Assembly: GCA_001003475.1 (NCBI GenBank)
Contig: LCPF01000001.1
Coordinates: forward strand, 37,910 to 101,909
DNA: 64,000 nucleotides
Direction: 5' to 3'
Source: Candidatus Jorgensenbacteria bacterium GW2011_GWA1_48_11
GTDB lineage: Bacteria > Patescibacteriota > Minisyncoccia > UBA6257 > GWB1-50-10
The position numbers and the translations under genes were made by a program. The notes beneath the pieces are model-generated. The model made no database searches and had not been told where the DNA came from. It saw only the letters and a list, made by a program, of their open reading frames with translations. This document shows, one piece after another, positions 1 through 64,000 of the stretch. Numbering within the stretch: the first letter of the stretch is position 1; every line of letters starts with the position of its first letter.

Positions 1-240
1 CTTTTGCTTTTGTCGTCTTTCGTTATCAAATTTTGTTTCTGCAAATAATAAAGAATGTTGTAAAACCTCTGTTTCTCCTTAAGTTTATTGATTGCGGAAG
101 ATGATTCAGAAAACCTTTCGCTGCGCATTTTTCGATAAGAGTCCTGATAGCCAGAGGTAACCACGTCTATAATGTTGGCCGTCGCGGAAATAGAATTATC
201 TATGGTTCTCAAAATTTTGAATGTCAAATCTCCTTTCATA
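1..240 (-). CDS. hypothetical protein, N-terminal part only (gene continues beyond window start)
   Basis: Hand translation of minus strand from ATG at 238-240 gives an open frame (MKGDLTFKILRTIDNSISATANIIDVVTSGYQ...) with no stop to position 1. It is absent from the ORF track because no stop lies inside the window. No recognisable motif; AT-rich. Confidence 0.3.
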
Positions 241-261
241 TTTTTAAAATATTGGTGGTAT

Positions 262-297
262 TACTATTATATCGGACGATCGTCCGGTATAATAGTA
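262..297. repeat. 36-bp near-perfect palindrome (TACTATTATATCGGACG|ATCGTCCGGTATAATAGTA), centre at 279/280
   Basis: Direct base-by-base pairing check: 17 of 18 pairs are complementary (272/287 T:G is the only mismatch). It lies in the intergenic region between a divergent minus-strand ORF start (240) and the rpmA promoter. Confidence 0.6.
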
Positions 298-485
298 TTG
301 GCCGAACAAGAGAATGCGGTGAATTGAATCCGATTTTCATTGGGAATTTTTCTCAATGACTATCGGCGCGGGATTGTCCTGCCGGCCCGCCAGGTAACCG
401 AGGCCGAAACTCATGGAAACAAGAACGATCAAAAAAAGCCAGAACAAGATCCACTTTCCCCTTTCCCGAAACCAAAATTTAATGC

Positions 486-515
486 TTGACATGGAGAGGT
501 TTTTGACCATATTAT
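486..515 (+). promoter_or_regulatory. sigma70-like promoter upstream of rpmA (TTGACA -35, 18-nt spacer, TATTAT -10)
   Basis: TTGACA at 486-491 and TATTAT at 510-515, about 22 nt upstream of the GTG start at 538. Confidence 0.45.
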
Positions 516-537
516 AGAACAGTTAAGATAAACACAC

Positions 538-810
538 GTGGCACATACCAAAGCTAAAGGCTCAACCAAGTTAGGCCGCGAATCAGCGGCGCAGCGCTTG
601 GGCGTGAAGATATCGGACGGCGGCGCGGTCGCGCCGGGCGAAATCATCATCCGCCAGCGCGGCAACAAGTACTGGCCGGGCGTAAACGTCCGCCAGGGCA
701 GTGACGACACGCTCTACGCCTTAAAGGAAGGCAAAGTGAAATTCCTGAGCAAGAACAAGATCTCTTTCAACGGCCAGAAAAAAGCCATCAAGGTCGTGAC
801 CGTCGTCTAA
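538..810 (+). CDS. rpmA: 50S ribosomal protein L27
   Basis: MAHTKAKGSTKLGRESAAQRLGVK... is the canonical L27 N-terminus (AHKKG/GSTRNGRDS pattern); about 90 aa; GTG start. Confidence 0.9.
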   Translation: MAHTKAKGSTKLGRESAAQRLGVKISDGGAVAPGEIIIRQRGNKYWPGVNVRQGSDDTLYALKEGKVKFLSKNKISFNGQKKAIKVVTVV

Positions 811-836
811 AAAACCGCCTGTTCGGCGGTTTTTTG
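811..836. terminator. bidirectional intrinsic terminator between convergent rpmA and rplI
   Basis: AAAACCGCC-TGTTC-GGCGGTTTT: GC stem with an A-run upstream and a T-run downstream, sited between the two convergent stop codons (810 and 839). Confidence 0.75.
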
Positions 837-838
837 AT

Positions 839-1279
839 TCATTCGTCTTTTTCCAAGAGAACTCTGACCTTGGCGAGCACGCCCTCGCCCAAATCGACTT
901 CTATTTCGTGCTCGCCCAGGGTTTTCAGGTGATGCGCCAAAACAACGGCTGTATTTTTGAAGCCTTTTTCCGAAAGCAAGGCTTCGACGTCTTTTTTCGT
1001 GACCGAGCCGAAAACTTCGTCCTTTTCCCCGGTTTTGACCTTAAAAACCAAAGCCAATTTCTTTATCTCGGGAATCCTCTGTCTCAGCTCGGCGATCAGC
1101 TTGTTTTTTTCTTCCGCTGCCTTCACCCTTCTTCTTTCCAATTCGGCCAGGGCCGCGGGCGTCGCCGCGCCGGCCAATTTTTTCGGCAGAAGAACGTTCC
1201 GGAAGTAGCCGTCTGCCACATCCTTCACGTCATTTTTCCGCCCCAATCCCCTCACCTCGGCCAAAAGGATAACTTTCAT
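839..1279 (-). CDS. rplI: 50S ribosomal protein L9
   Basis: MKVILLAEVRGLGRKNDVKDVADGYFRNVLLPKKLA matches the conserved L9 N-domain (MKVILL.DV.GLGKKGD...GYARNFL.P.G.A). It ends with TGA, showing that UGA is a stop in this organism. Confidence 0.9.
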   Translation of the reverse strand: MKVILLAEVRGLGRKNDVKDVADGYFRNVLLPKKLAGAATPAALAELERRRVKAAEEKNKLIAELRQRIPEIKKLALVFKVKTGEKDEVFGSVTKKDVEALLSEKGFKNTAVVLAHHLKTLGEHEIEVDLGEGVLAKVRVLLEKDE

Positions 1280-2496
1280 TTCGCCATTTCCGCTTTCAAA
1301 ACCTCGATCGCTTTATCAAGCTGGGGGTCGCGTCCGTTTTCAACGTCGTCGTCGGTCAGCTTCACTTCATAATCGGGCGAGATCCCGACCTTATTGATTT
1401 CATCGCCTTTTGGCGTGAGCCATTTGGCAATCGAGATCTTAACCGAAGAGCCGCCGGGCAAATCATTGACCTCCTGGACGCTCCCTTTGCCGAAAGTTTT
1501 CTCGCCGACGATCTTTACGCCGCGGTTATCCCGCAGGGCGCCGGTCACGATCTCCGAAGCCGAGGCCGAACCGCCGTTCACCAAAAGGACGACCGGTATG
1601 CCGGCAAGGGCGGCGTTGCCGTCGGCCAGATTATCCTGGTAATTGCCCGGCGAAAATTGTTCGCGGACAATGAGACTGCCCCGCTTCAAGAACCAACCCG
1701 CGACATCGTCGCCGACCTCGAGAAACCCGCCGGGATTGTTGCGCAGGTCCAAAACCACGCCCTTCGCGCCCTTCAAAAGCGCCGAGAGCGCGCCCTCATA
1801 AAAAAGCTGGGGCACGTTGGCGTTGAAATTATAAAGATGGAAGACTGCGATCTGGCCCGGCTTCATCTCCCAGTCCAGGGTCGGCACCTGGACGATCGCC
1901 CTCACGATCTTGAAATCCTTGGCTTCGGCCCAGCCGTCACGCATGATGGTCAAGGTGACGGCCGTGCCGGGTTCGCCGCGGATCGTCTTAACGGCGCTGT
2001 TGATGTCCATGTCCAGGGTGGAAGTGCCGTTGATGCTCAAAATCTCGTCGCCGGCCTTGAGGCCCGCCGCTTCGGCGGGATTATTCTTCAAGGGGGCGAT
2101 AACAACAAGTTGATTGTTTCGAATGCCCAGTTCGGCGCCAATGCCGCCAAAACTGCCGCTCAAGTCCTGATTGAATTTAGCCGCGTCGCTGGGCGGAAAA
2201 AACACGGAATAAGGGTCGCTTAGGGCGCCCAAAACGCCCTTGATCGCGCCGTACAGCAAATCCTGATCGCTCACGTCTTTGATGTCCACGTACTTGCTCT
2301 TGACGAGACTAACGGCGTCCCAAAGTAAAGACGAATCAACGCTCAAAGGAGTGTTACCCGTCGCGTTTACCGAAACGGCGACGCTTTTAGTTTTACCGAA
2401 AATAAAACCGCCATAAAAAATCCCGCCAGCTAAAACCACGGCCAGCAAGGTCAGCGCCGCGATTTTTATTCTTTTGCCTTTAATGATTTTCGGCAT
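1276..2496 (-). CDS. S41 family C-terminal processing peptidase (PDZ domain, N-terminal membrane anchor)
   Basis: N-terminal TM helix; PDZ-like segment (GAELGIRNNQLVVIAPLKNNPAEAAGLKAGDEILSING); S41 catalytic region with a GGSASASE Ser motif; overlaps rplI by 4 nt. Confidence 0.8.
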   Translation of the reverse strand: MPKIIKGKRIKIAALTLLAVVLAGGIFYGGFIFGKTKSVAVSVNATGNTPLSVDSSLLWDAVSLVKSKYVDIKDVSDQDLLYGAIKGVLGALSDPYSVFFPPSDAAKFNQDLSGSFGGIGAELGIRNNQLVVIAPLKNNPAEAAGLKAGDEILSINGTSTLDMDINSAVKTIRGEPGTAVTLTIMRDGWAEAKDFKIVRAIVQVPTLDWEMKPGQIAVFHLYNFNANVPQLFYEGALSALLKGAKGVVLDLRNNPGGFLEVGDDVAGWFLKRGSLIVREQFSPGNYQDNLADGNAALAGIPVVLLVNGGSASASEIVTGALRDNRGVKIVGEKTFGKGSVQEVNDLPGGSSVKISIAKWLTPKGDEINKVGISPDYEVKLTDDDVENGRDPQLDKAIEVLKAEMAK

Positions 2497-2520
2497 TTTA
2501 TTATTGAAACAAAATATCCG

Positions 2521-3093
2521 TCAAAAATCAACGCCGAATAATTTGTCATAAACCGCGCCGGCGGGACGCAAATGCGATTCTACCAGATCCAAACCTTGAG
2601 CTTCGTAATGCCAATCCAGTTTTTGTTCGATGGGCGGCAAGTTTCCCAGCGACGTCCCGCCAAACCTGGCCAGCGTCAAATGAGAAAAATAAACGCCCCG
2701 GTGCTCCTGCCACCGGACGCCCTTATTTTTCAGATTGTCGTCCAAAAATTGTTTGATCTTGCCAAGCCAGCCGGATGTTTCAACCGTTCCCGTGAGCCAA
2801 ATCGTTCGTCTCACGTCGTTGAACCGCTGCCCGAACGGCCCGTAAACTAACCGGTCGAAATCGATGCGAAAGCCGCCGGGACGAACAATTTCGGCCATGG
2901 CCGCTTTGATCAAAGGCACGGCCGACTCCGGCTCAGAACCCAGGAAACTCACCGTAAAATGCCAATTTTCTTCCGCTACCCAGCGGATATCGCCGCGGCC
3001 GCGAAAAAGCGGCCGAATCAGATCCACCATTTCCCGAATTTTAAATCTGATCTCTTCGGGAACCGCAACGGCAATGAAAAGCCGCAAGTTCAT
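2521..3093 (-). CDS. thpR: RNA 2',3'-cyclic phosphodiesterase (2H phosphoesterase, LigT/ThpR family)
   Basis: Two H-x-T-x motifs typical of the 2H superfamily (HFTVSFLG and HLTLARFG); about 190 aa. Confidence 0.7.
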   Translation of the reverse strand: MNLRLFIAVAVPEEIRFKIREMVDLIRPLFRGRGDIRWVAEENWHFTVSFLGSEPESAVPLIKAAMAEIVRPGGFRIDFDRLVYGPFGQRFNDVRRTIWLTGTVETSGWLGKIKQFLDDNLKNKGVRWQEHRGVYFSHLTLARFGGTSLGNLPPIEQKLDWHYEAQGLDLVESHLRPAGAVYDKLFGVDF

Positions 3094-3593
3094 TCTCTTC
3101 CAAGTTTGGCCGAGGTCCTCAAATTCTTCGCCCGATCGATGAAAAGCTTCCCGTCCAGATGGTCGATTTCATGCTGAAAGACCCGCGCCAAAAGACCCCA
3201 GGCCTTGATCTTTATTTTTTTGCCTTGCAGATTCTGGCCTTGAATCGTGATCCGCGCCGGCCGCTCCACCGGGCCGTAAGTTTCGGGCACGCTCAAACAG
3301 CCTTCTTCGAGCGAGACGGTTTCTTTGGAAACCTTGAGAATTTCCGGATTCAGCACGGCATAAAACTTGGGACGGCCGTTGTCGTCCGGCACTTGGGCGA
3401 CGAAAATCCTTTTCTGAACGCCAATCTGATTGGCCGACAAACCGATGCCGTTCGCCTCTTTCATGGCCCGGCGCATGCTCTTAATGAGCGTCTGAAGCTC
3501 CTTTTTCCCCTGCGGCTCCAAACGAAACGGCCCGAGTTTTCCCCTCAGAATCTTTTCTTCCTTTTTATTTGTGTTTAACAGGATTTCTGCCAT
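3090..3593 (-). CDS. def: peptide deformylase
   Basis: All three PDF motifs are present: GIGLSANQIG (motif I), EGCLSVPE (motif II) and QHEIDHLDG (HExxH motif III). Confidence 0.9.
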   Translation of the reverse strand: MAEILLNTNKKEEKILRGKLGPFRLEPQGKKELQTLIKSMRRAMKEANGIGLSANQIGVQKRIFVAQVPDDNGRPKFYAVLNPEILKVSKETVSLEEGCLSVPETYGPVERPARITIQGQNLQGKKIKIKAWGLLARVFQHEIDHLDGKLFIDRAKNLRTSAKLGRE

Positions 3594-3885
3594 TGGTCTT
3601 CGCGGTTTTCTTGGCGTCCAGCCAGAAAACCTTTTCCTTTTTCACAAGAGAGAGGAAAAGCGCGGGCTTGTTGGGAAATTCGGCTTTTTTGACTTCGTTC
3701 CAGATTTCGTAAACCGCCTGCTGGCCCTTAGCTCTGATGATTTTCAAAATTGCCGGAAAGGTTATTTCTTTTCCGAAAAAGAGCCAAATTTCTTCCGCCA
3801 AAGCTTGTTCCCGATTGGGCGGACGCTTTTCTTTTCGCCGCGCTTTCAAAACATCCAAATAATCTTCGCCCGGTGATTTTCCCAT
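3565..3885 (-). CDS. hypothetical protein
   Basis: 106-aa ORF overlapping the def start by 29 nt; no recognisable motif; lysine-rich C-terminus. Confidence 0.4.
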   Translation of the reverse strand: MGKSPGEDYLDVLKARRKEKRPPNREQALAEEIWLFFGKEITFPAILKIIRAKGQQAVYEIWNEVKKAEFPNKPALFLSLVKKEKVFWLDAKKTAKTNGRNPVKHK

Positions 3886-3907
3886 AACTTCATCTTATAA
3901 TAAACCT

Positions 3908-4192
3908 ATGAATCCCGTTAGAGGCAACCAATTCTATTATATCTATGTCTTACGGAGCAAAAAGAATAAAATTTGGTATACAGGGCTGGCCGTTGATTTG
4001 CGGAAACGCTTTAATCAACACAGCAAAAACATCATTGGCTGGACCAAGAATAGAGGTCCTTTTGAACTGATTTATTATGAAGCCTGCAAAAATATCACTG
4101 ACGCAAGGTCGAGAGAAAAATACCTTAAATCTGGCATGGGTAAGCGATATCTCAAAAACAGATTAAAGCGCTTCCTGCCTCTAACGGGATGA
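3908..4192 (+). CDS. GIY-YIG nuclease family protein (YhbQ/UPF0213-like), copy 1
   Basis: YYIYVLRS...IWYTGLAVDLRKRFNQH...REKYLKS: GIY-YIG catalytic core with conserved R and E/K residues. Its stop overlaps the fmt start (ATGA). Confidence 0.75.
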   Translation: MNPVRGNQFYYIYVLRSKKNKIWYTGLAVDLRKRFNQHSKNIIGWTKNRGPFELIYYEACKNITDARSREKYLKSGMGKRYLKNRLKRFLPLTG

Positions 4193-5049
4193 AATATGCA
4201 TTTTTCGGCACGCCGGAATTCGCCGCCATCATCCTTCGGGGATTGATTGAGGCTCAGATGCCGCCGACACTCGTGATCTCGAACCCCGATCGGCCCATGG
4301 GGCGGAAAAAAATCGTGATGCCGCCGCCCGCAAAATCAATCGCCGAAAAATCCGGAATCCCGGTTTGGCAGCCGGAGAATTTGGAAATCGGGAACTGGAA
4401 ATCGGAAATCAGCAAACTTGGCGGCGTGGACCTCGGCGTTATTGCGGCTTACGGCAAAATCATCCCAAAGGAAATTCTGGATACCCTGCCCGACAAATTC
4501 ATCGTCGTCCACCCGTCGCTTCTGCCCCGTTGGCGGGGCGCCACGCCCATCCAAAGCGCCATCCTCGCCGGCGACAAGATCACCGGAACAACCTTGTTTC
4601 TGGCCGATGAGAAGATCGACCACGGGCCGATCATTGCCGGGCGGGAGTTTCCAATTTCTCCTTCGACCCCGAGCTCGGGACCGAGGGGCAATTTACAATT
4701 TTCAACACTGCATGATAAACTCGCGGAACTCGGAGCAAAACTCCTCTTAGAAACGTTACCAAAGTTCTTGCGCGGAGAAATCAAAGCGCAGGCACAAAAT
4801 GAGGAATACGCCACTTATACCAAAAAGTTCTCGACCGATGACGCTTATGTTGATCTGGCCAAGGACGATCCAATAGCGATCGAAAGAAAGGTTCGGGCCC
4901 TTAACCCGGAACCGGGCGTTTGGACCCTTCAACAAGCTCAAGGCAAGCCAAAAAGAATGAAGATTTTGGAGGCGGAACTGACTGACGGTAAATTAAGGCT
5001 CAAAAAAATCCAGTGGGAGGGCAAAACGCCGCAAGATTTACAGATTTAA
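4189..5049 (+). CDS. fmt: methionyl-tRNA formyltransferase
   Basis: N-terminal formyltransferase domain (FFGTPEFAA...; HPSLLPRWRGATPIQSAIL containing the SLLP motif) and a C-terminal Fmt domain; two short lineage-specific insertions. Confidence 0.9.
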   Translation: MKYAFFGTPEFAAIILRGLIEAQMPPTLVISNPDRPMGRKKIVMPPPAKSIAEKSGIPVWQPENLEIGNWKSEISKLGGVDLGVIAAYGKIIPKEILDTLPDKFIVVHPSLLPRWRGATPIQSAILAGDKITGTTLFLADEKIDHGPIIAGREFPISPSTPSSGPRGNLQFSTLHDKLAELGAKLLLETLPKFLRGEIKAQAQNEEYATYTKKFSTDDAYVDLAKDDPIAIERKVRALNPEPGVWTLQQAQGKPKRMKILEAELTDGKLRLKKIQWEGKTPQDLQI

Positions 5050-5277
5050 TCCCTCCAGCTTTCTGATGAAAGCTTCGAGTTTTTCTTTCGCCGCTTGCCG
5101 ATCCTTGCCGGTGTCGGCTTCCGTTTCCACCAAATACCACTCCTCTATTATCTCCGGACTAAGTTTTTCGAAAATTTCATCGCCGGCGTATCGTTCGTAA
5201 AGCCGGCCCAAAAGAGCCATGATTTGCTCATCCAATCCTTCGGGACTCGGCTCCTTGAACGGCTTCTCATTCGTCAT
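5038..5277 (-). CDS. hypothetical acidic protein
   Basis: 79-aa ORF convergent with fmt (12-nt overlap) and translationally coupled to the upstream sod gene (4-nt overlap); no motif. Confidence 0.4.
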
Positions 5278-5903
5278 TTGCCTAAATTATGCGCCGCCGC
5301 CTCCCAATTCACAACATTCCACCAGGCTTCGACGTACTCGGGCCGGCGGTTCTGGTATTTCAGGTAATAAGCGTGTTCCCAGACGTCCAAGCCCAAGATC
5401 GGCTTTTGGCCTTTCGAGACGGGCGTGTCCTGGTTCGGCGTGGTCATGATCGACAAGCCCTTCGACTCGCTTCGCTCGCTCAGGGTTAACCAAACCCAGC
5501 CTGAACCGAAAACTCCGGCGGCGGCATTCGCGAACTGCTCCTTGAATTTCGGAAGGTCGCCGAAAGCGGACTTAATCGCCTCCGCCAACTCGCCCTCTGG
5601 TTCTTTGGGCCTGCCCTGAGTCGCATCGAAGGGCGCCATTAGATCCCAGAACAGGGAATGGTTGTAGTGGCCGCCGCCGTGGTTTCTCACCGCCATCCGG
5701 ACGTCTTCAGGCACCGCTTCCAAATCTTTCAATAATTCTTCAATCGTCTTTACTTCCAATTCGGAATGTTTCGCCAAAGCCTCGTTCAATTTATTGACGT
5801 AAGCCTGGTGATGCTTCGCATAATGGATTTCCATTGTCCGCGCATCAATGTACGGTTCCAAAGCATCGTAAGCATAGAGCAATTTCGGTAATTCGTGTTT
5901 CAT
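5274..5903 (-). CDS. sodA: Fe/Mn superoxide dismutase
   Basis: [36 protein letters not shown] is the canonical Fe/Mn-SOD N-terminus; [19 protein letters not shown] matches the C-terminal metal-ligand region. Confidence 0.9.
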
Positions 5904-5920
5904 TTTTTGATGAATAATTT

Positions 5921-6379
5921 TTATTCGTCGGCTTTAGTATATTTTAGCAAAATCTCTTCGCCGTCCTTAAGGATTATCCCGGCGGGATCGGCGGCGGAAG
6001 CGCCCTCAATTGCCGCCTCCAGCCGATAGCCGGGCCGATCGATATCTCTGCCCCAGACGTTGAAGAAATCTCCCAAAGTATACTTTCGCCGGCTTTGAGA
6101 CTCAATGTGGATAACGCCTTCTGCCGCGTCATCTTTATGGGTGTGAAGGGCGCGTTCGCAAGCGGCACTCAAACCGATTTCAGCCGGAATCGGTTCGCTC
6201 ACGCCGTCGACAAGAATAACAAGCCGGGGATGAATATGCTCCGCGAGCGGCAAATTAGGAAAGAGGCAAGGAACGCTTGGAGAACTTTTTGAAGAATTTA
6301 GTTTCGGATACAAAAAAAGACCGGCGAGCACCAACACGATAACGGCGGTCCAAATAACGGTTGCTTTATTCTTTTTCAT
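5921..6379 (-). CDS. hypothetical membrane-anchored protein
   Basis: N-terminal TM helix ([19 protein letters not shown]); first gene of an apparent three-gene minus-strand unit with sod. Confidence 0.5.
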
Positions 6380-6404
6380 GGTTTATTAATAATAGTACAA
6401 CTTT

Positions 6405-6475
6405 TGCCGGGTCGTCTAACGGTAGGACCGCAGACTCTGGATCTGTGTATCTAGGTTCGAATCCTAGCCCGGCAG
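6405..6475 (+). tRNA. tRNA-Gln (anticodon CTG)
   Basis: Hand-folded cloverleaf: 7-bp acceptor stem (TGCCGGG/CCCGGCA), D-arm, anticodon stem GCAGA/TCTGT with loop CTCTGGA (U33, CTG, G37), 4-nt variable loop, and T-arm CTAGG-TTCGAAT-CCTAG. 71 nt; no encoded CCA. Confidence 0.75.
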
Positions 6476-6515
6476 CACTCGAAACTTTTTATCCCAAGAC
6501 CGAGAGGGGTAACAG

Positions 6516-9356
6516 CTAACTCAAAAGACCGCGCTTCACCACAACCGCTCTTAAGGTGGAGAGGTCGTCTTTCAGCTCAAATGACTTTTCTAATCGCGGG
6601 TCGTTTGCGATACCAGCCCAAAAAGCAAGCTTTGCTTTAACTTCTTTATCGTCTACATGCGATTGTTTTGTTATTGAGATAAGCGTCTCAAGGGGCATGT
6701 ATAGACCATTGTTTACTTCTGAACCAGAGAAAAACGGATCGCCCTTAAGCACGTCATCAAGGTTTTTCCACCCCTCTTTAAGGGGATACTTACTCCAGTA
6801 CAATTTTATAGCTCCGGGATGTTGCTTTAGTCCTCTACGTGCAGCATTTCGGATTTTATTAATCTCGTTCGTCGCCTCCTTAGATCCCGACCAACTTTGA
6901 TAAAGGACGTAGAAGAAATTTTCCTCGTATTTATAAATAATTTTCTTCCCAAGAAAATATCTTGCTTGCAAATCTTCAAAGACCGATTTTATAGCGTTCT
7001 TAACATCTTGATCGAAGTATTTTAACAGCTTGTCAAAAGCGGCTTCTAAGCGCTGATGTATGGAGCTACCACTACCACGTTCATTATTAGCTAGAGAATT
7101 TAATACAATATACTTCGCGCCAATATTTACAGATGACGAACTTAAAATCTTCTTCAAGATTTTAAGAACAGATTTTAGTCCTTCATCCGCTTTTTCTCCA
7201 CTTTTGTCTTTTTCAATCACGGATAGGATTTGAAAAACAAATTGGTAGATAGCCTCATCATATTCAGTGTCCCCAACGTTCATTGGTTGCAGAACAATCT
7301 TTCCATTCACAAGTCGTTTCCCTAATTCGTCCATGATCCTAATATTCAAATCCTCAGAAACATCCCACATTTCATGCACAAATCTTGCATATCCAACCAA
7401 GTCTTTGTTATTTAGCGTCGAGAGAGTCTTGTTGGATTTATCACTCTGGTGCTGTTGGTAAATTCGGCTGTATTTTCTATATCCCGTCTCAACACTTTCT
7501 GAAACCAACGAGAGATAATCGTGCATTATTTCTGGGTATGACGTGGTCCCAGAATATTGAATTTTGTTTTTTGTGTCATAACTTCTTTGCAGAAAATCAA
7601 GATAATAATGCATAACAAGTCCGATATATTTCTCAGTATTAATTTTTTCCTCATCCGAAAGCGTCCTTCCAATAATTGATTCAACCCAACCAATCAGTCC
7701 TGTCTTTTTTTCCTCCAATTCTTTCTTAATAAGATAACCGCCTAAATTGTCTTTTTCTGTTTGTGCAATAAGTAAATGGATTGTTTTCATAAAAAATTCG
7801 ATAAGAAATGGATGCTGGATCTTGATAAATTCCAACATAGTAACGTCACTAAATCGAATCGCATTTACCTTTTGTCCACCACTTCTGTCCCTAAACGATC
7901 CATAGAAAAACTCCAGGGCGGTAGAAACTCGAGCAACTACTCTAGGCGACTGCTCGGCAAGAACTCCAACCACGTAACCCATGGCGTCACTGTGTTTTCC
8001 CATGAAGGAAATGTTTGGGTGTGAAAAGGTATGTGGATAAATTTCTGTAGGAGTATCAACGCCTTCACTCTTCGCGATATTTGTTAACAAATCGTCGACA
8101 TATTTATATCTAATTAGTGGCTCAACTGGTGGAAGAAATATTCTCTGCACAACACTTTTCGGATCGTCATAAAAGAAGGTTTGCAGCGGCCGAACACGCG
8201 AATCTACGCTTTCGAATGTCTGCAAATGCTTTCTAAATTCTGGCTCTGAGATACAAAAAATAAAAATCAACTTTATGGGAAGGCCAGATCTTCCTTCGTT
8301 TTTGAAACGCTCAACAATTTCAACGAGGCGATATATTTCATCAAGCTGTCCTCGCTCAATCTCATCCACCATGATAATCCATAGCAACTCTTTAATTTCA
8401 GGAATATTTCCAAAAATCCTACCGACTATTTTTGAGGTAAATACTTTCTTGTCACCGTAAAATTGATCGTATGCGACGGCCCTTGTTTTTATCAACCCCC
8501 AATTAAAAAGCGACAGTATCTTGAGAAGGTCCGACAAAAGTCCATTTCCTGATTCTCGAAGAATTGACTGCATGAACGGAAGATACGATGCGACATCCAA
8601 TTTGGGGTATCTTTCTGTGAGGGTTTCGATCCAACGTTCCGCAAAAAGCCTAGAAAAATCTTTTGCCTCATTTGTTTCCGTAAGCGAAATATAGGTATAT
8701 AAAGTTTTTATTGGATCGAAGTTTTCGATAATCATCCTTGCATAAGACGACTTACCAAAACCAAGTCCTCCATAAATTCCAACAACATTCACATAATTAT
8801 TGAGTTTTTTAAGGCCGCTTGCCGCGTTCTTTGCTGAGGGTTCAAAAGTTAGCTTGTCATCTTTTGGTCCGACCGCCCCCGCGGCAAAGTTTCTAAAGGT
8901 AAGATCGGGAGATTGACATAAATGCTCGTTCAGCTTTTTTAAGAGCATTGTTATCAGTGCCAGCACTAGGCCGATCCAGCAATATCCTGACAACCAAAAT
9001 TCAGTCGGGTGGGCTATTAAGGCGACGGCCGACCACAGGATTAGACCATTCACAAACCCCCAATAAAAATAGAAAACCCATGAAGGCTGGTTGTGTAGCC
9101 CTTGCTTTTTTAACTGAGCCGCTGGTCTTATAAAAAAATGGATTAAACCAATGACAATCAGTAAAGCGAGAGTACCAAGAACAATGAAGATGGTTTGGTT
9201 TGCATAAAATAAATCCGTAACTAAATCCCGGATTGGAGGTCCAAATTTATAAAACAAGAGGAAGTTAAGGAACGAGATGGAGACAACCCAAAACAACCTC
9301 CACGCAAAAAGGTGTTTGTAGAATATGTCAAGCCCCGGCAGTGATTTATCCTCCAT
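6516..9356 (-). CDS. membrane-anchored P-loop NTPase, KAP/STAND-like (946 aa)
   Basis: Four predicted N-terminal TM helices. Walker A GGLGFGKSS (GxxGxGKS) about 45 aa after the last TM, and Walker B IIMVDEIER (hhhhDE). A roughly 500-aa alpha-helical C-terminal region. AT-rich relative to flanking genes. Confidence 0.6.
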   Translation of the reverse strand: MEDKSLPGLDIFYKHLFAWRLFWVVSISFLNFLLFYKFGPPIRDLVTDLFYANQTIFIVLGTLALLIVIGLIHFFIRPAAQLKKQGLHNQPSWVFYFYWGFVNGLILWSAVALIAHPTEFWLSGYCWIGLVLALITMLLKKLNEHLCQSPDLTFRNFAAGAVGPKDDKLTFEPSAKNAASGLKKLNNYVNVVGIYGGLGFGKSSYARMIIENFDPIKTLYTYISLTETNEAKDFSRLFAERWIETLTERYPKLDVASYLPFMQSILRESGNGLLSDLLKILSLFNWGLIKTRAVAYDQFYGDKKVFTSKIVGRIFGNIPEIKELLWIIMVDEIERGQLDEIYRLVEIVERFKNEGRSGLPIKLIFIFCISEPEFRKHLQTFESVDSRVRPLQTFFYDDPKSVVQRIFLPPVEPLIRYKYVDDLLTNIAKSEGVDTPTEIYPHTFSHPNISFMGKHSDAMGYVVGVLAEQSPRVVARVSTALEFFYGSFRDRSGGQKVNAIRFSDVTMLEFIKIQHPFLIEFFMKTIHLLIAQTEKDNLGGYLIKKELEEKKTGLIGWVESIIGRTLSDEEKINTEKYIGLVMHYYLDFLQRSYDTKNKIQYSGTTSYPEIMHDYLSLVSESVETGYRKYSRIYQQHQSDKSNKTLSTLNNKDLVGYARFVHEMWDVSEDLNIRIMDELGKRLVNGKIVLQPMNVGDTEYDEAIYQFVFQILSVIEKDKSGEKADEGLKSVLKILKKILSSSSVNIGAKYIVLNSLANNERGSGSSIHQRLEAAFDKLLKYFDQDVKNAIKSVFEDLQARYFLGKKIIYKYEENFFYVLYQSWSGSKEATNEINKIRNAARRGLKQHPGAIKLYWSKYPLKEGWKNLDDVLKGDPFFSGSEVNNGLYMPLETLISITKQSHVDDKEVKAKLAFWAGIANDPRLEKSFELKDDLSTLRAVVVKRGLLS

Positions 9357-9463
9357 CTAAATATGAACTTCCTTGATTTCTATCTGCGATTTTCCTTCTT
9401 TTCTTGGTTGCTGGAAATTTATCAAAAGACCATCTTTGATTTTGAGGATTTTCATGTAATTTT

Positions 9464-10570
9464 TTATTTTCTCTCAAGTTCCTCAAGCGGAGGATAGGTT
9501 TTTTGTTGGCCTGCGATAAGCTTCGGCACCTCTTTGCCCTCTCCAAGCGCTAGTAATCCCCTGAGTCGTAAATCAATAACTCCGACGTCCATGTACATAT
9601 CCTTATAGGATTTGTAACGTTTTTTCCACGCCTGGTGATGCGCATGAATTTCGGATTTCAAATCTCCAGCAAGCGTTAACAGCTGATGAGCTACGCCGTT
9701 AACTTTGTCGCCATACTCATTTCCTGCCAGATATTTGTAGACTTCGTTTACGGCCCTCATTTTCTCGGCATTGGATAACTTCAGTAGTGCGATCCGCACC
9801 AAGCTTTGCCGCAAAACATATGTGACTGGCTCAACATTTACGGGGCTGATGACAAATACCGTGTTGGAAACGAAATAAGACTGCCTCTTAGCCGGAAAAG
9901 CATTGGTAACGAGAACCGCGAAGTTAGCTTGCCTGAATTCGCGCGCGTCAGCGGCCTGCTGGACATGGTTCTGGCTGAAAGACTTAACCTTTTTGCATTC
10001 GTAAACGATCTTACCGACAGGCTTATCCTGCTCCATAACGGTTTGAATAATATCCCCGCCCTTCCCCGGATGGTCGAAGTGGTCGTGCGGAAATAATTCC
10101 TTAAGTTTTGCTAGAAGCTTGTCTTCTTCGAGTAAGCCTTCAATCTGTGGCGTAATTCCTTTTTCCATTTGCTCTCTCAGGCGTTTTATTTCTTGATCGC
10201 CCTTCTCTTTTTTCTCCAAAGCGATTTTCAAGCTTCGCTCCAATTGCCCCATTTTATTCTTAGTCTGGGCAACGCCTTTCGCGGTTTGCGTTTCCAATTT
10301 CTTCTTAAACGTTTCCTGGTCTAGTTTCCGCTGTTCACGGAAGTTGGCGGCAAGTTTGTGTTTTTCTTCTGCTACGGCGCGCTTTGCGGCACGCTGCAAT
10401 TCAGCCTTCTCTTTTTTCCATAATTCGGCTTTGCGCTTTAATTCTTTTCGCTCCTCTTCGAGGTGTTTAATCTCTTCATGTTTCGCTTTCCAAATACCGA
10501 GGGCTTTATCATATTCCTCCTGAGTCAACGGCTTACCGCATACGGGGCATTTTTTTGTTTGGTTTTCCAT
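9464..10570 (-). CDS. DUF2130-like protein: N-terminal CPxCG zinc-knuckle, long coiled coil, C-terminal PD-(D/E)xK-like domain
   Basis: KCPVCGKPL at the N-terminus; about 130 aa of K/E-rich heptad-like sequence; C-terminal GGDIIQ...(18 aa)...YECKKV fits a D...E-x-K nuclease motif. Confidence 0.5.
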   Translation of the reverse strand: MENQTKKCPVCGKPLTQEEYDKALGIWKAKHEEIKHLEEERKELKRKAELWKKEKAELQRAAKRAVAEEKHKLAANFREQRKLDQETFKKKLETQTAKGVAQTKNKMGQLERSLKIALEKKEKGDQEIKRLREQMEKGITPQIEGLLEEDKLLAKLKELFPHDHFDHPGKGGDIIQTVMEQDKPVGKIVYECKKVKSFSQNHVQQAADAREFRQANFAVLVTNAFPAKRQSYFVSNTVFVISPVNVEPVTYVLRQSLVRIALLKLSNAEKMRAVNEVYKYLAGNEYGDKVNGVAHQLLTLAGDLKSEIHAHHQAWKKRYKSYKDMYMDVGVIDLRLRGLLALGEGKEVPKLIAGQQKTYPPLEELERK

Positions 10571-10583
10571 AGATATAGTTGGA

Positions 10584-11393
10584 TTACGCCGTGTCTATTT
10601 CTTTGGCGACTTTCTCGATTAAAGATTTCAATGAAACCCGGTCAAGCGTAATTATTTTTTTTGTCCCATAAATAAGGTTGAGCTCTTTCATTAAATCCCT
10701 AATTTTCTCTCTAGATTGTGCAAATTTCTTGTTCCCCCCGAGGTATTCAAGGACGGTAATAAGTATTCGGTCAGACCGCCCCATGGCGCGTTCAAGAACC
10801 TGCTGATAGATATCCTGCATTGAAAGGAGGATGCGGGTGAAATAGTATGGGTCCTTCTTTTTCAAATCGCCGAAGAAACCCGGATCGCGCTCCCACGGCG
10901 CGTAAGTGAGATGGGCGGCCCACCAGAGCCGCGCGATGGCGTGCCTGCGCAAGTCCCGGTCGTTCCCCCTTACAAACCAGTGCTCTAAAAGCTGGTTGAT
11001 GGCGCGCTGCTTGGCGTCGTCTGTTTTGAGGTCTTTGTATTCTCCGGGCAGGCCCCATCGTACAAGTGAGTACTTGCGGAATTCGACGTGGCTTAGGTAT
11101 GCCCAAAGCCTCGGATCGGAAGCCTGAGTTTCGTCTATGGCGCCGTAAAACTCATGGAGAGCTATGGCATTTTCTAGGTCTGTAGCGACCGGGTCCCTCT
11201 TTAGAGCTTTCAAGAATGGGGATTTACCTTGAACGGGGATTGTCGAAAGGAGTAGGTCCTTGTCTTTCACAGGATAGGAATGTTGGAAATAAGTCTTAAG
11301 AGAACTGCCGGAGCGCAGATCGGCCCTCATTTGCTCGATGACCGCCCGCTTGAAGATTTTTTGGTATTGGGTTTTATTCATACTCTCGTTCAT
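10584..11393 (-). CDS. hypothetical protein (island gene C, 269 aa, Trp-rich)
   Basis: Complete ORF that overlaps by 20 nt the 3' end of the upstream ORF 11374..12222 (gene B), which suggests translational coupling; no recognisable domain; conserved-looking WAYLSHVEF...RLWWAAHLTY segment. Confidence 0.55.
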   Translation of the reverse strand: MNESMNKTQYQKIFKRAVIEQMRADLRSGSSLKTYFQHSYPVKDKDLLLSTIPVQGKSPFLKALKRDPVATDLENAIALHEFYGAIDETQASDPRLWAYLSHVEFRKYSLVRWGLPGEYKDLKTDDAKQRAINQLLEHWFVRGNDRDLRRHAIARLWWAAHLTYAPWERDPGFFGDLKKKDPYYFTRILLSMQDIYQQVLERAMGRSDRILITVLEYLGGNKKFAQSREKIRDLMKELNLIYGTKKIITLDRVSLKSLIEKVAKEIDTA

Positions 11394-12222
11394 CGTTGGT
11401 CTCGAGCAACGACCCTATGCTTTGGAATCCCCGTGAGACGGGGTTGTCGAGAATTTTCTGCGCAACATCAAACGGGTCCTTGTCCCTAAGGCCCTTACCG
11501 TCAAGGATGGCCTCCAAACGGCCGAACCAGCTCATGTCCGCGTAGTCGCCGTTCCCGTTCTGTACTTGGTGCACCGCATCGATCAAGACTGGGAAGACTA
11601 TGGAAGCGTGCAACATCCCCTCTGCGAGCTTCTGGCCCCTGACATCCATGTAACTCTGCCAATCGGTTTTTGAAAGGATGACGGTAATTTTCTCGCCTTC
11701 ATAGTCGATCTGCATTGGCCCTTCGTGATGGCTGCCCACTACTATCGACATGAAAGACGAGACCGGTGGCCGGAGAGGATCGAAATTCTTCTCGGCTATG
11801 AACGAAGTGTACCCTCCGACTGCGAGGACATCACCCGCTTCTACGTCGAAAGATGCTCCTTCGTAATCTGGATGGCATTCGCTCGGCTGGTAGCCGGGGA
11901 TGTCCTTGTCGGCGCACACGTAGAAGCCAACCGCCACTCTTTCGCGGACCAGTTTCGACGGAATCATGAACCTGTCGATTGTTTTCCTCGTAGAATAGCT
12001 TGACCGGAAGAAAGTGCTTTGGCATTCGACTTCAGTCACGAATGACGCCTTTCCGTCCCGGATCAGCTCCTCGATCTTCGCGTTCTTCAAATTAAATATC
12101 GGGTTCAGCGTAATCTCGTCTTTTTTTAGTTCATAATGGAAGGGAGCGACGCGGAAAAAACCGCCGAGGTCGTCTTCGTTGCCAAGCACCGGATGCGGGT
12201 ATGATTTTGAATTAACCCTCAT
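11374..12222 (-). CDS. hypothetical protein (island gene B, 282 aa)
   Basis: Complete ORF that overlaps by 11 nt the 3' end of the upstream ORF 12212..13324 (gene A); no recognisable domain; possible metal-binding SHHEG patch. Confidence 0.55.
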   Translation of the reverse strand: MRVNSKSYPHPVLGNEDDLGGFFRVAPFHYELKKDEITLNPIFNLKNAKIEELIRDGKASFVTEVECQSTFFRSSYSTRKTIDRFMIPSKLVRERVAVGFYVCADKDIPGYQPSECHPDYEGASFDVEAGDVLAVGGYTSFIAEKNFDPLRPPVSSFMSIVVGSHHEGPMQIDYEGEKITVILSKTDWQSYMDVRGQKLAEGMLHASIVFPVLIDAVHQVQNGNGDYADMSWFGRLEAILDGKGLRDKDPFDVAQKILDNPVSRGFQSIGSLLETNDEREYE

Positions 12223-13324
12223 AGCTTTCTATGCCTAAGGCATATTTTTTCCTCGACTCGAGCCTCACGGCAAGGCGGATGGTCTGCCCGTTCTTAATGG
12301 AAAGGCCCTTGATCATAGATCCATCTGTTTCATATTTCGCCTTGGAGTCGATGTCCGTCGCTGATTTTATTTCGGCTGGATAGCTGTTGTCGTCGCCGAC
12401 CGCCACCAGCCTTATCCCTCCTTCGCACTCCTCGCGGCCCGTGATTGCGAAATGGTATTCGGGGCCTTCTTTCGTTTTCTGGATGAAGCTCCGGAAGGAT
12501 ATTGCGGAGGTTTTTATCCTGACGCCTTCTTCCCCTCCCGCTTCCGGCCCGGTCGGCCTTCCATGCGGCCCTTTGCCTGGGCCTTTGGGTGGCGTGCGCT
12601 TCACCCCTCCCGGCTCCTTGTTCGTAACTATGCTTTTCCGGATGACTTTTTCCACGTCCGCAGGGGATTCTTCTTTATTCGCGCCGACTTCGCGCCCGCT
12701 TTCCTGGGTTCCTTCCAGGTCGGTCGGATCGAACGCGGCCCCTTGCTGCGGAAGGTAGTCCCTGTCTTCATTGTCTGGCAGGTACTTATCCAACCCCGGG
12801 ATGTCCTGAGGTTCAGTAGTAACGGTCCCTCCCATGCTTTTCAACGATTCCTTTATGAAATCGTCCAGCTCGTGCATGGCCGCCCATCCGTTCTTGGCCC
12901 GGTCCCTGTCCCATTTATCGTGGGCGGGCGGCTCCATGTCTCGGAGAAGCCTGTTGCCGCGCTCGTCGTCACAGATGAAGACTCCGGCGTAAGGCTCCCT
13001 CAGCACGCGGGATGCTTTTTCCGTAACGAGCATTTTCGGCTTCCGGACCATCATGACTTTGCTGGGGTAATTTTCCTGCTTGCGCACGAAAAGCAGGACC
13101 TTCCCGAGGTGCTTCAACTCCTGTTCGAATTTCTGCTCCCAGTTCGTGGCCGCTTCGTAGAAGAATTTCGCGTCCTCCGCATCGAATTCGCTGAACTTCT
13201 CCGGTAGGTTGTCCTTCGTTATGCGGATTTCAGAGCCGTCCTTGACCACTACTTCAAGGTCGCCGTGAAGGATGGCAAGCCAAAAATTTTGAACGCACGC
13301 ATAGAAAGAAACTACCGCATTCAT
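12212..13324 (-). CDS. hypothetical protein (island gene A, 370 aa, with central Gly/Pro/Glu-rich disordered linker)
   Basis: First gene of the island operon. Globular N- and C-terminal parts are separated by a low-complexity segment KEPGGVKRTPPKGPGKGPHGRPTGPEAGGEEG. No recognisable domain. Confidence 0.55.
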   Translation of the reverse strand: MNAVVSFYACVQNFWLAILHGDLEVVVKDGSEIRITKDNLPEKFSEFDAEDAKFFYEAATNWEQKFEQELKHLGKVLLFVRKQENYPSKVMMVRKPKMLVTEKASRVLREPYAGVFICDDERGNRLLRDMEPPAHDKWDRDRAKNGWAAMHELDDFIKESLKSMGGTVTTEPQDIPGLDKYLPDNEDRDYLPQQGAAFDPTDLEGTQESGREVGANKEESPADVEKVIRKSIVTNKEPGGVKRTPPKGPGKGPHGRPTGPEAGGEEGVRIKTSAISFRSFIQKTKEGPEYHFAITGREECEGGIRLVAVGDDNSYPAEIKSATDIDSKAKYETDGSMIKGLSIKNGQTIRLAVRLESRKKYALGIESYEG

Positions 13325-13453
13325 TTTAAGAACAAATACGAGAAGGCGGTTGTATTAAACGCGGAAAAGCTAACCGCACGGCAAATCTCCAACAAGATAT
13401 TGAAAGATCTTAGATACTGAACCAGAGAACGCGGCACTAAAAACTTCTCATCC

Positions 13454-13484
13454 CAAAAACCGGGATGAGCTGATTTCCCCGGTT
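13454..13484 (-). terminator. intrinsic terminator of the 13483..14295 membrane-protein gene
   Basis: On the minus-strand RNA: CCGGG-(13-nt loop)-CCCGG followed by UUUUU. The hairpin overlaps the stop codon. It separates this gene from the island operon, whose promoter region is 13325..13450. Confidence 0.5.
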
Positions 13485-14295
13485 ATTGGGTTATTCCGCT
13501 CAGTGCCCGCTCTTCCGCGGTTTTTCTGAACTGCGGCGTGAAATGACAAAGAATAAAAACGTAAGCGGCGAATTTGAAAATATGCCCCAGCATGTTGTGA
13601 AAGTAGTAAGCGCCGGGATAGAGAGTGAATTGGAATTCGCTGAAGATCGTGAAAACGAAAAAAAGCAGAAAATAATAAGGCGGGACGGCGCCCAACTTCC
13701 TGCTCTCATACCAATAAAGAAAGGCGGTCGCCGCAAACAGGAACATCAAGAAAATTTCGACTTCTATTTTCACGATGGTCAGGCCGAAAACTTTGGCCAT
13801 TGACGGCAATTGGGGAACGAAATAATAAACAGCGAGAAAAACGGCCATAGCGACCACGAAAGCGATCGCCACGCTTCCCGCAATGCTTAACTTGGATCTC
13901 GTTGAAGGCTTTATAAACACGCTTATCAAGAGTCCGGCCGCGACAATGAACCTCGCCGTAAGCCAAAAATAAATGGCGGTGTTTACCGTCGGGAAAATGA
14001 TCGTTTGGGGCATTCCGCCGTAGCTTAGAATATGCAGGATGTCGATCACGGCGGACGCAAGAAAAACGATGCAGAAAACCAAAGAACGCGCGCTTTGCGT
14101 AATCTGATAAGCGGAAAAGGCATAGAGGCCGATGACGAGAGCCACGGCAACGGTGAAAAATTCAACCAAGGCGTGGAAACCGAGATACCACATCCCGAAT
14201 TCGTAATAAAAAGCGCTGGGCTTGACGCCGGTTATAAGGATGACAGCAAGGGCCACAATGGCAAAAATCCAAAAATTTTTGCGCGAAATAATCAT
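13483..14295 (-). CDS. polytopic integral membrane protein (about 7-8 TM, sensor-domain-like, no output domain)
   Basis: 270 aa, almost entirely hydrophobic helices; no catalytic motif. Confidence 0.5.
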   Translation of the reverse strand: MIISRKNFWIFAIVALAVILITGVKPSAFYYEFGMWYLGFHALVEFFTVAVALVIGLYAFSAYQITQSARSLVFCIVFLASAVIDILHILSYGGMPQTIIFPTVNTAIYFWLTARFIVAAGLLISVFIKPSTRSKLSIAGSVAIAFVVAMAVFLAVYYFVPQLPSMAKVFGLTIVKIEVEIFLMFLFAATAFLYWYESRKLGAVPPYYFLLFFVFTIFSEFQFTLYPGAYYFHNMLGHIFKFAAYVFILCHFTPQFRKTAEERALSGITQ

Positions 14296-14344
14296 TCCGT
14301 TGCTTTAATTATACACCCCGCCATATGAAACGTTAATAAGGCGG

Positions 14345-16932
14345 CTAACCGGGATTTCTGGCGAATACAGTCCTCGCCAAAAGCTTCCTTACTTCTTCAA
14401 GCAAAAGGATCGAAGCGGCAATCGAGGCCGCGTAAACCCATTCCCAAGCGGTAAGCGGCACCGTATGCAGGAATCGCTGCATAAAAGGATGATAAACCGC
14501 CAAGAACTGCAGCCCGATTATCAAAATCGTCGCACCGACCAAAAACATGTTTTTGAAAGGATTGATGGAAAAGACAGATTTGTCTTCACTCTTGCAATTC
14601 CACGCGTTGAACCACTGGAAAACCGCAAGCGTGGTCAGGGTCATAGTGAGCGCTTTCTCCAAATCACCGTCAAGGTACTGCCTAAACACAAAAAGAGACC
14701 CAAGAGCAATAATGATTCCCATAAACACCATTCGCTTCATCGCGAACGAATCAAGAATATACCTGGCGGGCTTCGCATAGCGGCGGCCGAGCAGGCCGTC
14801 CTCCCGCGGCTCCATCGCGAGCGAGACGTCGAGGAAGCCGTCGGTGACGAAGTTAAGCCAGATAATCTGAACCGGCAAGAGCGGCAGGGGGAGCCCCATG
14901 AACATCGCGCCGGAAATGGTAAGCACCTCCCCGATGCCGGTCGAGAAAAGATAAAGAATAACCTTCCTAATGGTCTTGTAGATATTCCGGCCCTCTTCAA
15001 CGGCGGAAATGACGCTCCCGAAATTGTCGTCCAAGAGCACGAGGTCGGCGGCTTCCTTGGCCACCTCGGTGCCGATTTTTCCCATCGCCACGCCGAGATC
15101 GGCGGCCGCGAGAGAAGGCGCATCGTTTACGCCGTCGCCGGTCATGGCAACCACCTCGCCCCGTTTTCTGAACAGCTCGATGATCCGCATTTTATGTTCG
15201 GGGGTCACGCGCGCAAAAACATTGCAGATTCCGAATTTTTTCGACAATTCTTCATCCGAGAGCTTTTCCAATTCTTCTCCGGTGATGACGCCATCCTTCC
15301 CATCCGCAAGCCCCGCTTCTTCCGCAATCGCACGAGCGGTAATCTTGTGATCCCCGGTGATCATCACGACCCGGATGCCGGCCTGTTTGGCCCTTTCGAT
15401 GGCGCCTTTCACTTCTTCCCGCAACGGGTCTTTCATGCCGAAAAAACCGCCAAAAATAAGCGGCGGCAATTTTCCGCTAGTCACGGAGTCGCCCGCGTCC
15501 GGGTTGATCGCAAAAGCGAGAACCCGAAAACCCCGCTGGGACATGTCGAAAAATACGGCTTCGAGCCCTTCTTTTTCAGCGCCGGAAAGTTTCTCTGATT
15601 TCTTCGCTCGCCAGACGCGATCACAAAGCTCGAGGATCTTTTCCGGCGCGCCAACAACGGTCAGAAAATTCCTGTTTTCAAACCTGTGAATCGTAGCGTG
15701 ATACTTGGTGAGATAATCGAAAGGCAGTTCGGCTATCTTGGGTGATTCCTGCTCGCCATCCCTGAAGCCGATCTTGCGGCCGAACACTCCCAAGGCCGCC
15801 TCGGTCGGGTCGCCGGACACTTTCCAGATATTCTTTCCTTCCACATACATTGCATGAGCATTGGAGCAAAACAAAGCAACTCTTCCCGCCAGCACAAGCT
15901 CCGGATGATTCAATGGCTCGACGGCCGCTCCCTTCAGGAGCACTCTTCCTTCCGGCTCATAGCCGCGCCCCTCAACATCAAATGTCTTTCCGTCAACATA
16001 CACTTTCTCAAGCGTCATCTCATTTTTAGTGAGAGTGCCGGTTTTATCGACGGCGATGATCTTCGCCTGCCCCAACGCCTCGACTGCCTGTAATTTCTTA
16101 ACCAGCACATTGCGCTTAGTCATGCGCCACACTCCCGAAGCCAAAACCAGGGTCATGACTATCGGCAGGCCTTCCGGAATAATCGAGACCGCAAGAGACA
16201 CCACGGTTGCGAACATCTGCCTCAACGATTCTCCGGCGGCAAGACCAAAAACCATAAGAACGGTTCCGATCGAAAACACGGTGATGATGATAAGGCGGGA
16301 AAGACAACAACCGCCTTGCCGTTGCCGCTTGCGATATTGGTACCCTTGAAAATCATGTTCCTTTGGTCATACGCAGAAATGCGAATATTGCCCAACGCAT
16401 CGCTGGTCTTTAAGACCGGAACAGACTCGCCGGTAAGGCTAGCCTCATTAACGCGGAGGGAATTGACGGAGATAAGTCGGGCGTCGGCGGGAATTTTATC
16501 GCCTTCCTGAAGAATGACGACGTCACCGGGAACAATTTCCTTGTCGGGTACGATCATGATTTTACCGTCCCGCAACACCGAAGCGGAAGTCTCCACGAAT
16601 CTCCGGAGAGCCAGCAACGTATATTGAGCTCTTCCTTCCTGAATTGTTCCCACGATCGCGTTGAATATGAGGACCAGGAAAATAATGACCGCATCAGCGG
16701 TCTCGCCCATGAATAAAACAACCGCCGCGGCGGCCATCAAAACATAGATGAGCGGGCTTAAGAACTGCGAAAGAAATATGGAAAATACGCCGGCGACTTT
16801 TGGTTCCGGGAGAGAATTGGGGCCATACCCGACAAGACGCTTACTGGCCTCTTCAAAACTCAGCCCCGATTCGTCAGAATCGAGTTCTTCAAATATCTCC
16901 GACGGTCGTTTCGCATACCAACGAATACTCAT
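14345..16932 (-). pseudogene. P-type cation-transporting ATPase (type II, Ca2+/Mg2+-like) split by a frameshift or small deletion near 16300
   Basis: ORF 16222..16932 encodes the N-terminus, the first TM pair and the actuator domain (LTGESVP), then runs out of frame after GNGKAVVV. ORF 14345..16279 encodes the rest (DKTGTLT phosphorylation site, MITGDHKITA, GDGVNDAPSLAAADLGVAMG, C-terminal TM helices). Its upstream in-frame extension (LSRLIIITVFSIGTV) is the expected M3 helix. About 20 aa of the expected ATG..T..GKIA..TPLQ segment appear to be missing. This could instead be an assembly error. Confidence 0.5.
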
Positions 16933-17001
16933 CTCTTAATTTTATCAGAAGGTTAAAAGATCGAATAATCGGGATTGGTACGTCTGCGGATGTCTCCGCC
17001 G

Positions 17002-17910
17002 CTAAACCCTTAAATACTTCCTGATGGCGAAAACCGAGGAAACGATCCCCAAACCGATACTGAACAAAAGCTGATAAAGGAAAAGGTTCAGGAAATTCTC
17101 GCTGAAATAAGAATTCAAATCGATGTCCTGGATGAAACTGTTCACGTACGGGGAAACGAAATTGATCAAAGGGATGAAAATCAGAAAGCCGACGGTGCCG
17201 GCGATCAAGCCGTAAACAACGCTCTCGAAAACATAGGGACCGCGAATAAAAGCGTTCGAGGCGCCGACGAGCCGCATGATGCCGATCTGGTCGCTGTTCG
17301 AGAAAATCGCGAGACGGATGGTATTGAAAGTGACGGCCACGGCCAGGAACGCAAGGAACAAGGTCAGAATGAACCCGCCGTTTTTCAAAATACTGACCAG
17401 CGAGTTCAACCGGTTAATGACCACTTGGTTTTGGGCATAAGTCACTTTCCCGACCAAATCCTGCAAATTCGGCGAATTCAAATAATCGGCGATGGCCTGG
17501 TACTGGCTCGGATCCTTGGCCTTGACGTTCAGGGAAGCCAGAAGCGGATTTACGTCCAGCTCGGACAAGGTTTGGGTCACGGTTTCCTCGCCGGCATGCT
17601 TGGCCTTAAATTGAACCAAGGCCTCATCCTGCGAAATATAATCAACGCCCTTGACCTCGGTCAGGCCCTCGAGCGACCGCTTGATGTTCAAAATGGAATC
17701 TTCGGGCGCGTTGCTCTTGAAATAAACGCTGATATCAATCTTGTCCTGCAGGGAGGAGATGGCTGTCTTCGCAACAACATTAAAGAGGATCAAACCCTCG
17801 AAAACAACACCCGCCAAAAACATGATGCTGATCGTGGAAACCGACAGCCAGCCGTTCCGCAGAAAGCCCTGCCAGCCGTATTTGATTATTCTCGCCAAAG
17901 TAACGAACAT
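17002..17910 (-). CDS. ftsX: cell-division ABC transporter permease FtsX
   Basis: Four-TM FtsX-like permease topology with a large periplasmic loop; lies immediately downstream of ftsE (1-nt gap). Confidence 0.8.
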   Translation of the reverse strand: MFVTLARIIKYGWQGFLRNGWLSVSTISIMFLAGVVFEGLILFNVVAKTAISSLQDKIDISVYFKSNAPEDSILNIKRSLEGLTEVKGVDYISQDEALVQFKAKHAGEETVTQTLSELDVNPLLASLNVKAKDPSQYQAIADYLNSPNLQDLVGKVTYAQNQVVINRLNSLVSILKNGGFILTLFLAFLAVAVTFNTIRLAIFSNSDQIGIMRLVGASNAFIRGPYVFESVVYGLIAGTVGFLIFIPLINFVSPYVNSFIQDIDLNSYFSENFLNLFLYQLLFSIGLGIVSSVFAIRKYLRV

Positions 17911-17911
17911 A

Positions 17912-18595
17912 TTAACTGATTATAAATCGGCCGTGGAGGTCGTCTTTAAGCATTCGGCCGTTTTCGAGGGTAATCACGCGCTGACCCAAGGTATTCACGA
18001 TCTCTTTATCGTGAGTGGCTAAGATCACCGTGCTGCCAAGCTCGTTAATCTTCATCAAAAGGCGGATTACCTCCCAGGTGTTAAAGGGGTCGAGGTTGCC
18101 GGTCGGCTCATCGGCAATGATCACGTCCGGCCGGTTAATCATCGCCCGGGCGATCGCCACCCGCTGCTTCTCGCCGCCAGAAAGTTCCTTGGGAAAATTG
18201 AACATCTTGTCCTTCAGGCCGACCATGTCCAAAACCTGAGGCACGAGCTCGTTGATCTCCCGCTGGGGCCGGCCCTCCACCTCGAGGGCGAAAGCCACGT
18301 TTTCAAAAGCGTTCTTTTGGGCGAGCAGTCGAAAATCCTGGAAAATCACGCCGACGTGACGGCGAAATTCGGGCATTTCATCCGGCTTCAATTTATTGAT
18401 CTCGTAAGAACCAAAGAAGATCTGGCCTTTCGAGGGCCTTTCCTCGCCGATCAGGAGCCGGACAACCGTCGATTTGCCGGCGCCGGAACGGCCGACAATC
18501 GAAACGAATTCGTTGGGCTGGATTTTAAAGGAAATTTTGTCCAAAGCAACGGCATTACCGTTGTAATCTTTGGTAACGTTTTGAAAAACTATCAT
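17912..18595 (-). CDS. ftsE: cell-division ATP-binding protein FtsE
   Basis: Walker [13 protein letters not shown] signature [15 protein letters not shown] and Walker [13 protein letters not shown]; FtsE-sized (227 aa). Confidence 0.9.
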
Positions 18596-18603
18596 CAGTG
18601 TCT

Positions 18604-19308
18604 TTATTTTACTCCCGCTTTTAGCAACAAATCAAGATTGCCTTCCAAAACTTCTTCCACGCGCGATATTTTAAAGCCGGTCGCGTGGTCTTTCACTTGC
18701 TTATAGGGATGCAAAACGTAAGAACGGATTTCATGACCCCATTCCGGCGCCACCCTCACCCTTAAATTACCGACGGCTTCTTCGTGCCGGTCTTCCATTA
18801 ATTTTGCGATCTTGATTTTGAGCAAATGCATGGCTTTTTCCCGGTTGGAGGATTGGGAACGCTCAACCTGGGAAGAAGAGCTTAATCCGGTCGGCAAATG
18901 GACGATCCGCACGGCCGTTTCCACCTTGTTCACGTTCTGGCCGCCGGGTCCGGCCGAACGGGAAAATTCTATTTTCAAATCTTTTTCCGGAATCTGGATT
19001 TTCACTTCGTCCACTTTCGGCAAATCCGGCAGGACTTCCACCAAAGCAAAGGAAGTGTGCCGCAGTTTCTTCGCATCGAACGGCGAGATCCGCACCAAAC
19101 GGTGCACGCCCGATTCATCCTTAAGCCTTTCGTAAACGCCCATGCCCGAGATTTCCAAAGTGTTCTCGCTCACGACCGCCTTCTTCCATTTCTTGAGATC
19201 GGCATAACGGGAATACATCCGCAAAAGCATTTGCGCCCAATCTTTGGCGTCGTCCCCTCCTGCGCCCCCTAAAACGGAGATTGTTACTGTGTTGGAATTA
19301 TAATTCAT
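18604..19308 (-). CDS. prfB: peptide chain release factor 2-like, lacking N-terminal domain 1 (234 aa)
   Basis: SPF tripeptide (RISPFDAKK) for UGA/UAA recognition; GGQ motif (GPGGQNVNKVETAVRIVHLPTG); RF2-like C-terminus. It starts 3 nt after the stop of the upstream MBL gene, with an in-frame TAG immediately upstream. There is therefore no room for domain 1 or the programmed +1 frameshift site. Confidence 0.7.
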   Translation of the reverse strand: MNYNSNTVTISVLGGAGGDDAKDWAQMLLRMYSRYADLKKWKKAVVSENTLEISGMGVYERLKDESGVHRLVRISPFDAKKLRHTSFALVEVLPDLPKVDEVKIQIPEKDLKIEFSRSAGPGGQNVNKVETAVRIVHLPTGLSSSSQVERSQSSNREKAMHLLKIKIAKLMEDRHEEAVGNLRVRVAPEWGHEIRSYVLHPYKQVKDHATGFKISRVEEVLEGNLDLLLKAGVK

Positions 19309-19311
19309 GAA

Positions 19312-19947
19312 CTAGTAATCTGTTTTCTTGTTCAATTCCGGAACAATAAATTTGATGCCCAGTGGTTCTAAAACAACAGACGGTAATTTATTTGTTGACC
19401 CGATGGATTTAAGCATGCCATCGTGCACCGGAAAACAAATCTTCGGCTTTAACTCTTTGGCATATTCAATGCCGTCCGACAGACGCAGCCACGGTCCGGC
19501 CACAGGAAGAGCCAAAATCTCGATTGGTTTACGAGGATTTGTAAAAGCGTCACCGGGATAAAAGAACTTGTTTGCGATAAAATAACCGGTATTTTCTGTT
19601 TGCGGTATCGCGGAATGCATGACGGCATGTTTTTTACCGAATGCTTCGATAGATATTCCTTTTTCTTCCAGAATTTGACCGTCTTCTAAGAAGACATACC
19701 TTATCCCTTCTTTAGCCAATAAATTTCCCACCGAATGATTCGTTACTATTTTCGCTTTTGGATTATTGACCAAAATAGTCTTTAACGAATCTAGGTGCAA
19801 ATGGTCCTGGTGTTCGTGGGTAATGAGGACAACGTCAATATTTTTTGCGTCGTTCTGGCTCGTGGAATAATTGCCGGGGTCGGTCAATATCCTCAAATTG
19901 CCTTCTTCAATCAAAAGGCAACAATGACCAAATTTAGTGATTTTCAT
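19312..19947 (-). CDS. MBL-fold metallo-hydrolase
   Basis: HxHxDH motif (ITHEHQDHLHLD) and downstream His/Asp ligands; 211 aa. Confidence 0.8.
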   Translation of the reverse strand: MKITKFGHCCLLIEEGNLRILTDPGNYSTSQNDAKNIDVVLITHEHQDHLHLDSLKTILVNNPKAKIVTNHSVGNLLAKEGIRYVFLEDGQILEEKGISIEAFGKKHAVMHSAIPQTENTGYFIANKFFYPGDAFTNPRKPIEILALPVAGPWLRLSDGIEYAKELKPKICFPVHDGMLKSIGSTNKLPSVVLEPLGIKFIVPELNKKTDY

Positions 19948-19948
19948 G

Positions 19949-20019
19949 AGCCGGAGAGAGGAATCGAACCTCCGTCTTTGCTTTACGAAAGCATTGCTCT
20001 GCCATTGAGCTACTCCGGC
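19949..20019 (-). tRNA. tRNA-Thr (anticodon CGT)
   Basis: Reverse complement folds as a cloverleaf: acceptor GCCGGAG/CTCCGGC, D-arm GCTC-AATGGCA-GAGC, anticodon loop TTCGTAA (U33, CGT, A37), T-arm GGAGG-TTCGATT-CCTCT. 71 nt. Lies directly upstream of the MBL gene start. Confidence 0.75.
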
Positions 20020-20030
20020 TAAAAGCGACC

Positions 20031-20954
20031 CTACTTCTTTTTATTCAAAAAATCGTAAATATTCAAGACCGCCTTCACGCTGTCGCCGGCCGAGATGTTA
20101 TTCTGGCGGTAAAGGCCGTCCGTGACGTCGCCGGCCGCCCAAATCCCCTTTTCGCTCGTGGCCTGGGTTTTGGGATCGGTCACTATTTCCCCTTTCTGAT
20201 TTATAGACACCAAATCTTTAACGAGGGCGCTATTGGGTACAATACCGATCTCGACGAAAACGCCACTCAAGTCCAATTCTTTTTTTTGACCGCTTGTTCC
20301 ATCCAAATACCTCAGACCCTTCAGGATTTCGTCGCCGAAAACTTCTTTGGTATCCGCGTTCAAAATTATTTCCACTTTTGAATTGGCTTTAATCTTATCC
20401 TGCATTTCCGGATCGCCCTTCAAGGCGCCGCTCCGTTGCAGCAAATAAATCTTCTTGGCGTAGGGCAGCAAATCATTCACCGCCTCGAGGCCGGCGTTGC
20501 CGCCGCCCACGACTGCCACCGTCATATTTTTGAAGATGGGAGCATCGCAGGTCGAACAATAAACCACGCCCCGGCCCTCGAATTCTTTTTCGCCGGGAAC
20601 GCCGAGCTTTTTCCGGCTGCTGCCGGTCGCAAGCAAGACAGTTTTGACTTCCAGAATTTTTCCCTGGTCGGTCGCAAGGCGGAAGCCGACGCCGATTTTT
20701 TCTATTTTCGAAACGCGGTCACTATCCAAAATTTCAACCCCTTCTTGGGCCCGCAAATGATCTTCCAAGGCCTTGGCCAGGTCAAAGCCGGAAATTGATT
20801 TCACGCCGATCCAATTCTGGACATCGGCTGAAACCAGAGATTGGCCGCCGAAAGAATCGGTGATCAAAACCGTTCTGATTTTTTTGCGGGCGGCGTAAAC
20901 GCCAGCGGCGACTCCGGCCGGCCCGCCGCCAACAATAACAAGATCATAAACCAT
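20031..20954 (-). CDS. trxB: thioredoxin-disulfide reductase
   Basis: FAD-binding GxGxxG (VIVGGGPAGVAAG), redox-active CSTCD, NADPH-binding GGGNAG. I chose the start at MVYDL (20954), not the track's upstream Met (21026), because it abuts the stop of the upstream redoxin gene. Confidence 0.85.
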   Translation of the reverse strand: MVYDLVIVGGGPAGVAAGVYAARKKIRTVLITDSFGGQSLVSADVQNWIGVKSISGFDLAKALEDHLRAQEGVEILDSDRVSKIEKIGVGFRLATDQGKILEVKTVLLATGSSRKKLGVPGEKEFEGRGVVYCSTCDAPIFKNMTVAVVGGGNAGLEAVNDLLPYAKKIYLLQRSGALKGDPEMQDKIKANSKVEIILNADTKEVFGDEILKGLRYLDGTSGQKKELDLSGVFVEIGIVPNSALVKDLVSINQKGEIVTDPKTQATSEKGIWAAGDVTDGLYRQNNISAGDSVKAVLNIYDFLNKKK

Positions 20955-20958
20955 AAAA

Positions 20959-21189
20959 TTACAAATGGAGCGCCTTCGCGATCGCAAGCTTGTTAAAGCC
21001 CACGAAAATCTCGCCGTTGACGTCAATCACCGGTACGCCCAACTGATGCGATTTCCTGACCATTTCTTCCCTCGCCTTATCATCCGAGGCAACGTTCAAT
21101 TCTTCGTAAGCAATTTTGTGCTGAGCGAAAAAATCTTTGGCCATCCGGCAATAAACGCAGGACGGGGTGGTATAAATTTTAACCGACAT
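20959..21189 (-). CDS. glutaredoxin-like / NrdH-like redoxin
   Basis: 76 aa, CVYC active site near the N-terminus, thioredoxin-fold length; immediately upstream of trxB. Confidence 0.7.
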   Translation of the reverse strand: MSVKIYTTPSCVYCRMAKDFFAQHKIAYEELNVASDDKAREEMVRKSHQLGVPVIDVNGEIFVGFNKLAIAKALHL

Positions 21190-21225
21190 ATTTTTTTAAA
21201 ATTCTAATTTAAAGACCGTAAAGAA

Positions 21226-21453
21226 TCAAGACTGCGGCGGGGTAAAATTCCAAAGAGCGAAGATAATGGTCAGGCTCCCGACCATGAGATTGTTCCAAAC
21301 GACCAAATTCAGGTCAGAGAACCCTAAAAGCCAGGGCGAAACGAGAAGCCAAGTTCCCAAACCGAAAATTACCCAGTGATTCCAGCGCATGTTCTTGATT
21401 CCAAGTCTAATTATACAAGCCGACCCAAGGGAAGCAAGGGAAAAAGCGACCAA
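21226..21453 (-). CDS. SPW-repeat small membrane protein
   Basis: Two TM helices with an SPW motif (LLVSPWLLGF); 75 aa. Confidence 0.55.
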   Translation of the reverse strand: MVAFSLASLGSACIIRLGIKNMRWNHWVIFGLGTWLLVSPWLLGFSDLNLVVWNNLMVGSLTIIFALWNFTPPQS

Positions 21454-21488
21454 AAGACCCCGAAACGGGGTCTTTTGTGGTAACTAGT

Positions 21489-21668
21489 TTATCTCCGAAA
21501 AGATCTCACTCGTTCCATGTGGCACTGCCGGCAAAGCAGTTTATCCATCCTAGACGGATCCGGTTCGAAGGGCAGCTCGGTAATCGCCGCGCCGCACTTT
21601 GAACACTGCCAGTTGCCCTGGTACATCTTCTTTTGGAAGCCAGCGCCACCTTGATCGTTAAAAGCCAT
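21489..21668 (-). CDS. small zinc-ribbon protein (59 aa; below ORF-track size cutoff)
   Basis: Hand translation: MAFNDQGGAGFQKKMYQGNWQCSKCGAAITELPFEPDPSRMDKLLCRQCHMERVRSFRR. CSKCG...(21 aa)...CRQCH forms a CxxC-x21-CxxC zinc ribbon. The overlapping track ORF 21506..21712 is in a different frame and looks spurious. Confidence 0.45.
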   Translation of the reverse strand: MAFNDQGGAGFQKKMYQGNWQCSKCGAAITELPFEPDPSRMDKLLCRQCHMERVRSFRR

Positions 21669-21806
21669 TTTACTTTACGCTTTATTCGTCCCTTTTGTTT
21701 AGGGTTCAACAAAATGGCTCCGATAAAATCTCACCAAATTGACTACTTCTCTAAACTTGTTTGTTATCTTAATCTATTTGAATCGAAATGTCAACCCCGC
21801 ACCTTT

Positions 21807-22064
21807 TCAGGACCGTAGGCTACGCCAAATCCTTCTTTTAAGCTGTGCATAGACCTTGCCGAATTGCTTAATTTTCTTTTCCCTGTCTTTAGCATCATCC
21901 GAATTGGCGTAGCCTTCAAAATAGACTAATTGCCAAGGAGAATATCTCTTAGTCGCTAATGATTTTCCAGAGTTATGCTCTTGCAATCTCGTTTGAAGAT
22001 TTTTGGTATAACCAATATACAATTCTTTCCTGGTATAACTTCTTAAGATATATACAAAATGCAT
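21807..22064 (-). CDS. GIY-YIG nuclease family protein (YhbQ/UPF0213-like), copy 2
   Basis: VYILRS...LYIGYTKNLQTRLQEHN...REKKIKQ: same GIY-YIG architecture as the copy at 3908..4192. Confidence 0.75.
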   Translation of the reverse strand: MHFVYILRSYTRKELYIGYTKNLQTRLQEHNSGKSLATKRYSPWQLVYFEGYANSDDAKDREKKIKQFGKVYAQLKRRIWRSLRS

Positions 22065-22088
22065 AAGAAGCCCCGAAAAGGTGCGGGG

Positions 22089-22922
22089 TCAAGTTTTAAC
22101 CAACTCATCGAGGACTTTGGTCATAATCTGCATCGGGATCGCGCCGCCAATCGAAAACATTTTCTTATCCTTGGAAATTTGGAATAAGGGCGGATTCGAG
22201 GGATACTGCTGGTTTATCGAGTTAAGCAGACTGACCATGTCGGCACTCAAGCCCCGGTCCGCGACCACGATACTGTAAGGCGTGCCCCGGCCGCCGGCGT
22301 TTTTGGCGTCGGCTTCATCGGCGGCAACGCGATCGGCGTATTGACCGCTCGTCAGGCATGACCGGAACTGTGCTTCGTCCAAACCAATCTGGGTCGCGAT
22401 CTGCGGCAAAAGAGCCGGATCTAAACCGTTATTCGACGGCGTGACGGAAAAAACCTTATCAACGTAAGCCCAAAACTTGTCGTTGCCGCCCAAAGCGTTA
22501 GCGCATTCGGTCGCTTGGGCTTCTTGACGCGCCTTGGAATGAAGTTGATCGATTGGAAAATGACGATAAACCCAAGCCGTCTTGCTGCCGTAGGTCTGCA
22601 TAACCGCGTGCAGAGTATCGTGAAAAGTTTTGCAAAAAGGACATTCCAAATCGGAAAATTCGATTATTTTTATCGGCGCCGAAAAATCGCCCAAAATATG
22701 GTCGGCTTTGGAAACCGGCCTCACCTTATCAACCAACGAGGACCCTCCGACGCTGCCGCTCAAATTAGCCGTCTCCGAACTCCCTGCTTTTTTTCCGGAA
22801 TTGTAAATCAAGGAGCCGGAAATCAAAACAGCGGCAATGAGGACGCTTGCCGGCAAAAAATAATCGCGTTTTGCTTTTGATTCTTGATTTGGATTTCCCG
22901 AGGAATTTAAATCTTCCGGCAT
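22089..22922 (-). CDS. DsbA-like thiol:disulfide oxidoreductase (membrane-anchored)
   Basis: N-terminal TM helix, CPFC active site (LECPFCKTFHD), DsbA-family thioredoxin fold length. Confidence 0.75.
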   Translation of the reverse strand: MPEDLNSSGNPNQESKAKRDYFLPASVLIAAVLISGSLIYNSGKKAGSSETANLSGSVGGSSLVDKVRPVSKADHILGDFSAPIKIIEFSDLECPFCKTFHDTLHAVMQTYGSKTAWVYRHFPIDQLHSKARQEAQATECANALGGNDKFWAYVDKVFSVTPSNNGLDPALLPQIATQIGLDEAQFRSCLTSGQYADRVAADEADAKNAGGRGTPYSIVVADRGLSADMVSLLNSINQQYPSNPPLFQISKDKKMFSIGGAIPMQIMTKVLDELVKT

Positions 22923-22937
22923 TTCAATTAATAATTC

Positions 22938-24434
22938 TTGTGTGTTAAAATCTTAGACAACATGTCGCTCAAAGTCAAACTTGATAACGTCAAAAGCCTG
23001 CTTTTGGAAAACCGCCACCTTAAACAGACGGTCTTTAAAAACACTTTTTGGCTCACGGTCAGCAACATCGCCACCCGCTTCATCAAAGCGGTCTTGATTA
23101 TTTACGCTGCCCGGGCTTTGGGCGTCGCCGGCTACGGCGTTTTCTCCTATGCCGTCACCTTATCGGGTTTTTTGGCGATATTTTCCGATCTGGGCCTCGG
23201 GCCGATCCTCACCCGCGAAGGCGCCAAGCATCCGGATAAAATAAAAGTCTTCTTGGGCACGGCCCTTTTCATAAAACTGGCCTTGGTTATTTTTACCGTA
23301 ATTTTAACGATCTCGGTCGGTCCTCTGATCAGCAAAATCCCGGAAACGATTTCCCTCCTGCCTTTAGCCGCCCTGCTTCTGGCCTTTGACAGTTTTCGGG
23401 ACTTCTCCTCGAGCTTAAGCCGTTTCCGGGAAAAGATGCAGATCGATGCGGCCATTAACGCCGTTACCTATGCCGCGGTGACCGTGCTCGGCCTTATCGC
23501 CATTATTATCGAGCCAACACCCATAAGCCTCATGATCGGCTACACGGCCGGTTCGGGCGTCGGCGCCGTTTTTTCGATTTGGGTTTTCCGGGAATATTTC
23601 CACCGTTTCTGGTCCTTCTTCGACAAAACCCTGGTCAGGGAAATCTTCGGCAACGCTTGGCTCTTCGCCTTAATGGGCCTCATGGGCGGCATCATGATCT
23701 CAACCGACACGATCATGCTCGGCTGGCTCAAAAACGCCACGGAAGTCGGATATTACTCGGCGGCCCAAAGACCAGTGCAGATTTTTTATATCTTGCCGAG
23801 CATACTCGCCACGAGTATTTTTCCGGCACTCTCCAAGTTCGCGCTTCAAGATAGGGGAAAATTCCGCCTCGTCCTCGAAAACTCGATCAAAATCCTCTTC
23901 ATGTTCGCCTGCCCGCTCGTCGCCGGCGGCTTCATCTTGTCCGCCGAAATAACGGCTCTCCTTTTCGGCCAATCTTATTTGCCGGCGGCGCCGATGTTTT
24001 CGCTTTTAATCTTCACGCTCCTGATGGTTTTCCCCGGCACCGTCATTGCTAACGCTGTCTTCGCTTCGAACGCCCAAAAGAATTTTCTGGGCTTTCTCGC
24101 GGTTGGCGCCCTAAGCAACGCTTTGTTCAATTATTTGCTCATCCCCCAGTGGGGCGGCGTCGGCGCCTCCATGGCCACGATCATCGCCCAAGTTTTGGCG
24201 AACGGACTCATATGGTGGAAAATGAAAAAGATAGCCGATTTCCGAATGCTCGCCCACATCCAAAAAATAATCTTTGCAACGATAATTATGAGCTTGGCCG
24301 TCCTGCTCTTCCAATTCTGGGGCGTAAACATCATCCTGAACATTGTCCTCGCCGGGGGAATTTATTTCCTTTTTCTTTACGCCTTAAAAGAGCCGCTGCT
24401 GGACAAAAGCTTTGTTTTGAGTATTTTTAGATAA
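22938..24434 (+). CDS. oligosaccharide flippase (Wzx / polysaccharide biosynthesis protein family)
   Basis: About 14 TM helices and 498 aa, typical of Wzx/MOP flippases; first gene of the glycan locus. Confidence 0.7.
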   Translation: MCVKILDNMSLKVKLDNVKSLLLENRHLKQTVFKNTFWLTVSNIATRFIKAVLIIYAARALGVAGYGVFSYAVTLSGFLAIFSDLGLGPILTREGAKHPDKIKVFLGTALFIKLALVIFTVILTISVGPLISKIPETISLLPLAALLLAFDSFRDFSSSLSRFREKMQIDAAINAVTYAAVTVLGLIAIIIEPTPISLMIGYTAGSGVGAVFSIWVFREYFHRFWSFFDKTLVREIFGNAWLFALMGLMGGIMISTDTIMLGWLKNATEVGYYSAAQRPVQIFYILPSILATSIFPALSKFALQDRGKFRLVLENSIKILFMFACPLVAGGFILSAEITALLFGQSYLPAAPMFSLLIFTLLMVFPGTVIANAVFASNAQKNFLGFLAVGALSNALFNYLLIPQWGGVGASMATIIAQVLANGLIWWKMKKIADFRMLAHIQKIIFATIIMSLAVLLFQFWGVNIILNIVLAGGIYFLFLYALKEPLLDKSFVLSIFR

Positions 24435-24472
24435 GCTCGTCAACCGCAGTCAGCCCATATGCCTCGAAGGGG

Positions 24473-25024
24473 GTGATGGTTATGACCGTCTATGTTTTGG
24501 GCAACGCGAGAAAGGGCGTCACGATCATTTTCGTTCTGCTCGTGGTCGGGAGCGTCCTCTACGCCCCAATCATGAACGGCGTGACCGCCGCCTGGACCGC
24601 TTTCCACTCGATCACCGACTGGTTAAGCGGAATCCTGCCAAACCGCATTCTGGCATTCCTCGTTACCCTGGTCGGCCTGCTCGTCCTGTTTTTCGCCGCC
24701 GGCCTGCTCTCGGACGCCTTGAAGAGACTGGCGCTTTGGATCAAATTCCGGCGCTACAGCAAGAACGAGTCGAGGGTAGTCTACGTGCCGGACGGCGCCG
24801 GCGGTCAGCTCGACGGCATTATTGTCGACGAGAGAAAGATCCCGGACGAAAGCGGCAAGCTCGTAACCCACTACCGGATCCTCACTCCCCGCTTCGGCAG
24901 CCTCAACTGGCCGAACCCTTGGCGCCCCGAGGGCAGCTTCACGAGAAGAAACGACGTGACGCCGCTCCAGGTGTTGACCGAGGTCGTCTTGAAGAGCGGC
25001 ATCGGCAACGGCAGCAAGAAGTAG
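24473..25024 (+). CDS. hypothetical membrane protein
   Basis: Three N-terminal TM helices and a soluble C-terminal part; no motif. Confidence 0.45.
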   Translation: MMVMTVYVLGNARKGVTIIFVLLVVGSVLYAPIMNGVTAAWTAFHSITDWLSGILPNRILAFLVTLVGLLVLFFAAGLLSDALKRLALWIKFRRYSKNESRVVYVPDGAGGQLDGIIVDERKIPDESGKLVTHYRILTPRFGSLNWPNPWRPEGSFTRRNDVTPLQVLTEVVLKSGIGNGSKK

Positions 25025-25032
25025 GATTCACC

Positions 25033-25058
25033 GGACCCGCCCCCTAGGGCGGGTCCAA
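25033..25058 (+). terminator. stem-loop after the 24473..25024 gene (possible terminator)
   Basis: GGACCCGCCC-CCTAG-GGCGGGTCC forms a perfect 10-bp GC-rich stem. It is followed by an AT-rich stretch with only a weak T-run. Confidence 0.4.
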
Positions 25059-25103
25059 ACTTTAAACCTTATTTATAAAAATAGATGATGTTAATATAAG
25101 CAT

Positions 25104-26414
25104 ATGTCTCTAGCCAAAAAAACAGGCCTTTTGATCGGCGATATCCTGATCCTCTACGTCTCCTTAGCCTTGACGCTCCTGATCCGTTACGGCTTTTTCG
25201 AATTAAGCGACCGGTTCAAAACCCATTTTTGGCCGTTTTCCCTCATCTTCGCAATTTGGCTGCTTATTTTTTATTTGGCCGAGCTTTACCACCACCAGAC
25301 AATGCGCAATGCCGCCGTTCTCTTCAAGGCTTTGGCGATCGCCGTTTTTCTGGCCGGCGTCGTTTCGGTAATCGTTTTTTATCTTTTCGGACAATTTTTC
25401 GAACTGACGCCCAAAACGAACTTGCTCCTATTCGCTTTTATTTTCCTTGTTTTAAATTATTTGTGGCGGGCGGCAATCATCAAATTTCTCAAAAGGAATA
25501 TCCTTGGCATAACCGTGATCGGCGATTCACCCCTGATGACAGAAACAATAAAATACCTCAAGGAAAACCCCCAAACCGGCTATGAAACAACCGAATGGCT
25601 GAAAGAACCGGAAAATATCGACCTTAAGACGGTTATAAAGACGATCAGGGAAAACGAATCGCAACTGGTCGTCATTCAACCCCACTTCACCAAAAATTTC
25701 GCCAACCTGAACATTGCTTACAAGCTTCTGCCTTTGGGCGTAGGCATAGTCAATTTCTGGGATTTCTACGAAACCATCTTCGAAAAAGCGCCGCTTGAAG
25801 AACTCGAGGAAGGCTGGTTTGTCGAGAACGTCGCGACCCGACGGCCTTATTATGACGCCTTGAAAAGATTATTGGATCTCGTCCTAAGCTTCACAATCGG
25901 CATTATCCTCCTGCCTCTCACGATGATTTTAGCCATAATCATCAAGGCGTCTTCCTCGGGGCCGCTCCTTTACCGGCAGGAGCGCATCGGGAAGGGGGGC
26001 AAGCTTTTCACGATCTACAAATTCCGGACAATGCACAATGACAATCGCGGCCCGCTGTGGACGGAGGAAAACGACAATCGGATCACGGCCGTAGGCAAAT
26101 TGCTCCGCTTTGCCCACTTGGACGAAATTCCCCAACTTTGGAACATCCTCAAGGGCGACATTTCTTTTACTGGCCCGAGGCCCGAAAGGAAAGAATTGGC
26201 CGAACAATACCAAAAATTCCCCTATTACGAAATAAGGCACATTGTGAAGCCCGGTCTCACGGGCTGGGCCCAAATCAACTACAAAGCGAGCGCTTCTCTC
26301 GAAGAGGCTTACGAAAAACTCCGCTATGACATTTTTTACGTCAAAAACCGTTCCTTCTTCCTCGATCTCAAAATAATCCTTAAAACCATCAAATACGTCT
26401 TTTTCTCCCACTGA
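25104..26414 (+). CDS. undecaprenyl-phosphate sugar phosphotransferase (bacterial sugar transferase, WbaP/WcaJ family)
   Basis: N-terminal TM helices plus the conserved C-terminal catalytic region (KFRTM...DEIPQLWNILKGDISFTGPRPE). Confidence 0.85.
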   Translation: MSLAKKTGLLIGDILILYVSLALTLLIRYGFFELSDRFKTHFWPFSLIFAIWLLIFYLAELYHHQTMRNAAVLFKALAIAVFLAGVVSVIVFYLFGQFFELTPKTNLLLFAFIFLVLNYLWRAAIIKFLKRNILGITVIGDSPLMTETIKYLKENPQTGYETTEWLKEPENIDLKTVIKTIRENESQLVVIQPHFTKNFANLNIAYKLLPLGVGIVNFWDFYETIFEKAPLEELEEGWFVENVATRRPYYDALKRLLDLVLSFTIGIILLPLTMILAIIIKASSSGPLLYRQERIGKGGKLFTIYKFRTMHNDNRGPLWTEENDNRITAVGKLLRFAHLDEIPQLWNILKGDISFTGPRPERKELAEQYQKFPYYEIRHIVKPGLTGWAQINYKASASLEEAYEKLRYDIFYVKNRSFFLDLKIILKTIKYVFFSH

Positions 26415-26416
26415 TT

Positions 26417-28345
26417 ATGTGCGGCATTAGCGGTCTTTACCGCTTCAATAACCCAAAGAAGATCAGCGAACCGGAGTTGGTTAAAATGCGCGATACGCTC
26501 GTCCATCGCGGACCGGACGGCGCTGCCGATTATATTTCCCCGGATAAAAAGGTGGGTCTCTCCCAAAGACGCCTCGCCATCATCGATCTTTCGCGCGGTG
26601 CCGCCTGCCCAATGACGAACGAGAACGGCAAGGTCTGGATAACCTACAACGGCGAAATCTACAATTTCAAAATCCTGCGCGAAGAGCTGATTAAAAGAGG
26701 GCACCGCCTGAAAACCAAGGGCGATACCGAGGTAATCCTGCACGGCTACGAAGAATGGGGATGCGAAATAGTCGAAAAATTGAACGGCATGTTCGCTTTC
26801 GTCATTTGGGATGAAACCGAAAAAATTCTTTTCGCCGCCCGCGACCATATGGGCATCAAGCCGTTTTATTACGCTTTTCAAAATGGGGTCTTTTATTTCG
26901 GCTCGGAGATCAAGGCCATTCTCGCCCACCCCGAATTCAAGAAAGACCTGGACGAACGAGGCGTTTCCTCTTATCTGACTTTTTCGGCGACGCCGGCGCC
27001 TCAAACCCTCTTTAAGGACGTCGCCAAACTTCCGGCCGCCCATTACTTGGTCATAGAAAAAGACGGCTCTGTCCGACAAAAAGAATACTGGAATCCGGCG
27101 TTCGCAAAAAAAGAAAGTCTCAACGAATCGTCCTATGTTAAGGAAGTTCGAGTTCTTCTCGAGGATTCCATACGCGGCCAGATGGTTTCGGACGTTCCTT
27201 TTGGCTGCTTTCTTTCGGGCGGCATTGATTCATCGCTGAACGCCACCCTGATGAGCCGGGTTTTGGGAAAACCGGTCGAGACCTTTTCGGTCGGCTATAA
27301 AAACCTTGCGGAAAAGAATGAATTCGAATATTCACGCCTGGTCGCCAAGTCGCTCGGGGCGAAAAATCACGAAATCCTTTTGGACGAATCGCATCTCCGC
27401 GAATTCTTACCCCAATACGCCCGGTTTGCCGATGACCCGAACGGCGACCAGGTTTGCTTCCCGCTTTTTTGGCTCGCCAAGCTCACTCACGATGCCGGCG
27501 TAACGGTCATTCAAATCGGCGAAGGTTCGGACGAAATATTCTCCGGCTACGATACGTACGTTAAAGCCCTCAAATTGTCCAAGGCGTGGAACCAGTTTAA
27601 AAAAATGCCGAATTTTCTAAAAACTTTCCTTTACGGCCTGGGCGAACTCGGGCCGCTCACGCACGCGCGTTTTGATTTCGGCAAAGAATACGCCCAAAGG
27701 CTCAAAATGAACCGGGAACCTTTCTGGGGCCTGGCCATCGCTTTCGGCGATCACGCCAAGGAAAATCTTTTGACCGGTGAATTTAAAGCCAGACTGAACG
27801 AATCAAGTTATACCTTTGTCCAGAATTACTATGAAGACCTCCGCAAAATCGACGGCCAAGCCGACCAACTCGAAAAAATGACCTATATCGAGATTAAGAA
27901 CCGCTTGCCGGAGTTTCTGCTCGCCCGCGCCGACAAAATGACAATGGCCCACTCGATCGAAGGCCGTGTCCCATTCCTCGACAAAAGGCTGGTGGAGCTG
28001 GCTTTCAACATGCCGGCTCACATCAAAATAAAAGGCAACGAACCGAAGCATATCCTCAAAAAAGTGGCGGAGGAAATCATCCCGAAAAGCATCCAAAAAG
28101 AAATAATCTGGAGAAAAAAGCAGGGCTTCTCGAACCCGATAAGCGAGTGGTTGAAGCCGGAAAATCCCGTTTCCCGCGAACTGACGAATACGGTCCTTAA
28201 TTCAAAAATACGCGAAAGGGGATTTCTGAACTACGACTACGTGAAAAAAATTGTTCACGCTCACCAGCAGCAAGACGCGGAAAACAATTTCCGCATTTGG
28301 AATCTTATCACTCTGTCGCTTTGGTACGACCACTGGTTCCGATAA
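26417..28345 (+). CDS. asnB: asparagine synthase (glutamine-hydrolysing)-like amidotransferase
   Basis: N-terminal MCGISG (Ntn nucleophile Cys2) and a PP-loop synthetase domain (SGGIDSS); 642 aa. Confidence 0.85.
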   Translation: MCGISGLYRFNNPKKISEPELVKMRDTLVHRGPDGAADYISPDKKVGLSQRRLAIIDLSRGAACPMTNENGKVWITYNGEIYNFKILREELIKRGHRLKTKGDTEVILHGYEEWGCEIVEKLNGMFAFVIWDETEKILFAARDHMGIKPFYYAFQNGVFYFGSEIKAILAHPEFKKDLDERGVSSYLTFSATPAPQTLFKDVAKLPAAHYLVIEKDGSVRQKEYWNPAFAKKESLNESSYVKEVRVLLEDSIRGQMVSDVPFGCFLSGGIDSSLNATLMSRVLGKPVETFSVGYKNLAEKNEFEYSRLVAKSLGAKNHEILLDESHLREFLPQYARFADDPNGDQVCFPLFWLAKLTHDAGVTVIQIGEGSDEIFSGYDTYVKALKLSKAWNQFKKMPNFLKTFLYGLGELGPLTHARFDFGKEYAQRLKMNREPFWGLAIAFGDHAKENLLTGEFKARLNESSYTFVQNYYEDLRKIDGQADQLEKMTYIEIKNRLPEFLLARADKMTMAHSIEGRVPFLDKRLVELAFNMPAHIKIKGNEPKHILKKVAEEIIPKSIQKEIIWRKKQGFSNPISEWLKPENPVSRELTNTVLNSKIRERGFLNYDYVKKIVHAHQQQDAENNFRIWNLITLSLWYDHWFR

Positions 28346-28375
28346 GAAGAAATACGGGTTTTTCTTTACCAAATT

Positions 28376-28390
28376 GATTTGGTATAATTT
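28376..28390 (+). promoter_or_regulatory. extended -10 promoter element (TGGTATAAT) upstream of the 28413 gene
   Basis: TGGTATAAT at 28381..28389, about 24 nt upstream of the ATG at 28413, in the short spacer after asnB. Confidence 0.3.
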
Positions 28391-28412
28391 GGGTGATTTA
28401 AACATATCGAAC

Positions 28413-30035
28413 ATGAGAATACTGACCGGTAAAAAATGGAGGGAAGGATTCTTGGATTACCACCAGAATAAAAGCGATTACAGGATCCAAGTCCTCGCCT
28501 GGCAAAACCTGGAACGCCTGGAAAACGTCTATCACACGAGGCCGAAAAGCCTGAGATTGCTCGTCAATTATTTCCCCGTTGTCGGGCCGGAAGGGATGTT
28601 CACGAAAGTCTGGTCGCGAATAAGAGAGGAGAGACGCAATGAAAAATACGTTTCCTGCGGCGTGGGGAAAATCATCAAAAGCGCGGCCGACCGAGCCTTC
28701 ACCGAAGGGGAAACCGTCGGCTTTATCGCTCCCCTGCATCCGGCCATGGTAGAACGGGTAACCTTGCCCGAAAAACTCATTTTTAAAATAGAAAAATCCG
28801 ACATCCCCGAATTACCCAAAGAAAAAATCCTTTACTTCCCCATCCAAAATAAAGAATCGCGAAACGGGTGGTGGCAAGACATCCGCGGCTGGAGCATTTA
28901 TTCCGGGATAAAAATTTCCAAAGAAACGCGGAATGCGCTCGCGAATGGCCTCAAAAAATGGCTCAAGGAAACCGAATGGACCGAACCCGAAAAAATCGAC
29001 GCCCGAAATGCGACCCCTATCACGGAAATCAAAGGAAAAATCAAAAAAATCAATCCCAATAAAAAAAGCGGGGTTTTATTCGGTTACGGCAATTACGCAA
29101 AAATAAACATAATCCCCTACATGAAACCTTTTGTGGACATCCAGGCGGTCCATGAGATCGACCCGACGCAAATATTCCTGGAACAGGGGGTTCAAAAATG
29201 GGATGCCGCCCCTTTCCCGCGAAAAGACGAGAAATACGACGTGTATTTCGTCGCAAGCTACAATCACACTCATGTCCCGATAACCCTCCACGCCCTGAAA
29301 CAAGGGGCCTACGCCCTGGTGGAAAAACCGGTCGTCATGGATTACGAAGAGCTCGCCGCCCTCGAGAAAGCCCTCAAGATCGCCGGCCGGAAACTCTTTA
29401 TCGGCTTCCATAAACGCTACGGCTTATTCAATAAAATGGCTCTCCAAGATCTGAATGTAACCTACGGCGAGCCGATTTCCTACCATTCCATCGTTTACGA
29501 ACTCCTGCAGCCGGAATTTTTCTGGTACAACTGGCCGGTCTCAAGAAGCACCTTTTTAGCCAATGGCTGCCACCAAATCGACCACTTCCTTCACCTCAAC
29601 AACTGGAGCAAGCCCATAAATGCCGATATCAAGCTTTTACAGGACCACGCCGTATTGGTCTGGATCGAACTCGAGAACGGCGCAACCTTCACCACGACCT
29701 TCAGCGAAAAAGGCAGTTTGAGGGTGGGGCCGCGGGACCGCGTTGAGCTCAAGGTCCACGGCCGGGACGTCCGGATCACGGACGCCATCCACTACGTGTC
29801 CGAAGACAACCACCGAATCATCAGAAAAATGCGGATCTTCAAAACGAACAGCTACAAAGACATGTACCGGGAGATCGGCAAAAAAATCGCCAATAACGAG
29901 CCAGGCGATTCGATGGAATCCATTATGATGTCGGCGAAAATAATGCTGGACCTCGAGGAAAAACTCCAGAAGATGAAAGGTTGGGGCAACCGCTACGAAA
30001 GAGCGAAGGAGGAATTTTCGGACTGCTTTTTTTAA
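28413..30035 (+). CDS. Gfo/Idh/MocA-family oxidoreductase with about 250-aa N-terminal domain of unknown function
   Basis: C-terminal half has a Rossmann NAD(P)-binding start (SGVLFGYGNYAKINIIP) and the Gfo/Idh/MocA motif (LHALKQGAYALVEKP). I chose the start at MRILTGKK (28413), not the track start 28251, which overlaps asnB in another frame. Confidence 0.6.
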   Translation: MRILTGKKWREGFLDYHQNKSDYRIQVLAWQNLERLENVYHTRPKSLRLLVNYFPVVGPEGMFTKVWSRIREERRNEKYVSCGVGKIIKSAADRAFTEGETVGFIAPLHPAMVERVTLPEKLIFKIEKSDIPELPKEKILYFPIQNKESRNGWWQDIRGWSIYSGIKISKETRNALANGLKKWLKETEWTEPEKIDARNATPITEIKGKIKKINPNKKSGVLFGYGNYAKINIIPYMKPFVDIQAVHEIDPTQIFLEQGVQKWDAAPFPRKDEKYDVYFVASYNHTHVPITLHALKQGAYALVEKPVVMDYEELAALEKALKIAGRKLFIGFHKRYGLFNKMALQDLNVTYGEPISYHSIVYELLQPEFFWYNWPVSRSTFLANGCHQIDHFLHLNNWSKPINADIKLLQDHAVLVWIELENGATFTTTFSEKGSLRVGPRDRVELKVHGRDVRITDAIHYVSEDNHRIIRKMRIFKTNSYKDMYREIGKKIANNEPGDSMESIMMSAKIMLDLEEKLQKMKGWGNRYERAKEEFSDCFF

Positions 30036-30042
30036 CGGCCAT

Positions 30043-31212
30043 TCAGACTCTCAGCGCCGAAATTATTCTTTCGGCGGCTTTTCCATCTCCGTAAGGGTTG
30101 GTTCTGCCAATCATGGACTCATAGATCATCGAGTTGTCCAAAAGCTCAACGGCTGAATTCACTATTTTACTCTTATCGGTTCCCACAAGCCTGCTTACGC
30201 CGGCCTCGACTCCTTCCACTCTTTCTGTTTTTTCCCTCATCACCAAAACCGGCTTGTTCAAAGACGGCGCTTCCTCTTGGATGCCGCCGGAATCGGTCAT
30301 GATTAAATAAGACCTGCTCATTAGGAAAATATTAGATTCGTAGTCCAACGGCTCGGTCAAGAAAATATTTTTTTGATCCTTGAGTGCCGGGTAGACCACG
30401 TTCTGAACGCTAGGGTTCAAATGAACGGGATAAATTATCATTATATCGTTCCTTTTTTCGGCCAATTCCTTCAAGGCGGCACAAATATTCTTCAAGCCCT
30501 CGCCAAAACTTTCCCGGCGATGAGCCGTCACCAAAATTATCTTTTTTCCAGCATTGATATCAAACCCGTATTTCCCCATGAAATCTTCCCGCCGTCCTTT
30601 CTCAAAATCGTGGTTTTTTTGTTTTTGGTTCATCCAAAGCAAGGCATCAATCGCCGTGTTGCCGGTAACATATATCTTCCCGTCCGGCACGCCTTCATTA
30701 AGAAGATTTTGTCTGGCTGTTTCGGTCGGTGCAAAATTAAAATCAGCCAAACGGCATAAAAGTTGCCGGTTCATTTCTTCGGGAAATGGGGAATACTTAT
30801 CGTAAGTACGAAGGCCGGCCTCAACGTGGGCGACTTTAATTTTGAAATAATAAGCCAAAAATCCGGCCAAAAAGACCGTGGAAGTATCTCCTTCTACCAT
30901 TAGTAGGTCGGGCTTTTCCCTTCTTAAAATATTAAAGAAGCGCAAAAATCCAAAACCGCTCTGGATAAGCGTCTTTATTTTGATAAGAACATTGACCTTC
31001 TCGTTAAGCAATTCCTTGTCATTCACGGAAATTCCCAGATCGAAATCCGGCCTAATGTCGAATGTCTTTAAAACCTGATCAAGCATTTCTTTGTGCTGCC
31101 TGAAAACGCAGACCAGAACTTTAAAATCTTTGTTCTTTTTCATCTCTTTTATGACCGGCGCCAGCTTGATTGCTTCAGGTCTGGTGCCGAAAACAACAAG
31201 AATTTTCTTCAT
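30043..31212 (-). CDS. wecB: UDP-N-acetylglucosamine 2-epimerase (non-hydrolysing)
   Basis: MKKILVVFGTRPEAIKLAPVI N-terminus, HVEAGLRT and DSGGIQEEAPSLNKPVLVMRE motifs. Confidence 0.85.
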   Translation of the reverse strand: MKKILVVFGTRPEAIKLAPVIKEMKKNKDFKVLVCVFRQHKEMLDQVLKTFDIRPDFDLGISVNDKELLNEKVNVLIKIKTLIQSGFGFLRFFNILRREKPDLLMVEGDTSTVFLAGFLAYYFKIKVAHVEAGLRTYDKYSPFPEEMNRQLLCRLADFNFAPTETARQNLLNEGVPDGKIYVTGNTAIDALLWMNQKQKNHDFEKGRREDFMGKYGFDINAGKKIILVTAHRRESFGEGLKNICAALKELAEKRNDIMIIYPVHLNPSVQNVVYPALKDQKNIFLTEPLDYESNIFLMSRSYLIMTDSGGIQEEAPSLNKPVLVMREKTERVEGVEAGVSRLVGTDKSKIVNSAVELLDNSMIYESMIGRTNPYGDGKAAERIISALRV

Positions 31213-32468
31213 AACATTGACTCGAAGATCCTCTCAATCTTATCCAAACAAACATCTTTGGTAAAGTGGCTCAAGGCGTATTCGAAAGAATTACTGCCGT
31301 ATTTTTTCAATTTTTCCTTCTCCAAGTATATCTTTTCGGTAAGTTTGAGCATTTCCTTGGGATCATCCGAAACTGTCGCCAAACCGCAATCCGCTTCTCG
31401 CACTATTTTTATGCCGTCGCTTTCCTTATGAAGGAAAGCTAAAACAGGAAGTCCGGCGGCCATATAACCCATAAGCTTCGCCGGCACGGCCGGCGTGGTA
31501 TTGGCGCTGGTAAGCGATAAAAATCCGACATCGGCGTCTTTCAAAAACCAAGGGTAGTCTTCTTTCGAAACAAGGGGTCTAAACTGAACATTATCCAGTT
31601 TTAAAGATTCCTTAAGCGCTAGTAATTTATTCTTTTCCGAACCTTCGGCTGAAAAGAGAAATACTATATCTTTGTATTTTTTAAGATTGGAGGCGATCTT
31701 TAAAAAGATCTCCAATCCTTGAGACGGACCCAAAACACCACCAAAAACAAATACAAATTTATCCTTCAGACCATAAAGTCCCCTAAACCTGCCGGTAGTT
31801 TTCGCCTCTTTAAAAGGCTTGATATCTATCCAGTGCGACACGACATTTATCTTGGACGAAGACACTCCCCGCTTTTCGATTAAAAACTTTTTATGACTGT
31901 CGGATGGCGTAATGATGAAATCGCAATTTTTGTAAGCCCATCGCTCCATTCTTCTAAAGAAGGAGGTTAGAAATGGATTTCTGAGTACTCCCAAGTCAAC
32001 CGCGTTTTGAGGGAAAAAATCCTGAACATTCAGGCAAAACTTGGCACCATAACGATTCTTGACCAGATTGGCGGCGATCGCAAGCGGGAGAGGCGGACTA
32101 TGAACGAAAACAATGTCTATTTCTTCGCGGATATTACGTTTTATTTGTCTGAAAAAAATATAAGGCAGAAAAAGCTGAGAAATTCCCTTCAGGATAAAGC
32201 TGACATTATGATGCGGCAATGCTTTCGCGCGAATAACCGTAATCTTTTCTTCTACGTTGACCCCGGAATAAATTTTGCGGCCCCCGACGACGTGATGTTC
32301 GGGCCAAGAAGTCACTACATAGACCCTATGACCGCGCTCGGTAAGTCCATCTGCCATCTCCTTCATGAGATGCGAGGAAGAACGGACTTCCGGCGGATAA
32401 GAATCCGTAATTATGAGAATGCGCATGATTTTATTTGCTTGCTCTTTTTTCGTAAATCTTGGCGTCAA
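31209..32468 (-). CDS. glycosyltransferase family 4 (WcaI-like)
   Basis: GT-B fold: N-terminal ILIITDSYPPE.. domain and C-terminal GT1/GT4 motif region (E..G.P..A). Confidence 0.75.
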   Translation of the reverse strand: MTPRFTKKEQANKIMRILIITDSYPPEVRSSSHLMKEMADGLTERGHRVYVVTSWPEHHVVGGRKIYSGVNVEEKITVIRAKALPHHNVSFILKGISQLFLPYIFFRQIKRNIREEIDIVFVHSPPLPLAIAANLVKNRYGAKFCLNVQDFFPQNAVDLGVLRNPFLTSFFRRMERWAYKNCDFIITPSDSHKKFLIEKRGVSSSKINVVSHWIDIKPFKEAKTTGRFRGLYGLKDKFVFVFGGVLGPSQGLEIFLKIASNLKKYKDIVFLFSAEGSEKNKLLALKESLKLDNVQFRPLVSKEDYPWFLKDADVGFLSLTSANTTPAVPAKLMGYMAAGLPVLAFLHKESDGIKIVREADCGLATVSDDPKEMLKLTEKIYLEKEKLKKYGSNSFEYALSHFTKDVCLDKIERIFESML

Positions 32469-33279
32469 TCAAAAACCGGTACCAAAATCCGTGCAGAAAA
32501 TGGAAAACAAACCCCTTTTTCCCGTCCAGAAATCCCAACCGGAAAAAATAACGATAAATAAAATAAGCGAAGGCGCGGAAAAAAGGAGGCAGTTCATAAT
32601 AAAAAGATCTTTTCCCGCCCTGGCCGCGGCTTCCCTTGATCACCTCGCTGGCTTCTCTTAAGGCATAATCATTGTGTTTGGCCATCCAGGCAGTCAAACC
32701 ATTCTGGTTGTCGTCCACGAAATCATTTCCCAATTTTGCCGCTTTTCCCCGCAAAAGCAGGGCGTGCTCGTCCATTTCCCTTTCTTCGATCCGGCCCGCC
32801 CCTTTGCGCCACAATCTCAAGAACCAAGCCGGGTAATAGCCGCCGTGGCGCATCCACCGCCCCAGAAAATAAACCCGTCTTTTAATGTAGTAACCGCTAA
32901 CCTCAGCGGTCGCGGATTTATGCTCCCTCCTTCGCTGAGAAGCTACGGCGGGCAAGGATTCCTGCTGATGACCGCTGATGACTTGGCTGATTTCCAACTT
33001 CAATTCTGGGGTCAAATACTCGTCGGCGTCCAGCCTTAAAATCCAATCGCTTTTGACGTCCAGGTTATCCAAAGCCCAGTTGAACTGATCGGCCTGATTT
33101 TTGAAGGGGCGCTGAGATATATTCGCCTTGTATTTCCCGGCAATATCCAAGGTTTTATCGGTTGAATAGGAATCAACGACAAATATCTCCTGCGCCAAAC
33201 CTACGATGCTTTTCAGGCATCGCTCCAAATTCGACTCCTCGTTATAAGTCAGAATGACGGCGGCGACGGACGATCTCAT
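32431..33279 (-). CDS. glycosyltransferase family 2
   Basis: GT-A N-terminus AAVILTYNEESNLERCLKSI...DSYSTD (DxD-type). Confidence 0.75.
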   Translation of the reverse strand: MRSSVAAVILTYNEESNLERCLKSIVGLAQEIFVVDSYSTDKTLDIAGKYKANISQRPFKNQADQFNWALDNLDVKSDWILRLDADEYLTPELKLEISQVISGHQQESLPAVASQRRREHKSATAEVSGYYIKRRVYFLGRWMRHGGYYPAWFLRLWRKGAGRIEEREMDEHALLLRGKAAKLGNDFVDDNQNGLTAWMAKHNDYALREASEVIKGSRGQGGKRSFYYELPPFFRAFAYFIYRYFFRLGFLDGKKGFVFHFLHGFWYRFLIDAKIYEKRASK

Positions 33280-33282
33280 ATC

Positions 33283-34464
33283 TCAATGATGAACGAGCTT
33301 TTGATATTCGTCAAAAAACCTCATGGCCACCGCCGCCGGCGAAAATTCATTTTGAACCAACTGCCGGCCCGCCCGCACGTACTCTTTTCTCTGCGCCGGA
33401 TTCTCCAAAACATCCGAAACGGCCCGGCTAAGTTCCTCCTTGTTTTTCGAAACAACCTTGCCTGCCTTATAGCGGTCGATCAAGTAGCTAATGGCCACGC
33501 CCTTGGTTACCACCACCACGGTATGCATGAGCCCCTCCATCGCGGCCATACCGAAATTCTCGGAGAACGACGGCAAAACGAAAACGTCGGCATATTCGAG
33601 CGCCGCATTTTTATCGTCCCCAAGAAGCATGCCGGTGAAAAAAACATCTCTTTTTTCTTTCAGATCGTTTCTGCTCATCCATTTTGATATTTCTTTGGAA
33701 TAATCATCATCATCGCTTCCCGCCAAAACCAAAACAGTATCGGGAATTCTGTCACGCACCCGCCGGAAAGCCGGAATCAGCGTATCCAGTCCTTTTTTCC
33801 AGTTAAGACGGCTCATGAAAAGCACTATTTTCTTGCGGGGCGGAATTTGGTATTTCTTCCGAAACTCTTCCTCGGTCGGAATTTCACGCGATTCTTCCGG
33901 CTCGAAAGCATTGGGAATTATAAAGGAATTTCCGGGAGGCAGGCCGGATTCAAAATACTCTTTTCTTTCTACCTCGGCCGTAAAATGAATTGCGGCGGCG
34001 CCGGCTAAATTGTTTCTTTCTATCAACTTCAGATATACCAGCTTCAGGAAGCGGCTTTTCCTTGCGAGCGGCTCCTTCATTAAGCTGCCCCGCGGCGAAA
34101 TGACATAGGGTTTATGAAATTTTTTAGCGTAATAAGCCCCCAAGGCAGAAACCGACAGAAAAACAGAAGTAATATGGATCAAATCAAAATCCCCGATCCT
34201 TTCGGCCAAAGCCGAACGCAAATCCCGGGAATAGAACCATTTTCTCGGAAAAGAGCTTTTGAAATAAAAGATCGTGACGCCGTCAACGATGACCGGCTTG
34301 TTCAGAGGCACGTCCAGGTCTTCCGGTCCATTGATATTGGTCGTAAAAACCGTTACCTCAACTCCTTTTTTGACCAGCCACTTATTGAGATAATGAACGC
34401 TCAAAATGGGCCCGCCGTAACGATAGGCCGGCAAATAAGTGGGGACGACGTGCAAAATTTTCAT
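33283..34464 (-). CDS. glycosyltransferase family 4
   Basis: MKILHVVPTYLPAYRYGGP N-terminal GT4 domain and a C-terminal GT1 domain with E..G..EA motifs. Confidence 0.75.
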   Translation of the reverse strand: MKILHVVPTYLPAYRYGGPILSVHYLNKWLVKKGVEVTVFTTNINGPEDLDVPLNKPVIVDGVTIFYFKSSFPRKWFYSRDLRSALAERIGDFDLIHITSVFLSVSALGAYYAKKFHKPYVISPRGSLMKEPLARKSRFLKLVYLKLIERNNLAGAAAIHFTAEVERKEYFESGLPPGNSFIIPNAFEPEESREIPTEEEFRKKYQIPPRKKIVLFMSRLNWKKGLDTLIPAFRRVRDRIPDTVLVLAGSDDDDYSKEISKWMSRNDLKEKRDVFFTGMLLGDDKNAALEYADVFVLPSFSENFGMAAMEGLMHTVVVVTKGVAISYLIDRYKAGKVVSKNKEELSRAVSDVLENPAQRKEYVRAGRQLVQNEFSPAAVAMRFFDEYQKLVHH

Positions 34465-35771
34465 TGATTTTGGGCATTTTTATTTCTCACTAAAAAGAAG
34501 TGTATCAAAACCAACAAAATAATCAGCTTCACCAAACCGGCGTAAGTTGAGGCTATCCAACCCTCCAGGCCCTTAATAATTTGAAGCCACGCCAGGGTAT
34601 AAAGCATCACGCCGCCAGGCGAATGATTGGTCGATTCAATAAGATAAAAATAAATGAACTTGTAAATGATTCCTATAAAAAACATGCCCGCAATGATGCC
34701 AACCAGGCCGAAATTGAGGTACCAATCCCCGATCATGGTTACCCCCACGCCGCTTTTAAAATCATCCGGACTCACGAAACCCAATTGCCGCCCCACCGCA
34801 TTGCCGTCTATGGCGATTGACGGCTTGTCATGCCAAATGAACTTCGGCGGAGTAAGGCTGATAAAAAATTCCAATAAATCCTGGCCGTACCAAAAATCAT
34901 GGAATTTTTCAAAAATATGGTAGAAAATGGAGTACTGATTTATCCGCGCAACTCCGCTATCCAAGGCAAAACCAACCGCATTACTGACACGGGATGATTG
35001 GCCGCCGTCGTTAAAATACCAATTCAAATTGGGTTTCGGCGAATTGTAAAAATGAACGGAAGGCATGACAACAAGCAGAGACAATAAAATGACAAAGATC
35101 GTTCTTTTGTAATTAAAACCAACGATGTAGTGCCTAACGATCAAATAAACAAAAATAGGAATAAGAGCCTCAAGCCGGCTGCCCCTTAAAAACCCATAAA
35201 TAAATTCGAGCACGAATAAGGACCAAGCCCACCACTTCCAGACGCGAAAATTCCCAAACCCTTCCTTTAAACTTCTGTAATAGAAGAGGAAAGCGACCGC
35301 CAAGGCTACGGTGCCGAGCAAACTAAAGAAACCGACGGCGCTGTAAAAAGGGCCCTGCTCAAAAGACGGATTTATGCCCAAATGAGAAAAGCCCTCCTGC
35401 CAAATCCAGATCGCTTTAACGAATAAATTACCAACCGAAAGGGCAATTAAGGCCCAAAAACCTTTCTTAAGCGACCACTCTCGCTTTAAAAAGCTCGGGA
35501 TGAATTCCAGCCTCCCGCCCCTAAAAATCCTTGCCGCAAACAAATAGCCGGCGGCCAAAGAAACGCTACCCAGCAACAGATAAATAACGACGCGCCAGCT
35601 AAAAACCCATTGGTAAGCCAAGGTGGATTTGGCGGGAAGTCCCAACAAAATTATTGCCAGGAGCGCAACGGGAAAAAATAGATAATAAGCGATGGTAAAC
35701 CAAGGCAGCGCAAAAAAATCGATATTCTTTATCTTCGAAAATAAAAGTGCTATTTTTTCCGATTTAGCCAT
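34461..35771 (-). CDS. oligosaccharide repeat-unit polymerase (Wzy-like) polytopic membrane protein
   Basis: About 11 TM helices with one larger periplasmic loop; sits among GT genes. Confidence 0.5.
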   Translation of the reverse strand: MAKSEKIALLFSKIKNIDFFALPWFTIAYYLFFPVALLAIILLGLPAKSTLAYQWVFSWRVVIYLLLGSVSLAAGYLFAARIFRGGRLEFIPSFLKREWSLKKGFWALIALSVGNLFVKAIWIWQEGFSHLGINPSFEQGPFYSAVGFFSLLGTVALAVAFLFYYRSLKEGFGNFRVWKWWAWSLFVLEFIYGFLRGSRLEALIPIFVYLIVRHYIVGFNYKRTIFVILLSLLVVMPSVHFYNSPKPNLNWYFNDGGQSSRVSNAVGFALDSGVARINQYSIFYHIFEKFHDFWYGQDLLEFFISLTPPKFIWHDKPSIAIDGNAVGRQLGFVSPDDFKSGVGVTMIGDWYLNFGLVGIIAGMFFIGIIYKFIYFYLIESTNHSPGGVMLYTLAWLQIIKGLEGWIASTYAGLVKLIILLVLIHFFLVRNKNAQNQ

Positions 35772-36965
35772 TTAAAGAGTTTTGGGGAGGAAATTATTCT
35801 CGATAATTTTTGCCAAACGTTCGGCAATCAGCCGATAACTTTCGGGTACGTAATGAACGCCATCCACGTAAGCCGTGTTTTTGAAATCTTTGAACAAGCA
35901 AGACAAATCGCTGATTTTTACATTTTGAGAATCCGGAATGTCGGCCATCAACTTGCCGACCCGCGGCCAATATTCCTTAACTTGATCGATCCAATTCGTT
36001 TTCTCCACCGCCCTAAAATATTCCAAAACGCTGTTTTCGTAACTTGATAAATTATCTTTGCAATAGCCAAGGGTCGGCTGGAAAACAAACAACCCTTTGA
36101 TGTTTTTATTGTCCAAAATTTCTTTTTCTATTTTCAGATTATTGAGATAAAGATCTATCGCGGCTTCTTTGATTCGGGCGTTTTCGGGATAAACCTTGAA
36201 ATCGTGCCTCCGAAAAGCAACCCGGAATAAATCGGTCAAAAACGCGCTCTTCTTTATCAACACCTTGGCGTCGTAAGCAAGAAGCGACCTCAGCGACGGA
36301 TAGTTCACGAAAGAATCCAATATCCTTTGATTAGCGAAATAATCGCCGTTCTTCCTGCCCTTCCAGTCCGGCAGGATCGAATAATAAAGATCGTTGCGCC
36401 CATCGAATATTATCACCAGGTCCGGTTCCAAATCCGAAATTTCGGTCTCGAGAAGCGCCAATTCCTGCTGCGAAAAATAACCGACGACGCCGGCATTGAT
36501 AACCTCGGCCGAAGGAATGATTTTTTTCAATTCCTCTTCAAGATAAGAAGAAATCATCCATTTCTCGTTAAACCCGCCCTCGACGGTCGAGCCGCCCAAA
36601 ATAAAGACCCTGAAATCGCCTTTTGGTTTGGGCACGATCATCTCTTTCGAGCGAAAACCGAAAGAATTAGTCGTGTAATCGATGTTTTTCGTCTTAAAAC
36701 CAAAATTGGGCTTCAGCGCCGTTACGGTATACGGAGAGTAGATCGCGCCGGTGCCATAGAAAAAGCTTTGTGCGTCGCCGAGTTTTTTTACGTAATCCAG
36801 AAAGCCCCGAAGATCTCCGAATCCTTCCGCCGAATCTGGGGCCGACGGAAGTTCGCGGAAAATTGCGCTTCTACGAATTCTGAAACCGAACTCAAGCAAT
36901 CCGAGGAGTAAAAGAAAGATTATAAGGCTGATAGCCGCTTTCTTTAAAACTTCGTCTTTCATCAT
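35772..36965 (-). CDS. membrane-anchored SGNH-hydrolase-like protein (variant block I GGST)
   Basis: N-terminal TM helix; FRVFILGGSTVEGG resembles SGNH block I but lacks the GDS serine context. Confidence 0.45.
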   Translation of the reverse strand: MMKDEVLKKAAISLIIFLLLLGLLEFGFRIRRSAIFRELPSAPDSAEGFGDLRGFLDYVKKLGDAQSFFYGTGAIYSPYTVTALKPNFGFKTKNIDYTTNSFGFRSKEMIVPKPKGDFRVFILGGSTVEGGFNEKWMISSYLEEELKKIIPSAEVINAGVVGYFSQQELALLETEISDLEPDLVIIFDGRNDLYYSILPDWKGRKNGDYFANQRILDSFVNYPSLRSLLAYDAKVLIKKSAFLTDLFRVAFRRHDFKVYPENARIKEAAIDLYLNNLKIEKEILDNKNIKGLFVFQPTLGYCKDNLSSYENSVLEYFRAVEKTNWIDQVKEYWPRVGKLMADIPDSQNVKISDLSCLFKDFKNTAYVDGVHYVPESYRLIAERLAKIIENNFLPKTL

Positions 36966-38755
36966 TCTTTTTTGTTTTTATAAACGACGAAATCTTTTAA
37001 TACCAGGATGTCCAATTCGCTCCGCTCGAAAGTCGAATAAGCATCGGCTGGCGTATTCACGATCGGTTCGCCCTTAAGATTGAAGGACGTATTTAAAATC
37101 AGCGGTACCCCGGTGATGTCGGAAAATTTCTTTATTAACCCGTAATAGCGGGGGGAATGCTCCCTGAAAACCGTCTGCGGCCGGGCGGTGCCGTCGACGT
37201 GGGTAATGGCCGGGATGATTTCCTGCTTGTCCTTCAATACGTCCACGACGTAAAGCATGAATCGGGCCGGATAATATTTTTTTGGTTCCGGCAAATCAAA
37301 AAACTTATCCGCTTCTTCGACTAAAACCGAGGGCGCGAAAGGACGATAGGGTTCGCGGAATTTTATCTTGGTATTGACGACGTCCTTCATTTCCGATCGA
37401 CGGGGATCGCCCAGAATCGATCGACTGCCGAGCGCCCGCGGCCCCCATTCGAATTTGCCGTCAAACCAGCCTATCACCTTGCCGTTCGCTATTTCCCTGG
37501 CGATCAAGTCGAATAACGCCTCTTCGTTCTTAAAATATTGGTGTTCTATTTTATTTGAATCTAAAAATGATTTTATGTCGTTTTCGGAATATTCTGCCCC
37601 GTAATAAGCGTGCTCCATTTTGTAACTGCGCTCATTGCCCAAAGCCTGATTCCAGACGAGCAGGGCGGCCCCCAGGGCGCCGCCGGCGTCGCCGGCGGCC
37701 GGCTGGATAAAAATCTCGTCGAAGCCGGCGTTCTTCAGTATTTTCCCGTTCGCGACGGAGTTCAGAGCGACGCCTCCCGCAAAACAAAGCTTGGACAAGC
37801 CGGTGATCCGCCTGGCTTCTTTCGCCAAAAGAATCACGGCTTCCTCCAAAACGGCCTGAACCGAGGCGGCGATATCGGCATAATGTTCCTGTTCCAACGC
37901 GATCCTCTCAAACTCCTTGCCTTGCGGCTTTTCCCCGAAATAAGACGGCCAACCCGTTTCCCGCGTAAAAAATTTCGACTTGGGGTCGCGCGGCGGGCCG
38001 AACAATTCGATGAATTTTCCGGAATAAGTCCGGCTTAAGGATCGGTGAAAAGAGAAATAACTGAGATCGAGATCGTAAGAACCGTCAGGGAAAAATCTTA
38101 TCGTTCTGCGCACCAAATCGGCGTACTTGGGCTTGCCGTACGGCGCCATTCCCATAACCTTGTATTCGCCGTCATTAACCTCAAACCCCAAAAAGGCCGT
38201 AAAAGCGGAATAAAGAAGGCCCAAAGAATGGGGGAAATGGATTTCCTTTAGAATCTTGACCTTCTTCCCGTCCCCGACGCCGATTGTCGTAACCGCCCAC
38301 TCGCCTACCCCGTCAATCGTCAGGATCGCCGCTTGGTCGTAAGGAGACGGCAAAAAAGCCGAAGCGGCATGGGACAAGTGGTGTTCCACGAAAAGGACCT
38401 TGCCCGGATCAATCCCGAGCCGACTGCTTATAATCTGCCGAATCCATATTTTTTTCAGAAAAAGGCTCTTGATCGACGCGACAAAAACGTGAGGCGCAAT
38501 CGGAAAAGTCGCCAAATCCGTTTTCATGATTCTATCAAGCTTGATAAAGGGTTTCTCGTAGAAAACGACATAATCAACGTCCTTAGCGCTTATTCCTCCT
38601 TTTTTAAGGACAAAATTGATCGCCAATTCCGGAAAATCCGAATCGTGTTTTTTTCTTGAAAAACGCTCCTCTTCGGACATTGCTACCGGGACCCCGTTCA
38701 TAAGAAGCGCCGCCGCTGCGTCGTGATAAAAAAAGGAAAGGCCGAGGATATTCAT
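36962..38755 (-). CDS. carbamoyltransferase (NodU/CmcH family)
   Basis: MNILGLSFFYHDAAAALLMNGVPVAMSEEERFSRKKHDSDFP is the hallmark N-terminus of NodU/CmcH/TobZ-type O-carbamoyltransferases; 597 aa. Confidence 0.85.
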   Translation of the reverse strand: MNILGLSFFYHDAAAALLMNGVPVAMSEEERFSRKKHDSDFPELAINFVLKKGGISAKDVDYVVFYEKPFIKLDRIMKTDLATFPIAPHVFVASIKSLFLKKIWIRQIISSRLGIDPGKVLFVEHHLSHAASAFLPSPYDQAAILTIDGVGEWAVTTIGVGDGKKVKILKEIHFPHSLGLLYSAFTAFLGFEVNDGEYKVMGMAPYGKPKYADLVRRTIRFFPDGSYDLDLSYFSFHRSLSRTYSGKFIELFGPPRDPKSKFFTRETGWPSYFGEKPQGKEFERIALEQEHYADIAASVQAVLEEAVILLAKEARRITGLSKLCFAGGVALNSVANGKILKNAGFDEIFIQPAAGDAGGALGAALLVWNQALGNERSYKMEHAYYGAEYSENDIKSFLDSNKIEHQYFKNEEALFDLIAREIANGKVIGWFDGKFEWGPRALGSRSILGDPRRSEMKDVVNTKIKFREPYRPFAPSVLVEEADKFFDLPEPKKYYPARFMLYVVDVLKDKQEIIPAITHVDGTARPQTVFREHSPRYYGLIKKFSDITGVPLILNTSFNLKGEPIVNTPADAYSTFERSELDILVLKDFVVYKNKKE

Positions 38756-38771
38756 AGAAATTTTTTAGCTC

Positions 38772-38996
38772 TTACTCATCTCTGAAATCTTCCATTCCCG
38801 GAAAAACATCTTTCCTTAAGAACCAATTCGAATGTTCGCTTTTTCGCCGCAGGACCTTAACAAAAATCCTAAAGGGAATGGCGAAAAGAGAAAAAATAAG
38901 AAAATAAAAGATCGTAAGAAAAATGCCACTCATGACATTTCCCATAAACAAACCCGTCTTCATCCAGCCGTCCCGGACTTTCTTTAAAAATTTCAT
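38772..38996 (-). CDS. small membrane protein (possibly SxtJ-like)
   Basis: I chose the start at MKFLKK (38996), not the track's 39110, to avoid a 100-nt overlap with the upstream DUF5989-like gene. Two TM helices. Position between the DUF5989-like gene and the carbamoyltransferase. Confidence 0.35.
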   Translation of the reverse strand: MKFLKKVRDGWMKTGLFMGNVMSGIFLTIFYFLIFSLFAIPFRIFVKVLRRKSEHSNWFLRKDVFPGMEDFRDE

Positions 38997-39007
38997 ACAG
39001 CCGATTA

Positions 39008-39199
39008 TTAAAAAAGCGTGTAGATGAACGGACCCAGCGGGGAGCTTTGAGCGAATATTATCAAAATAAAAAAGGCCGCCAGGACAAAAACCATCGGTAT
39101 CAACCACCACATTTTATTCCGCCAAAGGAAACCGAACAATCTGCCCAAAATCCCGAATCGTATTCTTGCAGAAGCGAAGAGTAATTTGATTTTTTCCAT
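39008..39199 (-). CDS. DUF5989-family small membrane protein (SxtK-like)
   Basis: 63 aa, basic N-terminus, single TM, C-terminal ...SPLGPFIYTLF matching the characteristic PFIYTLF ending of this family. Adjacent to a carbamoyltransferase, as usually seen. Confidence 0.55.
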   Translation of the reverse strand: MEKIKLLFASARIRFGILGRLFGFLWRNKMWWLIPMVFVLAAFFILIIFAQSSPLGPFIYTLF

Positions 39200-39301
39200 A
39201 AAAAAATTCTACCAAAGAATGCGAGGGTTATCAATATGAGGTCAGAGGACCCGATTAAAACACCGCTAATCCAAGAACCCTCGAAACCGATTTATTAAAA
39301 A

Positions 39302-40267
39302 TCAGCGCGGAGGATTCTGGTTGAAAAAGGCGTTGATTCGATCAGCGACAAATCGCTTGCCTTGCGCGGTCAAATGCTCGTTGGGATACGCCGGATAATC
39401 GAAGTAATCGCGGGTTAGAGAGAGCGTCAAATCCAAGCACGGCATTTTTTTATCTTCCAGAACCGAACAAACCAAATTGGCGTTATACGCGACCTGTTCC
39501 ACGAAATCGTTCCCGATGAACTTTGTTCCCGTCTCATAATCTATCGGGGAAATATAGACGTATATTTTTGTGCCGGCCTTATCCGCCAAGTCCAGCAAGG
39601 ATTCCAAAGATTTCATTTTCCTTTGATTTCGATCAAGCTTGAACATGTATTTATAGACATAATCGTCCCTGATATTTTCTTCGGTGGCGGGCTTGTTCTT
39701 ATCCACCGCTTCGAAATCTTCCACGATTCCCGCTTGTTTTTGACCGTAATAAACGGGGGTTTTTAAAAACTCGGTGTAGGAAACCGAATTAACGTCAATC
39801 GCCCTTAATATGGCTAGGGGCGTATAAAAATAAGAGATGAAAGAGGTGCGATCCTTCAGTAAAAATATTTCCTTCTCGAATTGATTCACCGGGCGCATGT
39901 CCCATTCGGGAGAGAAAGATCTGAGTTGTACGGGAAAGATGATCGCTTGCGGCTTCGAGGGGGCGCGGGAAATATAATCCAATACGGCCTCATAAATACC
40001 CAAATGATAAGCCGGGTGAGCCAAATTGCCCAGCTTATAAGCGGGGTTGGCCGCTTGGAACATCTCAATGATGGACGATTGGTTGTCGGAACTGCCGCCG
40101 GTGGGCAAAACCGAGCTGTCTCCGAAGAAAAGAATTTGTGTCCGATCTCTCAAATAGCCGTTCAAGGAGGAAACCAGCGGGTCGGGTTCGATATAGCGCG
40201 CAATAACCACCTGAGCCGCCAGGACAAGCGCGACAAAAGCAATTAATTTCAAAAAGAAAGATTTCAT
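39302..40267 (-). CDS. secreted SGNH/AlgJ-DltD-like protein (partner of MBOAT)
   Basis: Signal/anchor sequence; ILFFGDSSV block-I-like motif; lies immediately downstream of the MBOAT gene (10-nt gap). Confidence 0.45.
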   Translation of the reverse strand: MKSFFLKLIAFVALVLAAQVVIARYIEPDPLVSSLNGYLRDRTQILFFGDSSVLPTGGSSDNQSSIIEMFQAANPAYKLGNLAHPAYHLGIYEAVLDYISRAPSKPQAIIFPVQLRSFSPEWDMRPVNQFEKEIFLLKDRTSFISYFYTPLAILRAIDVNSVSYTEFLKTPVYYGQKQAGIVEDFEAVDKNKPATEENIRDDYVYKYMFKLDRNQRKMKSLESLLDLADKAGTKIYVYISPIDYETGTKFIGNDFVEQVAYNANLVCSVLEDKKMPCLDLTLSLTRDYFDYPAYPNEHLTAQGKRFVADRINAFFNQNPPR

Positions 40268-40276
40268 TCGTATTGA

Positions 40277-41818
40277 TCAGAACTGGAAATAAATAAAGGG
40301 TATTTCGTGGGTGACGCCTAAATTCATTATCGCCAAAACCGCGCTGAAATATAGAACCGCGCGGACCCAACGGTATTTGACGGAAAAGAGATTCAAGGTT
40401 TTCGAATAGCTCACTGCCTCGGCTAAGACAAAGAACAAAACCAAAAAGATCAAGAATAAAAATTGCCGCCGGCCTTCACCGTCAAGCAAAAATTGATTCA
40501 GGAAACCAAAAAGCGCAGGCGTTGTCGCCTGATTAAGGGAGGTTGTGACCCCGACGAAACGCCCAAAGAAACCGATTAAACCGTTAAAAGAATGGATTAA
40601 AATATAGCCGGCGTCGCCGAGAGTAGCCGCCCGAAAAAAAACAAAACCGATGCAAGCCAGAGAAAACGTCAGGAGCGTCTGCCAAAAATGATACAATCTT
40701 GGAAATTTAAGGAAACCAACTTTCCGCACGATCCATTGACGCGACTTTTGGGTTATCTGGCCAAAAACCATGTAGAAACCATGGAGGGCGCCGAAGGCAA
40801 CAAAGGTCCAATCAGCGCCGTGCCATAAACCTATCAAGACCATTGTGATAAAAAGCGCAAGATAAAGCCGCGTCCGGACGTGCGCTTTTATCGAAAAGAC
40901 CAAGGGGTAATACAAATAATCGCGCAGCCAATTGGAGAGAGACATGTGCCAGCGCCGCCAATATTCCGCCATTGATCGCGATAAATAAGGGTAATTGAAA
41001 TTCTCTATCAGCTTGATTCCCAATACCTGCGCCCCGCCGATCGCAATATCAGAATAGCCGGAAAAGTCGCAATATAACTGGATGGCAAAGAAAAACGTGG
41101 CCGTGAGAAGAATGAGTCCGGAATAACCCTGGGGATAAAGATACGCTTGATCCACGTAAGCCGCCAAATTGTCGGCAATGACTATTTTTTTGAAAAATCC
41201 CCACAGCATCCGCTCCAGTCCCGCTTTAAGGTTTTGCAGACCGAATTTTTGTTCCTGTTTGAGCTGCGGCAAGAGATTATAAGGACGCTCGATCGGGCCA
41301 GCCACCAATTGGGGGAAAAACATGACGTACAAAGCGTAAGTCAATAAATTATTTTCGGCCCGGTATTTTCCCCGGTAAACCTCGATTACGTAACTCAAGC
41401 TCTGAAAGACATGAAAAGACAAACCAAGCGGCAATACGATTGAAAGGATCGGAAGCGAATAATTCCAGTGGATGAGCCTAGCTAAAGCGCCAACGTTATC
41501 GCTGAAAAAATTGAAATATTTGAAAACAAAAAGTGTTCCCAGGTTCGCCAAAATGCTCACAAAAAGGAGAATTTTTCTCTTTTCTCCTTGATTTTTTTCT
41601 ATCTGCTTAGCCAGGAAAAAATCGGTGGCGATCAGGAAAAAAAGGATGAGGATGTACTTTGGCACGAAGGCCATGTAAAAATAGCTGCTCGCAATTAAAA
41701 GAATCAAACTGCGCCACTTATGTGGCGCTAAATAATAAATCGCAACGACAATCGGAAAAAACAAAAGAAAGGAGAAGGAATTGAAAAGCATTTCAGTTAG
41801 TTTCCGATTCCGGAGCAA
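40277..41818 (-). CDS. MBOAT-family membrane-bound O-acyltransferase (AlgI/DltB-like)
   Basis: About 10 TM helices with the conserved MBOAT histidine region (AEYWRRWHMSLSNWLRDYLYYPL). Confidence 0.85.
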   Translation of the reverse strand: MLRNRKLTEMLFNSFSFLLFFPIVVAIYYLAPHKWRSLILLIASSYFYMAFVPKYILILFFLIATDFFLAKQIEKNQGEKRKILLFVSILANLGTLFVFKYFNFFSDNVGALARLIHWNYSLPILSIVLPLGLSFHVFQSLSYVIEVYRGKYRAENNLLTYALYVMFFPQLVAGPIERPYNLLPQLKQEQKFGLQNLKAGLERMLWGFFKKIVIADNLAAYVDQAYLYPQGYSGLILLTATFFFAIQLYCDFSGYSDIAIGGAQVLGIKLIENFNYPYLSRSMAEYWRRWHMSLSNWLRDYLYYPLVFSIKAHVRTRLYLALFITMVLIGLWHGADWTFVAFGALHGFYMVFGQITQKSRQWIVRKVGFLKFPRLYHFWQTLLTFSLACIGFVFFRAATLGDAGYILIHSFNGLIGFFGRFVGVTTSLNQATTPALFGFLNQFLLDGEGRRQFLFLIFLVLFFVLAEAVSYSKTLNLFSVKYRWVRAVLYFSAVLAIMNLGVTHEIPFIYFQF

Positions 41819-42557
41819 TAAGGAAAGTCAGGTTGGTAAGTGAGCGCGATTCCGGGGAACAAAGAAAAGAAATCATCGCCGCTACGTCGGCTGCTTGAGC
41901 GAGGGTTTTGGTCGGGCTTTTTTCCCGGAACATATCCAAAAACGCCTGCGGCGTGGCGCTGTTCATACCTCCCGGCAGGACGCCGGGCGCCACCGAATAA
42001 ACGCGCACACCCAACGGCGCGAGCTCCTCCCTAAAAGCGGCCAAAATGCCCTGAAGCGCGAATTTGGCAGGGCTGTAAGCACCGCGGGCCCGCGTATTAA
42101 CTTGGGTAATTACGGCGGCGGTGGTAATTCCGATTATAACCCCTTCTTTTTGCTCTTTTATCCTTTTAGCGCACGCCGCCAGAAAATTAAAACTACCAAA
42201 GACATTAAGGCCAAATTGCTCCTTCAGTTCTTCCGAAGAAGAGAGATGAAGTTGTTTTGGTTTCGGCGCCGTCCCGGCTGCATGGATGCAAACACGAATC
42301 GCCCCTTGTTCCTTTTCGATGGTACGGATAGTCTCTTCCACGCGAGCGGGGTCTTCCAAATCGCACGAATACGAACGATGTCCGGCACCGGCAAGGCCGG
42401 CGATAAGTCCAACAGCAGTTTCATTCGAGCCGTTCTCACGATAAAGAGCGGCTATTTTTAGACCGTCCGCCGCCAATTTTTCGGTGATCGCGGAACCGAC
42501 ATAGCCCGTCGCGCCGGAAATGACGACTACCCTTGATTTATTTGATTGCTTGTTCAT
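41793..42557 (-). CDS. SDR-family oxidoreductase (FabG-like)
   Basis: TGxxxGxG (ISGATGYVGSA) and a YxxxK catalytic motif; 254 aa. Confidence 0.75.
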   Translation of the reverse strand: MNKQSNKSRVVVISGATGYVGSAITEKLAADGLKIAALYRENGSNETAVGLIAGLAGAGHRSYSCDLEDPARVEETIRTIEKEQGAIRVCIHAAGTAPKPKQLHLSSSEELKEQFGLNVFGSFNFLAACAKRIKEQKEGVIIGITTAAVITQVNTRARGAYSPAKFALQGILAAFREELAPLGVRVYSVAPGVLPGGMNSATPQAFLDMFREKSPTKTLAQAADVAAMISFLCSPESRSLTNLTFLIAPESETN

Positions 42558-42584
42558 GAGAATCGTTCAAAATAATCATATTTT

Positions 42585-43007
42585 TTAAGAAAGGATTTGA
42601 ACCGTTGCCGTTCCCTCGACCGCATTCCTCCCATCTTTAATTATAGAAATAAAAATATCGACGAGGCCGATCGCAAGGCTCTTGCTCTTGACCTCGCCGC
42701 GAATGACGACCTTGTCGCCGATGAAGACCGGCTCTTTAAAATCCAGTGTTTGCCGGACATACAGGCAACGCTTGCCGGGCAGATACATACCGACCAGGGT
42801 AGAGCAAGCTGAACCGACGAGCATGCCGTGGACCAGCCGGCGGCCGAATTTCGTCTTTCGGGCATATTCCTCGTCAAGATGAAGCGGGTTCTTGTCCCCG
42901 GTAAGGGAGGCGAACGCCAGGACATCCTCATTGGTCCAAATCCGGTCGAAAGACGCCGTATCGCCGACGGAAATATCATTGATTGAAAGGTCTCGCGGTT
43001 CCGTCAT
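42585..43007 (-). CDS. MaoC-like (R)-specific dehydratase, hot-dog fold
   Basis: LTGDKNPLHLDEEYARKTKFGRRLVHGML matches the MaoC dehydratase motif. Confidence 0.8.
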   Translation of the reverse strand: MTEPRDLSINDISVGDTASFDRIWTNEDVLAFASLTGDKNPLHLDEEYARKTKFGRRLVHGMLVGSACSTLVGMYLPGKRCLYVRQTLDFKEPVFIGDKVVIRGEVKSKSLAIGLVDIFISIIKDGRNAVEGTATVQILS

Positions 43008-43234
43008 GATTTTTTACCTCTTTCCTCCACTACTTTCCTTAGATCGCCCAGAACCTCGGCGGTTATCACCTCCTGCATCGTAAAAGACAGGCCGAAATTC
43101 TTCTCGAGCTCGGAAATAAAAAGAAGATAGTTCATTGAATCCCATTCCGGAATATCCCTGGAAGACATATCGTCCCGGATCTTGTCCTGGCTAATTTTGA
43201 ATATCTCCCCGACGATCTCATTAAATGTCCTCAT
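43004..43234 (-). CDS. acyl carrier protein
   Basis: 76 aa from MRTFNEIV..., with the phosphopantetheine-attachment motif EWDSMNYL. The track's longer 155-aa version overlaps the upstream gene and is unlikely. Confidence 0.7.
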   Translation of the reverse strand: MRTFNEIVGEIFKISQDKIRDDMSSRDIPEWDSMNYLLFISELEKNFGLSFTMQEVITAEVLGDLRKVVEERGKKS

Positions 43235-44280
43235 TTTTTTATGCTCATCCACGAAGGGACATTGGGCTTTTTGGACAGATCGTATTCTTCCCGGACAAAA
43301 TATTTTTCTATAAAATCCTTCGCTGGCTTGTTCTTTTCGGTCTCTTTGAAAACAATCGAAAGCTTTTTGGCGTTTTCCGACAGGGCTTCTCCGGCAATGA
43401 AGCCCAAAAACGCCTCCTCCGCTCCCCGACCGAGGGCCCGGCAACTCATTAAAAGCGATTCCACCTTCCAAGCCTCCTGATTTCGTTCAACTAAAGCGAG
43501 GGCAATTATTCCGTAGTCGCCGAATTTATCCCGCAATCCTCCGTGAAAAACAATATGTTTCGGACTCAAAATATATTTTTTTATTTCTTCCTCGCTTAAC
43601 GGATTTTTATTGGTGTTAAATTGGTTGGTTTTCCCGGTAAGCTGAGCCAACCGCGCAACGGCAGAATCGTCATCTTTATAAACGGATAATTCAAGGGAAA
43701 GATTCCGAAGAAAGTCTTCTTTCAATTGATAGCTGTTTTCTTCTTCTTTCCTTAAACGTTCCGTGACATACAGATTGCCCCTCATCTTGTCTTCTTCGGT
43801 AAAGGCCTCCGCCGGAAAATAATCCAGTGAATTCAGGAAATTCGTGAGTTGAGACGGGTCGGTGGGCAGATCGGGCGCCTCCACCTCCGGCAGAAGAGCA
43901 CGGACCATTTCCCGGTTCATCGGATCGTCGTCCAAAAATACCATGGAATCAAGACCGATATTCAATTCTTCGGCGAGCTCTCTTAAATTCTGGACCTTAT
44001 CGTTCCAATTCATTCGAACGGCCGCAAAATTATCTTCCCTTAAAATCATATTCGGATGCGTCCGAATCGCCCTCCAGGCGTCTTCCGGATTGTTCCGACT
44101 GTTGATCGCGAGGATCACGCCACGGTTATAATGATCGAGCAAGGCCTGCTGAAACGCCACAAAACCGCTCCCCGGCGGCGTCAAAGAAAGAGCGATATTC
44201 TCCATGCCTTCTTCGCCAATAACGCCTCCCCAAAGGGTGTTGTCCAGATCTAAAACAATGCACTTTTTGTTTGTCTTCAT
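43231..44280 (-). CDS. HAD-superfamily subfamily IIIC / FkbH-like protein
   Basis: HAD motif I DLDNTLWGG at the N-terminus and 349 aa; overlaps the ACP start by 4 nt, which is the FkbH-ACP pairing seen in glyceryl-ACP pathways. Confidence 0.65.
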   Translation of the reverse strand: MKTNKKCIVLDLDNTLWGGVIGEEGMENIALSLTPPGSGFVAFQQALLDHYNRGVILAINSRNNPEDAWRAIRTHPNMILREDNFAAVRMNWNDKVQNLRELAEELNIGLDSMVFLDDDPMNREMVRALLPEVEAPDLPTDPSQLTNFLNSLDYFPAEAFTEEDKMRGNLYVTERLRKEEENSYQLKEDFLRNLSLELSVYKDDDSAVARLAQLTGKTNQFNTNKNPLSEEEIKKYILSPKHIVFHGGLRDKFGDYGIIALALVERNQEAWKVESLLMSCRALGRGAEEAFLGFIAGEALSENAKKLSIVFKETEKNKPAKDFIEKYFVREEYDLSKKPNVPSWMSIKK

Positions 44281-44621
44281 TTTTTTATTGCAATGGCCGC
44301 AGCTATTTTGTTCGTGTGGCTTATCGACAACAAAATCGAACGCTGAAGCCGATTATTTATCCAGACTGTCGGTTGACCGTTTTTCTTTCTCACGATTTCT
44401 ACCGAGGAGAAAAGAAAATCTTTTTGCCCCAGCGTCTTGAAAACCGCCTCCTTGGCCGCGAAAGTCCCCGCCAAATGCGGCGCGGCGTCCCGGAAAGAAA
44501 AACAATAATCAAGCTCTCTTTTGGTGTAGCTGCCCGAGAGAAACGGGCTTTTTTGGCCCTTTTTGAAAGAATCGAATCTTCTGATTTCTAAAATGTCTAG
44601 ACCCAATCCCCTCAAGCGCAT
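44277..44621 (-). CDS. acpS: holo-ACP synthase-type 4'-phosphopantetheinyl transferase
   Basis: GLDILEIRRF (GxDxxE) and FAAKEAVFK motifs; about 114 aa from MRLRGLG. The track's 208-aa version extends upstream in-frame across the next gene and is unlikely. Confidence 0.6.
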   Translation of the reverse strand: MRLRGLGLDILEIRRFDSFKKGQKSPFLSGSYTKRELDYCFSFRDAAPHLAGTFAAKEAVFKTLGQKDFLFSSVEIVRKKNGQPTVWINNRLQRSILLSISHTNKIAAAIAIKK

Positions 44622-44683
44622 TTCGTGATTATTATCACTCAAGTCCCGGGCCTTGGCAACATATTGACGCCCATAGTTATCTT

Positions 44684-45787
44684 TTATTTGATCTTTTCCG
44701 CCAAAAAATCCATGACCGCCCTGGCCATCACTCGGTGGCCAGCCGGCGAAAAATGATAATCGTAGTAATAGAATAATTTTTTCCGCGGGTCTTTCGTTTT
44801 TTCCGCAAGAAATGATTCGTAGGAATCTCCGAACCAGATGCCCCGGCTTTTCAAAAAATCGTAAACATAATCGCGATAAGACCGGCCCCCGTTGCCGGCA
44901 CATTCTTTCTTGATGGCGGCATCCAGATTCAAAGTGTTAATTTGAAATTTATAAATGGGCTCGTTGTCAAAAATATGCATATAATTGACGAGGTAAACAC
45001 CGATTTCCGCCCCGGCATCATTGACCATTTTCTTTATGCCGTCTATGTAATGTCCCGTTTTTTTCTGGAACCAATCATCGGCGTATTCGTCACGGGAACA
45101 CAGAAACTTGACCCAATCGGGACTGGCCTGTCCTTTCAAATATTCCGGCCAAAGGACGTTGTGCAGTCGGGGGAATTCGCGGCCGGCTAAAACGTCCAAA
45201 TAGCGAAGGGCCCAAAATTTTTGCAGAAGCCAAAGTTTGGATTGGCTTTTGGGTCTTAGGGGCAGGTTTTGATTGTCGAAAACAAAGCCGAATTGGTCCT
45301 CAAAATTAAAATCGTCGGCCAAATCGTTGGGGGACAAGAATAAAATAACCACATCCGGTTTCAACGCCGGCAGGTATTTCCTAAGCTGCAAAATGTATTG
45401 CGCCGGCGAACCATTCTGGATCGCGCCATTTATAATCCGCCAGCCACTCTGGCCCGCCGCATTTAACGACTGCTGAACAAGGCTGTAAAAACGCTCGTCA
45501 TTCGAAACGCCGTCAGCCTCGACGAAGGAATCCCCCAAGAACAATATCCTTTTCTCCCCGGTTTTTTTCTCGCCAACGTCATCTTTCATCCTGAAACCGA
45601 TATTGTTCGTATAATCTTCCCCGATATCAAACTGTTCGGCGGGCAATTCAGCCGGCAGTTTTTTTAAAACCTCAAGCGTATCGTGGGCGTAGATCGTCCT
45701 TTTGACGTTCGGCCGGAGCGATCTTATGAGATCCGGATCGGGCTGAAAAGCGATATCTTGTTTGTAAAGCCTGACGCCCATCTCCAC
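44684..45787 (-). CDS. SGNH/GDSL hydrolase-family protein
   Basis: ILFLGDSFVEADG is SGNH block I (GDSx); soluble. Confidence 0.55.
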   Translation of the reverse strand: MEMGVRLYKQDIAFQPDPDLIRSLRPNVKRTIYAHDTLEVLKKLPAELPAEQFDIGEDYTNNIGFRMKDDVGEKKTGEKRILFLGDSFVEADGVSNDERFYSLVQQSLNAAGQSGWRIINGAIQNGSPAQYILQLRKYLPALKPDVVILFLSPNDLADDFNFEDQFGFVFDNQNLPLRPKSQSKLWLLQKFWALRYLDVLAGREFPRLHNVLWPEYLKGQASPDWVKFLCSRDEYADDWFQKKTGHYIDGIKKMVNDAGAEIGVYLVNYMHIFDNEPIYKFQINTLNLDAAIKKECAGNGGRSYRDYVYDFLKSRGIWFGDSYESFLAEKTKDPRKKLFYYYDYHFSPAGHRVMARAVMDFLAEKIK

Positions 45788-45847
45788 TAAAAAGAAAGAA
45801 AAACGCCCAAAACGACCAATCCGGTTTTTTTCAGAAATTCTTTCATT

Positions 45848-46900
45848 TCAGTCGTTTAACAAATCGACGATCCCGCTCTTCGCGGCCAGGGCGTGACCGA
45901 AAACGTTCCAATGGCCCTCGTGGGGAAAGTAATATTTTTCCGAATCATTCAATATTTGGGGAGTCAAATCCACGAAAGGAATTTTTTCTTCCCGTAAAAT
46001 GTCGCCGATTTTCGAACCGAGCTCTTTCTCCAGATAGTTATGCTTGATATTCATCGAGGGAACGACCAAAACGACCAATTTTTTGCCGGCCAGCTTCTTA
46101 ACGGTTTCTTTCAAAATCAACCTGATGACCTCGAAGTTCTTTTCATAATCATTCGGATTTTTCACCAACCCCCCTTTTTCCAAAATGGGATAAAATTGGT
46201 CCTTAACCAGATTTTTGACGAGGTCAAAAGACTTCAATTTTAAAATCCAGGACAGGGAGTCATAAAATAATCTGTTCTTAATGCGGGTGTCAACGTTCTC
46301 GAGCCGGGCCTTTTCGTCGGGCGGAGGCACGTTTTTCACGGCAAGTTTGCCGTCTTCGATATCGAAATAAGGCTTGTATCTGTCGCCTTGATAGGGGTGG
46401 TCCAGGACAACATCCTCAATGTCATTGCCAAGATACAGGGCGTAAACGACAACGTCCGGGTCGTATTTCAAGGCCTGGTTTTGAAGAAGGAGCAGGTACT
46501 GGCCGGGGTCGTAACCGGAGACGCCGAAATCCATGACCTCGTCGTTCGTCTCGGTTTCGATCAATTTCGAGAAGGCTTGATCAAGCGGGACGCCGACGCC
46601 AAAAACGAACGAATCGCCCAGGACGGCGATCCTTTTCTTCGTCTTGATACGCAGGAAATCCGCATCACTCCTAAATCCCTGAGCGTTCGTTTTATAGACA
46701 ACATTAAAATCTCGGCTTGCCTGCTTTACGGAAACATTCGGCAGCATCGACCAGCCCAAAAGGTCATCGTAACGATAAAGGCTACCGCTTATTTCCTCCA
46801 CATAAGGTTTTTCGACCAAGGTGTCGGAAATTCGCAAAATAGCCTCCACCATGGCCAGGCTCAAAATCAAGCCGAGCAGAATCAAAAATATCTTTTTCAT
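45848..46900 (-). CDS. SGNH/GDSL hydrolase-family protein, membrane-anchored
   Basis: N-terminal TM; IAVLGDSFVFGVG is SGNH block I; paralogous to 44684..45787. Confidence 0.55.
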   Translation of the reverse strand: MKKIFLILLGLILSLAMVEAILRISDTLVEKPYVEEISGSLYRYDDLLGWSMLPNVSVKQASRDFNVVYKTNAQGFRSDADFLRIKTKKRIAVLGDSFVFGVGVPLDQAFSKLIETETNDEVMDFGVSGYDPGQYLLLLQNQALKYDPDVVVYALYLGNDIEDVVLDHPYQGDRYKPYFDIEDGKLAVKNVPPPDEKARLENVDTRIKNRLFYDSLSWILKLKSFDLVKNLVKDQFYPILEKGGLVKNPNDYEKNFEVIRLILKETVKKLAGKKLVVLVVPSMNIKHNYLEKELGSKIGDILREEKIPFVDLTPQILNDSEKYYFPHEGHWNVFGHALAAKSGIVDLLND

Positions 46901-47856
46901 TTCAATTGCGCGACTATGAAAAGGTTGGTGCCTCGAATATAGAAAACCCTGCTCAAAATATAGATCGGCGGCAAAAGGATCAAGCCCAAGATTAAAGAAA
47001 GGAACCGCTTAAGCCGAGAAAGAAACAAAATCAAGCCATGGCCGATGAGTTTCCCGTCGTGAGGATGTTTATCGCCACGCTCCTGACCCGCAACGGTTGC
47101 AAGGCCGGTAGCGGTATTAATCTGAATCAATCCCAAGACGAAATTAAGCACCTGGGCCAAACTGCTTATCCTTTCCTCATTAAGATAAATGGTCTTGAAA
47201 CCGCGGGTCGCCAAAAAATTCGAAAGCGAGTCGGCGTTCCAGCGGGTCAGATGATGAGGCGGGTAATCCCATCCTTCCCTTCTCTTCCGTAAATTGAATT
47301 TCAGTTCTGTTCTTCTTTCGTTCGGCAGATCAATGATGATAACCCCTTCATCGGATAGCGCTTCTTTGATTTGATTCAAGAGCCGGTTTGGGTCTTCAAC
47401 GTGTTCAAGAATATGGATCAAAACGACAAAATCGAATTTCTGCCCGAGTTTTTCAAACCCCCCGCCAATGTCGCCAACCAGGACGTTTTTCAATCCGAGC
47501 GTTTTGGCATAGGCTACGGCTTGGCCGTTGAAATCAATGCCGTAAACATCATATCCTTTTTTTTCGGCCATTTTTAAAAACCACCCCGGGCCGCAAGCAA
47601 CTTCCAATAATTTGCCGGTCCTAAAGCCCAGAGAATCCAGGGAATTAAAAACCTCCCGGAATTCCCATTTTTTCTCGCTGTAACCTCCTGCCAAAGCGCC
47701 GTACGATTCTTCGTAATATTCCCGGCTGCCGGCCCTCATCGGATGGGTAAAAACGACCCGGCAATCGCCACAGCGATAGAAAACGCCTTCTCGAAATCGT
47801 TCTTCCGGTTTAGTCTTGCTGCTTCCGCAAATAGGGCAATTCATTTTTCTAGCCAA
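46897..47856 (-). CDS. class I SAM-dependent methyltransferase with N-terminal zinc ribbon and C-terminal membrane segment
   Basis: CPICGS...CGDC zinc ribbon; motif I LEVACGPGWF; C-terminal hydrophobic helices. Confidence 0.7.
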   Translation of the reverse strand: MARKMNCPICGSSKTKPEERFREGVFYRCGDCRVVFTHPMRAGSREYYEESYGALAGGYSEKKWEFREVFNSLDSLGFRTGKLLEVACGPGWFLKMAEKKGYDVYGIDFNGQAVAYAKTLGLKNVLVGDIGGGFEKLGQKFDFVVLIHILEHVEDPNRLLNQIKEALSDEGVIIIDLPNERRTELKFNLRKRREGWDYPPHHLTRWNADSLSNFLATRGFKTIYLNEERISSLAQVLNFVLGLIQINTATGLATVAGQERGDKHPHDGKLIGHGLILFLSRLKRFLSLILGLILLPPIYILSRVFYIRGTNLFIVAQLK

Positions 47857-49004
47857 CCGGCTTGTTTGAAAAAATCGACCCAGCGCCCGATAAAGACACC
47901 GATCGACAGATCGCCAACTTTTTTTGAATTGTTCCGACCCATTTCTTCCCTTAGAACCGGATTCTTATAAAGATACAATATTTTTTCGGCCAAAGCATCG
48001 GCCGACCCGGCCGGAACAACGAATCCGTTAACGCCGTTTTCGATGATGTCCTGGCCGGCGCTGTGATCGGTGGTCACGACCGGCAAGCCAAATCCCATCG
48101 CTTCCACCAAAACCTGACCAAAGCCGTCGTCTAAGGTTGGAAATGCAAAAATGTCGGCCCGCCCATACAACTCGCCTATCTTATGATGAGGCACCGCGCC
48201 GGCATACTCAAAGCAATCCGCATATTTTCGCATAATCGGTTTCATTTCTTCGGAAACATTGCCGGCTAATATCAGCCCGATCTTTTTATTTCCAATCTTA
48301 GAAACTGCCTCCAATAAATACTGCACGCCCTTGCCCAAAGCGATATTGCCCACGTAAAGGACCCGGAAAATGTCGCGTTTTTCCTTGGTCGGTTCGGGAT
48401 GCCTGCCGAAAAACAAATTCTCCGAACCGAGGGGAAAATGAATCATTTTTTCCGGATCAATGCCGGCGGCGACATAGGTTCCGGCGGCGTAAGAAGAAGG
48501 GGTAAAGATAGCGTCGGCCGCCTCATACTCTTCTTTCTCTCTCTGAATCGTCTTCTCATCAATCGGAAGGTACGTCGAATTCCATTTTAAAAATTCCGCC
48601 CGCCTGATAGCATCGGAAAAAACAACGTGGGACGAACCGCGGTACAGGATCGTTTTGGCGCCGATCTTTTTCGCCGCCTTAATCGTCTCCAGCGCACAAG
48701 AAGACCTTGCTATTACCACACTGCTGCCCGCAATTTGCCTCGCGGCCCAAACATCAAACCATTTGCTGTCCCAGTAGTCGGTGCGTAAAATCTTTCTTAA
48801 AAACGGCTGCGCGAGCCGCGGCCAAAGAAAAACCCTCACCTTATCCGGACTTACGACTTCCAGGTCTTTTCTCCGCCAAGCCAAGCATCGACTCTTCGGA
48901 CCGTAGAAATCGGTAAGCAGGAGATGGAGCATTCCCTTTTTTTCAAACCCTTCTGCCCAGCGAAACAAATCAAACTTTCCGTAAGCCGATATGGTAATTT
49001 TCAT
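47841..49004 (-). CDS. glycosyltransferase family 4
   Basis: GT-B with a C-terminal GT1 motif (GFGLPVVEAMGFGLPVVTTD). Confidence 0.8.
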   Translation of the reverse strand: MKITISAYGKFDLFRWAEGFEKKGMLHLLLTDFYGPKSRCLAWRRKDLEVVSPDKVRVFLWPRLAQPFLRKILRTDYWDSKWFDVWAARQIAGSSVVIARSSCALETIKAAKKIGAKTILYRGSSHVVFSDAIRRAEFLKWNSTYLPIDEKTIQREKEEYEAADAIFTPSSYAAGTYVAAGIDPEKMIHFPLGSENLFFGRHPEPTKEKRDIFRVLYVGNIALGKGVQYLLEAVSKIGNKKIGLILAGNVSEEMKPIMRKYADCFEYAGAVPHHKIGELYGRADIFAFPTLDDGFGQVLVEAMGFGLPVVTTDHSAGQDIIENGVNGFVVPAGSADALAEKILYLYKNPVLREEMGRNNSKKVGDLSIGVFIGRWVDFFKQAGWLEK

Positions 49005-49007
49005 GTT

Positions 49008-49946
49008 TTAAGATTGATGTTTTTGGATTTGATAGGATAACAGCCTTAAAAAACTTGACCACTTGCCGTAAATAAAGGCCGACTGCTGAATGAAATAAAG
49101 GCAAGCGAAAAGAAAAACGTCCCTAAATCGGCGGGAAGAATAATGCGAGAGACGAAAACCGGTAAAAACAGCGGGGACTATTAAAGCCAGACCTAAAACG
49201 GTGATAAACGTACGAATGGCCGCCCGGACGAAAATCTCCAAAAGGGATTTTTCTTCGAGAAAAAAGCTGGCAATTGCGCTCACCCTTTCCTTCTGGATTC
49301 GCCAGAAATCCCGAAAACGGTGGGGTGCAAAATGTTTAACCGTAATCGACAAATCAACGGCTTTCTTGTATCTGCCGACTTTCAGTTTTTTGCCGAAATA
49401 GCCGTCTTCGCCGGCCGTTAATTTCACCGGCGGCGTCGGAAATAAACCAATGGCAATGACTACGCTCTTCCGACAGGAAAACCCTTCCGTCCATTCGGCG
49501 GCCGAGTAATCACCTTCGTTTCTGTAGTGGAAGCGATGCAGAGCCTCAACGAATCTGGCGAAGACATTTTCCTGATTGATCACCTCGGCATTGACCAAAA
49601 CATAATCGGCGCCGGCGGCGTAATGTTCTAAAATCCTGATTATGAAATCGGGCGGCAAAATAACGTCCGCGTTCAGGATTACAACTACTTCCCCCTTGGC
49701 GGCCAGAATGCCGTCATTCCGGGCGCCGCAGCGACCGCCAAAGTTTTTCTCCCGTTTAATCAACCTGACGGGGCCGATTTTTTCGTAGCGACCGACAATA
49801 GCCGGAGTTTCATCGGTAGAATCATCAACCACGATGATTTCCTTAAGGGGGTGGTCCAAGGCCAAACACGCATCAAGAGTCTTTTTAATGTCTTCCGCCT
49901 CGTTGAAAGTGGGGATGACAATGCTGACGAAAGTTTCCTTAAGCAT
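49008..49946 (-). CDS. glycosyltransferase family 2 (with C-terminal TM)
   Basis: VSIVIPTFNEAEDI...VVDDSTD is the GT-A signature. Confidence 0.8.
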   Translation of the reverse strand: MLKETFVSIVIPTFNEAEDIKKTLDACLALDHPLKEIIVVDDSTDETPAIVGRYEKIGPVRLIKREKNFGGRCGARNDGILAAKGEVVVILNADVILPPDFIIRILEHYAAGADYVLVNAEVINQENVFARFVEALHRFHYRNEGDYSAAEWTEGFSCRKSVVIAIGLFPTPPVKLTAGEDGYFGKKLKVGRYKKAVDLSITVKHFAPHRFRDFWRIQKERVSAIASFFLEEKSLLEIFVRAAIRTFITVLGLALIVPAVFTGFRLSHYSSRRFRDVFLFACLYFIQQSAFIYGKWSSFLRLLSYQIQKHQS

Positions 49947-49961
49947 TACCTTGATAATATC

Positions 49962-50708
49962 TTATGCTCGGTAAATGGCCAAAATGCAACTCGTTTGTTT
50001 TAAATCGGCGTTGTCAACGGAAATCAATTTATAAGACAAATCCAAAAGCAGTTTGGCGCAGTCTTCGCGGCGCTTTGAATCGTCGATGGACAGGTAAATG
50101 ACCGGGTGGCGGCGCCGCAAAACAGTCGTAGCCCCCCTCAAAACGAAATATTCCGCCCCCTCAACGTCGATTTTTATGAAATCCGGCGTTGGCAATCTGC
50201 CGCCCGCCACCTCCTCATCGATAGAAACGGTCTTAACGATGATCTTCCCCGCTTCGTCGATTCTGCCGGTAAAAGCATTTGAGCCTTCGCTGAACGGAAA
50301 TCGACCGGACTTATCGTAAACGCCGGCCTCGATCACGTTTACGTTCGGGCATTGATTGCTAGCGATATTTTTCTTCAGGAATCTCAAATTAAACGGATTG
50401 GGCTCAAAAGCGAAAACCCGGCCCGTCGGACCGACTAAAACCGAGGATAAAAGCGAATAAAAACCGGCATGGGCGCCGATGTCAAAAACCGTATCCCCCC
50501 GCCGAAGCGTCTTCTCAAAAATTTCTTGGACTTCTATTTCATAAGTGCCGAGCCAATAGCCCAGACTGCCGGAGCCAATGACCCATTTTTTGCCGCGAAG
50601 CCGACCCTGCAGGATCGGCAGAACAGAATCCTTGGGTATCAGGCGCAAAAAACTTCTTAAGGTCCGGCCAACGAAACTATGGGTCGGTATCTTGGAAAAA
50701 TTAATCAT
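49962..50708 (-). CDS. FkbM-family methyltransferase
   Basis: FDIGAHAGFYS and IKIDVEGAE are hallmarks of the FkbM methyltransferase domain. Confidence 0.75.
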   Translation of the reverse strand: MINFSKIPTHSFVGRTLRSFLRLIPKDSVLPILQGRLRGKKWVIGSGSLGYWLGTYEIEVQEIFEKTLRRGDTVFDIGAHAGFYSLLSSVLVGPTGRVFAFEPNPFNLRFLKKNIASNQCPNVNVIEAGVYDKSGRFPFSEGSNAFTGRIDEAGKIIVKTVSIDEEVAGGRLPTPDFIKIDVEGAEYFVLRGATTVLRRRHPVIYLSIDDSKRREDCAKLLLDLSYKLISVDNADLKQTSCILAIYRA

Positions 50709-51876
50709 GGATGCTCAGGGCCTTTTTAAGGCCGTAAATATCCGCATCAAAACTGTATTTCTGGACAATTTCGAAAGATTTTTTGCCAAGAGCCGCCCTT
50801 CCGGCCCTGTCCGCGATTAGACGCCCCAAAATATCGGCCAGTTCGTTCACGTCCCCTGATTTGAAAATAAAACCGTTCACCCCGTTCCGGACCAGGTCCG
50901 GACCGCAACCGGCGATATCCGAAACGATGACCGGCAGACCGAAACACATTGCTTCGTTCACGACCAAACCCCAGGTTTCGCCAAGGCCGGAGGGCAAAAC
51001 GAAAACATCGGCCAAGGCATAATATTCGGCCAATTCTGTCTGATTCTTGAAGCCTTCAAAAAGAACGTTCCGGAGACCGGTGCGTTCCGCGTATTTTTCC
51101 AAAACCGGACGCAAAACGCCATCGCCGACGAAAACAAGAGCTTTGTCCTTGCTCCCGCTCTTTTCGTAAGCCCGCAATAAATCCAGCGGTCTTTTTTTGG
51201 AATTCAGTTTTCCCAAAAAAAGGATCACCGGTATTTCCGGCGCAAGACCGATTTTTTTCTTCAAAATCTCCCGCTTGCCGCTCAGCCGGCGCGCTTCGCC
51301 GATGAAGCGGGCGTTATCGACGGCATAAGGGGCGAAAAACAATTTTTCTTCCGGCGCTCCGTAGTACTCGTAAAACTTCCTGTTTTCTTCACCGACGTAC
51401 AGGAACGCGCTGATGCGCCTGAAAAGCGCTCCCAGGATGATTTTTTTGATATTTATTTTCCAGCCGGCCTTCAAAAATTCCTGATTCAGGGGATTCTCGC
51501 CGCGCAAAAAGACGGGCGTCCGGCGCCAAAAAGCGGCGGCCAACGCCAGCCAATTAGTAAGAGAGTTCCAGCCGAAAATCAGAACCGCTGAATATTCATT
51601 CCTCAAAATCTCCCGCCATATCCCCGGATTGATCTGGCCCCAAAATCCGCTCGAGGGATTCGGGGAATAATTCTTCAAAAAAACATGCTTGTAGCCGGCC
51701 AAAAGCGGCGTATCCCATTTTATTTGGCGGCCGAATTCCGGATCGTATTTGGCTGCCGCGCCAAAATCCCAGCAAAAATAAACCGTCAAATCAATTTGGG
51801 GATCTTCGGCTAATTTCCTGAAAAGAGGCGCTTGATATTGGATGGGGTGACTAGTAAGTACCGCTAATTTGTACAT
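50701..51876 (-). CDS. glycosyltransferase family 4
   Basis: C-terminal GT1 motif (ETWGLVVNEAMCFGLPVIVSD). I chose the start at MYKLAVL (51876) to avoid a 124-nt overlap with the upstream methyltransferase gene. Confidence 0.7.
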   Translation of the reverse strand: MYKLAVLTSHPIQYQAPLFRKLAEDPQIDLTVYFCWDFGAAAKYDPEFGRQIKWDTPLLAGYKHVFLKNYSPNPSSGFWGQINPGIWREILRNEYSAVLIFGWNSLTNWLALAAAFWRRTPVFLRGENPLNQEFLKAGWKINIKKIILGALFRRISAFLYVGEENRKFYEYYGAPEEKLFFAPYAVDNARFIGEARRLSGKREILKKKIGLAPEIPVILFLGKLNSKKRPLDLLRAYEKSGSKDKALVFVGDGVLRPVLEKYAERTGLRNVLFEGFKNQTELAEYYALADVFVLPSGLGETWGLVVNEAMCFGLPVIVSDIAGCGPDLVRNGVNGFIFKSGDVNELADILGRLIADRAGRAALGKKSFEIVQKYSFDADIYGLKKALSIHD

Positions 51877-51887
51877 ATCACCGAAAA

Positions 51888-52631
51888 TCAAAGGCCATGG
51901 CGCGACGAACCGTTCACCGAAGAAACTATGATGTTTTGGGTAAAAATCCCGCTCGGCGAACCGGTTTCGATCAAAAGATAGAACCTGACAATGAAAACGA
52001 TGAGCTGCCAAAGAACAAAACGGACAAACGACCTTATTCCGTGGACAACCGGCCCCATCGGAAAAACTTCGATGTTTTTGAATCCGAAGATCGACAAGAG
52101 CTGAGAAACGCTATTTTTGGTAAAACTGGTTTCGTGGGTAAAATCACCGTGGCGAATCCGACCCCAAAAAGGGCTTTCGGCGTTCGCGGTCTGAATTACG
52201 AGAACCCCTCCTTTCTTCAGAGACCGAGAGATCAATTCCAAAATGTTCAAAACCTCTTCCTTGGTTTGATGCTCCAGGACGTCCTTCATGAAAACAACGT
52301 CGTAGAAATCCGTTTTTTTCTTCAGAAATTCATAGATGTCGGATCGCTGGATATTTTTTATCCCCATTTTTTCAGCGGCCGCTACCTGTTCGGAACTGAC
52401 GTCTATCCCTTCTGTTTGATCAAATCCTTTTTGCTGCAGCCACCAGACAAACCCGCCGTTGCCGCAACCAAAATCACCGATCTTCGCGCTTTTTTCTTTG
52501 GGTAGAAATTTTCCGAAATATTTTTGCCAGATCGGAAATTGTCTTCTGATCGCTCCCAGACCCAAATCTCCGTACAATTGCCCAGTGTGGGTGGAAATGT
52601 ATTTTTCGTAAAACTTATCTCGATAGTTCAT
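51888..52631 (-). CDS. class I SAM-dependent methyltransferase
   Basis: Motif I IGDFGCGNGGF and motif post-I/II. Confidence 0.7.
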   Translation of the reverse strand: MNYRDKFYEKYISTHTGQLYGDLGLGAIRRQFPIWQKYFGKFLPKEKSAKIGDFGCGNGGFVWWLQQKGFDQTEGIDVSSEQVAAAEKMGIKNIQRSDIYEFLKKKTDFYDVVFMKDVLEHQTKEEVLNILELISRSLKKGGVLVIQTANAESPFWGRIRHGDFTHETSFTKNSVSQLLSIFGFKNIEVFPMGPVVHGIRSFVRFVLWQLIVFIVRFYLLIETGSPSGIFTQNIIVSSVNGSSRHGL

Positions 52632-53670
52632 ACACTAAATTCTCGACTTTTTGGACGAATTTATCAAATCCAAAAACGTCCAAAACGTTCTTCCTGAGAA
52701 AATCCCGGTCCAGAAGACGGGTGGGACATTTTCCTTTCAAAACGCCCGTGATCGCGGCAACGATATCTTCGCCGCTGTCGGGATCGACCAGGATGCCCAA
52801 TTTGCCGTTCAAGACGGCTTCCCGGGAACCGTCACGATTGCCGGCAACAACCGGCCGGCCGCAAGCCAAGGCTTCAATGAATGCCATGCCAAAACCCTCC
52901 CCCTTGGACGGCATCACGAAAACGTCGGAAAGGTTGTAATAATCGACTAATTCCTCTTCGGAAACCCGATCAATCATAACCACAAAAGAGCTGGTTTGCG
53001 TTGATTCAACTAAGCTTCGGACCCGACCAGAATCACTGCCCTTGCCGATCAGGAAATATTTAACGTTGGGTGTTTCCTTGATCATCCCGGGCAATGCGGC
53101 GATTATCTTATCGTAGCCCTTGTACTGTTCGGCGGCGGAAAGCCGGGAAACGGTAAGTATTATTTTCGAAGAATCAGAAAGGCCATGCTTCCTTAACAAA
53201 TGCGTTGGTTTCTCCTTCATTAAAAATTTCTTTCCGTCAACGAAAGGCGGCAAATAAAATATCCTATCCCCGACTTCCGGAATTTGCCCAACGATTTTTT
53301 CTTTCGAAAAATTGGAAATAACGACGATCAACTTGGCCTTTTTCAAAATTTTTCTTTTAAGGCGGCTCTTGATTTCCCAAGCCTCGATGCCGTAAGCGAT
53401 GATCGAGTAATCCTGGCCGAAAAATACCTTCAAGAAATACGCCGGCGGGCCGAAGTTAACATGGCCGCAAATTATCATAGCCGGCCGGAACGTGAAAAAT
53501 CCCAAAAACAATCTCGCAACGAAAACGATTTTCGAAAAAAACAACTTTTTTCCGAGCGCCAAGACCGAAACTTCGTGTCCGTTCCGTTTCAAGGCCTCAA
53601 TCAGTCCGCCTCCGAATTTTTGGATGCCGCCATTTTCTTCCAAATCGCTCGTTAAAAAAATGATCTTCAT
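52615..53670 (-). CDS. glycosyltransferase family 4
   Basis: GT-B with a C-terminal GT1 motif (EGFGMAFIEALACGRPVVAGN). Confidence 0.8.
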   Translation of the reverse strand: MKIIFLTSDLEENGGIQKFGGGLIEALKRNGHEVSVLALGKKLFFSKIVFVARLFLGFFTFRPAMIICGHVNFGPPAYFLKVFFGQDYSIIAYGIEAWEIKSRLKRKILKKAKLIVVISNFSKEKIVGQIPEVGDRIFYLPPFVDGKKFLMKEKPTHLLRKHGLSDSSKIILTVSRLSAAEQYKGYDKIIAALPGMIKETPNVKYFLIGKGSDSGRVRSLVESTQTSSFVVMIDRVSEEELVDYYNLSDVFVMPSKGEGFGMAFIEALACGRPVVAGNRDGSREAVLNGKLGILVDPDSGEDIVAAITGVLKGKCPTRLLDRDFLRKNVLDVFGFDKFVQKVENLVYELSR

Positions 53671-53754
53671 GTTTTACCCTAATTCATAAAATTATCGGTT
53701 TGACCGCGTCTTTTCATTATAATATAATGCTTTTAAGGTCTCCGAGGCCAGAAT

Positions 53755-54600
53755 ATGGCTTTACCCAATATTTCAACAGATAAAAAAATTAAAGGCGTCA
53801 TTCTAGCTGGCGGAAAAGGCGTGCGGCTGCATCCCCTCACGAAGACGATAAACAAACATCTCCTCCCGGTCGGCCGGGAACCGATGATTCTGAATCCGGT
53901 ACGGAAATTGATCGAAGCCGGCATAACCGATATCCTCATCGTCACGAGCACCCACCATATGGGCAACATCGTGAATCTTCTGGGCAGCGGGGAAGAATTC
54001 GGCTGCAATTTCACTTATAAGGTCCAGGAGAAAGCGGCGGGAATCGCCCATGCCCTGGCGCTCGCCGAAGATTTCGCGAACGGACAGAAAATAGCGGTGA
54101 TCCTAGGGGACAACATCACGACCGCCTCTATAAAATCTTTTGTTGAAAAATTCGCCAATCAGGAAAAGGGCGCGCTCGTGCTCATTAAAAAAGTCGACGA
54201 CCCGACAAGGTACGGCGTCGCGGTCATAGACGAAAAGCAGATAGTCGAAATCGAAGAAAAACCCCAAAGCCCAAAATCTAATTTTGCGGTCATTGGCTAT
54301 TATATGTACGACCCTTCGATTTTCGACATCATCAGGCAGATCCAGCCTTCAGATCGGGGCGAGTACGAGATCACGAGCGTCAATAATGAGTATATCCGCC
54401 GGGGGGAATTGACTTACGGCATTTTGGACGGCGAATGGACCGACGCCGGTACTTTCGAATCCCTTCTTTACGCCAACCAAATGCTCATTAAAATCCCCGC
54501 CTCGCAGCAGGAAAAGCAGGTCGTTTCCAAGGAGCAAATAACGGAAATGCTCAAGGAACTGGAAAAACAAGAAAAAGAGCTTAAAAAATACCTCGAGTAA
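53755..54600 (+). CDS. rmlA: sugar-phosphate nucleotidyltransferase (glucose-1-phosphate thymidylyltransferase-like) with C-terminal coiled-coil tail
   Basis: KGVILAGGKGVRLHPLTKTINKHLLPV matches the RmlA G-x-G-T-R-L signature region. Confidence 0.75.
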   Translation: MALPNISTDKKIKGVILAGGKGVRLHPLTKTINKHLLPVGREPMILNPVRKLIEAGITDILIVTSTHHMGNIVNLLGSGEEFGCNFTYKVQEKAAGIAHALALAEDFANGQKIAVILGDNITTASIKSFVEKFANQEKGALVLIKKVDDPTRYGVAVIDEKQIVEIEEKPQSPKSNFAVIGYYMYDPSIFDIIRQIQPSDRGEYEITSVNNEYIRRGELTYGILDGEWTDAGTFESLLYANQMLIKIPASQQEKQVVSKEQITEMLKELEKQEKELKKYLE

Positions 54601-54601
54601 G

Positions 54602-55552
54602 ATGACCAATAAAAATTCACCTGAATATTCGGTCGTGGTGCCGGTCTATAACAGTGAAGGCTCTCTAAAAGAGCTTTATGAACGCCTAAAGAAAGTTTTT
54701 AATGCATTGAACAGCCCGTGGGAATTGATTTTCGTTAATGACTACAGCCGGGACAACAGCTGGAAAGTATTGCGGTCTATCGCGAATGGGGACGAAAAAG
54801 CAACCGTCATAAATTTAACCAATAATTTCGGCCAGCAAAATGCATTGATGTGCGGCCTCTCTTATTCAAAGGGGATTTACGCCATTACAATAGATGACGA
54901 TCTTCAGCATCCACCCGAAGAAATACCGAAACTTATCAAAACCATCACCGCCTATAACTACAGCGTAGTTTACGGTCAGCACCCGGCAACGAAACGCGGC
55001 TGGTTCCGCGATCTCGCTTCGGCCCTCATTAAAAAAATCCTTTCTTACGTTACCGGCAGCGGCTACACGACAACCTCTTTCCGGATAATCAAGAACTCCG
55101 TCGTTGAAAAAATAACCGGTTTCAAACAATACAACGTCATGATTGACGTCCTCATCAAGGATATCGTGAACAAATTCGACGTTGGCCATTGCGCGATCGA
55201 ACATCACGAAAGAAAAACCGGCAAATCCGGTTATTCCCTCAAGAAACTTCTTACCCACGCGGCCAACATGATCCTGAATTACACGTTATGGCCTTTGCGT
55301 TTGGCAATGGTCATGGGTTTTTTCTTCTCCTTCTTCAGTATCTTGGCCGGGATCTATTTCATCGTAATTTATTTCCTCCGCGGGGTGGCCGTCCAGGGCT
55401 GGACATCAACGATGGTCATTATCGCTTTCTTTTCCGGGGTAAATTTGTTCCTACTCGGCATTGTCGGCGAATACATCGGCCGGGTCTTCCTGAATATCGC
55501 CCAAAAGCCGCAGTATTGCGTCAAGGAAGTCTACAAAAAACAAACCGCTTAA
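54602..55552 (+). CDS. glycosyltransferase family 2, polyprenyl-phosphate glycosyltransferase type (GtrB/ArnC-like)
   Basis: YSVVVPVYNSEGSL...NDYSRD GT-A domain and two C-terminal TM helices. Confidence 0.75.
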   Translation: MTNKNSPEYSVVVPVYNSEGSLKELYERLKKVFNALNSPWELIFVNDYSRDNSWKVLRSIANGDEKATVINLTNNFGQQNALMCGLSYSKGIYAITIDDDLQHPPEEIPKLIKTITAYNYSVVYGQHPATKRGWFRDLASALIKKILSYVTGSGYTTTSFRIIKNSVVEKITGFKQYNVMIDVLIKDIVNKFDVGHCAIEHHERKTGKSGYSLKKLLTHAANMILNYTLWPLRLAMVMGFFFSFFSILAGIYFIVIYFLRGVAVQGWTSTMVIIAFFSGVNLFLLGIVGEYIGRVFLNIAQKPQYCVKEVYKKQTA

Positions 55553-55565
55553 ACCCTACGAACCA

Positions 55566-56237
55566 ATGGTCAATTTCGACGATCACGCCATCACCTACAG
55601 GAAGTCGCTGGGGCACAGCTTAATGCTCTTCGGCCAAAAAGAGTCTTTTTTCGATTTTTACAAAATGGACCTTTTGAGCGCGATCATAAGCAAGGGGGTG
55701 GCTTACGATTTGATGGACTACGGCTGCGGCGTGGGAAAATTGACTATCCTCATAGCTAAAGAATTCCCGAAGGCCAAGGTTTGCGGCTACGACATATCAG
55801 CCGAGTCGATGCGGGTCGCCGAGGAAGAAAGCGCCGGATTAAAGAATGTCTTTTTCACGACGGCGCCCTCAAACGAACAAAAATACGACTTCATCATAGT
55901 GGCGAACGTCTTCCACCACGTCGAACCGATTGAACGCAAAGAAACGCTGCTCAAAATAAAAATGCTTCTTAAGCCCGGCGGAAAAATAATCATTTTCGAG
56001 CACAATCCCCTAAACCCGGTGACCCGCTATATCGTGAGCCAATGCCCGTTCGACAAGGACGCCGAAATAATCCTGCGCCGCAAGTTCCTAAAGCTGACGG
56101 CGGATTGCGGCCTGAAGACCGACGGAAAAAAATACATTCTCTTTTTCCCCTGGTCTCCAAAAATTTTCAGGAAAATGGAAAAACTTTTGGGATTTATGCC
56201 TTTGGGCGCCCAATACATGCTGGTCCTGACGCTTTAA
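55566..56237 (+). CDS. class I SAM-dependent methyltransferase
   Basis: Motif I MDYGCGVGK and motif II region. Confidence 0.7.
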   Translation: MVNFDDHAITYRKSLGHSLMLFGQKESFFDFYKMDLLSAIISKGVAYDLMDYGCGVGKLTILIAKEFPKAKVCGYDISAESMRVAEEESAGLKNVFFTTAPSNEQKYDFIIVANVFHHVEPIERKETLLKIKMLLKPGGKIIIFEHNPLNPVTRYIVSQCPFDKDAEIILRRKFLKLTADCGLKTDGKKYILFFPWSPKIFRKMEKLLGFMPLGAQYMLVLTL

Positions 56238-56243
56238 AATCCC

Positions 56244-56987
56244 ATGAACAAAAAAATACTTGAGCTTATCGAGAAAAACGGTTATTCCATGAACGACGAG
56301 GTTAGGGACGCTATTGACCAATTGGTTGAAATTTTAGAAGCCCAAAAATCGGGGACGGAAAATATTAAGCCAATTTTAGAATGGCTTAAAGAGAAAACCG
56401 AATCCTATCCGGCAAAAATCCAAGAGATAGGCATTAATAACCTTGATAAATGGCTCGTTCATCCGGGAACCGGAGTCATTTCCCACGAGACCGGGAAATT
56501 CTTTTCCATTATTGGCGTAAAGGTTGAGGGCGCGAAAGGACGGGAAGTCACCTCGTGGAGCCAGCCAATGGTGAAACAAGAAGAATGCGGCATCTTAGGA
56601 ATACTGTGTCAAAAAAGGAACGGTTTAATGAATTACTTGCTCTGGGCTAAATTCGAACCGGGCACCATTGCCGGACTACAACTCTCGCCTACCCTGGAAG
56701 CCACCGAAAGCAATTTAAAACGAGCCCACGGAGGGAAAAAACCGCTTTTTGCCGAATATTTTGAAGGGGGCGGCCGCGGAAAAGTATTGGTAAGTGTTGT
56801 TGAAGTGGAAGATCCGGGCAGGTTCTATCATAAAACTAATCGCTGCATGATTGTTGAGGCGCCGGAAAACGAGGAAATCGCGATACCAGAAGATTATATT
56901 TGGCTCACCCTTAACCAAATCAAGAAATTATTGAAAATCGACAACGTCGTAAATGCGCTAGCCCGTTGCGTTTTCGGAAGTCGTTGA
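56244..56987 (+). CDS. NDP-hexose 2,3-dehydratase-like protein (single-repeat, half-size)
   Basis: Similarity by recall to EvaA/TylX3-type 2,3-dehydratases (LLWAKFEPG.. region); 247 aa, against about 460 aa for two-repeat enzymes. Confidence 0.45.
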   Translation: MNKKILELIEKNGYSMNDEVRDAIDQLVEILEAQKSGTENIKPILEWLKEKTESYPAKIQEIGINNLDKWLVHPGTGVISHETGKFFSIIGVKVEGAKGREVTSWSQPMVKQEECGILGILCQKRNGLMNYLLWAKFEPGTIAGLQLSPTLEATESNLKRAHGGKKPLFAEYFEGGGRGKVLVSVVEVEDPGRFYHKTNRCMIVEAPENEEIAIPEDYIWLTLNQIKKLLKIDNVVNALARCVFGSR

Positions 56988-57971
56988 TCTTACTTTCAAT
57001 TTTTTCCACCAGGCCTCGTTTTCGATGTACCATTTGATGGTCTCTTTAAGACCGTCCTCAAAGCTGACTCTCGGCGCCCAGCCCAATTCCTTGTTTATTT
57101 TTGAAAAATCGATCGCGTACCGCCGATCGTGGCCGAGCCGGTCCTTGACGAATTCAACCGAACTTTCGTTTTTACCCATCAGTTTCAGAATTTGATAAGT
57201 CAATTCCTTGTTCGTTATTTCGGAATTTCCGCCAACGCAATAAGTGCTGCCGATCTTACCTTCGTGAAGGATCAAATCTATGGCTTGACAGTGATCATCG
57301 ACGTAGAGCCAATCACGGACATTCAGGCCGTCGCCGTAAAGCGGCACCTGCTTACTCTCAAGCAAATTGGTTATGAAAAGTGGAATTAATTTTTCCGGGA
57401 ACTGATAAGCACCGTAATTATTGGAACAATTCGAGATCGTCACCGGCAAACCAAAAGTATGGTAATAAGCCCTAACCATATGATCAGAAGCGGCTTTTGA
57501 GGCGCTGTAAGGACTGCGGGGGTCGTACGGCATTTTTTCGTTGAATTTGGGATCGTCGGGACCGAGCGAGCCGAAAACCTCGTCGGTCGAAATGTGGTGA
57601 AAGCGCTTACGACCGTTATTCCTGGCCGCCTCGAGGAGTGTATAGGTCCCCACGATATTCGTATGGATGAAGTTCTGCGGATCCGCGATGGATCGATCAA
57701 CGTGCGACTCCGCGGCAAAATGGACGATCGCCCCCGCCTCCCTCACCAAGCCGTCAACCAAATCCTTATCGCCGATATCCCCCTTAACGAATTTATAGCG
57801 CGGTTCGCCCTCAATATCCTTTAAATTTTCTAGATTGCCCGCATAGGTCAAGGCGTCCAGGTTGATAATTCGGTAATCGGGATATTTCTTAAGAACGTAA
57901 TGAATAAAATTACTGCCGATAAAGCCGGCCCCGCCCGTTACTAAAATCGTCTTGAATTCGTTCTTATCCAT
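56958..57971 (-). CDS. rfbB: dTDP-glucose 4,6-dehydratase
   Basis: ILVTGGAGFIGSNF Rossmann motif and an RmlB-specific active-site region. Confidence 0.9.
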   Translation of the reverse strand: MDKNEFKTILVTGGAGFIGSNFIHYVLKKYPDYRIINLDALTYAGNLENLKDIEGEPRYKFVKGDIGDKDLVDGLVREAGAIVHFAAESHVDRSIADPQNFIHTNIVGTYTLLEAARNNGRKRFHHISTDEVFGSLGPDDPKFNEKMPYDPRSPYSASKAASDHMVRAYYHTFGLPVTISNCSNNYGAYQFPEKLIPLFITNLLESKQVPLYGDGLNVRDWLYVDDHCQAIDLILHEGKIGSTYCVGGNSEITNKELTYQILKLMGKNESSVEFVKDRLGHDRRYAIDFSKINKELGWAPRVSFEDGLKETIKWYIENEAWWKKLKVRSTTSENATG

Positions 57972-57973
57972 GG

Positions 57974-58996
57974 CTATTTTATTTCATTGAGCTCGACTCT
58001 CCTTTTTTCATTAGTCGACAAACGAATCGCTTCCAAAACCCTGGCTTGGGCCAAAATTTTCGAATAGATCGAATTTATTTTTTTTCCCCTTTCCTCTTTA
58101 TGCAGAATTGTATCGCAAAAATCGCTGAAATTCAGCTCAAATTGGTTCGCGGCCGAAGCGTCAATTGAGGTCACAACCTCTTTAAGGTTTTCGTTTTTTA
58201 AAAGCTCGATCGTCGGCTTCATTTCCGGCGGGATAGAATAAGCTCTTCCGACCGTTATTAATCCCTCGGACCCCCAGACGGAATAATTATTCTGATAGAC
58301 CGCGTCGAAGCCGAAACCAAGAAAAGCAGATGCTCCATCCGGAAATTCAAAAAATGCGGTCCCCCGCACATCAATGGGATTTTCGTCGTTGTCCAGTCTT
58401 GCCGTAACGGCCAACGGTTCACTATTCAAAATCTTCCTGGCCATAAAAACGGTGTAAGCGCCGGCATCGTTCAGGCTGCCGCCACCAAGGCTTTTGCTGT
58501 AACGAAAATTATTTTTGTCCGTGAAGGGAAAGCCGAAATACCCTTTGAAAACAAACGGCCGCCCAATGGCCCCCTCCTTGATCAGGGAAACGATCTTCTG
58601 GTGCTGGGGGTGAAAATCGCACATAAAATTCTCGTAAAGAACGATCTCTTTCCGCCGGCAAAGATCAACGATCTCCTTGACCGCAGTGAAATTTTCCGCC
58701 AGGGATTTCTCGCAGATTATATGTTTGCCGGCCAGAGCGGCCTTTATCGCCCACTCCTTATGCAATCCGATCGGCAAGGGAATGTAGACGGCGTCTAGGA
58801 CGGGATTTGAGATTAAGGATTCGTAAGATTCCTCGGCTCGAAGACCGAAACGAGAAGCCCACTCCTTGGCCTTCCCATAATCGCGGCTGGCAATGCTTAC
58901 CAATTCCGCGCTGGGGACCGATTGAAACGCCCGAATCGCGTATTTCTCGGCGATATTCGCGCAGCCCAGTATGCCGATTTTAATTTTTTCCTTCAT
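57974..58996 (-). CDS. Gfo/Idh/MocA-family oxidoreductase
   Basis: IKIGILGCANIAEKYAIRAF Rossmann N-terminus and an EKP motif. Confidence 0.8.
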   Translation of the reverse strand: MKEKIKIGILGCANIAEKYAIRAFQSVPSAELVSIASRDYGKAKEWASRFGLRAEESYESLISNPVLDAVYIPLPIGLHKEWAIKAALAGKHIICEKSLAENFTAVKEIVDLCRRKEIVLYENFMCDFHPQHQKIVSLIKEGAIGRPFVFKGYFGFPFTDKNNFRYSKSLGGGSLNDAGAYTVFMARKILNSEPLAVTARLDNDENPIDVRGTAFFEFPDGASAFLGFGFDAVYQNNYSVWGSEGLITVGRAYSIPPEMKPTIELLKNENLKEVVTSIDASAANQFELNFSDFCDTILHKEERGKKINSIYSKILAQARVLEAIRLSTNEKRRVELNEIK

Positions 58997-60248
58997 TCAA
59001 TGATCTTAAATTAGCCGATCTTTTGAGCAGGCCGAAAACGTAAAAATAAGCGAGGAGGGCGATAGCGATAATGAACAGCATTAAAATGGCATTATAACCA
59101 TACGCCTTCTCTAGGCCGAAAGGCAACCAGGCGACAAAAAGGTTGACCAAGGATATTTTAACAAGAGACTCCCTGTCCATCTCAAAATACGTTTTCATGA
59201 AAAACAAAGCGACCAACAGAAACGCCGGCCAGCTATAGGCAGCCAATCTTTCAATGCCTGTGGTCACGGTCACGCCGACGAGATAATGCCCTAGGCCGTA
59301 GAAAAGGGCAACGATTAACCAGACGGGCGATTTTTGGATTATCGTCTTGAAATTGCGGCCCAGATAAAAGACGACGACCGGCAAGACGCCGAAGACGGTG
59401 AGGAGAGCAGTCACCGTCATTAGGGGGAATTGCGGATCGACGCCGCAGAAACCGACCTCATGGACGGCGCCGAAGAGTCGCCAATTCGGCAAGTCCATTA
59501 TCTTAAAAATCGGAACGCAATTCTGCAGCGTATTAACCCACAACCTTACCCCCAAGACGTTGTTCAGAAAATAAAAAGGAACCTTGAAAGCCACGTAAGA
59601 AAAATTATTCATGCTGTGGGTATTGGGCAAGCCGATATTGTTTATTTGATTGGCGGTAAAGATCGAAACAACCATCACCAGGAAAATAGCGAAGGAAAAC
59701 GCCCTCTTTGATCGGAATAGGCTAACCGCCAAATAAATCACCCCTAGAAGAATGGTCGATTCCCTCGCCAAAAACAGCAAGAAGAGCGTAAGCAGGCTCG
59801 CAACGTCCATTTCGTAAAAAACGAAAAGGAAAAAGGCGGCTGTCAGGAAAAGATAGAAGCCGTCCGGCAGGAAAATATCGTGGAAAGTCCTCAAAAACAG
59901 CGGCAACAAAAAAAATGGAACAATCAGGAAATAGGACAAATCTAATTTTCTGAGGATCAGCGTGGTGATGACAAAAAAGAAGAACAGCGAAAAAACGGCC
60001 AGCAACAAAAAAACTTGAGTTAGATCTGCTGAAAAATACGAGCTTATCTGACCAGCCAAAAAAGAGTGGAAGAACCTCCCGGAAAACGGCTTCATCACGT
60101 TTTCAATGTGGCCCTCGGCGATCGAAATATACCACTGGCTATCCGAGTCGTGGATCGGCGCCACGAAAGGCAGGTTCAAAATTATTACCGCAATCGTGAT
60201 TATGCCCGCCGGGACCAGAAAAAAATAATTTTTTAAAAACCTGATCAT
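58980..60248 (-). CDS. polytopic membrane protein (possible GT-C / glycan polymerase-like)
   Basis: About 12 TM helices; no soluble catalytic motif; embedded in the glycan locus. Confidence 0.45.
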   Translation of the reverse strand: MIRFLKNYFFLVPAGIITIAVIILNLPFVAPIHDSDSQWYISIAEGHIENVMKPFSGRFFHSFLAGQISSYFSADLTQVFLLLAVFSLFFFFVITTLILRKLDLSYFLIVPFFLLPLFLRTFHDIFLPDGFYLFLTAAFFLFVFYEMDVASLLTLFLLFLARESTILLGVIYLAVSLFRSKRAFSFAIFLVMVVSIFTANQINNIGLPNTHSMNNFSYVAFKVPFYFLNNVLGVRLWVNTLQNCVPIFKIMDLPNWRLFGAVHEVGFCGVDPQFPLMTVTALLTVFGVLPVVVFYLGRNFKTIIQKSPVWLIVALFYGLGHYLVGVTVTTGIERLAAYSWPAFLLVALFFMKTYFEMDRESLVKISLVNLFVAWLPFGLEKAYGYNAILMLFIIAIALLAYFYVFGLLKRSANLRSLNEGKN

Positions 60249-60335
60249 TTCGTCCCTGCCGGCATATTGTTTTTAATCCCCGATGGGTTTGTTTCGAAAA
60301 TTTCGGGAGCCCCTGGCGCGACTGGGTCCGGCACC

Positions 60336-60926
60336 TTATAGCCCGCGGGCTTTGTCGATGTAGCCTTGGACGCTCTGGTCCTTGGGCCAATAACTAAGGA
60401 TGATGTTTCCGAACTCCTGAATTTTAGCCTTGTCGTCTTTTAAAAGATAAGCGTTAAGCAGGCCGTAAAGCACCGGCGGCAATTTGGGGCCGATGGCATA
60501 AGCTTTCAAGTAATAATCCTCGACTTTTCGGAAGTCCGCGTCCTTACGGCCGTAATTGTACCACAAAGACAAATACATATTGCCCCCCATAATCACATGA
60601 CGGACGTTGTTCTCAAGAAGCATCGGCTCGATATAGTCGGCAAGCGCCCGCGCGACGGCTTCGGGCTGATTGGCTTGATTAAGCAAGCTCATCACGTCGT
60701 TACCGAAGAATTTAACAACTTCTTCCTGACCGATCGGCGAATAGAATTTAAAAACATTGTCGTAGTTAGCCTCGAATTCCTGAAGGCTTTTGGCCGAACC
60801 TGCGGCGGACATGGCGCTGATATAGCGTTCGGACTTGCCGAAGGGCAGATAAGAGCCGAGGTAAATCGAGGAAACGGCTAAAATTATCAGGATAACAACG
60901 ATTATTTTTTGAAAAGTGAGGCTCAT
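60336..60926 (-). CDS. hypothetical membrane-anchored protein
   Basis: N-terminal TM helix; about 170 aa predicted extracytoplasmic. Confidence 0.45.
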   Translation of the reverse strand: MSLTFQKIIVVILIILAVSSIYLGSYLPFGKSERYISAMSAAGSAKSLQEFEANYDNVFKFYSPIGQEEVVKFFGNDVMSLLNQANQPEAVARALADYIEPMLLENNVRHVIMGGNMYLSLWYNYGRKDADFRKVEDYYLKAYAIGPKLPPVLYGLLNAYLLKDDKAKIQEFGNIILSYWPKDQSVQGYIDKARGL

Positions 60927-60930
60927 TTTT

Positions 60931-62394
60931 TTAATTGATCGTTAGTCTTGTTTGGGAAAATTTATACGAAGCGAAAGCCAAAAACAAAAAAACATTGATA
61001 TAAATAGGCAAAACGTCAAAAAGAACAATGCCTTGAACCAAATAAGCGATGGGTAAGGCGACCATTAACCCCGTTTCGACGAGATCGGCGCGGCTCAAAA
61101 CGCCCTCTTTCCTGTTTTGAGGCTGGGATGACTGGCGACCGAATTCCTCCGAATCGGCTTTGATCCGCTTCCACAAATGCCAGTACAAAATCACGAAAAT
61201 GCTCAAAAAACTCAAGAATCCCAAAGCGCCGGTCTCGACCAAATAATCGAAATAAATGCTGTGGGCGCGATCGAACCAGGCCCCGAAACCGTTCTGCGCG
61301 CTAAAATACCTGATGTCAAAATGCCGATCAAAAACCTGAAGATAATTCTCCGGCCCCCAACCCAAGAGCGGCCGCGCCTTCCAGCCTTCCCAGGCGATTT
61401 GCCACATGATGGTGCGGGTGCTGAACGTCTCGGTGGCAAAGGTGATGTTAAAAATACGCGAAGCCGGCAAAGATTTTACAAAAGGAGTGTTTTGAAAAGT
61501 GATCATGAGGCTCACGGCCAGAATTACGAGAAATAATCCCCCGATAAGCCACTTCCGCCAAGGACGATGGACATAAATGAAATAACCGAGAAAACCGACA
61601 ACCGCGGCGACAAATCCCAGAAAAGCGCCGCGGGTCCCGGACCAATAGAGGATCACAAGAAAAACCGCCCCCAAAAGACACAAAACCAGTTTGCCGAAAG
61701 ACCATTTCCTTTTCGGAGAATAGATAAAAAGGAAAATGAGATAGAAAAGCATGAAAATGGCGTAAGCCGCCACGTAAGCGGGGTTGCCGATCGAGCCCTG
61801 AAAACGCTCGTTAAATTCCGCCCCGACAAAATCCTTAAAAGCTTGATAAAACGGCCCGCCCTCGCCCGTAAGCACCGTCTCCACCCCGCCGCCCGGCGCC
61901 TGCCGCTGCATCGTATCCGCGTCCAGATATTTCAAACTGGCGCCCACGCCGTAGCCGACCATTAAAAGGCCGGCAATGACCGACGACCAAAATATCTTCC
62001 GCCAGTCGGCTTGGTCGCGAAAAAGCAAAATCAAAAGCCAGAAAAAGGCTAAAAGGTGCAGCATTTGCAAGCCGCCCTCGCCGCGCTCGAAATTGGACCA
62101 AAAAGAATTGGCCGGATCAAAACCAAAAAAGCCGGCCAAGACGAAAACGAAAGCGAAAACGGTAACCGCCATCACCAGGGGCGATTTTAAAAATTTTACA
62201 AGGCGGCTTTTATAAGTTTCCGCCTCGGAAGAAAACAAAAGCCCCATAAGAAAAGCAATCAGGGCCAGATCAACGGTTGTCCTGAACCAAACGTACTTGC
62301 CGACGATAAAGGGGAAAAGCGTCGAGGTCGTCACGAGCGCGATCGCCAAAACGGAAATGTAAAGGAAAAATTTGGAAACTTTGAAATAATTCAT
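60931..62394 (-). CDS. O-antigen ligase / Wzy-family polytopic membrane protein
   Basis: About 12 TM helices with a large periplasmic loop near the C-terminal third (WaaL/Wzy_C-like arrangement). Confidence 0.55.
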   Translation of the reverse strand: MNYFKVSKFFLYISVLAIALVTTSTLFPFIVGKYVWFRTTVDLALIAFLMGLLFSSEAETYKSRLVKFLKSPLVMAVTVFAFVFVLAGFFGFDPANSFWSNFERGEGGLQMLHLLAFFWLLILLFRDQADWRKIFWSSVIAGLLMVGYGVGASLKYLDADTMQRQAPGGGVETVLTGEGGPFYQAFKDFVGAEFNERFQGSIGNPAYVAAYAIFMLFYLIFLFIYSPKRKWSFGKLVLCLLGAVFLVILYWSGTRGAFLGFVAAVVGFLGYFIYVHRPWRKWLIGGLFLVILAVSLMITFQNTPFVKSLPASRIFNITFATETFSTRTIMWQIAWEGWKARPLLGWGPENYLQVFDRHFDIRYFSAQNGFGAWFDRAHSIYFDYLVETGALGFLSFLSIFVILYWHLWKRIKADSEEFGRQSSQPQNRKEGVLSRADLVETGLMVALPIAYLVQGIVLFDVLPIYINVFLFLAFASYKFSQTRLTIN

Positions 62395-62454
62395 TTTACG
62401 GATGACCGCTGATTAATAACTGATTTACGCTGATAGAAAAAGTATAATAAAAAC

Positions 62455-62853
62455 ATGGGAAAAAAGAAAGTTGCTAATTTCTTGTATGAAGATTTGTCAT
62501 ATAAGATACGCGGTTGCGTATTTAATGTATATAATTCCCTGGGTTTCGGGCACAAGGAAAATATCTATCAAAAAGCGCTGGCTATTGAGTTTAATAAAGC
62601 TGGAATTAAATTCGAGAAAGAAAAATCCCTACCGATAAAGTACGGAGAAAAAGAGTTGGGAAAGTACCGACCAGATTTCGTTATCGAAAACAAAATCATC
62701 ATAGAAACAAAAACGGTTGAATTTATGCCAAAAAATTATGAAACCCAATTGGTTTATTATCTTAGAGGAACGAAATTCAGGCTTGGTTTCTTGATAAATT
62801 TCGGCACCCCAAGGTTAGATATTAGAAGAAGAATTAACTCGAATCAGCGTTAA
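62455..62853 (+). CDS. GxxExxY protein (PD-(D/E)xK superfamily)
   Basis: ALAIEFNKAGIKFEKE...YRPDFVIENKIIIETKT contains the family-defining G-x-x-E-x-x-Y region and a D..E.K-like core; 132 aa. Confidence 0.8.
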   Translation: MGKKKVANFLYEDLSYKIRGCVFNVYNSLGFGHKENIYQKALAIEFNKAGIKFEKEKSLPIKYGEKELGKYRPDFVIENKIIIETKTVEFMPKNYETQLVYYLRGTKFRLGFLINFGTPRLDIRRRINSNQR

Positions 62854-62880
62854 TCAGCTTATATCAGTGAGAATCAGCGG

Positions 62881-62916
62881 AAAAGCAAAAGGCCCCTTGC
62901 GGGGCCGATTGCTTTT
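62881..62916. terminator. bidirectional intrinsic terminator between the GxxExxY gene and the convergent surface-protein gene
   Basis: AAAAGCAAAA-GGCCCC-TTGC-GGGGCC-GATTGCTTTT: perfect 6-bp GC stem with a 4-nt loop and A/T runs on both sides. Confidence 0.6.
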
Positions 62917-62955
62917 GGTTATACGCTACCAAAAAACTCGGATCAATCAGTCAGA

Positions 62956-64000
62956 CTAAGTCTTCGCGGTCACGGTCGCAAGAGACGGCACGCCGCTCAT
63001 GTAGAGATCCATGATCGTGTCGGTAAGATCCGAATCAGACGAGGGGTTACCGGAGTAACCAAGAGACGACTCAGCCGCATTAAAGAGAATGTTGCCGAGC
63101 GCGCTCACGGAGAACTGGAACGTGTTATTGTTCGCAGCCGCCGCACTAGTCTTGATCGTGAACCACCGATGCGAACCACCGTCGATCTGCTGTTCCGCCG
63201 CCGTGATGGTAGTCGTCGCGAAACTAATGGTCGAGGAAGCGCCCGTGGTGCCGGCTACCGCCGTATAACCATTGCCGCTATTCCAGCCAGAAGTGTCGGT
63301 CTCGCCGCCACCGACTGTCGAAGCGTAAATCTTGAAGTTTAGGGAGGTCGAAGCTGACCCGCCGTTCGTGAAGGTCAAGGTTGACGTTGAGAGCAAGATC
63401 GGGGCCGTCCCGTTGTTCGCAATCTTGAACGAAGCAACAGTGATACCAGCGCCTGTTCCTGACTCCGTGTTAACCGAGCCTGCGCTAACAGCTACGCTCT
63501 GCGGCACCACGAAGGTGAAGGCAGAAGCGGTCGGCGCACCGGTAACGGTGCCCGAGGTCGAGGCTGAGACCGCACCTTTTACGGTGATGTGGGTCGTCGA
63601 GGCAATGCTCAACTTGAAGCTGTTGCCCAAGTTAGACACGCCACCCGCACCAATGTCGGCTTTGACATAAATCGTCGTACCGGTCGTCGGCACGGCCGCG
63701 GACAAAAGATTGTCCACCGTGCCCGATGACGGGAAGGTTAGCGTACACTCGCCGTTCGCACAAGAAGCAAACTGGGAAGCCTGAGCAAACGGAGTGGCAG
63801 CCGTATCCTGATAAAGTTTGACGTTTATCAAGGTTGAGGTCGCAAGACCGGTTGAGCCCGAGCTCGTCGCCGTCAGCTTCAAAGAAGTGATCTTCTGAAG
63901 CTCGTACTGCGAGGTGAGCTTGAAGGCAAACCAGGTGCCCTGCGAAGTGCCAATCTGCGCCGTTTGAGCGGTCGAGGGCGAAGCGCCCGCGCCGGAAACC
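62956..64000 (-). CDS. Thr/Ser/Gly/Ala-rich secreted or surface protein, C-terminal part (frame stays open to window end)
   Basis: Low-complexity T/S/G/A-rich beta-type sequence. The track ORF starts at an internal Met (63882), but the frame is open upstream to position 64000. Confidence 0.45.
   Translation of the reverse strand, partial: VSGAGASPSTAQTAQIGTSQGTWFAFKLTSQYELQKITSLKLTATSSGSTGLATSTLINVKLYQDTAATPFAQASQFASCANGECTLTFPSSGTVDNLLSAAVPTTGTTIYVKADIGAGGVSNLGNSFKLSIASTTHITVKGAVSASTSGTVTGAPTASAFTFVVPQSVAVSAGSVNTESGTGAGITVASFKIANNGTAPILLSTSTLTFTNGGSASTSLNFKIYASTVGGGETDTSGWNSGNGYTAVAGTTGASSTISFATTTITAAEQQIDGGSHRWFTIKTSAAAANNNTFQFSVSALGNILFNAAESSLGYSGNPSSDSDLTDTIMDLYMSGVPSLATVTAKT

What the first reader, a model, noticed from the sequence alone, without database searches (positions are those of the whole stretch)
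13434..13464. Imperfect ~28-nt direct repeat brackets the island (attL/attR-like): 6475..6504 versus 13434..13464
The sequence starting at the tRNA-Gln discriminator base (GCACTCGAAACTTTTTATCCCAAGACCG, 6475..6502) recurs at the far end of the island just upstream of the island operon (GCACTAAAAACTTCTCATCCCAAAAACCG, 13434..13462). Ungapped, 20 of the first 25 positions match; with a single 1-nt gap, 23 of 28 match. I found this by comparing only the two island boundaries, so a chance match is unlikely. A tRNA 3' end followed by a degenerate direct repeat at the distal boundary is the classic signature of site-specific integration. No integrase gene remains, which suggests an old, fixed island or one mobilised in trans.
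Basis: seen in the sequence. Interest (0 to 1): 0.6.

Follow-up and report, generated by a model that had tools for sequence, protein, structure and literature searches.

The report
Scar of a decayed tRNA-Gln defence island
The two similar 35-base stretches are real and most likely the leftover attachment sites of a 7-kb mobile anti-phage island that inserted just after a tRNA-Gln gene in a Jorgensenbacteria (CPR) genome and later lost its recombinase, which is an ordinary kind of feature seen here in an unusual lineage.

Summary
The repeat exists and is not chance. Region 6472..6505 aligns with 13431..13465 at 27 of 35 columns, score 18 against a null of 6.0±1.2 (maximum 13 in 3000 shuffles). 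It is the best match to the tRNA trailer anywhere in the window. It covers the last 3-5 nt of tRNA-Gln(CTG) plus about 30 nt of trailer; the tRNA body is not repeated.

The 6.96 kb between the copies carries a 946-aa P-loop-like gene, a DUF2130 gene, and PDC-M33 C, B and a 5'-truncated A. Over 100 homologues of A are about 623 aa, but only residues 262-623 survive here.

Intact relatives carry a large serine recombinase, then Dcm, Vsr, a 72-aa gene and A-B-C, ending at a convergent tRNA. Some are bounded by direct repeats, and one element sits in two different tRNA-Ser genes.

A related genome has MASE3 directly convergent with tRNA-Gln (an empty-site gene order). Two others carry different inserts at that spot. 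The distal copy also serves as the MASE3 terminator hairpin.

Verdict: degenerate attL/attR of a decayed, immobile, fixed island. This is a new member of a known kind. The recombinase type (serine favoured) is inferred, not shown.

The parts
6405..6476 (+). Intact tRNA-Gln (anticodon CTG), the integration target. Its 3' end faces the island.
   Evidence: ARAGORN. Conserved beside the 152-aa gene in relatives.
6472..6505 (+). Repeat copy 1 (attL-like): the last 3 nt of the acceptor stem, the discriminator, and about 30 nt of trailer. Only a weak hairpin. Contains TATC..AGACCGAGAGGGGT, a motif shared with trailers of other CPR tRNA-Gln loci that carry serine recombinases.
   Evidence: alignment and statistics; fold not better than shuffles; motif shared with L122, L134, L169.
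6516..9356 (-). 946-aa cargo gene, GC 39.5% against 47.8% for the window. Only weak P-loop NTPase signals (KAP_NTPase, ATPase_2, PifA). No recombinase domain. Absent from related cassettes.
   Evidence: tblastn found no hit in L026-L110.
9411..9431 (+). Possible third, weaker copy of the trailer motif (CTGGAAATTTATCAAAAGACC), lying between the low-GC 946-aa gene and the DUF2130 gene. It would mark tandem accretion of two cassettes. Suggestive only.
   Evidence: score 11 against 7.5±1.1, P=0.011 versus copy 1; no match to copy 2.
9464..10570 (-). DUF2130 gene (368 aa) with a coiled-coil SMC/Rad50-like N-terminus. Accessory cargo also found after PDC-M33C in L026-L028.
10584..11393 (-). PDC-M33C (DUF6339).
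   Evidence: Pfam 6.9e-40; PADLOC 3.6e-35.
11374..12222 (-). PDC-M33B.
   Evidence: PADLOC 1.8e-59, full length.
12212..13324 (-). 5'-truncated PDC-M33A. Only the equivalent of residues 262-623 of the roughly 623-aa protein is present; homology ends at 13300. The N-terminal domain (carrying an ETLQNAVDA motif that I read as GHKL-ATPase-like) and all upstream genes (72-aa gene, Vsr, Dcm, recombinase) are missing.
   Evidence: matches profile positions 249-625 of 627; more than 100 homologues of about 623 aa; tblastn of P0032: 81% identity over 262-623, nothing for 1-261.
13325..13430 (.). 106-nt spacer of unknown origin between the truncated gene and repeat copy 2. Presumed deletion junction plus the inner arm of the old att site.
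   Evidence: No similarity to the tRNA body or to any fetched locus. Stops in the frame of gene A.
13431..13465 (+). Repeat copy 2 (attR-like).
13437..13469 (-). Intrinsic-terminator-like hairpin CTCATCCCGG-TTT-TTGGGATGAG (as the scan draws it, 10 pairs, G-T allowed) followed by AAGTTTTTAG, 14 nt after the MASE3 stop codon. It overlaps repeat copy 2.
   Evidence: 10-pair stem with T tail; -19 kcal/mol.
13483..14295 (-). MASE3-domain membrane protein (270 aa), the chromosomal right flank. In relative L022 it lies directly convergent with tRNA-Gln.

Best explanation
**What it is.** The two copies are the degenerate attL and attR of an integrative defence island. The island entered the genome of a Candidatus Jorgensenbacteria bacterium by site-specific recombination at the extreme 3' end and trailer of tRNA-Gln(CTG).

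**How it arose.**
- Before insertion, tRNA-Gln and the MASE3 gene were convergent neighbours separated by a short spacer containing a hairpin terminator.
- Recombination between that spacer (attB) and a similar site on the element (attP) placed about 7 kb between them.
- This left a hybrid site at each end. Copy 1 is the tRNA end plus the element arm. Copy 2 is the element arm plus the native trailer, which still terminates MASE3.

**What it carried.** The element belonged to a family common in CPR bacteria. It carries a cassette of Dcm methylase, Vsr, a 72-aa gene and PDC-M33 A-B-C, and it is moved by an on-board recombinase. In the closest relatives that recombinase is a large serine recombinase.

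**What happened afterwards.** A later internal deletion removed the recombinase, Dcm, Vsr, the 72-aa gene and the first 261 codons of PDC-M33A. The island is therefore now immobile, its PDC-M33 system is probably dead, and it is fixed in the population.

**Shown:** the repeat, its significance, the gene truncation, the empty-site gene order in a relative, and the architecture of intact relatives.

**Inferred:** the recombination event itself, the recombinase type, and the order of events.
For: **The repeat**
- It is far above chance and is the best trailer match in the whole window.

**The interval in relatives**
- L022 (MASE3 74% identical) has MASE3, then 391 nt, then a convergent tRNA-Gln(CTG), with no island.
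- L023 encodes the identical MASE3 protein. It matches L022 up to about 37 nt from where the tRNA 3' end would be, then carries at least 6.8 kb of unrelated genes.
- L025 has a 2.5-kb insert between MASE3 and tRNA-Gln(TTG).

**The cargo**
- It is defence-type, and part of it has atypical GC (39.5% against 47.8%).
- PDC-M33A is 5'-truncated.

**Intact relatives of the cassette**
- L026-L030 share 74-77% nucleotide identity with the window's cassette.
- They carry LSR, Dcm, Vsr, the 72-aa gene and A-B-C, and end at a convergent tRNA-Ser.
- L029 and L030 are 99.97% identical over 12.4 kb, yet sit in tRNA-Ser(GGA) and tRNA-Ser(GCT) respectively. Clean identity stops about 8 nt into the tRNA 3' end.
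- L029 has a distal repeat of the tRNA 3' end. A serine recombinase is the only recombinase annotated inside that element.
- L047 carries the same cassette in an island with two tyrosine integrases. It is bounded by an 80-nt repeat comprising the tRNA-Thr 3' part plus a trailer hairpin (score 25 against 8.1±1.7).
- A convergent tRNA lies 1.8-4.6 kb after gene A in six of the genome-survey CPR loci, L033, L037, L040, L045, L047 and L048, in addition to L026-L030.

**Other tRNA-Gln loci**
- Among 119 tRNA-Gln(CTG) loci, serine-recombinase genes lie on the 3' side in 10 (all convergent, 60-4780 nt away) and on the 5' side in 1.
- L122 shows a trailer-only direct repeat bracketing a one-gene cassette, the same geometry as in the window.
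- Copy 1, but not copy 2, shares TATC..AGACCGAGA.GGGT with the L122, L134 and L169 trailers.
Against: - No recombinase gene or remnant is present in the window's island.
- No sequence-level empty site was found. Relatives are too distant for their trailers to align, and every near-identical contig has the island.
- The repeat does not include a displaced tRNA fragment, which is the classical signature.
- The copies are only 77% identical, with identical blocks of at most 6 nt, so no crossover point can be named.
- Copy 2 has an independent function as a terminator, and copy 1 sits where a terminator would also be expected.
- L122, L134 and L169 come from related organisms, so their shared trailer motif could be vertical rather than element-borne.
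- The 106 nt next to copy 2 match nothing, so it is not shown that the distal end is an original element end.
Confidence: 0.68

Rival explanations
1. Functional convergence or a shared terminator. Both copies would be bidirectional terminators or tRNA-trailer elements between convergent genes (tRNA-Gln versus the 946-aa gene; the A' operon region versus MASE3). They would resemble each other because of shared function or a lineage-typical tRNA-Gln trailer, not because of recombination.
For: - Copy 2 is a strong hairpin with a T tail, 14 nt after the MASE3 stop.
- Copy 1 lies between two convergent genes.
- The tRNA-Gln(TTG) trailer in L025 starts GCACTATAAATTTCT, which resembles both copies.
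Against: - The similarity is in primary sequence, including non-stem positions (GCACT, AAACTT).
- Copy 1 does not fold better than shuffled sequence.
- No other terminator or intergenic region in 64 kb scores above 14.
- 79 other tRNA-Gln trailers score at most 10 against copy 2.
- This does not explain why the repeat brackets exactly the segment that L022 lacks.
Confidence: 0.14
2. The island arrived by a route other than site-specific recombination at this site, such as homologous replacement through flanking genes or illegitimate recombination. The repeat would then be a by-product, such as a local duplication of the trailer at the junction, or an older att scar from a different, vanished element.
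For: - No recombinase is on board.
- The distal end is a truncation junction inside a gene.
- The interval is a hotspot with several different inserts.
- Tandem accretion is seen in L122.
- There is a possible third copy at 9411..9431, so the present pair need not belong to a single event.
Against: Related cassettes lie in the same orientation, directly against tRNA 3' ends, in repeat-bounded elements. The simplest reading is therefore that this one arrived the same way.
Confidence: 0.13
3. Chance resemblance of two A/T-rich intergenic stretches.
For: Both regions are low-complexity and A/T-rich.
Against: - 0 of 3000 and 0 of 2000 shuffles, and 0 of 4000 real windows, reach the observed score. 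A Gumbel fit gives roughly 1e-4 to 1e-5 (my estimate from the null mean and standard deviation).
- It is the top hit in the whole window.
Confidence: 0.03

Closest known systems
tRNA-gene-associated genomic islands bounded by attL/attR direct repeats (the 'Islander' signature; Hudson, Lau and Williams, PMC4383910)
   Same: - An intact tRNA gene at one end with the island on its 3' side.
- A direct repeat at the far end.
- Accessory defence cargo and partly atypical GC.
- Absence from a relative.
- The interval is used repeatedly by different inserts.
   Different: - The repeat is trailer plus only the last 3-5 nt of the tRNA, not a displaced tRNA fragment.
- There is no integrase on board.
- The copies are only 77% identical.
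- The host is a CPR bacterium with a 0.64-Mb genome.
Large-serine-recombinase integrative elements (the phiC31, Bxb1 and SCCmec CcrAB type)
   Same: - The closest intact relatives of the cargo cassette have a Resolvase+Recombinase+Zn_ribbon_recom gene directly upstream of Dcm.
- In L029 it is the only recombinase inside the repeat-bounded element.
- The att region is short and lacks long identity blocks, as is typical for serine integrases (from my own knowledge).
   Different: - No such gene is present in the window.
- Serine recombinases were stated not to be known to target tRNA genes (PMC4383910). I could not check whether later work changed this.
- The same cassette also travels on a tyrosine-integrase island (L047).
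PDC-M33 candidate defence system (PADLOC-DB v2)
   Same: Genes B and C match at full length, and the C-terminal 60% of A matches.
   Different: - A lacks its N-terminal domain.
- The Dcm, Vsr and 72-aa genes that accompany A-B-C in essentially all relatives are absent.
- The system here is probably a relic.
Defence islands carried on integrative elements at tRNA hotspots (for example the E. coli defence-island repertoire, PMC10121019)
   Same: Defence systems are clustered at a tRNA-linked hotspot whose content differs between relatives.
   Different: This one is in a CPR lineage, is a decayed single copy, and is fixed rather than variable within the species.

Membership tests
tRNA-associated genomic island with att direct repeats (Islander-type) | Intact tRNA or tmRNA gene at one island end | tested here: met
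   tRNA-Gln(CTG) at 6405..6476.
tRNA-associated genomic island with att direct repeats (Islander-type) | A displaced fragment of that tRNA gene at the other end | tested here: not met
   Only the last 3-5 nt of the tRNA are repeated. The tRNA body versus 13340..13430 gives P 0.6-0.9. The repeat is trailer sequence (27 of 35).
tRNA-associated genomic island with att direct repeats (Islander-type) | A direct repeat bracketing the island that exceeds chance | tested here: met
   Score 18 against 6.0±1.2, maximum 13 in 3000 shuffles. It is the best hit in the window.
tRNA-associated genomic island with att direct repeats (Islander-type) | Integrase gene on board | tested here: not met
   Pfam, NCBIfam and PADLOC found no recombinase domain in any of the five large ORFs; smaller ORFs inside the island were not scanned. 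The gaps between these genes are 39, 107 and 158 nt.
tRNA-associated genomic island with att direct repeats (Islander-type) | Empty site in related genomes corresponding to one repeat copy | tested here: inconclusive
   L022 shows the empty gene order (MASE3 convergent with tRNA-Gln), but its spacer does not align with the window's. No closer relative lacking the island exists in the databases searched.
Large-serine-recombinase integrative element | Resolvase + Recombinase + Zn-ribbon recombinase gene within the element | tested here: not met
   Absent from the window. Present in relatives L026-L030, L033, L040, L046 and beside tRNA-Gln in 10 of 119 loci.
Large-serine-recombinase integrative element | attL/attR with a short central crossover and imperfect dyad half-sites, recombined by the enzyme | not testable with these tools
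   Both copies carry an imperfect dyad (TTATCCC..GGGGTAA and CTCATCCC..GGGATGAG). Assigning function needs biochemistry.
PDC-M33 defence system (PADLOC) | Complete A, B and C genes | tested here: not met
   B and C are complete. A covers only profile positions 249-625 of 627 and residues 262-623 of P0032.
Intrinsic (Rho-independent) terminator (copy 2 only) | GC-containing stem-loop followed by a T tract just after a stop codon | tested here: met
   10-pair stem plus AAGTTTTTAG on the minus strand at 13469..13447, -19 kcal/mol, 14 nt after the MASE3 stop. Function was not tested.

The most novel reading that the evidence does not exclude
CPR/Patescibacteria may harbour a family of large-serine-recombinase elements that integrate at the extreme 3' end or trailer of tRNA genes (Gln, Ser and perhaps others) and shuttle defence cassettes between lineages. 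This would contradict the view that only tyrosine integrases target tRNA genes. The window's repeat pair would be the fossil att sites of one such element. The evidence does not exclude this reading and mildly favours it:
- A serine recombinase is the only recombinase annotated in the repeat-bounded L029 element.
- The same element occupies two different tRNA-Ser genes.
- Serine-recombinase genes show a 10-to-1 bias towards the 3' side of tRNA-Gln, and all 10 are convergent with the tRNA.
Probability: 0.4. Interest if true: 0.6.

Novelty: new member of a known kind. Interest (0 to 1): 0.3.

Why it matters
For this genome the finding is housekeeping knowledge. It delimits a 7-kb horizontally acquired, now immobile defence island. 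It also flags the PDC-M33 genes as a truncated relic that should not be counted as a functional system.

The wider value lies in the comparative by-products:
- The tRNA-Gln/MASE3 interval is a recurrent insertion hotspot in Jorgensenbacteria.
- PDC-M33 A-B-C is almost always accompanied by Dcm, Vsr and a 72-aa gene, so it is probably a methylation-linked system.
- In CPR bacteria the cassette travels on tRNA-targeting elements whose only recombinase is often a large serine recombinase.

If that last link is real, it would broaden the known target range of serine integrases and supply new tRNA-specific att/integrase pairs.

Tried and rejected
- **Extension of the repeat into the tRNA T-arm.** The local alignment runs on, but the extra part nets only +3 and is not significant alone. 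I rejected the ideas of a displaced tRNA fragment and of a decayed second tRNA-Gln gene.
- **Empty site within the same species.** All contigs encoding the exact 152-aa or MASE3 proteins carry the island. The apparent exceptions L013-L015 are just short contigs of the same sequence.
- **Sequence-level comparison of trailers in relatives** (L017, L019, L021, L022, L025). They are too diverged to align.
- **Metagenome scan for the degenerate repeat pattern.** Zero hits.
- **The search for related loci with the single protein P0032 in genomes.** No confirmed hit. The alignment-based query worked.
- **Homology of the 106-nt spacer 13325..13430, and of either copy, to any fetched locus.** Nothing significant.
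- **Identity of the 946-aa protein.** No PDB sequence relative and only sub-threshold P-loop hits. It is not a recombinase.
- **Literature on PDC-M33 or DUF6339.** None found. No paper was found on serine integrases at tRNA genes in CPR.
- **Assembly artefact.** Rejected, because independent assemblies are 100% identical.

Full report
**1. Observation**

The window carries tRNA-Gln(CTG) at 6405..6476 on the + strand.

The best-supported extent is slightly longer. Region 6472..6505 aligns with 13431..13465 (GCAGCACTCGAAACTTTTTATCCC-AAGACCGAGA versus GCGGCACTAAAAACTTCTCATCCCAAAAACCGGGA), with 27 identities in 35 columns.

- The local score is 18, against a shuffle null of 6.0±1.2 (maximum 13 in 3000).
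- For the 81-nt boundary regions the score is 20. The null is 7.8±1.5 for shuffles and 7.5±1.4 (maximum 14) for 4000 real windows.
- When the trailer is slid over the whole window on both strands, the best non-self hit is the other boundary. Nothing else exceeds 14.
- The alignment seems to run into the T-arm, but that part is not significant on its own, and neither is the whole tRNA body against 13340..13430 (P 0.6-0.9).

So the repeat covers the very end of the tRNA plus about 30 nt of trailer. It is not a displaced tRNA fragment. Independent assemblies from several samples are 100% identical here.

**2. What lies between and beside the copies**

All island genes are on the minus strand:

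| Gene | Coordinates | Notes |
|---|---|---|
| 946-aa protein | 6516..9356 | Sub-threshold P-loop signals only; GC 39.5% against 47.8% for the window |
| DUF2130 protein | 9464..10570 | |
| PDC-M33C (DUF6339) | 10584..11393 | |
| PDC-M33B | 11374..12222 | |
| PDC-M33A-like ORF, 370 aa | 12212..13324 | |

The last ORF is only the C-terminal 60% of PDC-M33A.
- It matches profile positions 249-625 of 627.
- More than 100 homologues are about 623 aa long.
- tblastn with the 81%-identical P0032 aligns residues 262-623 to 13300..12215 and finds nothing for residues 1-261 anywhere in the window.
- The frame upstream of the ATG is closed by stop codons.

None of the five large ORFs has a recombinase domain, and the gaps between them are 39, 107 and 158 nt.

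The flanks are chromosomal:
- On the left are a 152-aa gene, SOD, fmt, def and ribosomal proteins L9 and L27.
- On the right is a MASE3-only membrane protein (13483..14295, minus strand), then a P-type ATPase, FtsX/FtsE and RF2.

Copy 2 overlaps a strong hairpin, CTCATCCCGG-TTT-TTGGGATGAG, followed by AAGTTTTTAG on the minus strand. It lies 14 nt after the MASE3 stop codon and is an intrinsic-terminator-like site. Copy 1 has only a weak hairpin that folds no better than shuffled sequence.

**3. Source and population**

The 152-aa protein is annotated in NCBI as coming from Candidatus Jorgensenbacteria bacterium GW2011_GWA1 (CPR), on a 635,647-bp contig.

Every contig carrying the exact 152-aa protein (16 read) or the exact MASE3 protein (20 read) also carries the island, or breaks off inside it. 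The island is therefore fixed in this species, and no empty site exists in the population sampled.

**4. Relatives of the flanks**

tRNA-Gln(CTG) sits beside the 152-aa gene in L017, L019 and L021. Each time it is followed by different genes.

The most informative relatives are those with a MASE3 protein 74% identical to the window's.
- **L022.** MASE3 is followed by a 391-nt spacer and then a convergent tRNA-Gln(CTG). This is the gene order expected for an empty site.
- **L023.** It encodes the identical MASE3 protein and matches L022 until about 37 nt short of where the tRNA 3' end would be. It then carries at least 6.8 kb of unrelated small genes.
- **L025.** It has a 2.5-kb insert between MASE3 and a convergent tRNA-Gln(TTG).

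The tRNA-Gln/MASE3 interval is thus a recurrent insertion site, and the junctions fall in the tRNA trailer. The trailers themselves are too diverged to align with the window, so the empty site is shown at the level of gene order only.

**5. Relatives of the cargo**

*Architecture.* The closest PDC-M33A homologues (80-81% identical) lie in L026-L030. Their order is: large serine recombinase (Resolvase + Recombinase + Zn_ribbon_recom), Dcm C5-methylase, Vsr, a 72-aa gene, then A, B, C, then either DUF2130 or CD-NTase/Cap15, then a convergent tRNA-Ser. The window shares 74-77% nucleotide identity with them from the end of C up to the truncation point of A.

*One element in two tRNA genes.* L029 and L030 are 99.97% identical over 12.4 kb. 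They sit in tRNA-Ser(GGA) and tRNA-Ser(GCT) respectively, and clean identity ends about 8 nt into the tRNA 3' end. This is one element in two different tRNA genes.

*Repeat-bounded elements.*
- L029 has a distal direct repeat of the tRNA 3' end: 15 exact nt plus 8 of the next 9. A serine recombinase is the only recombinase annotated inside that element.
- L047 carries the same cassette within an 11-kb island holding Shedu and two tyrosine integrases. The island is bounded by an 80-nt repeat (score 25 against 8.1±1.7) comprising the tRNA-Thr 3' part and a trailer hairpin.

*Genome survey* (80 loci).
- Dcm, usually Vsr, and the 72-aa gene precede A-B-C in essentially all CPR loci.
- In Bacteroidota loci Vsr, and in some Dcm, lies downstream of C instead.
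- A convergent tRNA (Ser, Asp, Pro or Thr) lies 1.8-4.6 kb after A in L033, L037, L040, L045, L047 and L048.

The cassette is therefore regular cargo of tRNA-targeting integrative elements, oriented as in the window. The window's copy lacks everything upstream of codon 262 of A.

**6. Other tRNA-Gln loci**

A metagenome scan for the tRNA's 3' 23 nt returned 119 loci.
- Serine-recombinase genes lie on the 3' side of the tRNA in 10 of them. All are convergent and 60-4780 nt away.
- Only one lies on the 5' side, 9.2 kb away.
- Given 309 kb of downstream and 361 kb of upstream DNA, my binomial estimate is P about 0.003. Some loci are related, so this is approximate.

*Trailers.*
- Trailers are very diverse. 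None resembles copy 2 (maximum score 10).
- Copy 1 shares TATC..AGACCGAGA.GGGT with L122, L134 and L169 (scores 8-12; a fourth locus, L182, shares only the GACCGAGA.GGGT part and scores 13), against a null of 6.7±1.7.
- L122 and L169 carry serine recombinases about 63-65% identical to that of L029.

*L122.* It shows tRNA-Gln, then a trailer copy, then a single 246-aa ORF, then a second trailer copy, then the recombinase further on. The related L169 has the tRNA, one trailer and the recombinase directly. This is a trailer-only direct repeat bracketing a cassette, the same geometry as in the window.

*Caveat.* L122, L134 and L169 come from related organisms. Their shared motif could therefore be inherited vertically rather than carried by an element.

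**7. Explanation**

The most economical account has three steps.
- An integrative element carrying the Dcm/PDC-M33 cassette recombined with the tRNA-Gln 3' end and trailer.
- This left hybrid sites at both ends. Copy 1 retains the element-side arm and is closer to the trailers of recombinase-bearing loci. Copy 2 retains the native trailer, which still terminates MASE3.
- An internal deletion then removed the recombinase, Dcm, Vsr, the 72-aa gene and the 5' 40% of gene A.

Losing the methylase and disabling A in a single event makes sense if A-B-C is a methylation-dependent restriction-like module. This is inference.

A weak third match to copy 1 lies at 9411..9431, exactly at the GC break between the 946-aa gene and the rest of the island (P = 0.011). 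It hints that the island is two accreted cassettes, as in L122.

The recombinase type is not determinable from the window. Serine is favoured by the closest relatives and by the survey of tRNA-Gln loci, but L047 shows that tyrosine-integrase carriers also exist.

**8. Rivals**

- **Shared terminator or trailer function.** This explains copy 2's hairpin. It does not explain the non-stem identities, copy 1's poor fold, the absence of similar sequences at other terminators, or the coincidence with the segment that L022 lacks.
- **Entry by another route, with the repeat an unrelated or older scar.** This cannot be excluded, because the distal end is a truncation junction and the 106-nt spacer matches nothing.
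- **Chance.** The statistics effectively exclude it.

**9. Comparison with known systems and novelty**

This works like a classical tRNA-linked genomic or defence island with attL and attR. It fails two strict criteria of the Islander definition: there is no displaced tRNA fragment and no integrase on board. It is therefore best described as a decayed remnant of such an element, and as a new member of a known kind.

The Islander paper states that serine recombinases are not known to target tRNA genes (PMC4383910). I found no paper contradicting this for CPR, but I could not survey the subscription literature.

The family-level pattern seen here, in which serine-recombinase elements sit against tRNA 3' ends in CPR, is the most novel reading compatible with the data. 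It concerns the relatives rather than the window itself.

**10. Verdict**

- Interest is modest (0.3) for the feature itself. The higher-interest lead, tRNA-targeting serine integrases in CPR, would need biochemistry and better-resolved element ends.

Noticed in passing
L111-L229 (tRNA-Gln(CTG) loci from metagenomes), e.g. L169 5585..6895, L212 4962..5435, L142 582..1574 (coordinates with the tRNA on the + strand): Large-serine-recombinase genes lie on the 3' side of tRNA-Gln(CTG) in 10 of 119 loci, always convergent and 60-4780 nt away. Only one lies on the 5' side. The literature read here says serine recombinases are not known to target tRNA genes.
   Followed up: partly
L029 2703..15167 and L030 1..12359: The same 12.4-kb element (99.97% identical; serine recombinase, Dcm, Vsr, PDC-M33, CBASS CD-NTase/Cap15) sits in tRNA-Ser(GGA) in one genome and tRNA-Ser(GCT) in another. 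L029 has a distal repeat of the tRNA 3' end.
   Followed up: partly
L026-L053 and others; missing from window upstream of 13324: PDC-M33 A-B-C is almost always preceded by a Dcm C5-methylase, usually Vsr, and a conserved 72-aa gene. In Bacteroidota loci Vsr, and in some Dcm, lies after C instead. PADLOC lists only A, B and C. The system looks methylation-linked (restriction-modification-like), and A has an N-terminal ETLQNAVDA motif that I read as GHKL-ATPase-like.
   Followed up: partly
L122 1443..2343: A one-gene (246-aa) cassette is bracketed by two copies of the tRNA-Gln trailer (CAGCGC..TATCG.G..AGACC) and lies ahead of a serine-recombinase element. The related L169 lacks the cassette. 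This looks like tandem accretion at an att site.
   Followed up: partly
window 9411..9431: A weak third match to repeat copy 1 (CTGGAAATTTATCAAAAGACC) lies at the GC break between the 946-aa gene (39.5% GC) and the DUF2130 gene. P = 0.011. It possibly marks two accreted cassettes.
   Followed up: partly
window 16303 (ORFs 14345..16279 and 16222..16932, minus strand): The P-type cation ATPase is split into two ORFs because the window lacks about 91 nt that other assemblies of the same organism have (L008 7903..7992, where the gene is an intact 892 aa). This is either an assembly error or a strain-specific frameshifting deletion.
   Followed up: partly
window 6516..9356 (minus strand): A 946-aa low-GC protein with no Pfam, NCBIfam or PDB sequence match above threshold, only faint KAP/STAND-like P-loop signals and a weak PifA hit. 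It is absent from all related cassettes. It may be an uncharacterised defence NTPase.
   Followed up: partly
L019 3440..4838; L019 9653..9895; L021 6658..7335: A related Jorgensenbacteria contig has a diversity-generating-retroelement-like pair (bAvd plus reverse transcriptase) between RF2 and FtsE. GIY-YIG and LAGLIDADG endonuclease genes sit between tRNA-Gln and the 152-aa gene in two relatives.
   Followed up: no
L029 2530..2835; L030 18653..18690: There are clusters of tRNA T-arm/acceptor-like fragments in both orientations next to element ends. They are probably stacked att scars from earlier integrations.
   Followed up: no
window 13483..14295 (minus strand): The MASE3 protein is only 270 aa, a sensor domain with no PAS or kinase output (it matches positions 12-220 of the 655-position MASE3_PAS_HK model). 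Its 74%-identical homologues are the same length, so this is a stand-alone MASE3 protein and was not truncated by the island.
   Followed up: partly

Follow-up and report, generated by a model that had tools for sequence, protein, structure and literature searches.

A release factor 2 without domain 1 is probably the housekeeping prfB product of a Paceibacteria clade

Introduction

Class I release factors contact RF3 and the L11 stalk through their domain 1. Many prfB genes, although not all, have a programmed +1 frameshift site (CUU UGA C). To our knowledge, the evidence that domain 1 is dispensable is limited to experiments on engineered E. coli proteins and to inference from the accessory protein PrfH. 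As far as the passages of PMC1586002 that treat it go, the work of Mora et al. (2003) found domain 1 to be dispensable for codon recognition and hydrolysis and needed for the interaction with RF3. The same passages state that the truncated release factors function in vivo and mention slow growth for the truncated RF2. A natural domain-1-less RF2 is unmentioned in a survey of prfB frameshifting (PMC12421855) and in a review of release-factor evolution (PMC6514570), and no prior report of one was found in the searchable full-text literature.

Results

The window (the whole stretch of DNA analysed, 64 kb) comes from a groundwater bacterium of the Candidatus Jorgensenbacteria, in the Patescibacteria. 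It includes an RF2 gene with the following features:

18604..19308, minus strand: probable prfB orthologue, a 234-aa RF2 with domains 2, 3 and 4 only ("type 0"; ORF, Pfam, NCBIfam and PDB matches, AF2 model)
19078..19086, minus strand: SPF codons, residues 75-77, the RF2 "anticodon" motif (translation)
18937..18945, minus strand: GGQ codons, residues 122-124, the peptidyl-tRNA hydrolysis motif (sequence)

The ORF starts with ATG and ends with TAA. Among the NCBIfam models, prfB (TIGR00020) is the best-scoring family for the 234-aa protein with 278.6 bits, followed by prfA (192.6), PrfH (75.5) and ArfB (52.1). The match covers positions 113-352 of the 353 positions of the prfB model and leaves positions 1-112 unmatched. 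Although prfB ranks first, the score is below the cutoff of 370, which is expected when a third of the model is absent from the protein. Curated prfB models fail on type-0 proteins, which are therefore annotated as "release factor-like". In the Pfam analysis the RF-1 domain was complete and PCRF was covered only at profile positions 97-194 of 194. In alignments with PDB sequences, residues 3-234 of the query correspond to residues 123-362 of E. coli RF2, and the solved RF2 chains share 38-43% identity with it (E 1e-46 to 1e-53); RF2 ranked first (2.6e-53), before RF1 (1.3e-39) and PrfH (2e-14). Foldseek matched the AF2 model (pLDDT 83.8) with probability 1.00 to the domains 2-4 fold of the RF2 crystal structures 1gqe (TM 0.83) and 2ihr (TM 0.77). 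Domain 1 is absent from the protein, the alignment beginning at E. coli residue 123, and a tblastn search of all 64 kb of the window detected neither an RF2 domain 1 nor another release factor. In an alignment of 16 short and long Patescibacteria RF2 proteins (A1), S75 and P76 do not vary and F77 hardly does; GGQ is invariant both in A1 and in a second alignment, A2. These comparisons show that the type-0 protein retains what is required for reading UGA/UAA (SPF and the fold of domains 2 and 4) and for hydrolyzing peptidyl-tRNA (GGQ).

The genes around the RF2 gene are all encoded on the same strand:

19309..19314, minus strand: TAG of the MBL gene and a 3-nt spacer, TTC (19309-19311), in frame and directly 5′ of the RF2 ATG (sequence)
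19312..19947, minus strand: MBL-fold hydrolase gene, 211 aa, Lactamase_B_3 (Pfam PF13483, 3.3e-26)
19948..20019, minus strand: tRNA-Thr(CGU), the conserved upstream edge of the prfB slot (ARAGORN and Rfam RF00005)
17912..18595, minus strand: ftsE (ABC ATPase), 8 nt 3′ of the RF2 stop (Pfam ABC_tran)
17002..17910, minus strand: ftsX, 1 nt past ftsE (Pfam FtsX_ECD and FtsX)

The MBL stop codon (TAG, 19312-19314), the TTC and the RF2 ATG form a single reading frame. The 3′ end of tRNA-Thr(CGU) abuts the MBL ATG and, therefore, upstream coding room is nil. The sequence-only reading had described a 234-aa ORF starting 3 nt past the MBL stop, with SPF, GGQ and an RF2 C-terminus, with ftsE and ftsX downstream, and without domain 1 or a frameshift site; it had also excluded an in-frame upstream start on account of the TAG. 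The coordinates and the in-frame TAG are correct, the motifs and the C-terminus were recovered in the translation and in the prfB and PDB alignments, and Pfam identified ftsE and ftsX. The TAG, the MBL gene and the tRNA-Thr gene leave no room for the missing domain 1 and frameshift site; a +1 frameshift site is neither found nor possible in this gene. The same reading took the MBL and RF2 genes to be fused head to tail. They are indeed adjacent, but the fusion was not upheld. A tblastn search located an MBL gene at the tRNA-Thr/prfB junction only in L001-L003, which represent one organism. In relatives the tRNA-RF2 interval is empty (L005, L013 and L172) or is filled by unrelated genes (L006 and L012) in which no credible Pfam family was detected. 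The MBL gene is a species-specific and incidental insertion, and its adjacency carries no functional signal.

As the MBL and RF2 ORFs share one frame with only TAG-TTC between them, read-through of the TAG could produce an MBL-RF2 protein, and the function of domain 1 would then come from another polypeptide, as it also would if a stand-alone domain-1 protein existed. The restriction of the MBL gene to one species and the contents of the junction in relatives make this explanation highly improbable, and no domain-1-like sequence is present in the 64-kb window. When the Wolfebacteria domain 1 was used as the query of a word-index search, just 18 candidates were collected and only broken prfB fragments were found; this search missed the full-length RF2 P0121 itself and is too insensitive for a stand-alone domain 1.

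The consecutive gaps between tRNA, MBL, RF2, ftsE and ftsX are 0, 3, 8 and 1 nt. A scan of the operon for promoters and terminators produced matches at chance level only, and an SD-like motif was found in just 4 of 66 genes. The tRNA, prfB and ftsEX would be transcribed as a single operon, and translation of RF2 would either be coupled or start on a near-leaderless message, Shine-Dalgarno sites being hardly used in this genome.

In a crude gene set TGA ends 25 of 66 ORFs, and TAG is the rarest stop (9/66), yet in normal use. The L9, SOD and UDP-GlcNAc 2-epimerase genes have TGA exactly where the Pfam profiles end. UGA is a genuine and frequent stop codon here, in agreement with what had been proposed from genes such as rplI, and this usage implies a need for RF2.

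Comparison with related genomes showed that the short RF2 is conserved across the clade and occupies the same slot. The full-length, Wolfebacteria-like RF2 P0121 (L008/L009; 347 aa, with a core 60% identical) starts 4 nt past tRNA-Thr(CGU) and is followed by ftsE. This slot, tRNA-Thr(CGU)-RF2-ftsE-ftsX, also holds the short RF2 genes of L004-L007, L012, L013 and L172; in L005 and L013 the RF2 ATG is 3 nt past, or overlaps, the tRNA 3′ end. The tRNA-Thr(CGU) gene is located 0-8 nt 5′ of RF2 in L005, L008, L013, L018, L026, L043 and L052. The order prfB-ftsE-ftsX is also present in P0122 and in Spechtbacteria P0133, and among the Patescibacteria loci that were examined, most have ftsE 3′ of RF2. 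The frameshift motif CUU UGA C was found in loci of non-Patescibacteria and of Specht-, Buchanan- and Wildermuthbacteria, and it was absent from every type-0 and type-1 locus examined.

The best 120 homologues of the protein are all short (227-278 aa) and 70-100% identical to it, and a GxGG motif is found at offset 10-19 in 109 of 118. A scan of contigs added at least two further type-0 loci among the matches listed. In a tree of core sequences the type-0 clade was recovered in 200 of 200 bootstrap replicates, and it is sister, with moderate support (127/200), to the full-length Wolfebacteria-like clade. Related Paceibacteria display a series of domain 1 states: full length, interrupted by nonsense or frameshift mutations, trimmed, about 46 aa, and zero. 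The RF2 of L011 has an in-frame TAA at codon 64 in an otherwise intact domain 1, and that of P0308 has a frameshift in the domain. Wolfe- and Liptonbacteria-like RF2 proteins have N-terminal regions of about 50-125 aa, and in a separate clade this region is reduced to just 44-50 aa, again with a tRNA as its boundary. At least one RF1 from Patescibacteria (L151) is also devoid of domain 1. Short "RF2" proteins from other phyla (P0155, P0189, P0244, P0298 and others) were rejected as further examples; they were judged gene-calling artefacts because they start at an internal Met or have junk C-termini.

The broken versions of domain 1 in L011 and P0308 raise the possibility that the gene studied here is a decaying pseudogene, or else an artefact. 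We give this explanation practically no credence. The RF2 sequence is identical in three independent assemblies of the same organism (L001-L003) and, therefore, the truncation is not an assembly artefact. More than 100 homologues have the same N-terminus, there is no variation in any catalytic or decoding motif, and the organism uses UGA as a stop. In addition, dN/dS was 0.05-0.11 in the five pairs in which dS could be estimated, the other ten being saturated. These values indicate that the type-0 RF2 is under purifying selection across the whole clade.

The sequence-only reading had offered two interpretations, a minimal RF2 or a PrfH-like paralogue. The latter, or another accessory ribosome-rescue paralogue accompanied by a normal full-length prfB elsewhere in the genome, would be compatible with the score under the curated prfB cutoff, with the 64-kb window being part of a contig of at least 635 kb and about 90% of the genome lying outside it, and with the lack of domain 1 that PrfH is described as sharing in the relevant part of PMC1586002. 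Nonetheless, such a paralogue is quite unlikely. The PrfH model (TIGR03072; cutoff 166.65) gives 75.5 bits and aligns with residues 51-177 only. The ArfB model (NF006718; cutoff 100) gives 52.1 bits and aligns with residues 103-136 only, in a protein in which domains 2 and 4 are present. SPF is kept, and no rtcB was found within 10 kb on either side, where the neighbours are a trxB-like gene, tRNA-Thr, MBL, ftsE, ftsX and a P-type ATPase. The gene is in the exact tRNA-Thr-prfB-ftsEX slot of the sister-lineage full-length prfB, and the core tree places the protein with other Paceibacteria prfB products (Wolfebacteria-like, moderate support) and not in a separate family. The genomes are just about 0.5-0.8 Mb. 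Two weak and indirect indications come from the 120 full-length proteins closest to P0121: not one is located on a long contig with a type-0 RF2, and not one bears a Jorgensen-, Colwell- or Brennerbacteria name, only about a quarter of them being named. Because the protein shares the slot of full-length prfB and its prfB score is far above that for PrfH, it was not considered a PrfH-like paralogue, and the minimal-RF2 interpretation was favoured, also on the basis of SPF and of the clade-wide purifying selection. The gene is most likely an orthologue of prfB with the housekeeping role, in a clade of Paceibacteria to which Jorgensenbacteria, Colwellbacteria, Brennerbacteria and their relatives belong, and the type-0 protein would be the cell's UGA/UAA terminator.

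A second deletion was detected within domain 2:

19159..19164, minus strand: junction N49/T50 of a 10-residue domain-2 deletion; the missing hairpin corresponds to E. coli RF2 residues ~167-176 (HMMER alignment to B. subtilis RF2)

The spacing between GxGG and GVHR is 52 in 111 of 116 type-0 proteins and 62 in E. coli and in all non-Patescibacteria RF2 proteins (32/32). A spacing of 52 was also scored in 23 of 117 relatives, which form part of the Wolfebacteria-like RF2 clade and include the full-length P0121; therefore, the hairpin deletion is older than the loss of domain 1. The net charge of the core is +7.5 in type 0 versus -6 in non-Patescibacteria RF2. Substitutions at E167, E170, E172 and K177 of E. 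coli RF2 raise release at UAG and UGG by 30-70 fold and make prfA deletable (PMC7530605). The lost hairpin spans the first three of these residues and ends beside the fourth. Together with its absence from type 0 and not from any of the 32 non-Patescibacteria proteins, and with the positive core, this could mean that the truncation came with a changed function, i.e., a relaxed codon specificity (e.g., release at UAG) that would make RF2 a broader or the sole class I factor. Consistent with this idea, no RF1 could be tied to any type-0 genome, either by tetranucleotide correlation with the window or by genes shared with it. However, related Patescibacteria often have an RF1 gene (80 loci), TAG is used normally in spite of its rarity, and the hairpin was lost before domain 1. 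Moreover, broadened RF2 variants are toxic because of termination at UGG (PMC7530605), and the change in function would be deduced from sequence alone. We regard relaxed specificity as unlikely.

Discussion

In the pathway that we propose, domain 1 would have been lost by a deletion of about 110 codons, so that the first beta-strand of domain 2 is now the beginning of the coding sequence. The shortened gene would have been left directly 3′ of the tRNA-Thr(CGU) that also precedes the sister-lineage full-length prfB, and the MBL gene would have been inserted later between the tRNA and prfB, in this one species. The +1 frameshift autoregulation would be missing from type-0 RF2, its site having gone in the deletion that removed domain 1. 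The protein would act without the domain-1 contacts to RF3 and the L11 stalk and would leave the ribosome spontaneously. The engineered domain-1-less RF2 of Mora et al. reportedly sustained only poor growth of E. coli, so full function in the present organism would need compensation. The lost binding energy is probably offset electrostatically, the acidic domain and the acidic hairpin being gone and the core being net positive.

A wider generalization is doubtful, but can be formulated. Much of the Paceibacteria may terminate with class I release factors that do not need domain 1, given that RF2 of the Jorgensen/Colwell clade has lost this domain fully, that RF2 of one or more other clades has lost it partly, and that it is also gone from at least one Patescibacteria RF1 (L151). 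Their termination cycle would depend neither on RF3 nor on the L11 stalk, and discrimination by type 0 would perhaps be relaxed toward a single broader factor. A domain-1-less clade with surviving intermediates in sister lineages is a natural experiment on the contribution of domain 1. Structural and synthetic-biology studies could also use the protein, of about 230 aa, as a minimal RF2 scaffold, and its clade offers a gauge of the extent to which translation has been reduced in Patescibacteria. Type-0 RF2 could be missed wherever marker-gene sets or estimates of completeness are based on TIGR00020.

The type-0 protein has the SPF and GGQ motifs, the fold of domains 2-4, the C-terminus and the slot before ftsEX in common with canonical RF2 (TIGR00020; 1GQE, 2IHR and 4V5E). 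It differs in the lack of domain 1 (about 110-120 aa), of the frameshift site and of the 10-residue domain-2 hairpin, and in its positive net charge, canonical RF2 being strongly acidic. PrfH/RFH (TIGR03072; 7SA4 and 9MOR) is, according to the section of PMC1586002 on it, another class I release factor homologue that is naturally without domain 1. However, PrfH has a different "anticodon" region, is always beside rtcB, occurs sporadically through horizontal transfer and is an RtcB-linked rescue factor, whereas type 0 keeps SPF, has no nearby rtcB and is inherited vertically across its clade. The truncated E. coli RF1 and RF2 engineered by Mora, Zavialov, Ehrenberg and Buckingham (2003) also consist of domains 2-4 only and, in the portion of PMC1586002 that describes them, keep codon specificity and release and lose the interaction with RF3. 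Unlike these constructs, the type-0 truncation is natural, fixed in a clade and accompanied by hairpin loss and charge reversal. Finally, the rescue factors ArfB, ICT1 and C12orf65 share the GGQ domain with type 0, but they are devoid of the codon-recognition domains 2 and 4 and have a basic C-terminal tail, while the type-0 protein keeps both domains.

Results

Release-factor locus

The release-factor ORF lies in a tightly packed run of genes, with intergenic gaps downstream of tRNA-Thr(CGU) of 0, 3, 8 and 1 nt.

Features of the release-factor locus in the window
20031-21026, minus strand, trxB-like (thioredoxin-reductase-like) gene
19948-20019, minus strand, tRNA-Thr(CGU)
19312-19947, minus strand, MBL-fold hydrolase ORF, 211 aa
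18604-19308, minus strand, release-factor ORF, 234 aa
19159-19164, hairpin-deletion junction, release-factor residues N49/T50
17912-18595, minus strand, ftsE
17002-17910, minus strand, ftsX

Three public assemblies, each independent, match this region at 100% identity, and the NCBI annotation (635,647-bp contig) names the protein release factor 2. The MBL stop codon TAG (19312-19314), a TTC spacer and the release-factor ATG share one frame, as the sequence-only reading had stated. The head-to-tail fusion of the two genes that it described is incidental: among the relatives compared, the MBL gene holds this position in the window's own species only. Unrelated inserts, for which no credible family was found, occupy this position in L006/L007 and L012, and other relatives have none.

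Several other genes in the window were recorded. A P-type cation ATPase appears as two overlapping ORFs (14345-16279 and 16222-16932), split by a 91-nt deletion at ~16303 with respect to L001 and L003, otherwise 100% identical assemblies of the same organism that encode the whole protein (892 aa); either the gene is a pseudogene or this record is misassembled. A co-directional block of unknown function (9464-13324 and 6516-9356) encodes proteins of 370, 282 and 269 aa (DUF6339) and 368 aa (DUF2130), followed by a 946-aa protein with no Pfam match; it may represent an island of mobile or defence type. Two small stand-alone proteins have similar N-termini, one of 85 aa (21807-22064, minus strand) with a Pfam GIY-YIG match (PF01541) taken from the L001 annotation, and one of 94 aa (3908-4192, plus strand).

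Identity of the protein

The 234-aa protein has a complete Pfam RF-1 (GGQ) domain, while only the C-terminal half of PCRF was matched (profile positions 97-194 of 194). The best NCBIfam model was prfB (278.6 bits, model positions 113-352 of 353); the score falls short of the 370-bit cutoff, as the protein has nothing to align with the model's first third. The models for prfA (192.6 bits), PrfH (75.5 bits, cutoff 166.65) and ArfB (52.1 bits) ranked below prfB. A PDB sequence search agreed with this ranking (RF2 chains, E = 1e-46 to 3e-53; RF1, ~1e-39; PrfH, 2e-14), and E. coli RF2 residues 123-362 paired with query residues 3-234. The AlphaFold2 model (pLDDT 83.8) begins at the first strand of domain 2 and resembles the free RF2 structures 1gqe (TM 0.83) and 2ihr (TM 0.77). 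The residues of SPF (75-77), GGQ (122-124) and the W/G-x-IRSY switch-loop region are nearly all invariant among relatives. The observation of an RF2 without domain 1, made in the sequence-only reading, is confirmed; that reading had left a choice between a minimal housekeeping RF2 and a PrfH-like paralogue. The paralogue, which would also lack domain 1, is unlikely given the PrfH score, far below both its own cutoff and the prfB score; the minimal housekeeping RF2 is supported by the profiles, the gene slot and the conservation in the clade.

That UGA serves as a stop, also proposed earlier, was borne out. A rough call of 66 ORFs in the window gave TAA as the stop in 32, TGA in 25 and TAG in 9, TGA being far commoner than TAG. 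The genes for L9, Fe/Mn-SOD and a UDP-GlcNAc 2-epimerase are closed by TGA no more than a few residues from where their Pfam profiles end. Therefore, UGA is a genuine and frequent stop codon.

Conservation and position of the short gene

Comparison with genomes of the same lineage showed that the short RF2 is lineage-wide: the best 120 database matches were all 227-278 aa long, 70-100% identical and, where named, from Jorgensen-, Brenner- and other Parcubacteria/Paceibacterota. GxGG lies at offset 10-19 in 109 of 118 homologues, as in the window protein. Six genes of type 0, the clade of RF2 without domain 1 that includes the window protein, had dN of 0.14-0.29 with saturated dS; dN/dS was 0.05-0.11 in the 5 of 15 pairs with estimable dS.

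The closest full-length RF2, P0121 (347 aa, core 60% identical), has a normal domain 1 and comes from a cluster that includes Wolfebacteria. The P0121 gene begins 4 nt past tRNA-Thr(CGU) and is followed by ftsE; the order prfB-ftsE-ftsX was also found around P0122 and the Spechtbacteria protein P0133. The short genes of relatives sit in this same slot. The RF2 ATG lies 3 nt beyond the tRNA end in L005 and overlaps the encoded CCA end in L013, and in L172 trxB and RF2 are just 84 nt apart, roughly one tRNA length. The tRNA is therefore a hard upstream limit; by position, the short gene is orthologous to prfB, with ~110 codons deleted. Among the relatives listed, no full-length RF2 was named for type-0 lineages or found on their long contigs. 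Together with the positional orthology, the clade-wide conservation and the small genome size, this argues indirectly that the window gene may be the only RF2 of its genome.

Across Paceibacteria, tRNA-Thr(CGU) is 0-8 nt from the first ORF whatever gene follows, which is MBL in the window and RF2 elsewhere (tRNA/start junctions: window 19945-19950; L005 5997-6003; L013 9996-10001; L043 3219-3222; L052 9855-9858; L008 1284-1291). These junctions suggest co-transcription of the tRNA and the next gene; tRNA 3′ processing of such a co-transcript would leave a nearly leaderless message. Between the tRNA, MBL, prfB, ftsE and ftsX, promoter and terminator matches did not exceed chance level. Shine-Dalgarno-like motifs, sought 6-16 nt before the start codon, precede just 4 of 66 putative genes of the window; a frameshift device that depends on one would hardly fit this genome. 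RNase P RNA (Rfam RF00010) lies just upstream of the tRNA-Thr-prfB unit, in either orientation, in L005 (5511-5860, plus strand, 120 bits) and L006 (4813-5206, minus strand, 101 bits), where the window has the trxB-like gene.

Reduction of domain 1

Matches listed in a scan of GTDB species genomes yielded 80 parsed RF2 loci, in which Patescibacteria N-termini fell into three classes. A full domain 1 (100-120 aa) was found in Azam-, Specht-, Buchanan-, Wildermuth- and Uhrbacteria and Saccharimonadia, the canonical frameshift motif CTTTGA being still kept in Specht-, Buchanan- and Wildermuthbacteria. Type 1, present in at least ~25 loci (L017-L034, L040-L043, L048, L051, L052, L074; e.g., L052 9857-10717) including Nomura-, Adler- and Taylorbacteria, is left with 44-50 aa ahead of domain 2, and of domain 1 the region around the 'FW-D--AQ' helix alone survives; tRNA-Thr often ends 0-8 nt ahead of its ATG. 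Type 0 has no N-terminal extension (12 aa in L044). In a neighbour-joining tree of core sequences (200 bootstraps), type 0 was monophyletic (200/200), type 1 formed a separate clade (197/200), and type 0 grouped with the full-length Wolfebacteria-like clade (127/200), indicating at least two independent reductions.

N-terminal regions of Wolfe- and Liptonbacteria-like RF2 range from ~50 to 125 aa. Codon 64, TTA in P0121, is an in-frame TAA in the otherwise intact domain 1 of L011 (5001-6071), and gene callers cut this prfB into 63 and 245 aa; P0308, from a second contig, has a frameshift within an A-run of domain 1. Both may be intermediates in which domain 1 is decaying, although P0308 may be a sequencing error.

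RF1 was surveyed with the RF1-like C-terminus of P0123 as bait, and a metagenome scan returned 80 Patescibacteria loci. P0123 itself (286 aa, 1,572-bp ENA contig) is an RF2/RF1 chimera, RF2-like in its N-terminal two-thirds (SPF, hairpin deletion) and RF1-like at its C-terminus (GDRSEKIRTYN...TDHR), with its last 100 residues 100% identical to the L092 RF1; it reflects either an assembly chimera or RF1/RF2 gene conversion. Most RF1 proteins were 311-350 aa, with ~85 aa ahead of domain 2, and their genes lie downstream of rpmE in a conserved rpmE-prfA order. The L151 RF1 (~8271-8993, contig Ga0265296_1001404) is a 240-aa protein with the PxT motif and without domain 1, its ATG 3 nt past the rpmE stop; L131 keeps an ~18-aa N-terminal remnant and L114 has a frameshift within domain 1. 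Neither tetranucleotide correlation nor genes shared with the window tied any RF1 locus to a type-0 genome.

Hairpin and charge

The spacing from GxGG to GVHR was 52 residues in 111 of 116 type-0 proteins and 62 in E. coli and 32 of 32 non-Patescibacteria RF2; the ten absent residues correspond approximately to E. coli RF2 167-176, in the domain-2 hairpin. Part of the Wolfebacteria-like clade, P0121 included, shares the deletion; 23 of the 117 relatives scored have a spacing of 52. As P0121 is full-length, the hairpin deletion preceded the loss of domain 1. Type-0 cores carry a net charge of +7.5, compared with +2.3 for Wolfe-like, +0.1 for type-1 and -6 for non-Patescibacteria RF2. We infer that hairpin loss and the charge shift offset lost ribosome contacts; they could also alter specificity.

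Discussion

According to PMC1586002 (citing Mora et al. 2003 and Tate et al. 1984), domain 1 is the least conserved release-factor domain, unneeded for codon recognition or hydrolysis and needed for interaction with RF3; RF3 is non-essential and missing from small genomes, and RF2 is more active on ribosomes without L11. Release at UAG and UGG by E. coli RF2 rises 30-70 fold with substitutions at E167, E170, E172 and neighbouring K177, the variants E167K, E170K, E172K and K177R having release broadened to these codons (PMC7530605); K177 lies just past the region that corresponds to the type-0 deletion.

The searchable literature yielded no account of a housekeeping RF2 that naturally lacks domain 1. 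Among natural class I homologues, PrfH is the one known to lack this domain (PMC1586002), and the window protein fails the tests for PrfH. The type-0 RF2 is a structurally new version of a known factor and belongs to a more general erosion of domain 1 among the release factors of Paceibacteria.

Follow-up and report, generated by a model that had tools for sequence, protein, structure and literature searches.

In Vibrio cholerae O1, the tetronate side chain of the O-antigen (rfbKLMNO) is an ACP-dependent acyl decoration that takes place in the cytoplasm. Among trans-AT polyketide synthases, those of bryostatin (BryA) and FR901464 included, a chemistry leading from glyceryl to lactyl has been proposed for the FkbH-DH-KR loading modules. 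Acyl-CoA and acyl-ACP both present the same phosphopantetheine thioester. An FkbH loading domain has also been listed as giving D-lactate-ACP (PMC7901079). With respect to the membrane step, DltB accepts its acyl group from a carrier protein, an acyl-shuttle motif, FxYxxF, has been defined and its function described, and fusion of this motif to the MBOAT is a hallmark of the acetyl-CoA-using PatA/AlgI type (PMC12148441).

Within the 64-kb stretch of DNA analysed here (the window), which belongs to a bacterium of the candidate phyla radiation (CPR), an FkbH-domain protein and an ACP are encoded together with an MBOAT and an SGNH/DltD-fold partner in a cassette of seven genes (Table 1). These seven genes probably form an operon whose products make an acyl donor and pass the acyl group on to the cell envelope. 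The reading that we favor overall is that a three-carbon acyl group, made on the ACP of the cassette, crosses the membrane to an envelope polymer by way of the MBOAT-SGNH pair. As to the identity of that group, lactyl is a best guess that is offered tentatively. No description of such a pathway was found in the literature; if true, D-alanylation would be the only other system of this type known to be fed by a carrier protein.

Table 1. Genes of the cassette and its immediate neighbors, in window coordinates.
Feature	Position	Strand	Supporting match or remark
AcpS-type PPTase, ~123 aa	44277..44648	(-)	PF01648 E 2.8e-10; TIGR00556 55.5 bits (cut-off 45.35)
FkbH-domain protein, HAD-IIIC + C-terminal GNAT-fold	43231..44280	(-)	TIGR01686 301 bits (cut-off 146.65)
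ACP, 79 aa, stand-alone	43004..43243	(-)	PF00550 PP-binding, 22 bits (cut-off 20.8)
MaoC-type (R)-specific hydratase/dehydratase, hot-dog fold	42585..43007	(-)	PF01575 E 4e-19
FabG-like SDR	41793..42557	(-)	adh_short_C2 E 1.6e-34; KR E 7.8e-12
MBOAT	40277..41818	(-)	PF03062 E 2.7e-24; probable start = ATG 41791
SGNH/DltD-fold partner, 321 aa, membrane-anchored	39302..40267	(-)	predicted fold; no Pfam family
SGNH/AlgX-like paralogue pair	44684..45787 + 45848..46900	(-)	Lipase_GDSL_2 and ALGX matches

The seven-gene core runs from 44648 down to 39302 on the minus strand, and every gene that a first-pass annotation had reported was found where it had been placed. The PPTase and FkbH genes overlap by 4 nt, the FkbH stop overlaps the ACP start, as had been noticed, by 13 nt, and the ACP and MaoC genes overlap by 4 nt. 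Downstream, the MBOAT ATG is 2 nt past the SDR stop, and 9 nt lie between the MBOAT and its partner. The PPTase reading frame can be followed back to 44903, although the longer stretch overlaps the upstream gene. Two further SGNH paralogues had been noted next to the set. Both genes are present, but they do not belong to it: they are conserved at no related locus, no homologue of either was found in any FkbH or cassette locus compared, and the genes 5' of the PPTase in L161-L169 are unrelated to them. The paralogues are local additions outside the conserved unit.

The proposed AcpS-type PPTase matches PF01648 and, above its cut-off, TIGR00556. It opens the cassette in L001, L004, L161, L163, L165 and L167-L169. 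Across 80 FkbH loci, a PPTase occurs in 16 of the 21 from CPR bacteria or archaea as against 2 of the 59 from other bacteria (Fisher p 1e-10), and cassette-linked PPTases are present in lineages without fatty-acid synthesis. The FkbH-like loader, for which TIGR01686 and TIGR01681 had been suggested as a check, proved to have a complete FkbH domain that includes a GNAT-fold, putative acyl-transfer domain: profile positions 2-317 of 323 are matched in the former, and the latter scores 72.5 bits. Its HAD residues, namely DLDNT (D11, D13, T15), S61, K95 and D117-D119, are invariant among 20 homologues. Cys280 in LLMSCR is likewise invariant among homologues and, judged from sequence, is the putative catalytic Cys of the GNAT-fold half. 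In the AF2 model, residues 1-160 resemble BF1531/MDP-1/KdsC (3slr among the HAD matches), while the C-terminal half returns GNAT acetyltransferases. A plain phosphatase is ruled out by the full-length TIGR01686 match, the GNAT-fold domain and the invariant Cys; the protein is instead a predicted loader that turns 1,3-bisphosphoglycerate into glyceryl-S-ACP. The stand-alone ACP with its EWDSM serine motif was also confirmed, with PP-binding above cut-off. In the PDB it matches generic ACPs best, with no DltC up to E = 1. An ACP adjoins FkbH in 71 of the 80 loci, and the WDS(M/L)N motif is kept in ACPs across cassettes. The ACP has no MBOAT-specific features, and a nearly identical one is found in modules coupled to other transferases.

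The calls of a MaoC hot-dog dehydratase and an FabG-like SDR agree with a PF01575 match in the one and with adh_short_C2 and KR matches in the other. In MaoC, the hydratase-2 motif F-x2-L-T-G-D-x-N-P-L-H is intact (FASLTGDKNPLH), and the gene adjoins FkbH-ACP in 26-35 of the 80 loci. The SDR has both the GxxGxxG and YxxxK motifs; its best NCBIfam matches are FabG subfamilies, each below its cut-off. Both here and in 7 of the 9 related cassette loci, it lies immediately 5' of the MBOAT. At a Kiloniella locus (L068), MaoC is fused to an SDR domain, which shows that the two enzymes act together. One earlier concern was that the ACP, PPTase, MaoC and SDR genes might belong to a fatty-acid or lipid A pathway. 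They were found to travel with FkbH, and at the nine closest loci also with an MBOAT and an SGNH-like partner; genes for fatty acids or lipid A were never found beside them at the loci read.

The MBOAT had been described as AlgI/DltB-type. It is of the PatA/AlgI type, and the DltB portion of that description does not stand. Two residues, H291 and H333 (W-H-G), are invariant and align to the WHG motif of DltB, the closest match of the MBOAT among solved structures. Its sequence closes with ...PFIYFQF, in which F508, Y510 and F513 are nearly invariant, so that FxYxxF is fused at the C-terminus, and the motif recurs in all complete FkbH-linked MBOATs. Residues 118-387 alone align with DltB (6bug), and about 115 additional C-terminal residues are not in DltB. 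The DltB equivalog TIGR04091 scores 174.6 bits where its cut-off is 375; on this score and the additional C-terminal residues, the protein is not a DltB orthologue. The FkbH-linked cassette MBOATs form a single clade, all members of which are cassette-linked. For the 321-aa partner, no match was found in Pfam or NCBIfam. Only 25 homologues were recovered, most of the named sources being Patescibacteria, and G49-D50-S51 and E297-H298 are invariant. A Foldseek search with its AF2 model (pLDDT 90) places DltD (6pfx) at the top (E 3.5e-6), with SGNH esterases and PatB next in rank. The fold of the "secreted SGNH/DltD-AlgJ-like partner" was thereby supported, but not its free secretion, since an N-terminal transmembrane helix makes it membrane-anchored. 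The partner lies immediately 3' of the MBOAT in L001, L161 and L163 and is predicted to be the final acyltransferase on the outer face.

In the scheme that we infer, which extends from the FkbH substrate and the identity of the acyl group to the ACP-to-MBOAT transfer and the acceptor, the PPTase would convert the cassette's own ACP from its apo to its holo form. The HAD domain of FkbH would dephosphorylate 1,3-bisphosphoglycerate, with the glyceryl group held on Cys280 of the GNAT-fold domain and then passed to holo-ACP. MaoC may strip the 3-hydroxyl to give 2-hydroxyacryloyl-ACP, which would tautomerise to pyruvoyl-ACP and be converted to lactyl-ACP by the SDR. The phosphopantetheine arm of the acyl-ACP could then insert into the cytoplasmic tunnel of the MBOAT, where the invariant His would catalyse acyl transfer to Tyr510 of FIYFQF at the outer face. 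The SGNH/DltD-fold partner would accept the acyl group on Ser51 and subsequently esterify a cell-envelope polymer.

It is conceivable, though less likely than not, that this relay is right and that the group it carries is not lactyl. The candidates would be glyceryl, pyruvoyl/2-hydroxyacryloyl and 3-hydroxypropionyl, as well as the acyl group of some other FkbH substrate in place of 1,3-bisphosphoglycerate, and the order or direction of the MaoC and SDR steps would be altered. Variation in the tailoring genes argues for such a view: some FkbH-MBOAT loci have no MaoC or SDR (L034, L064, L065, L076), others have MaoC without the SDR (L017, L025, L078), L078 and L068 carry a methyltransferase gene between FkbH and ACP, and VOC/glyoxalase genes are found beside FkbH-ACP at 21 loci. 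For the window itself, lactyl is favored by the combination of FkbH, dehydratase and ketoreductase, the proposed route to lactyl-ACP, and by the D-lactate-ACP of PMC7901079; the cassette lacks the FkbI/FkbK-type enzymes that the hydroxymalonyl route uses.

The co-occurrence of the seven genes in other genomes, suggested as a check on the first-pass annotation, was borne out. The block is present at nine further loci from uncultured bacteria, of which the taxon-labelled ones are Patescibacteria. The order PPTase-FkbH-ACP-MaoC-SDR-MBOAT-partner is found in L001, L004, L161/L162, L163, L165, L167, L168 and L169, with the MBOAT-partner pair inverted but still adjacent in L168; L081, whose contig begins at the ACP, holds ACP-MaoC-SDR-MBOAT only. 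SDR-MBOAT junctions are <=24 nt or overlapping. Several of the loci have unrelated flanks, and housekeeping genes make up these flanks in L161, L163 and L165 (prenyltransferase/DHFR, NUDIX/peptidase M3, UvrC/Ddl), leaving the MBOAT as the sole acyltransferase near the predicted acyl-ACP genes. An ACP-dependent, MBOAT-mediated decoration of the surface glycan had been envisaged for a cassette embedded in a glycan locus. Its position in the window, its integrity and its co-inheritance were upheld, whereas the tie to glycan loci was not: the block moves independently of them, and the acceptor therefore need not be the glycan of the surrounding locus.

Beyond these loci, ten other lineages, archaea included, also have FkbH-ACP beside an MBOAT, in differing gene orders; among them are Micrarchaeota, Nitrosopelagicus, Ignavibacteriaceae, Leptospiraceae, Sphingomonas, Kiloniella, Acidobacteriaceae and Bacteroidetes. 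Of the 80 FkbH loci, 12 have an MBOAT, in each case sharing the strand and no more than 3.6 kb away, a frequency that corresponds to a binomial p of 3e-11 to 6e-4 under assumed background rates of 1-5%. At L140, a fused-FxYxxF MBOAT of the same type follows a DltA-like ligase and a carrier protein.

These associations bear on an unlikely alternative in which the cassette consists of two independent neighbors: an acetyl-CoA-dependent MBOAT-SGNH O-acetyltransferase (PatA/PatB or AlgI/AlgJ), and an FkbH-ACP-MaoC-SDR module that feeds a cytoplasmic acyltransferase, or a sugar-nucleotide pathway, whose genes lie elsewhere. Each half can indeed be found on its own. Among the 80 closest MBOAT loci from metagenomes (36-53% identity), 78 are without an ACP and 2 have one, and FkbH occurs in none. 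Housekeeping genes surround several MBOAT-partner pairs, one of which (L087) includes a protein homologous to the 321-aa partner. Given the rarity of the ACP, MBOATs of this type mostly operate with no dedicated carrier, presumably on acyl-CoA, and the fused FxYxxF is typical of acetyl-CoA users (PMC12148441). In other lineages, FkbH-ACP-MaoC-SDR is coupled to nonulosonic-acid genes (PseB/NeuB), to AAC(3)-type or PglD-type N-acyltransferases, or to KAS III-like enzymes; the FkbH module accompanies NeuB/PseB in L003, AAC(3)-like enzymes in L013 and L016, PglD-like enzymes at 19 loci and KAS III-like enzymes at 10. Because ACP is missing from those 78 loci and the module serves other acyltransferases, the ACP-to-MBOAT hand-off is well motivated yet a step that we infer. 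Against independence, the two modules are joined in 9/9 related loci, among them three whose flanks are not glycan genes and include no further acyltransferase, and one with the inverted pair, and the close SDR-MBOAT junctions and the independent FkbH-ACP-MBOAT adjacency in ten other lineages point the same way. Furthermore, no other acyltransferase family (LbH, GNAT, AT3, KAS III) was found in the 64-kb window. That the acceptor of the MBOAT is a membrane lipid or a lipid-linked intermediate in place of a polymer, or that the cassette yields a small secreted ester with the SGNH protein as an esterase, is highly improbable: eukaryotic MBOATs are generally known to acylate lipids and the cassette also lies outside glycan loci, but all characterised bacterial MBOAT-SGNH pairs modify an envelope polymer by an acyl-Tyr to Ser relay (PMC12148441), and the partner's top fold match, DltD, is a transferase.

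The cassette-borne relay predicted here resembles Dlt D-alanylation in its acyl-bearing carrier, membrane-crossing MBOAT, acyl-Tyr shuttle motif and SGNH/DltD-fold finisher. It differs in that an FkbH-domain loader replaces the adenylating enzyme, whose absence had been remarked upon and is consistent with the lack of an AMP-binding protein in the cassette and in the window ORFs scanned. As carrier there is a generic ACP instead of a DltC-like protein, and the MBOAT bears the shuttle motif itself in place of a separate DltX microprotein, no DltX-like small ORF being found between the cassette genes. The predicted acyl group is a C3 hydroxy acid as opposed to D-alanine. With the polyketide FkbH systems (FkbH, OzmB, Tmn16/RkD; BryA, FR901464), the cassette shares a full FkbH domain beside a cognate ACP, and its dehydratase and reductase would turn glyceryl-ACP into lactyl-ACP as in the FkbH-DH-KR modules. 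Here, however, the DH and KR equivalents are free-standing (MaoC hot-dog, SDR), no ketosynthase or other polyketide gene was found in the cassette, nor a ketosynthase in the window, and the product is predicted to go to a membrane acyltransferase in a cell-envelope setting. The rfbKLMNO genes of V. cholerae likewise combine a dedicated ACP and tailoring enzymes in a glycan locus with an unusual short acyl group, but they employ a soluble acyltransferase acting on a nucleotide-sugar amine, whereas the cassette is predicted to form an ester outside the cell through a transmembrane MBOAT-SGNH route. Finally, PatA/PatB, AlgI/AlgJ/AlgX and WssH have in common with the cassette the fused C-terminal FxYxxF, the invariant His and a membrane-anchored SGNH partner directly downstream, and differ from it in using acetyl-CoA without a carrier protein (PMC12148441). 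What sets the cassette apart from the PatA/PatB type is its own PPTase and ACP, together with a loader and two tailoring enzymes, all of them co-inherited and predicted to be co-transcribed with the MBOAT-SGNH pair.

The genes that the first-pass annotation had placed at 39302-46900 on the minus strand are all present and were confirmed by profile searches (see table). Within this stretch, a cassette of PPTase, FkbH, ACP, MaoC, SDR, MBOAT and partner runs from 44648 down to 39302. The genes are closely packed, with overlaps of 4 nt between PPTase and FkbH, 13 nt between FkbH and ACP, and 4 nt between ACP and MaoC. Only 2 nt lie between the SDR stop and the probable ATG of the MBOAT (41791), and 9 nt between the MBOAT and the last gene. 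The FkbH-like protein is identical to one encoded by a Candidatus Jorgensenbacteria genome (Patescibacteria/CPR), a source with which the window's G+C content of ~0.48 agrees. Surrounding the cassette is a Wzx/Wzy-type glycan locus, from about 22.9 to 62.4 kb, that encodes a flippase, a priming sugar transferase, an AsnB-like amidotransferase, many GT2 and GT4 glycosyltransferases, methyltransferases, sugar-nucleotide enzymes, a NodU-type carbamoyltransferase with DUF5989, and a Wzy_C protein. Acyltransferases of the hexapeptide, GNAT, AT3 and KAS III types were found nowhere in the window, which leaves the MBOAT as the sole candidate for using the acyl-ACP there.

Features of the cassette and its surroundings, in window coordinates
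Feature	Position	Strand	Profile match or remark
ORF, 436 aa, in glycan locus	34461-35771	minus	no Pfam match
Anchored SGNH protein	35772-36965	minus	
NodU/CmcH-type carbamoyltransferase	36962-38755	minus	
Second small membrane ORF	38772-39110	minus	
DUF5989 microprotein	39008-39199	minus	
Partner (321 aa)	39302-40267	minus	
MBOAT	40277-41818	minus	PF03062, E 2.7e-24
SDR		minus	adh_short_C2, E 1.6e-34
MaoC		minus	PF01575, E 4e-19
ACP		minus	PP-binding, 22 bits (cut-off 20.8)
FkbH		minus	TIGR01686, 301 bits (cut-off 146.65), full length; TIGR01681, 72.5 bits
AcpS-type PPTase		minus	PF01648 and TIGR00556
Two SGNH/AlgX-like genes	44684-46900	minus	profile matches
ORF, 422 aa, in glycan locus	58980-60248	minus	no Pfam match

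Directly downstream of the cassette is a carbamoyltransferase-SGNH group (35772-39199, minus). A carbamoyltransferase also adjoins the FkbH module in locus L002, and in locus L110 an MBOAT is followed by a carbamoyltransferase with SGNH genes on either side; the three contexts suggest a recurring carbamoyltransferase-SGNH unit. Further away, the region at 9464-13324 (minus) holds poorly characterised genes (DUF2130, DUF6339 and two family-less ORFs) within a stretch of lower G+C (about 0.42 at 6-10 kb); it could be a mobile or defence island without connection to the cassette.

The cassette is conserved as a block. The contigs of six close FkbH homologues (60-68% identity) were examined, and all carry PPTase-FkbH-ACP-MaoC-SDR-MBOAT and, next in line, a gene for an anchored protein (317-372 aa). 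The same arrangement occurs in two FkbH loci, L001 and L004, and, from the ACP onward, in the MBOAT locus L081, so that the seven genes grouped in the first-pass annotation do occur together in other genomes. Each related locus has different flanks, and in three these clearly have nothing to do with glycans (prenyltransferase/DHFR, NUDIX/peptidase M3 and UvrC/Ddl). In one contig (L168) the MBOAT pair is inverted with its adjacency retained. A neighbour-joining tree of 98 MBOATs places the cassette MBOATs in one clade, all members of which are cassette-linked. The two further SGNH paralogues upstream of the PPTase, originally listed after the set, have no counterpart in any related locus and are local additions. 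The longest ORF of the first of these (44684-45787, minus) is without the hydrophobic N-terminus of the locus's other SGNH genes, and the protein may be cytoplasmic or mis-started.

As had been proposed, the FkbH-like protein has a full FkbH domain, including a GNAT-fold acyl-transfer part. Across 20 homologues, neither the HAD motifs nor Cys280 (in LLMSCR) vary. In an AlphaFold2 model (pLDDT 80), the N-terminal HAD domain matches BF1531, MDP-1 and KdsC while the C-terminal domain matches GNAT acetyltransferases. A plain phosphatase is ruled out by this C-terminal fold, the invariant Cys and the full-length TIGR01686 match. In the FkbH loci L001-L080, most homologues from glycan loci measure ~590-620 aa and share with Bacteroides fragilis BF1531 (PDB 3slr) an extra N-terminal stretch of ~240 aa; the form encoded in the window and in its Patescibacteria relatives is minimal, at 350 aa.

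Turning to the acyltransferase, the MBOAT aligns to the solved DltB structure over residues 118-387 only and scores 174.6 bits with the DltB equivalog model, below the 375 cut-off; score and architecture together rule out DltB orthology. Its C-terminus carries ~115 extra residues ending in FIYFQF. The FxYxxF motif is an acyl-tyrosine shuttle that is fused to PatA/AlgI-type MBOATs and is provided by a separate microprotein, DltX, in the Dlt system (PMC12148441). Neither Pfam nor NCBIfam matches the 321-aa partner, for which only 25 homologues were found. The partner's model (pLDDT 90) combines an SGNH fold with an N-terminal transmembrane helix; DltD is the best structural match, followed by SGNH esterases and PatB, and both G-D-S51 and E-H298 are invariant. 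The 365-aa partners of three related contigs (L165, L167 and L169) were rejected as its homologues, profile comparison having found the block V region only (probability 4%). Partners within the cassette thus fall into at least three families.

Across 80 species-level genomes scanned from the FkbH side, the neighbours of FkbH include an ACP in 71 loci, a MaoC in 26, an SDR in 22, a PPTase in 18 and an MBOAT in 12. All 12 MBOATs lie on the same strand as FkbH-ACP and within 3.6 kb of it, in varied gene orders, and a frequency of 12/80 has a binomial p of 3e-11 to 6e-4 for background rates of 1-5%. The hosts of these FkbH-ACP-MBOAT loci include DPANN and thaumarchaeal archaea, Leptospiraceae, Sphingomonas, Kiloniella, Acidobacteriaceae and Bacteroidetes. 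A PPTase is found with the cassette in 16 of 21 CPR or archaeal loci compared with 2 of 59 other bacterial loci (p 1e-10), as would be expected of an ACP serving as dedicated carrier where fatty-acid synthesis is lacking. A remnant of fatty-acid or lipid A synthesis is ruled out, since the window contains no ketosynthase or Lpx genes; also counting against it are the glycan genes that neighbour FkbH-ACP in the 80 loci and the tracking of the PPTase with lineages that do not make fatty acids. The ACP, PPTase, MaoC and SDR genes instead travel with FkbH and, in the nine closest loci, with the MBOAT and an SGNH-like partner, contrary to what would have refuted the first-pass annotation. In Kiloniella, MaoC and SDR form one fused protein. 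The locus of Kiloniella spongiae MEBiC09566 (L068:4417-11590) reads MBOAT-partner-methyltransferase-ACP-FkbH, then the MaoC-SDR fusion (499 aa), and its methyltransferase hints at an O-methylated acyl group. This cultured alphaproteobacterium is a good experimental model.

The reverse scan, covering 80 metagenomic loci that encode the closest MBOATs (36-53% identity), sets limits on the link. An ACP is present in only two (L081 and L140) and an FkbH in none, and the 78 loci without an ACP rule out ACP dependence of the whole MBOAT subfamily. In most, the only companion is an anchored partner of 300-400 aa encoded immediately downstream, and some lie amid housekeeping genes, including L087, whose partner protein is homologous to the 321-aa protein. 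In most organisms, then, the MBOAT and its partner make up a self-sufficient module, presumably with acyl-CoA as donor. In the metagenome contig L140 (6023-10615), a Dlt-like operon encodes a DltA-like AMP-binding ligase, a carrier protein, an MBOAT to which the FIYFQF motif is fused, and a partner of 321 aa, a gene order that by itself suggests fused-motif MBOATs can be carrier-fed. An 80-aa ORF after the partner resembles the C-terminal part of an MBOAT and may be a DltX-like duplicate.

Conversely, the FkbH-ACP-MaoC-SDR module, its ACP almost identical, precedes non-MBOAT genes in other lineages. In a Saccharibacteria locus (L003:2270-7043) the module with its PPTase comes before PseB-like and NeuB genes, and in two archaeal loci from Methanosarcinales and Woesearchaeota (L013:2097-6634 and L016) it comes before AAC(3)-family N-acyltransferases; the three are candidate pathways to sugars, nonulosonic acids among them, that bear N-lactyl or N-glyceroyl groups. 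PglD-like transferases accompany the FkbH module in 19 loci and KAS III-like enzymes in 10. The picture is modular, namely a conserved donor factory with interchangeable transferases, the MBOAT-SGNH relay among them.

In the pathway that the evidence favours, the PPTase would activate the ACP and FkbH, judged by its family membership, would form glyceryl-ACP from 1,3-bisphosphoglycerate. By the simplest route, MaoC and SDR would dehydrate this to pyruvoyl-ACP and reduce it to lactyl-ACP, chemistry likewise proposed for FkbH-DH-KR polyketide loading modules. An FkbH loading domain is listed as giving D-lactate-ACP (PMC7901079). The MBOAT would then move the acyl group to Tyr510, from which Ser51 of the SGNH partner would transfer it to an envelope polymer. 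The cassette also occurs away from glycan loci, so its acceptor may be some general polymer of the envelope instead of the glycan encoded nearby. The relay is probably ACP-fed, while lactyl is a tentative choice for the acyl group. A hydroxymalonyl- or methoxymalonyl-ACP route is ruled out, as FkbI/FkbK-type enzymes are absent.

More broadly, FkbH-ACP modules could well be a widespread means, as yet undescribed, of supplying C3 acyl donors with which bacteria and archaea decorate their surfaces, feeding an MBOAT-SGNH relay in Patescibacteria and at least 10 other lineages. Since FkbH-ACP pairs, with interchangeable acyltransferases, lie beside glycan genes in a great many lineages of bacteria and archaea, these loci offer candidate genes for the glyceroyl, lactyl and related substituents seen on bacterial sugars. 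If the modules do feed such a relay, lactyl or glyceryl esters would occur on envelope polymers of organisms without fatty-acid synthesis, and fused-motif MBOATs would be shown to accept non-acetyl groups from a protein-bound thioester. A lactyl or glyceryl ester would also be predicted as a novel modification of the envelope in candidate-phyla-radiation bacteria, whose surfaces are hardly characterised. The idea is directly testable in the cultured carriers Kiloniella spongiae and Sphingomonas rustica.

Literature searches found no relevant paper on an FkbH-MBOAT link and nothing relevant on gellan glyceryl transferase genes and HAD-IIIC; Dlt was the only carrier-dependent MBOAT-SGNH pathway found described. 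Among bacterial MBOAT-SGNH systems, a carrier protein is stated to be used in Dlt only and acyl-CoA in all others (PMC12148441), a rule that would be broken by a conserved cassette pairing a PatA-type MBOAT with an ACP, a PPTase, an FkbH loader and tailoring enzymes of its own. The cassette would then represent a second class of carrier-protein-dependent transmembrane acylation after Dlt. It would work like Dlt, yet it is without four defining features of that system: DltA, a DltB equivalog, DltX and a DltC-type carrier. By structural criteria it belongs with the PatA/PatB type, to which it adds a carrier-protein supply line.
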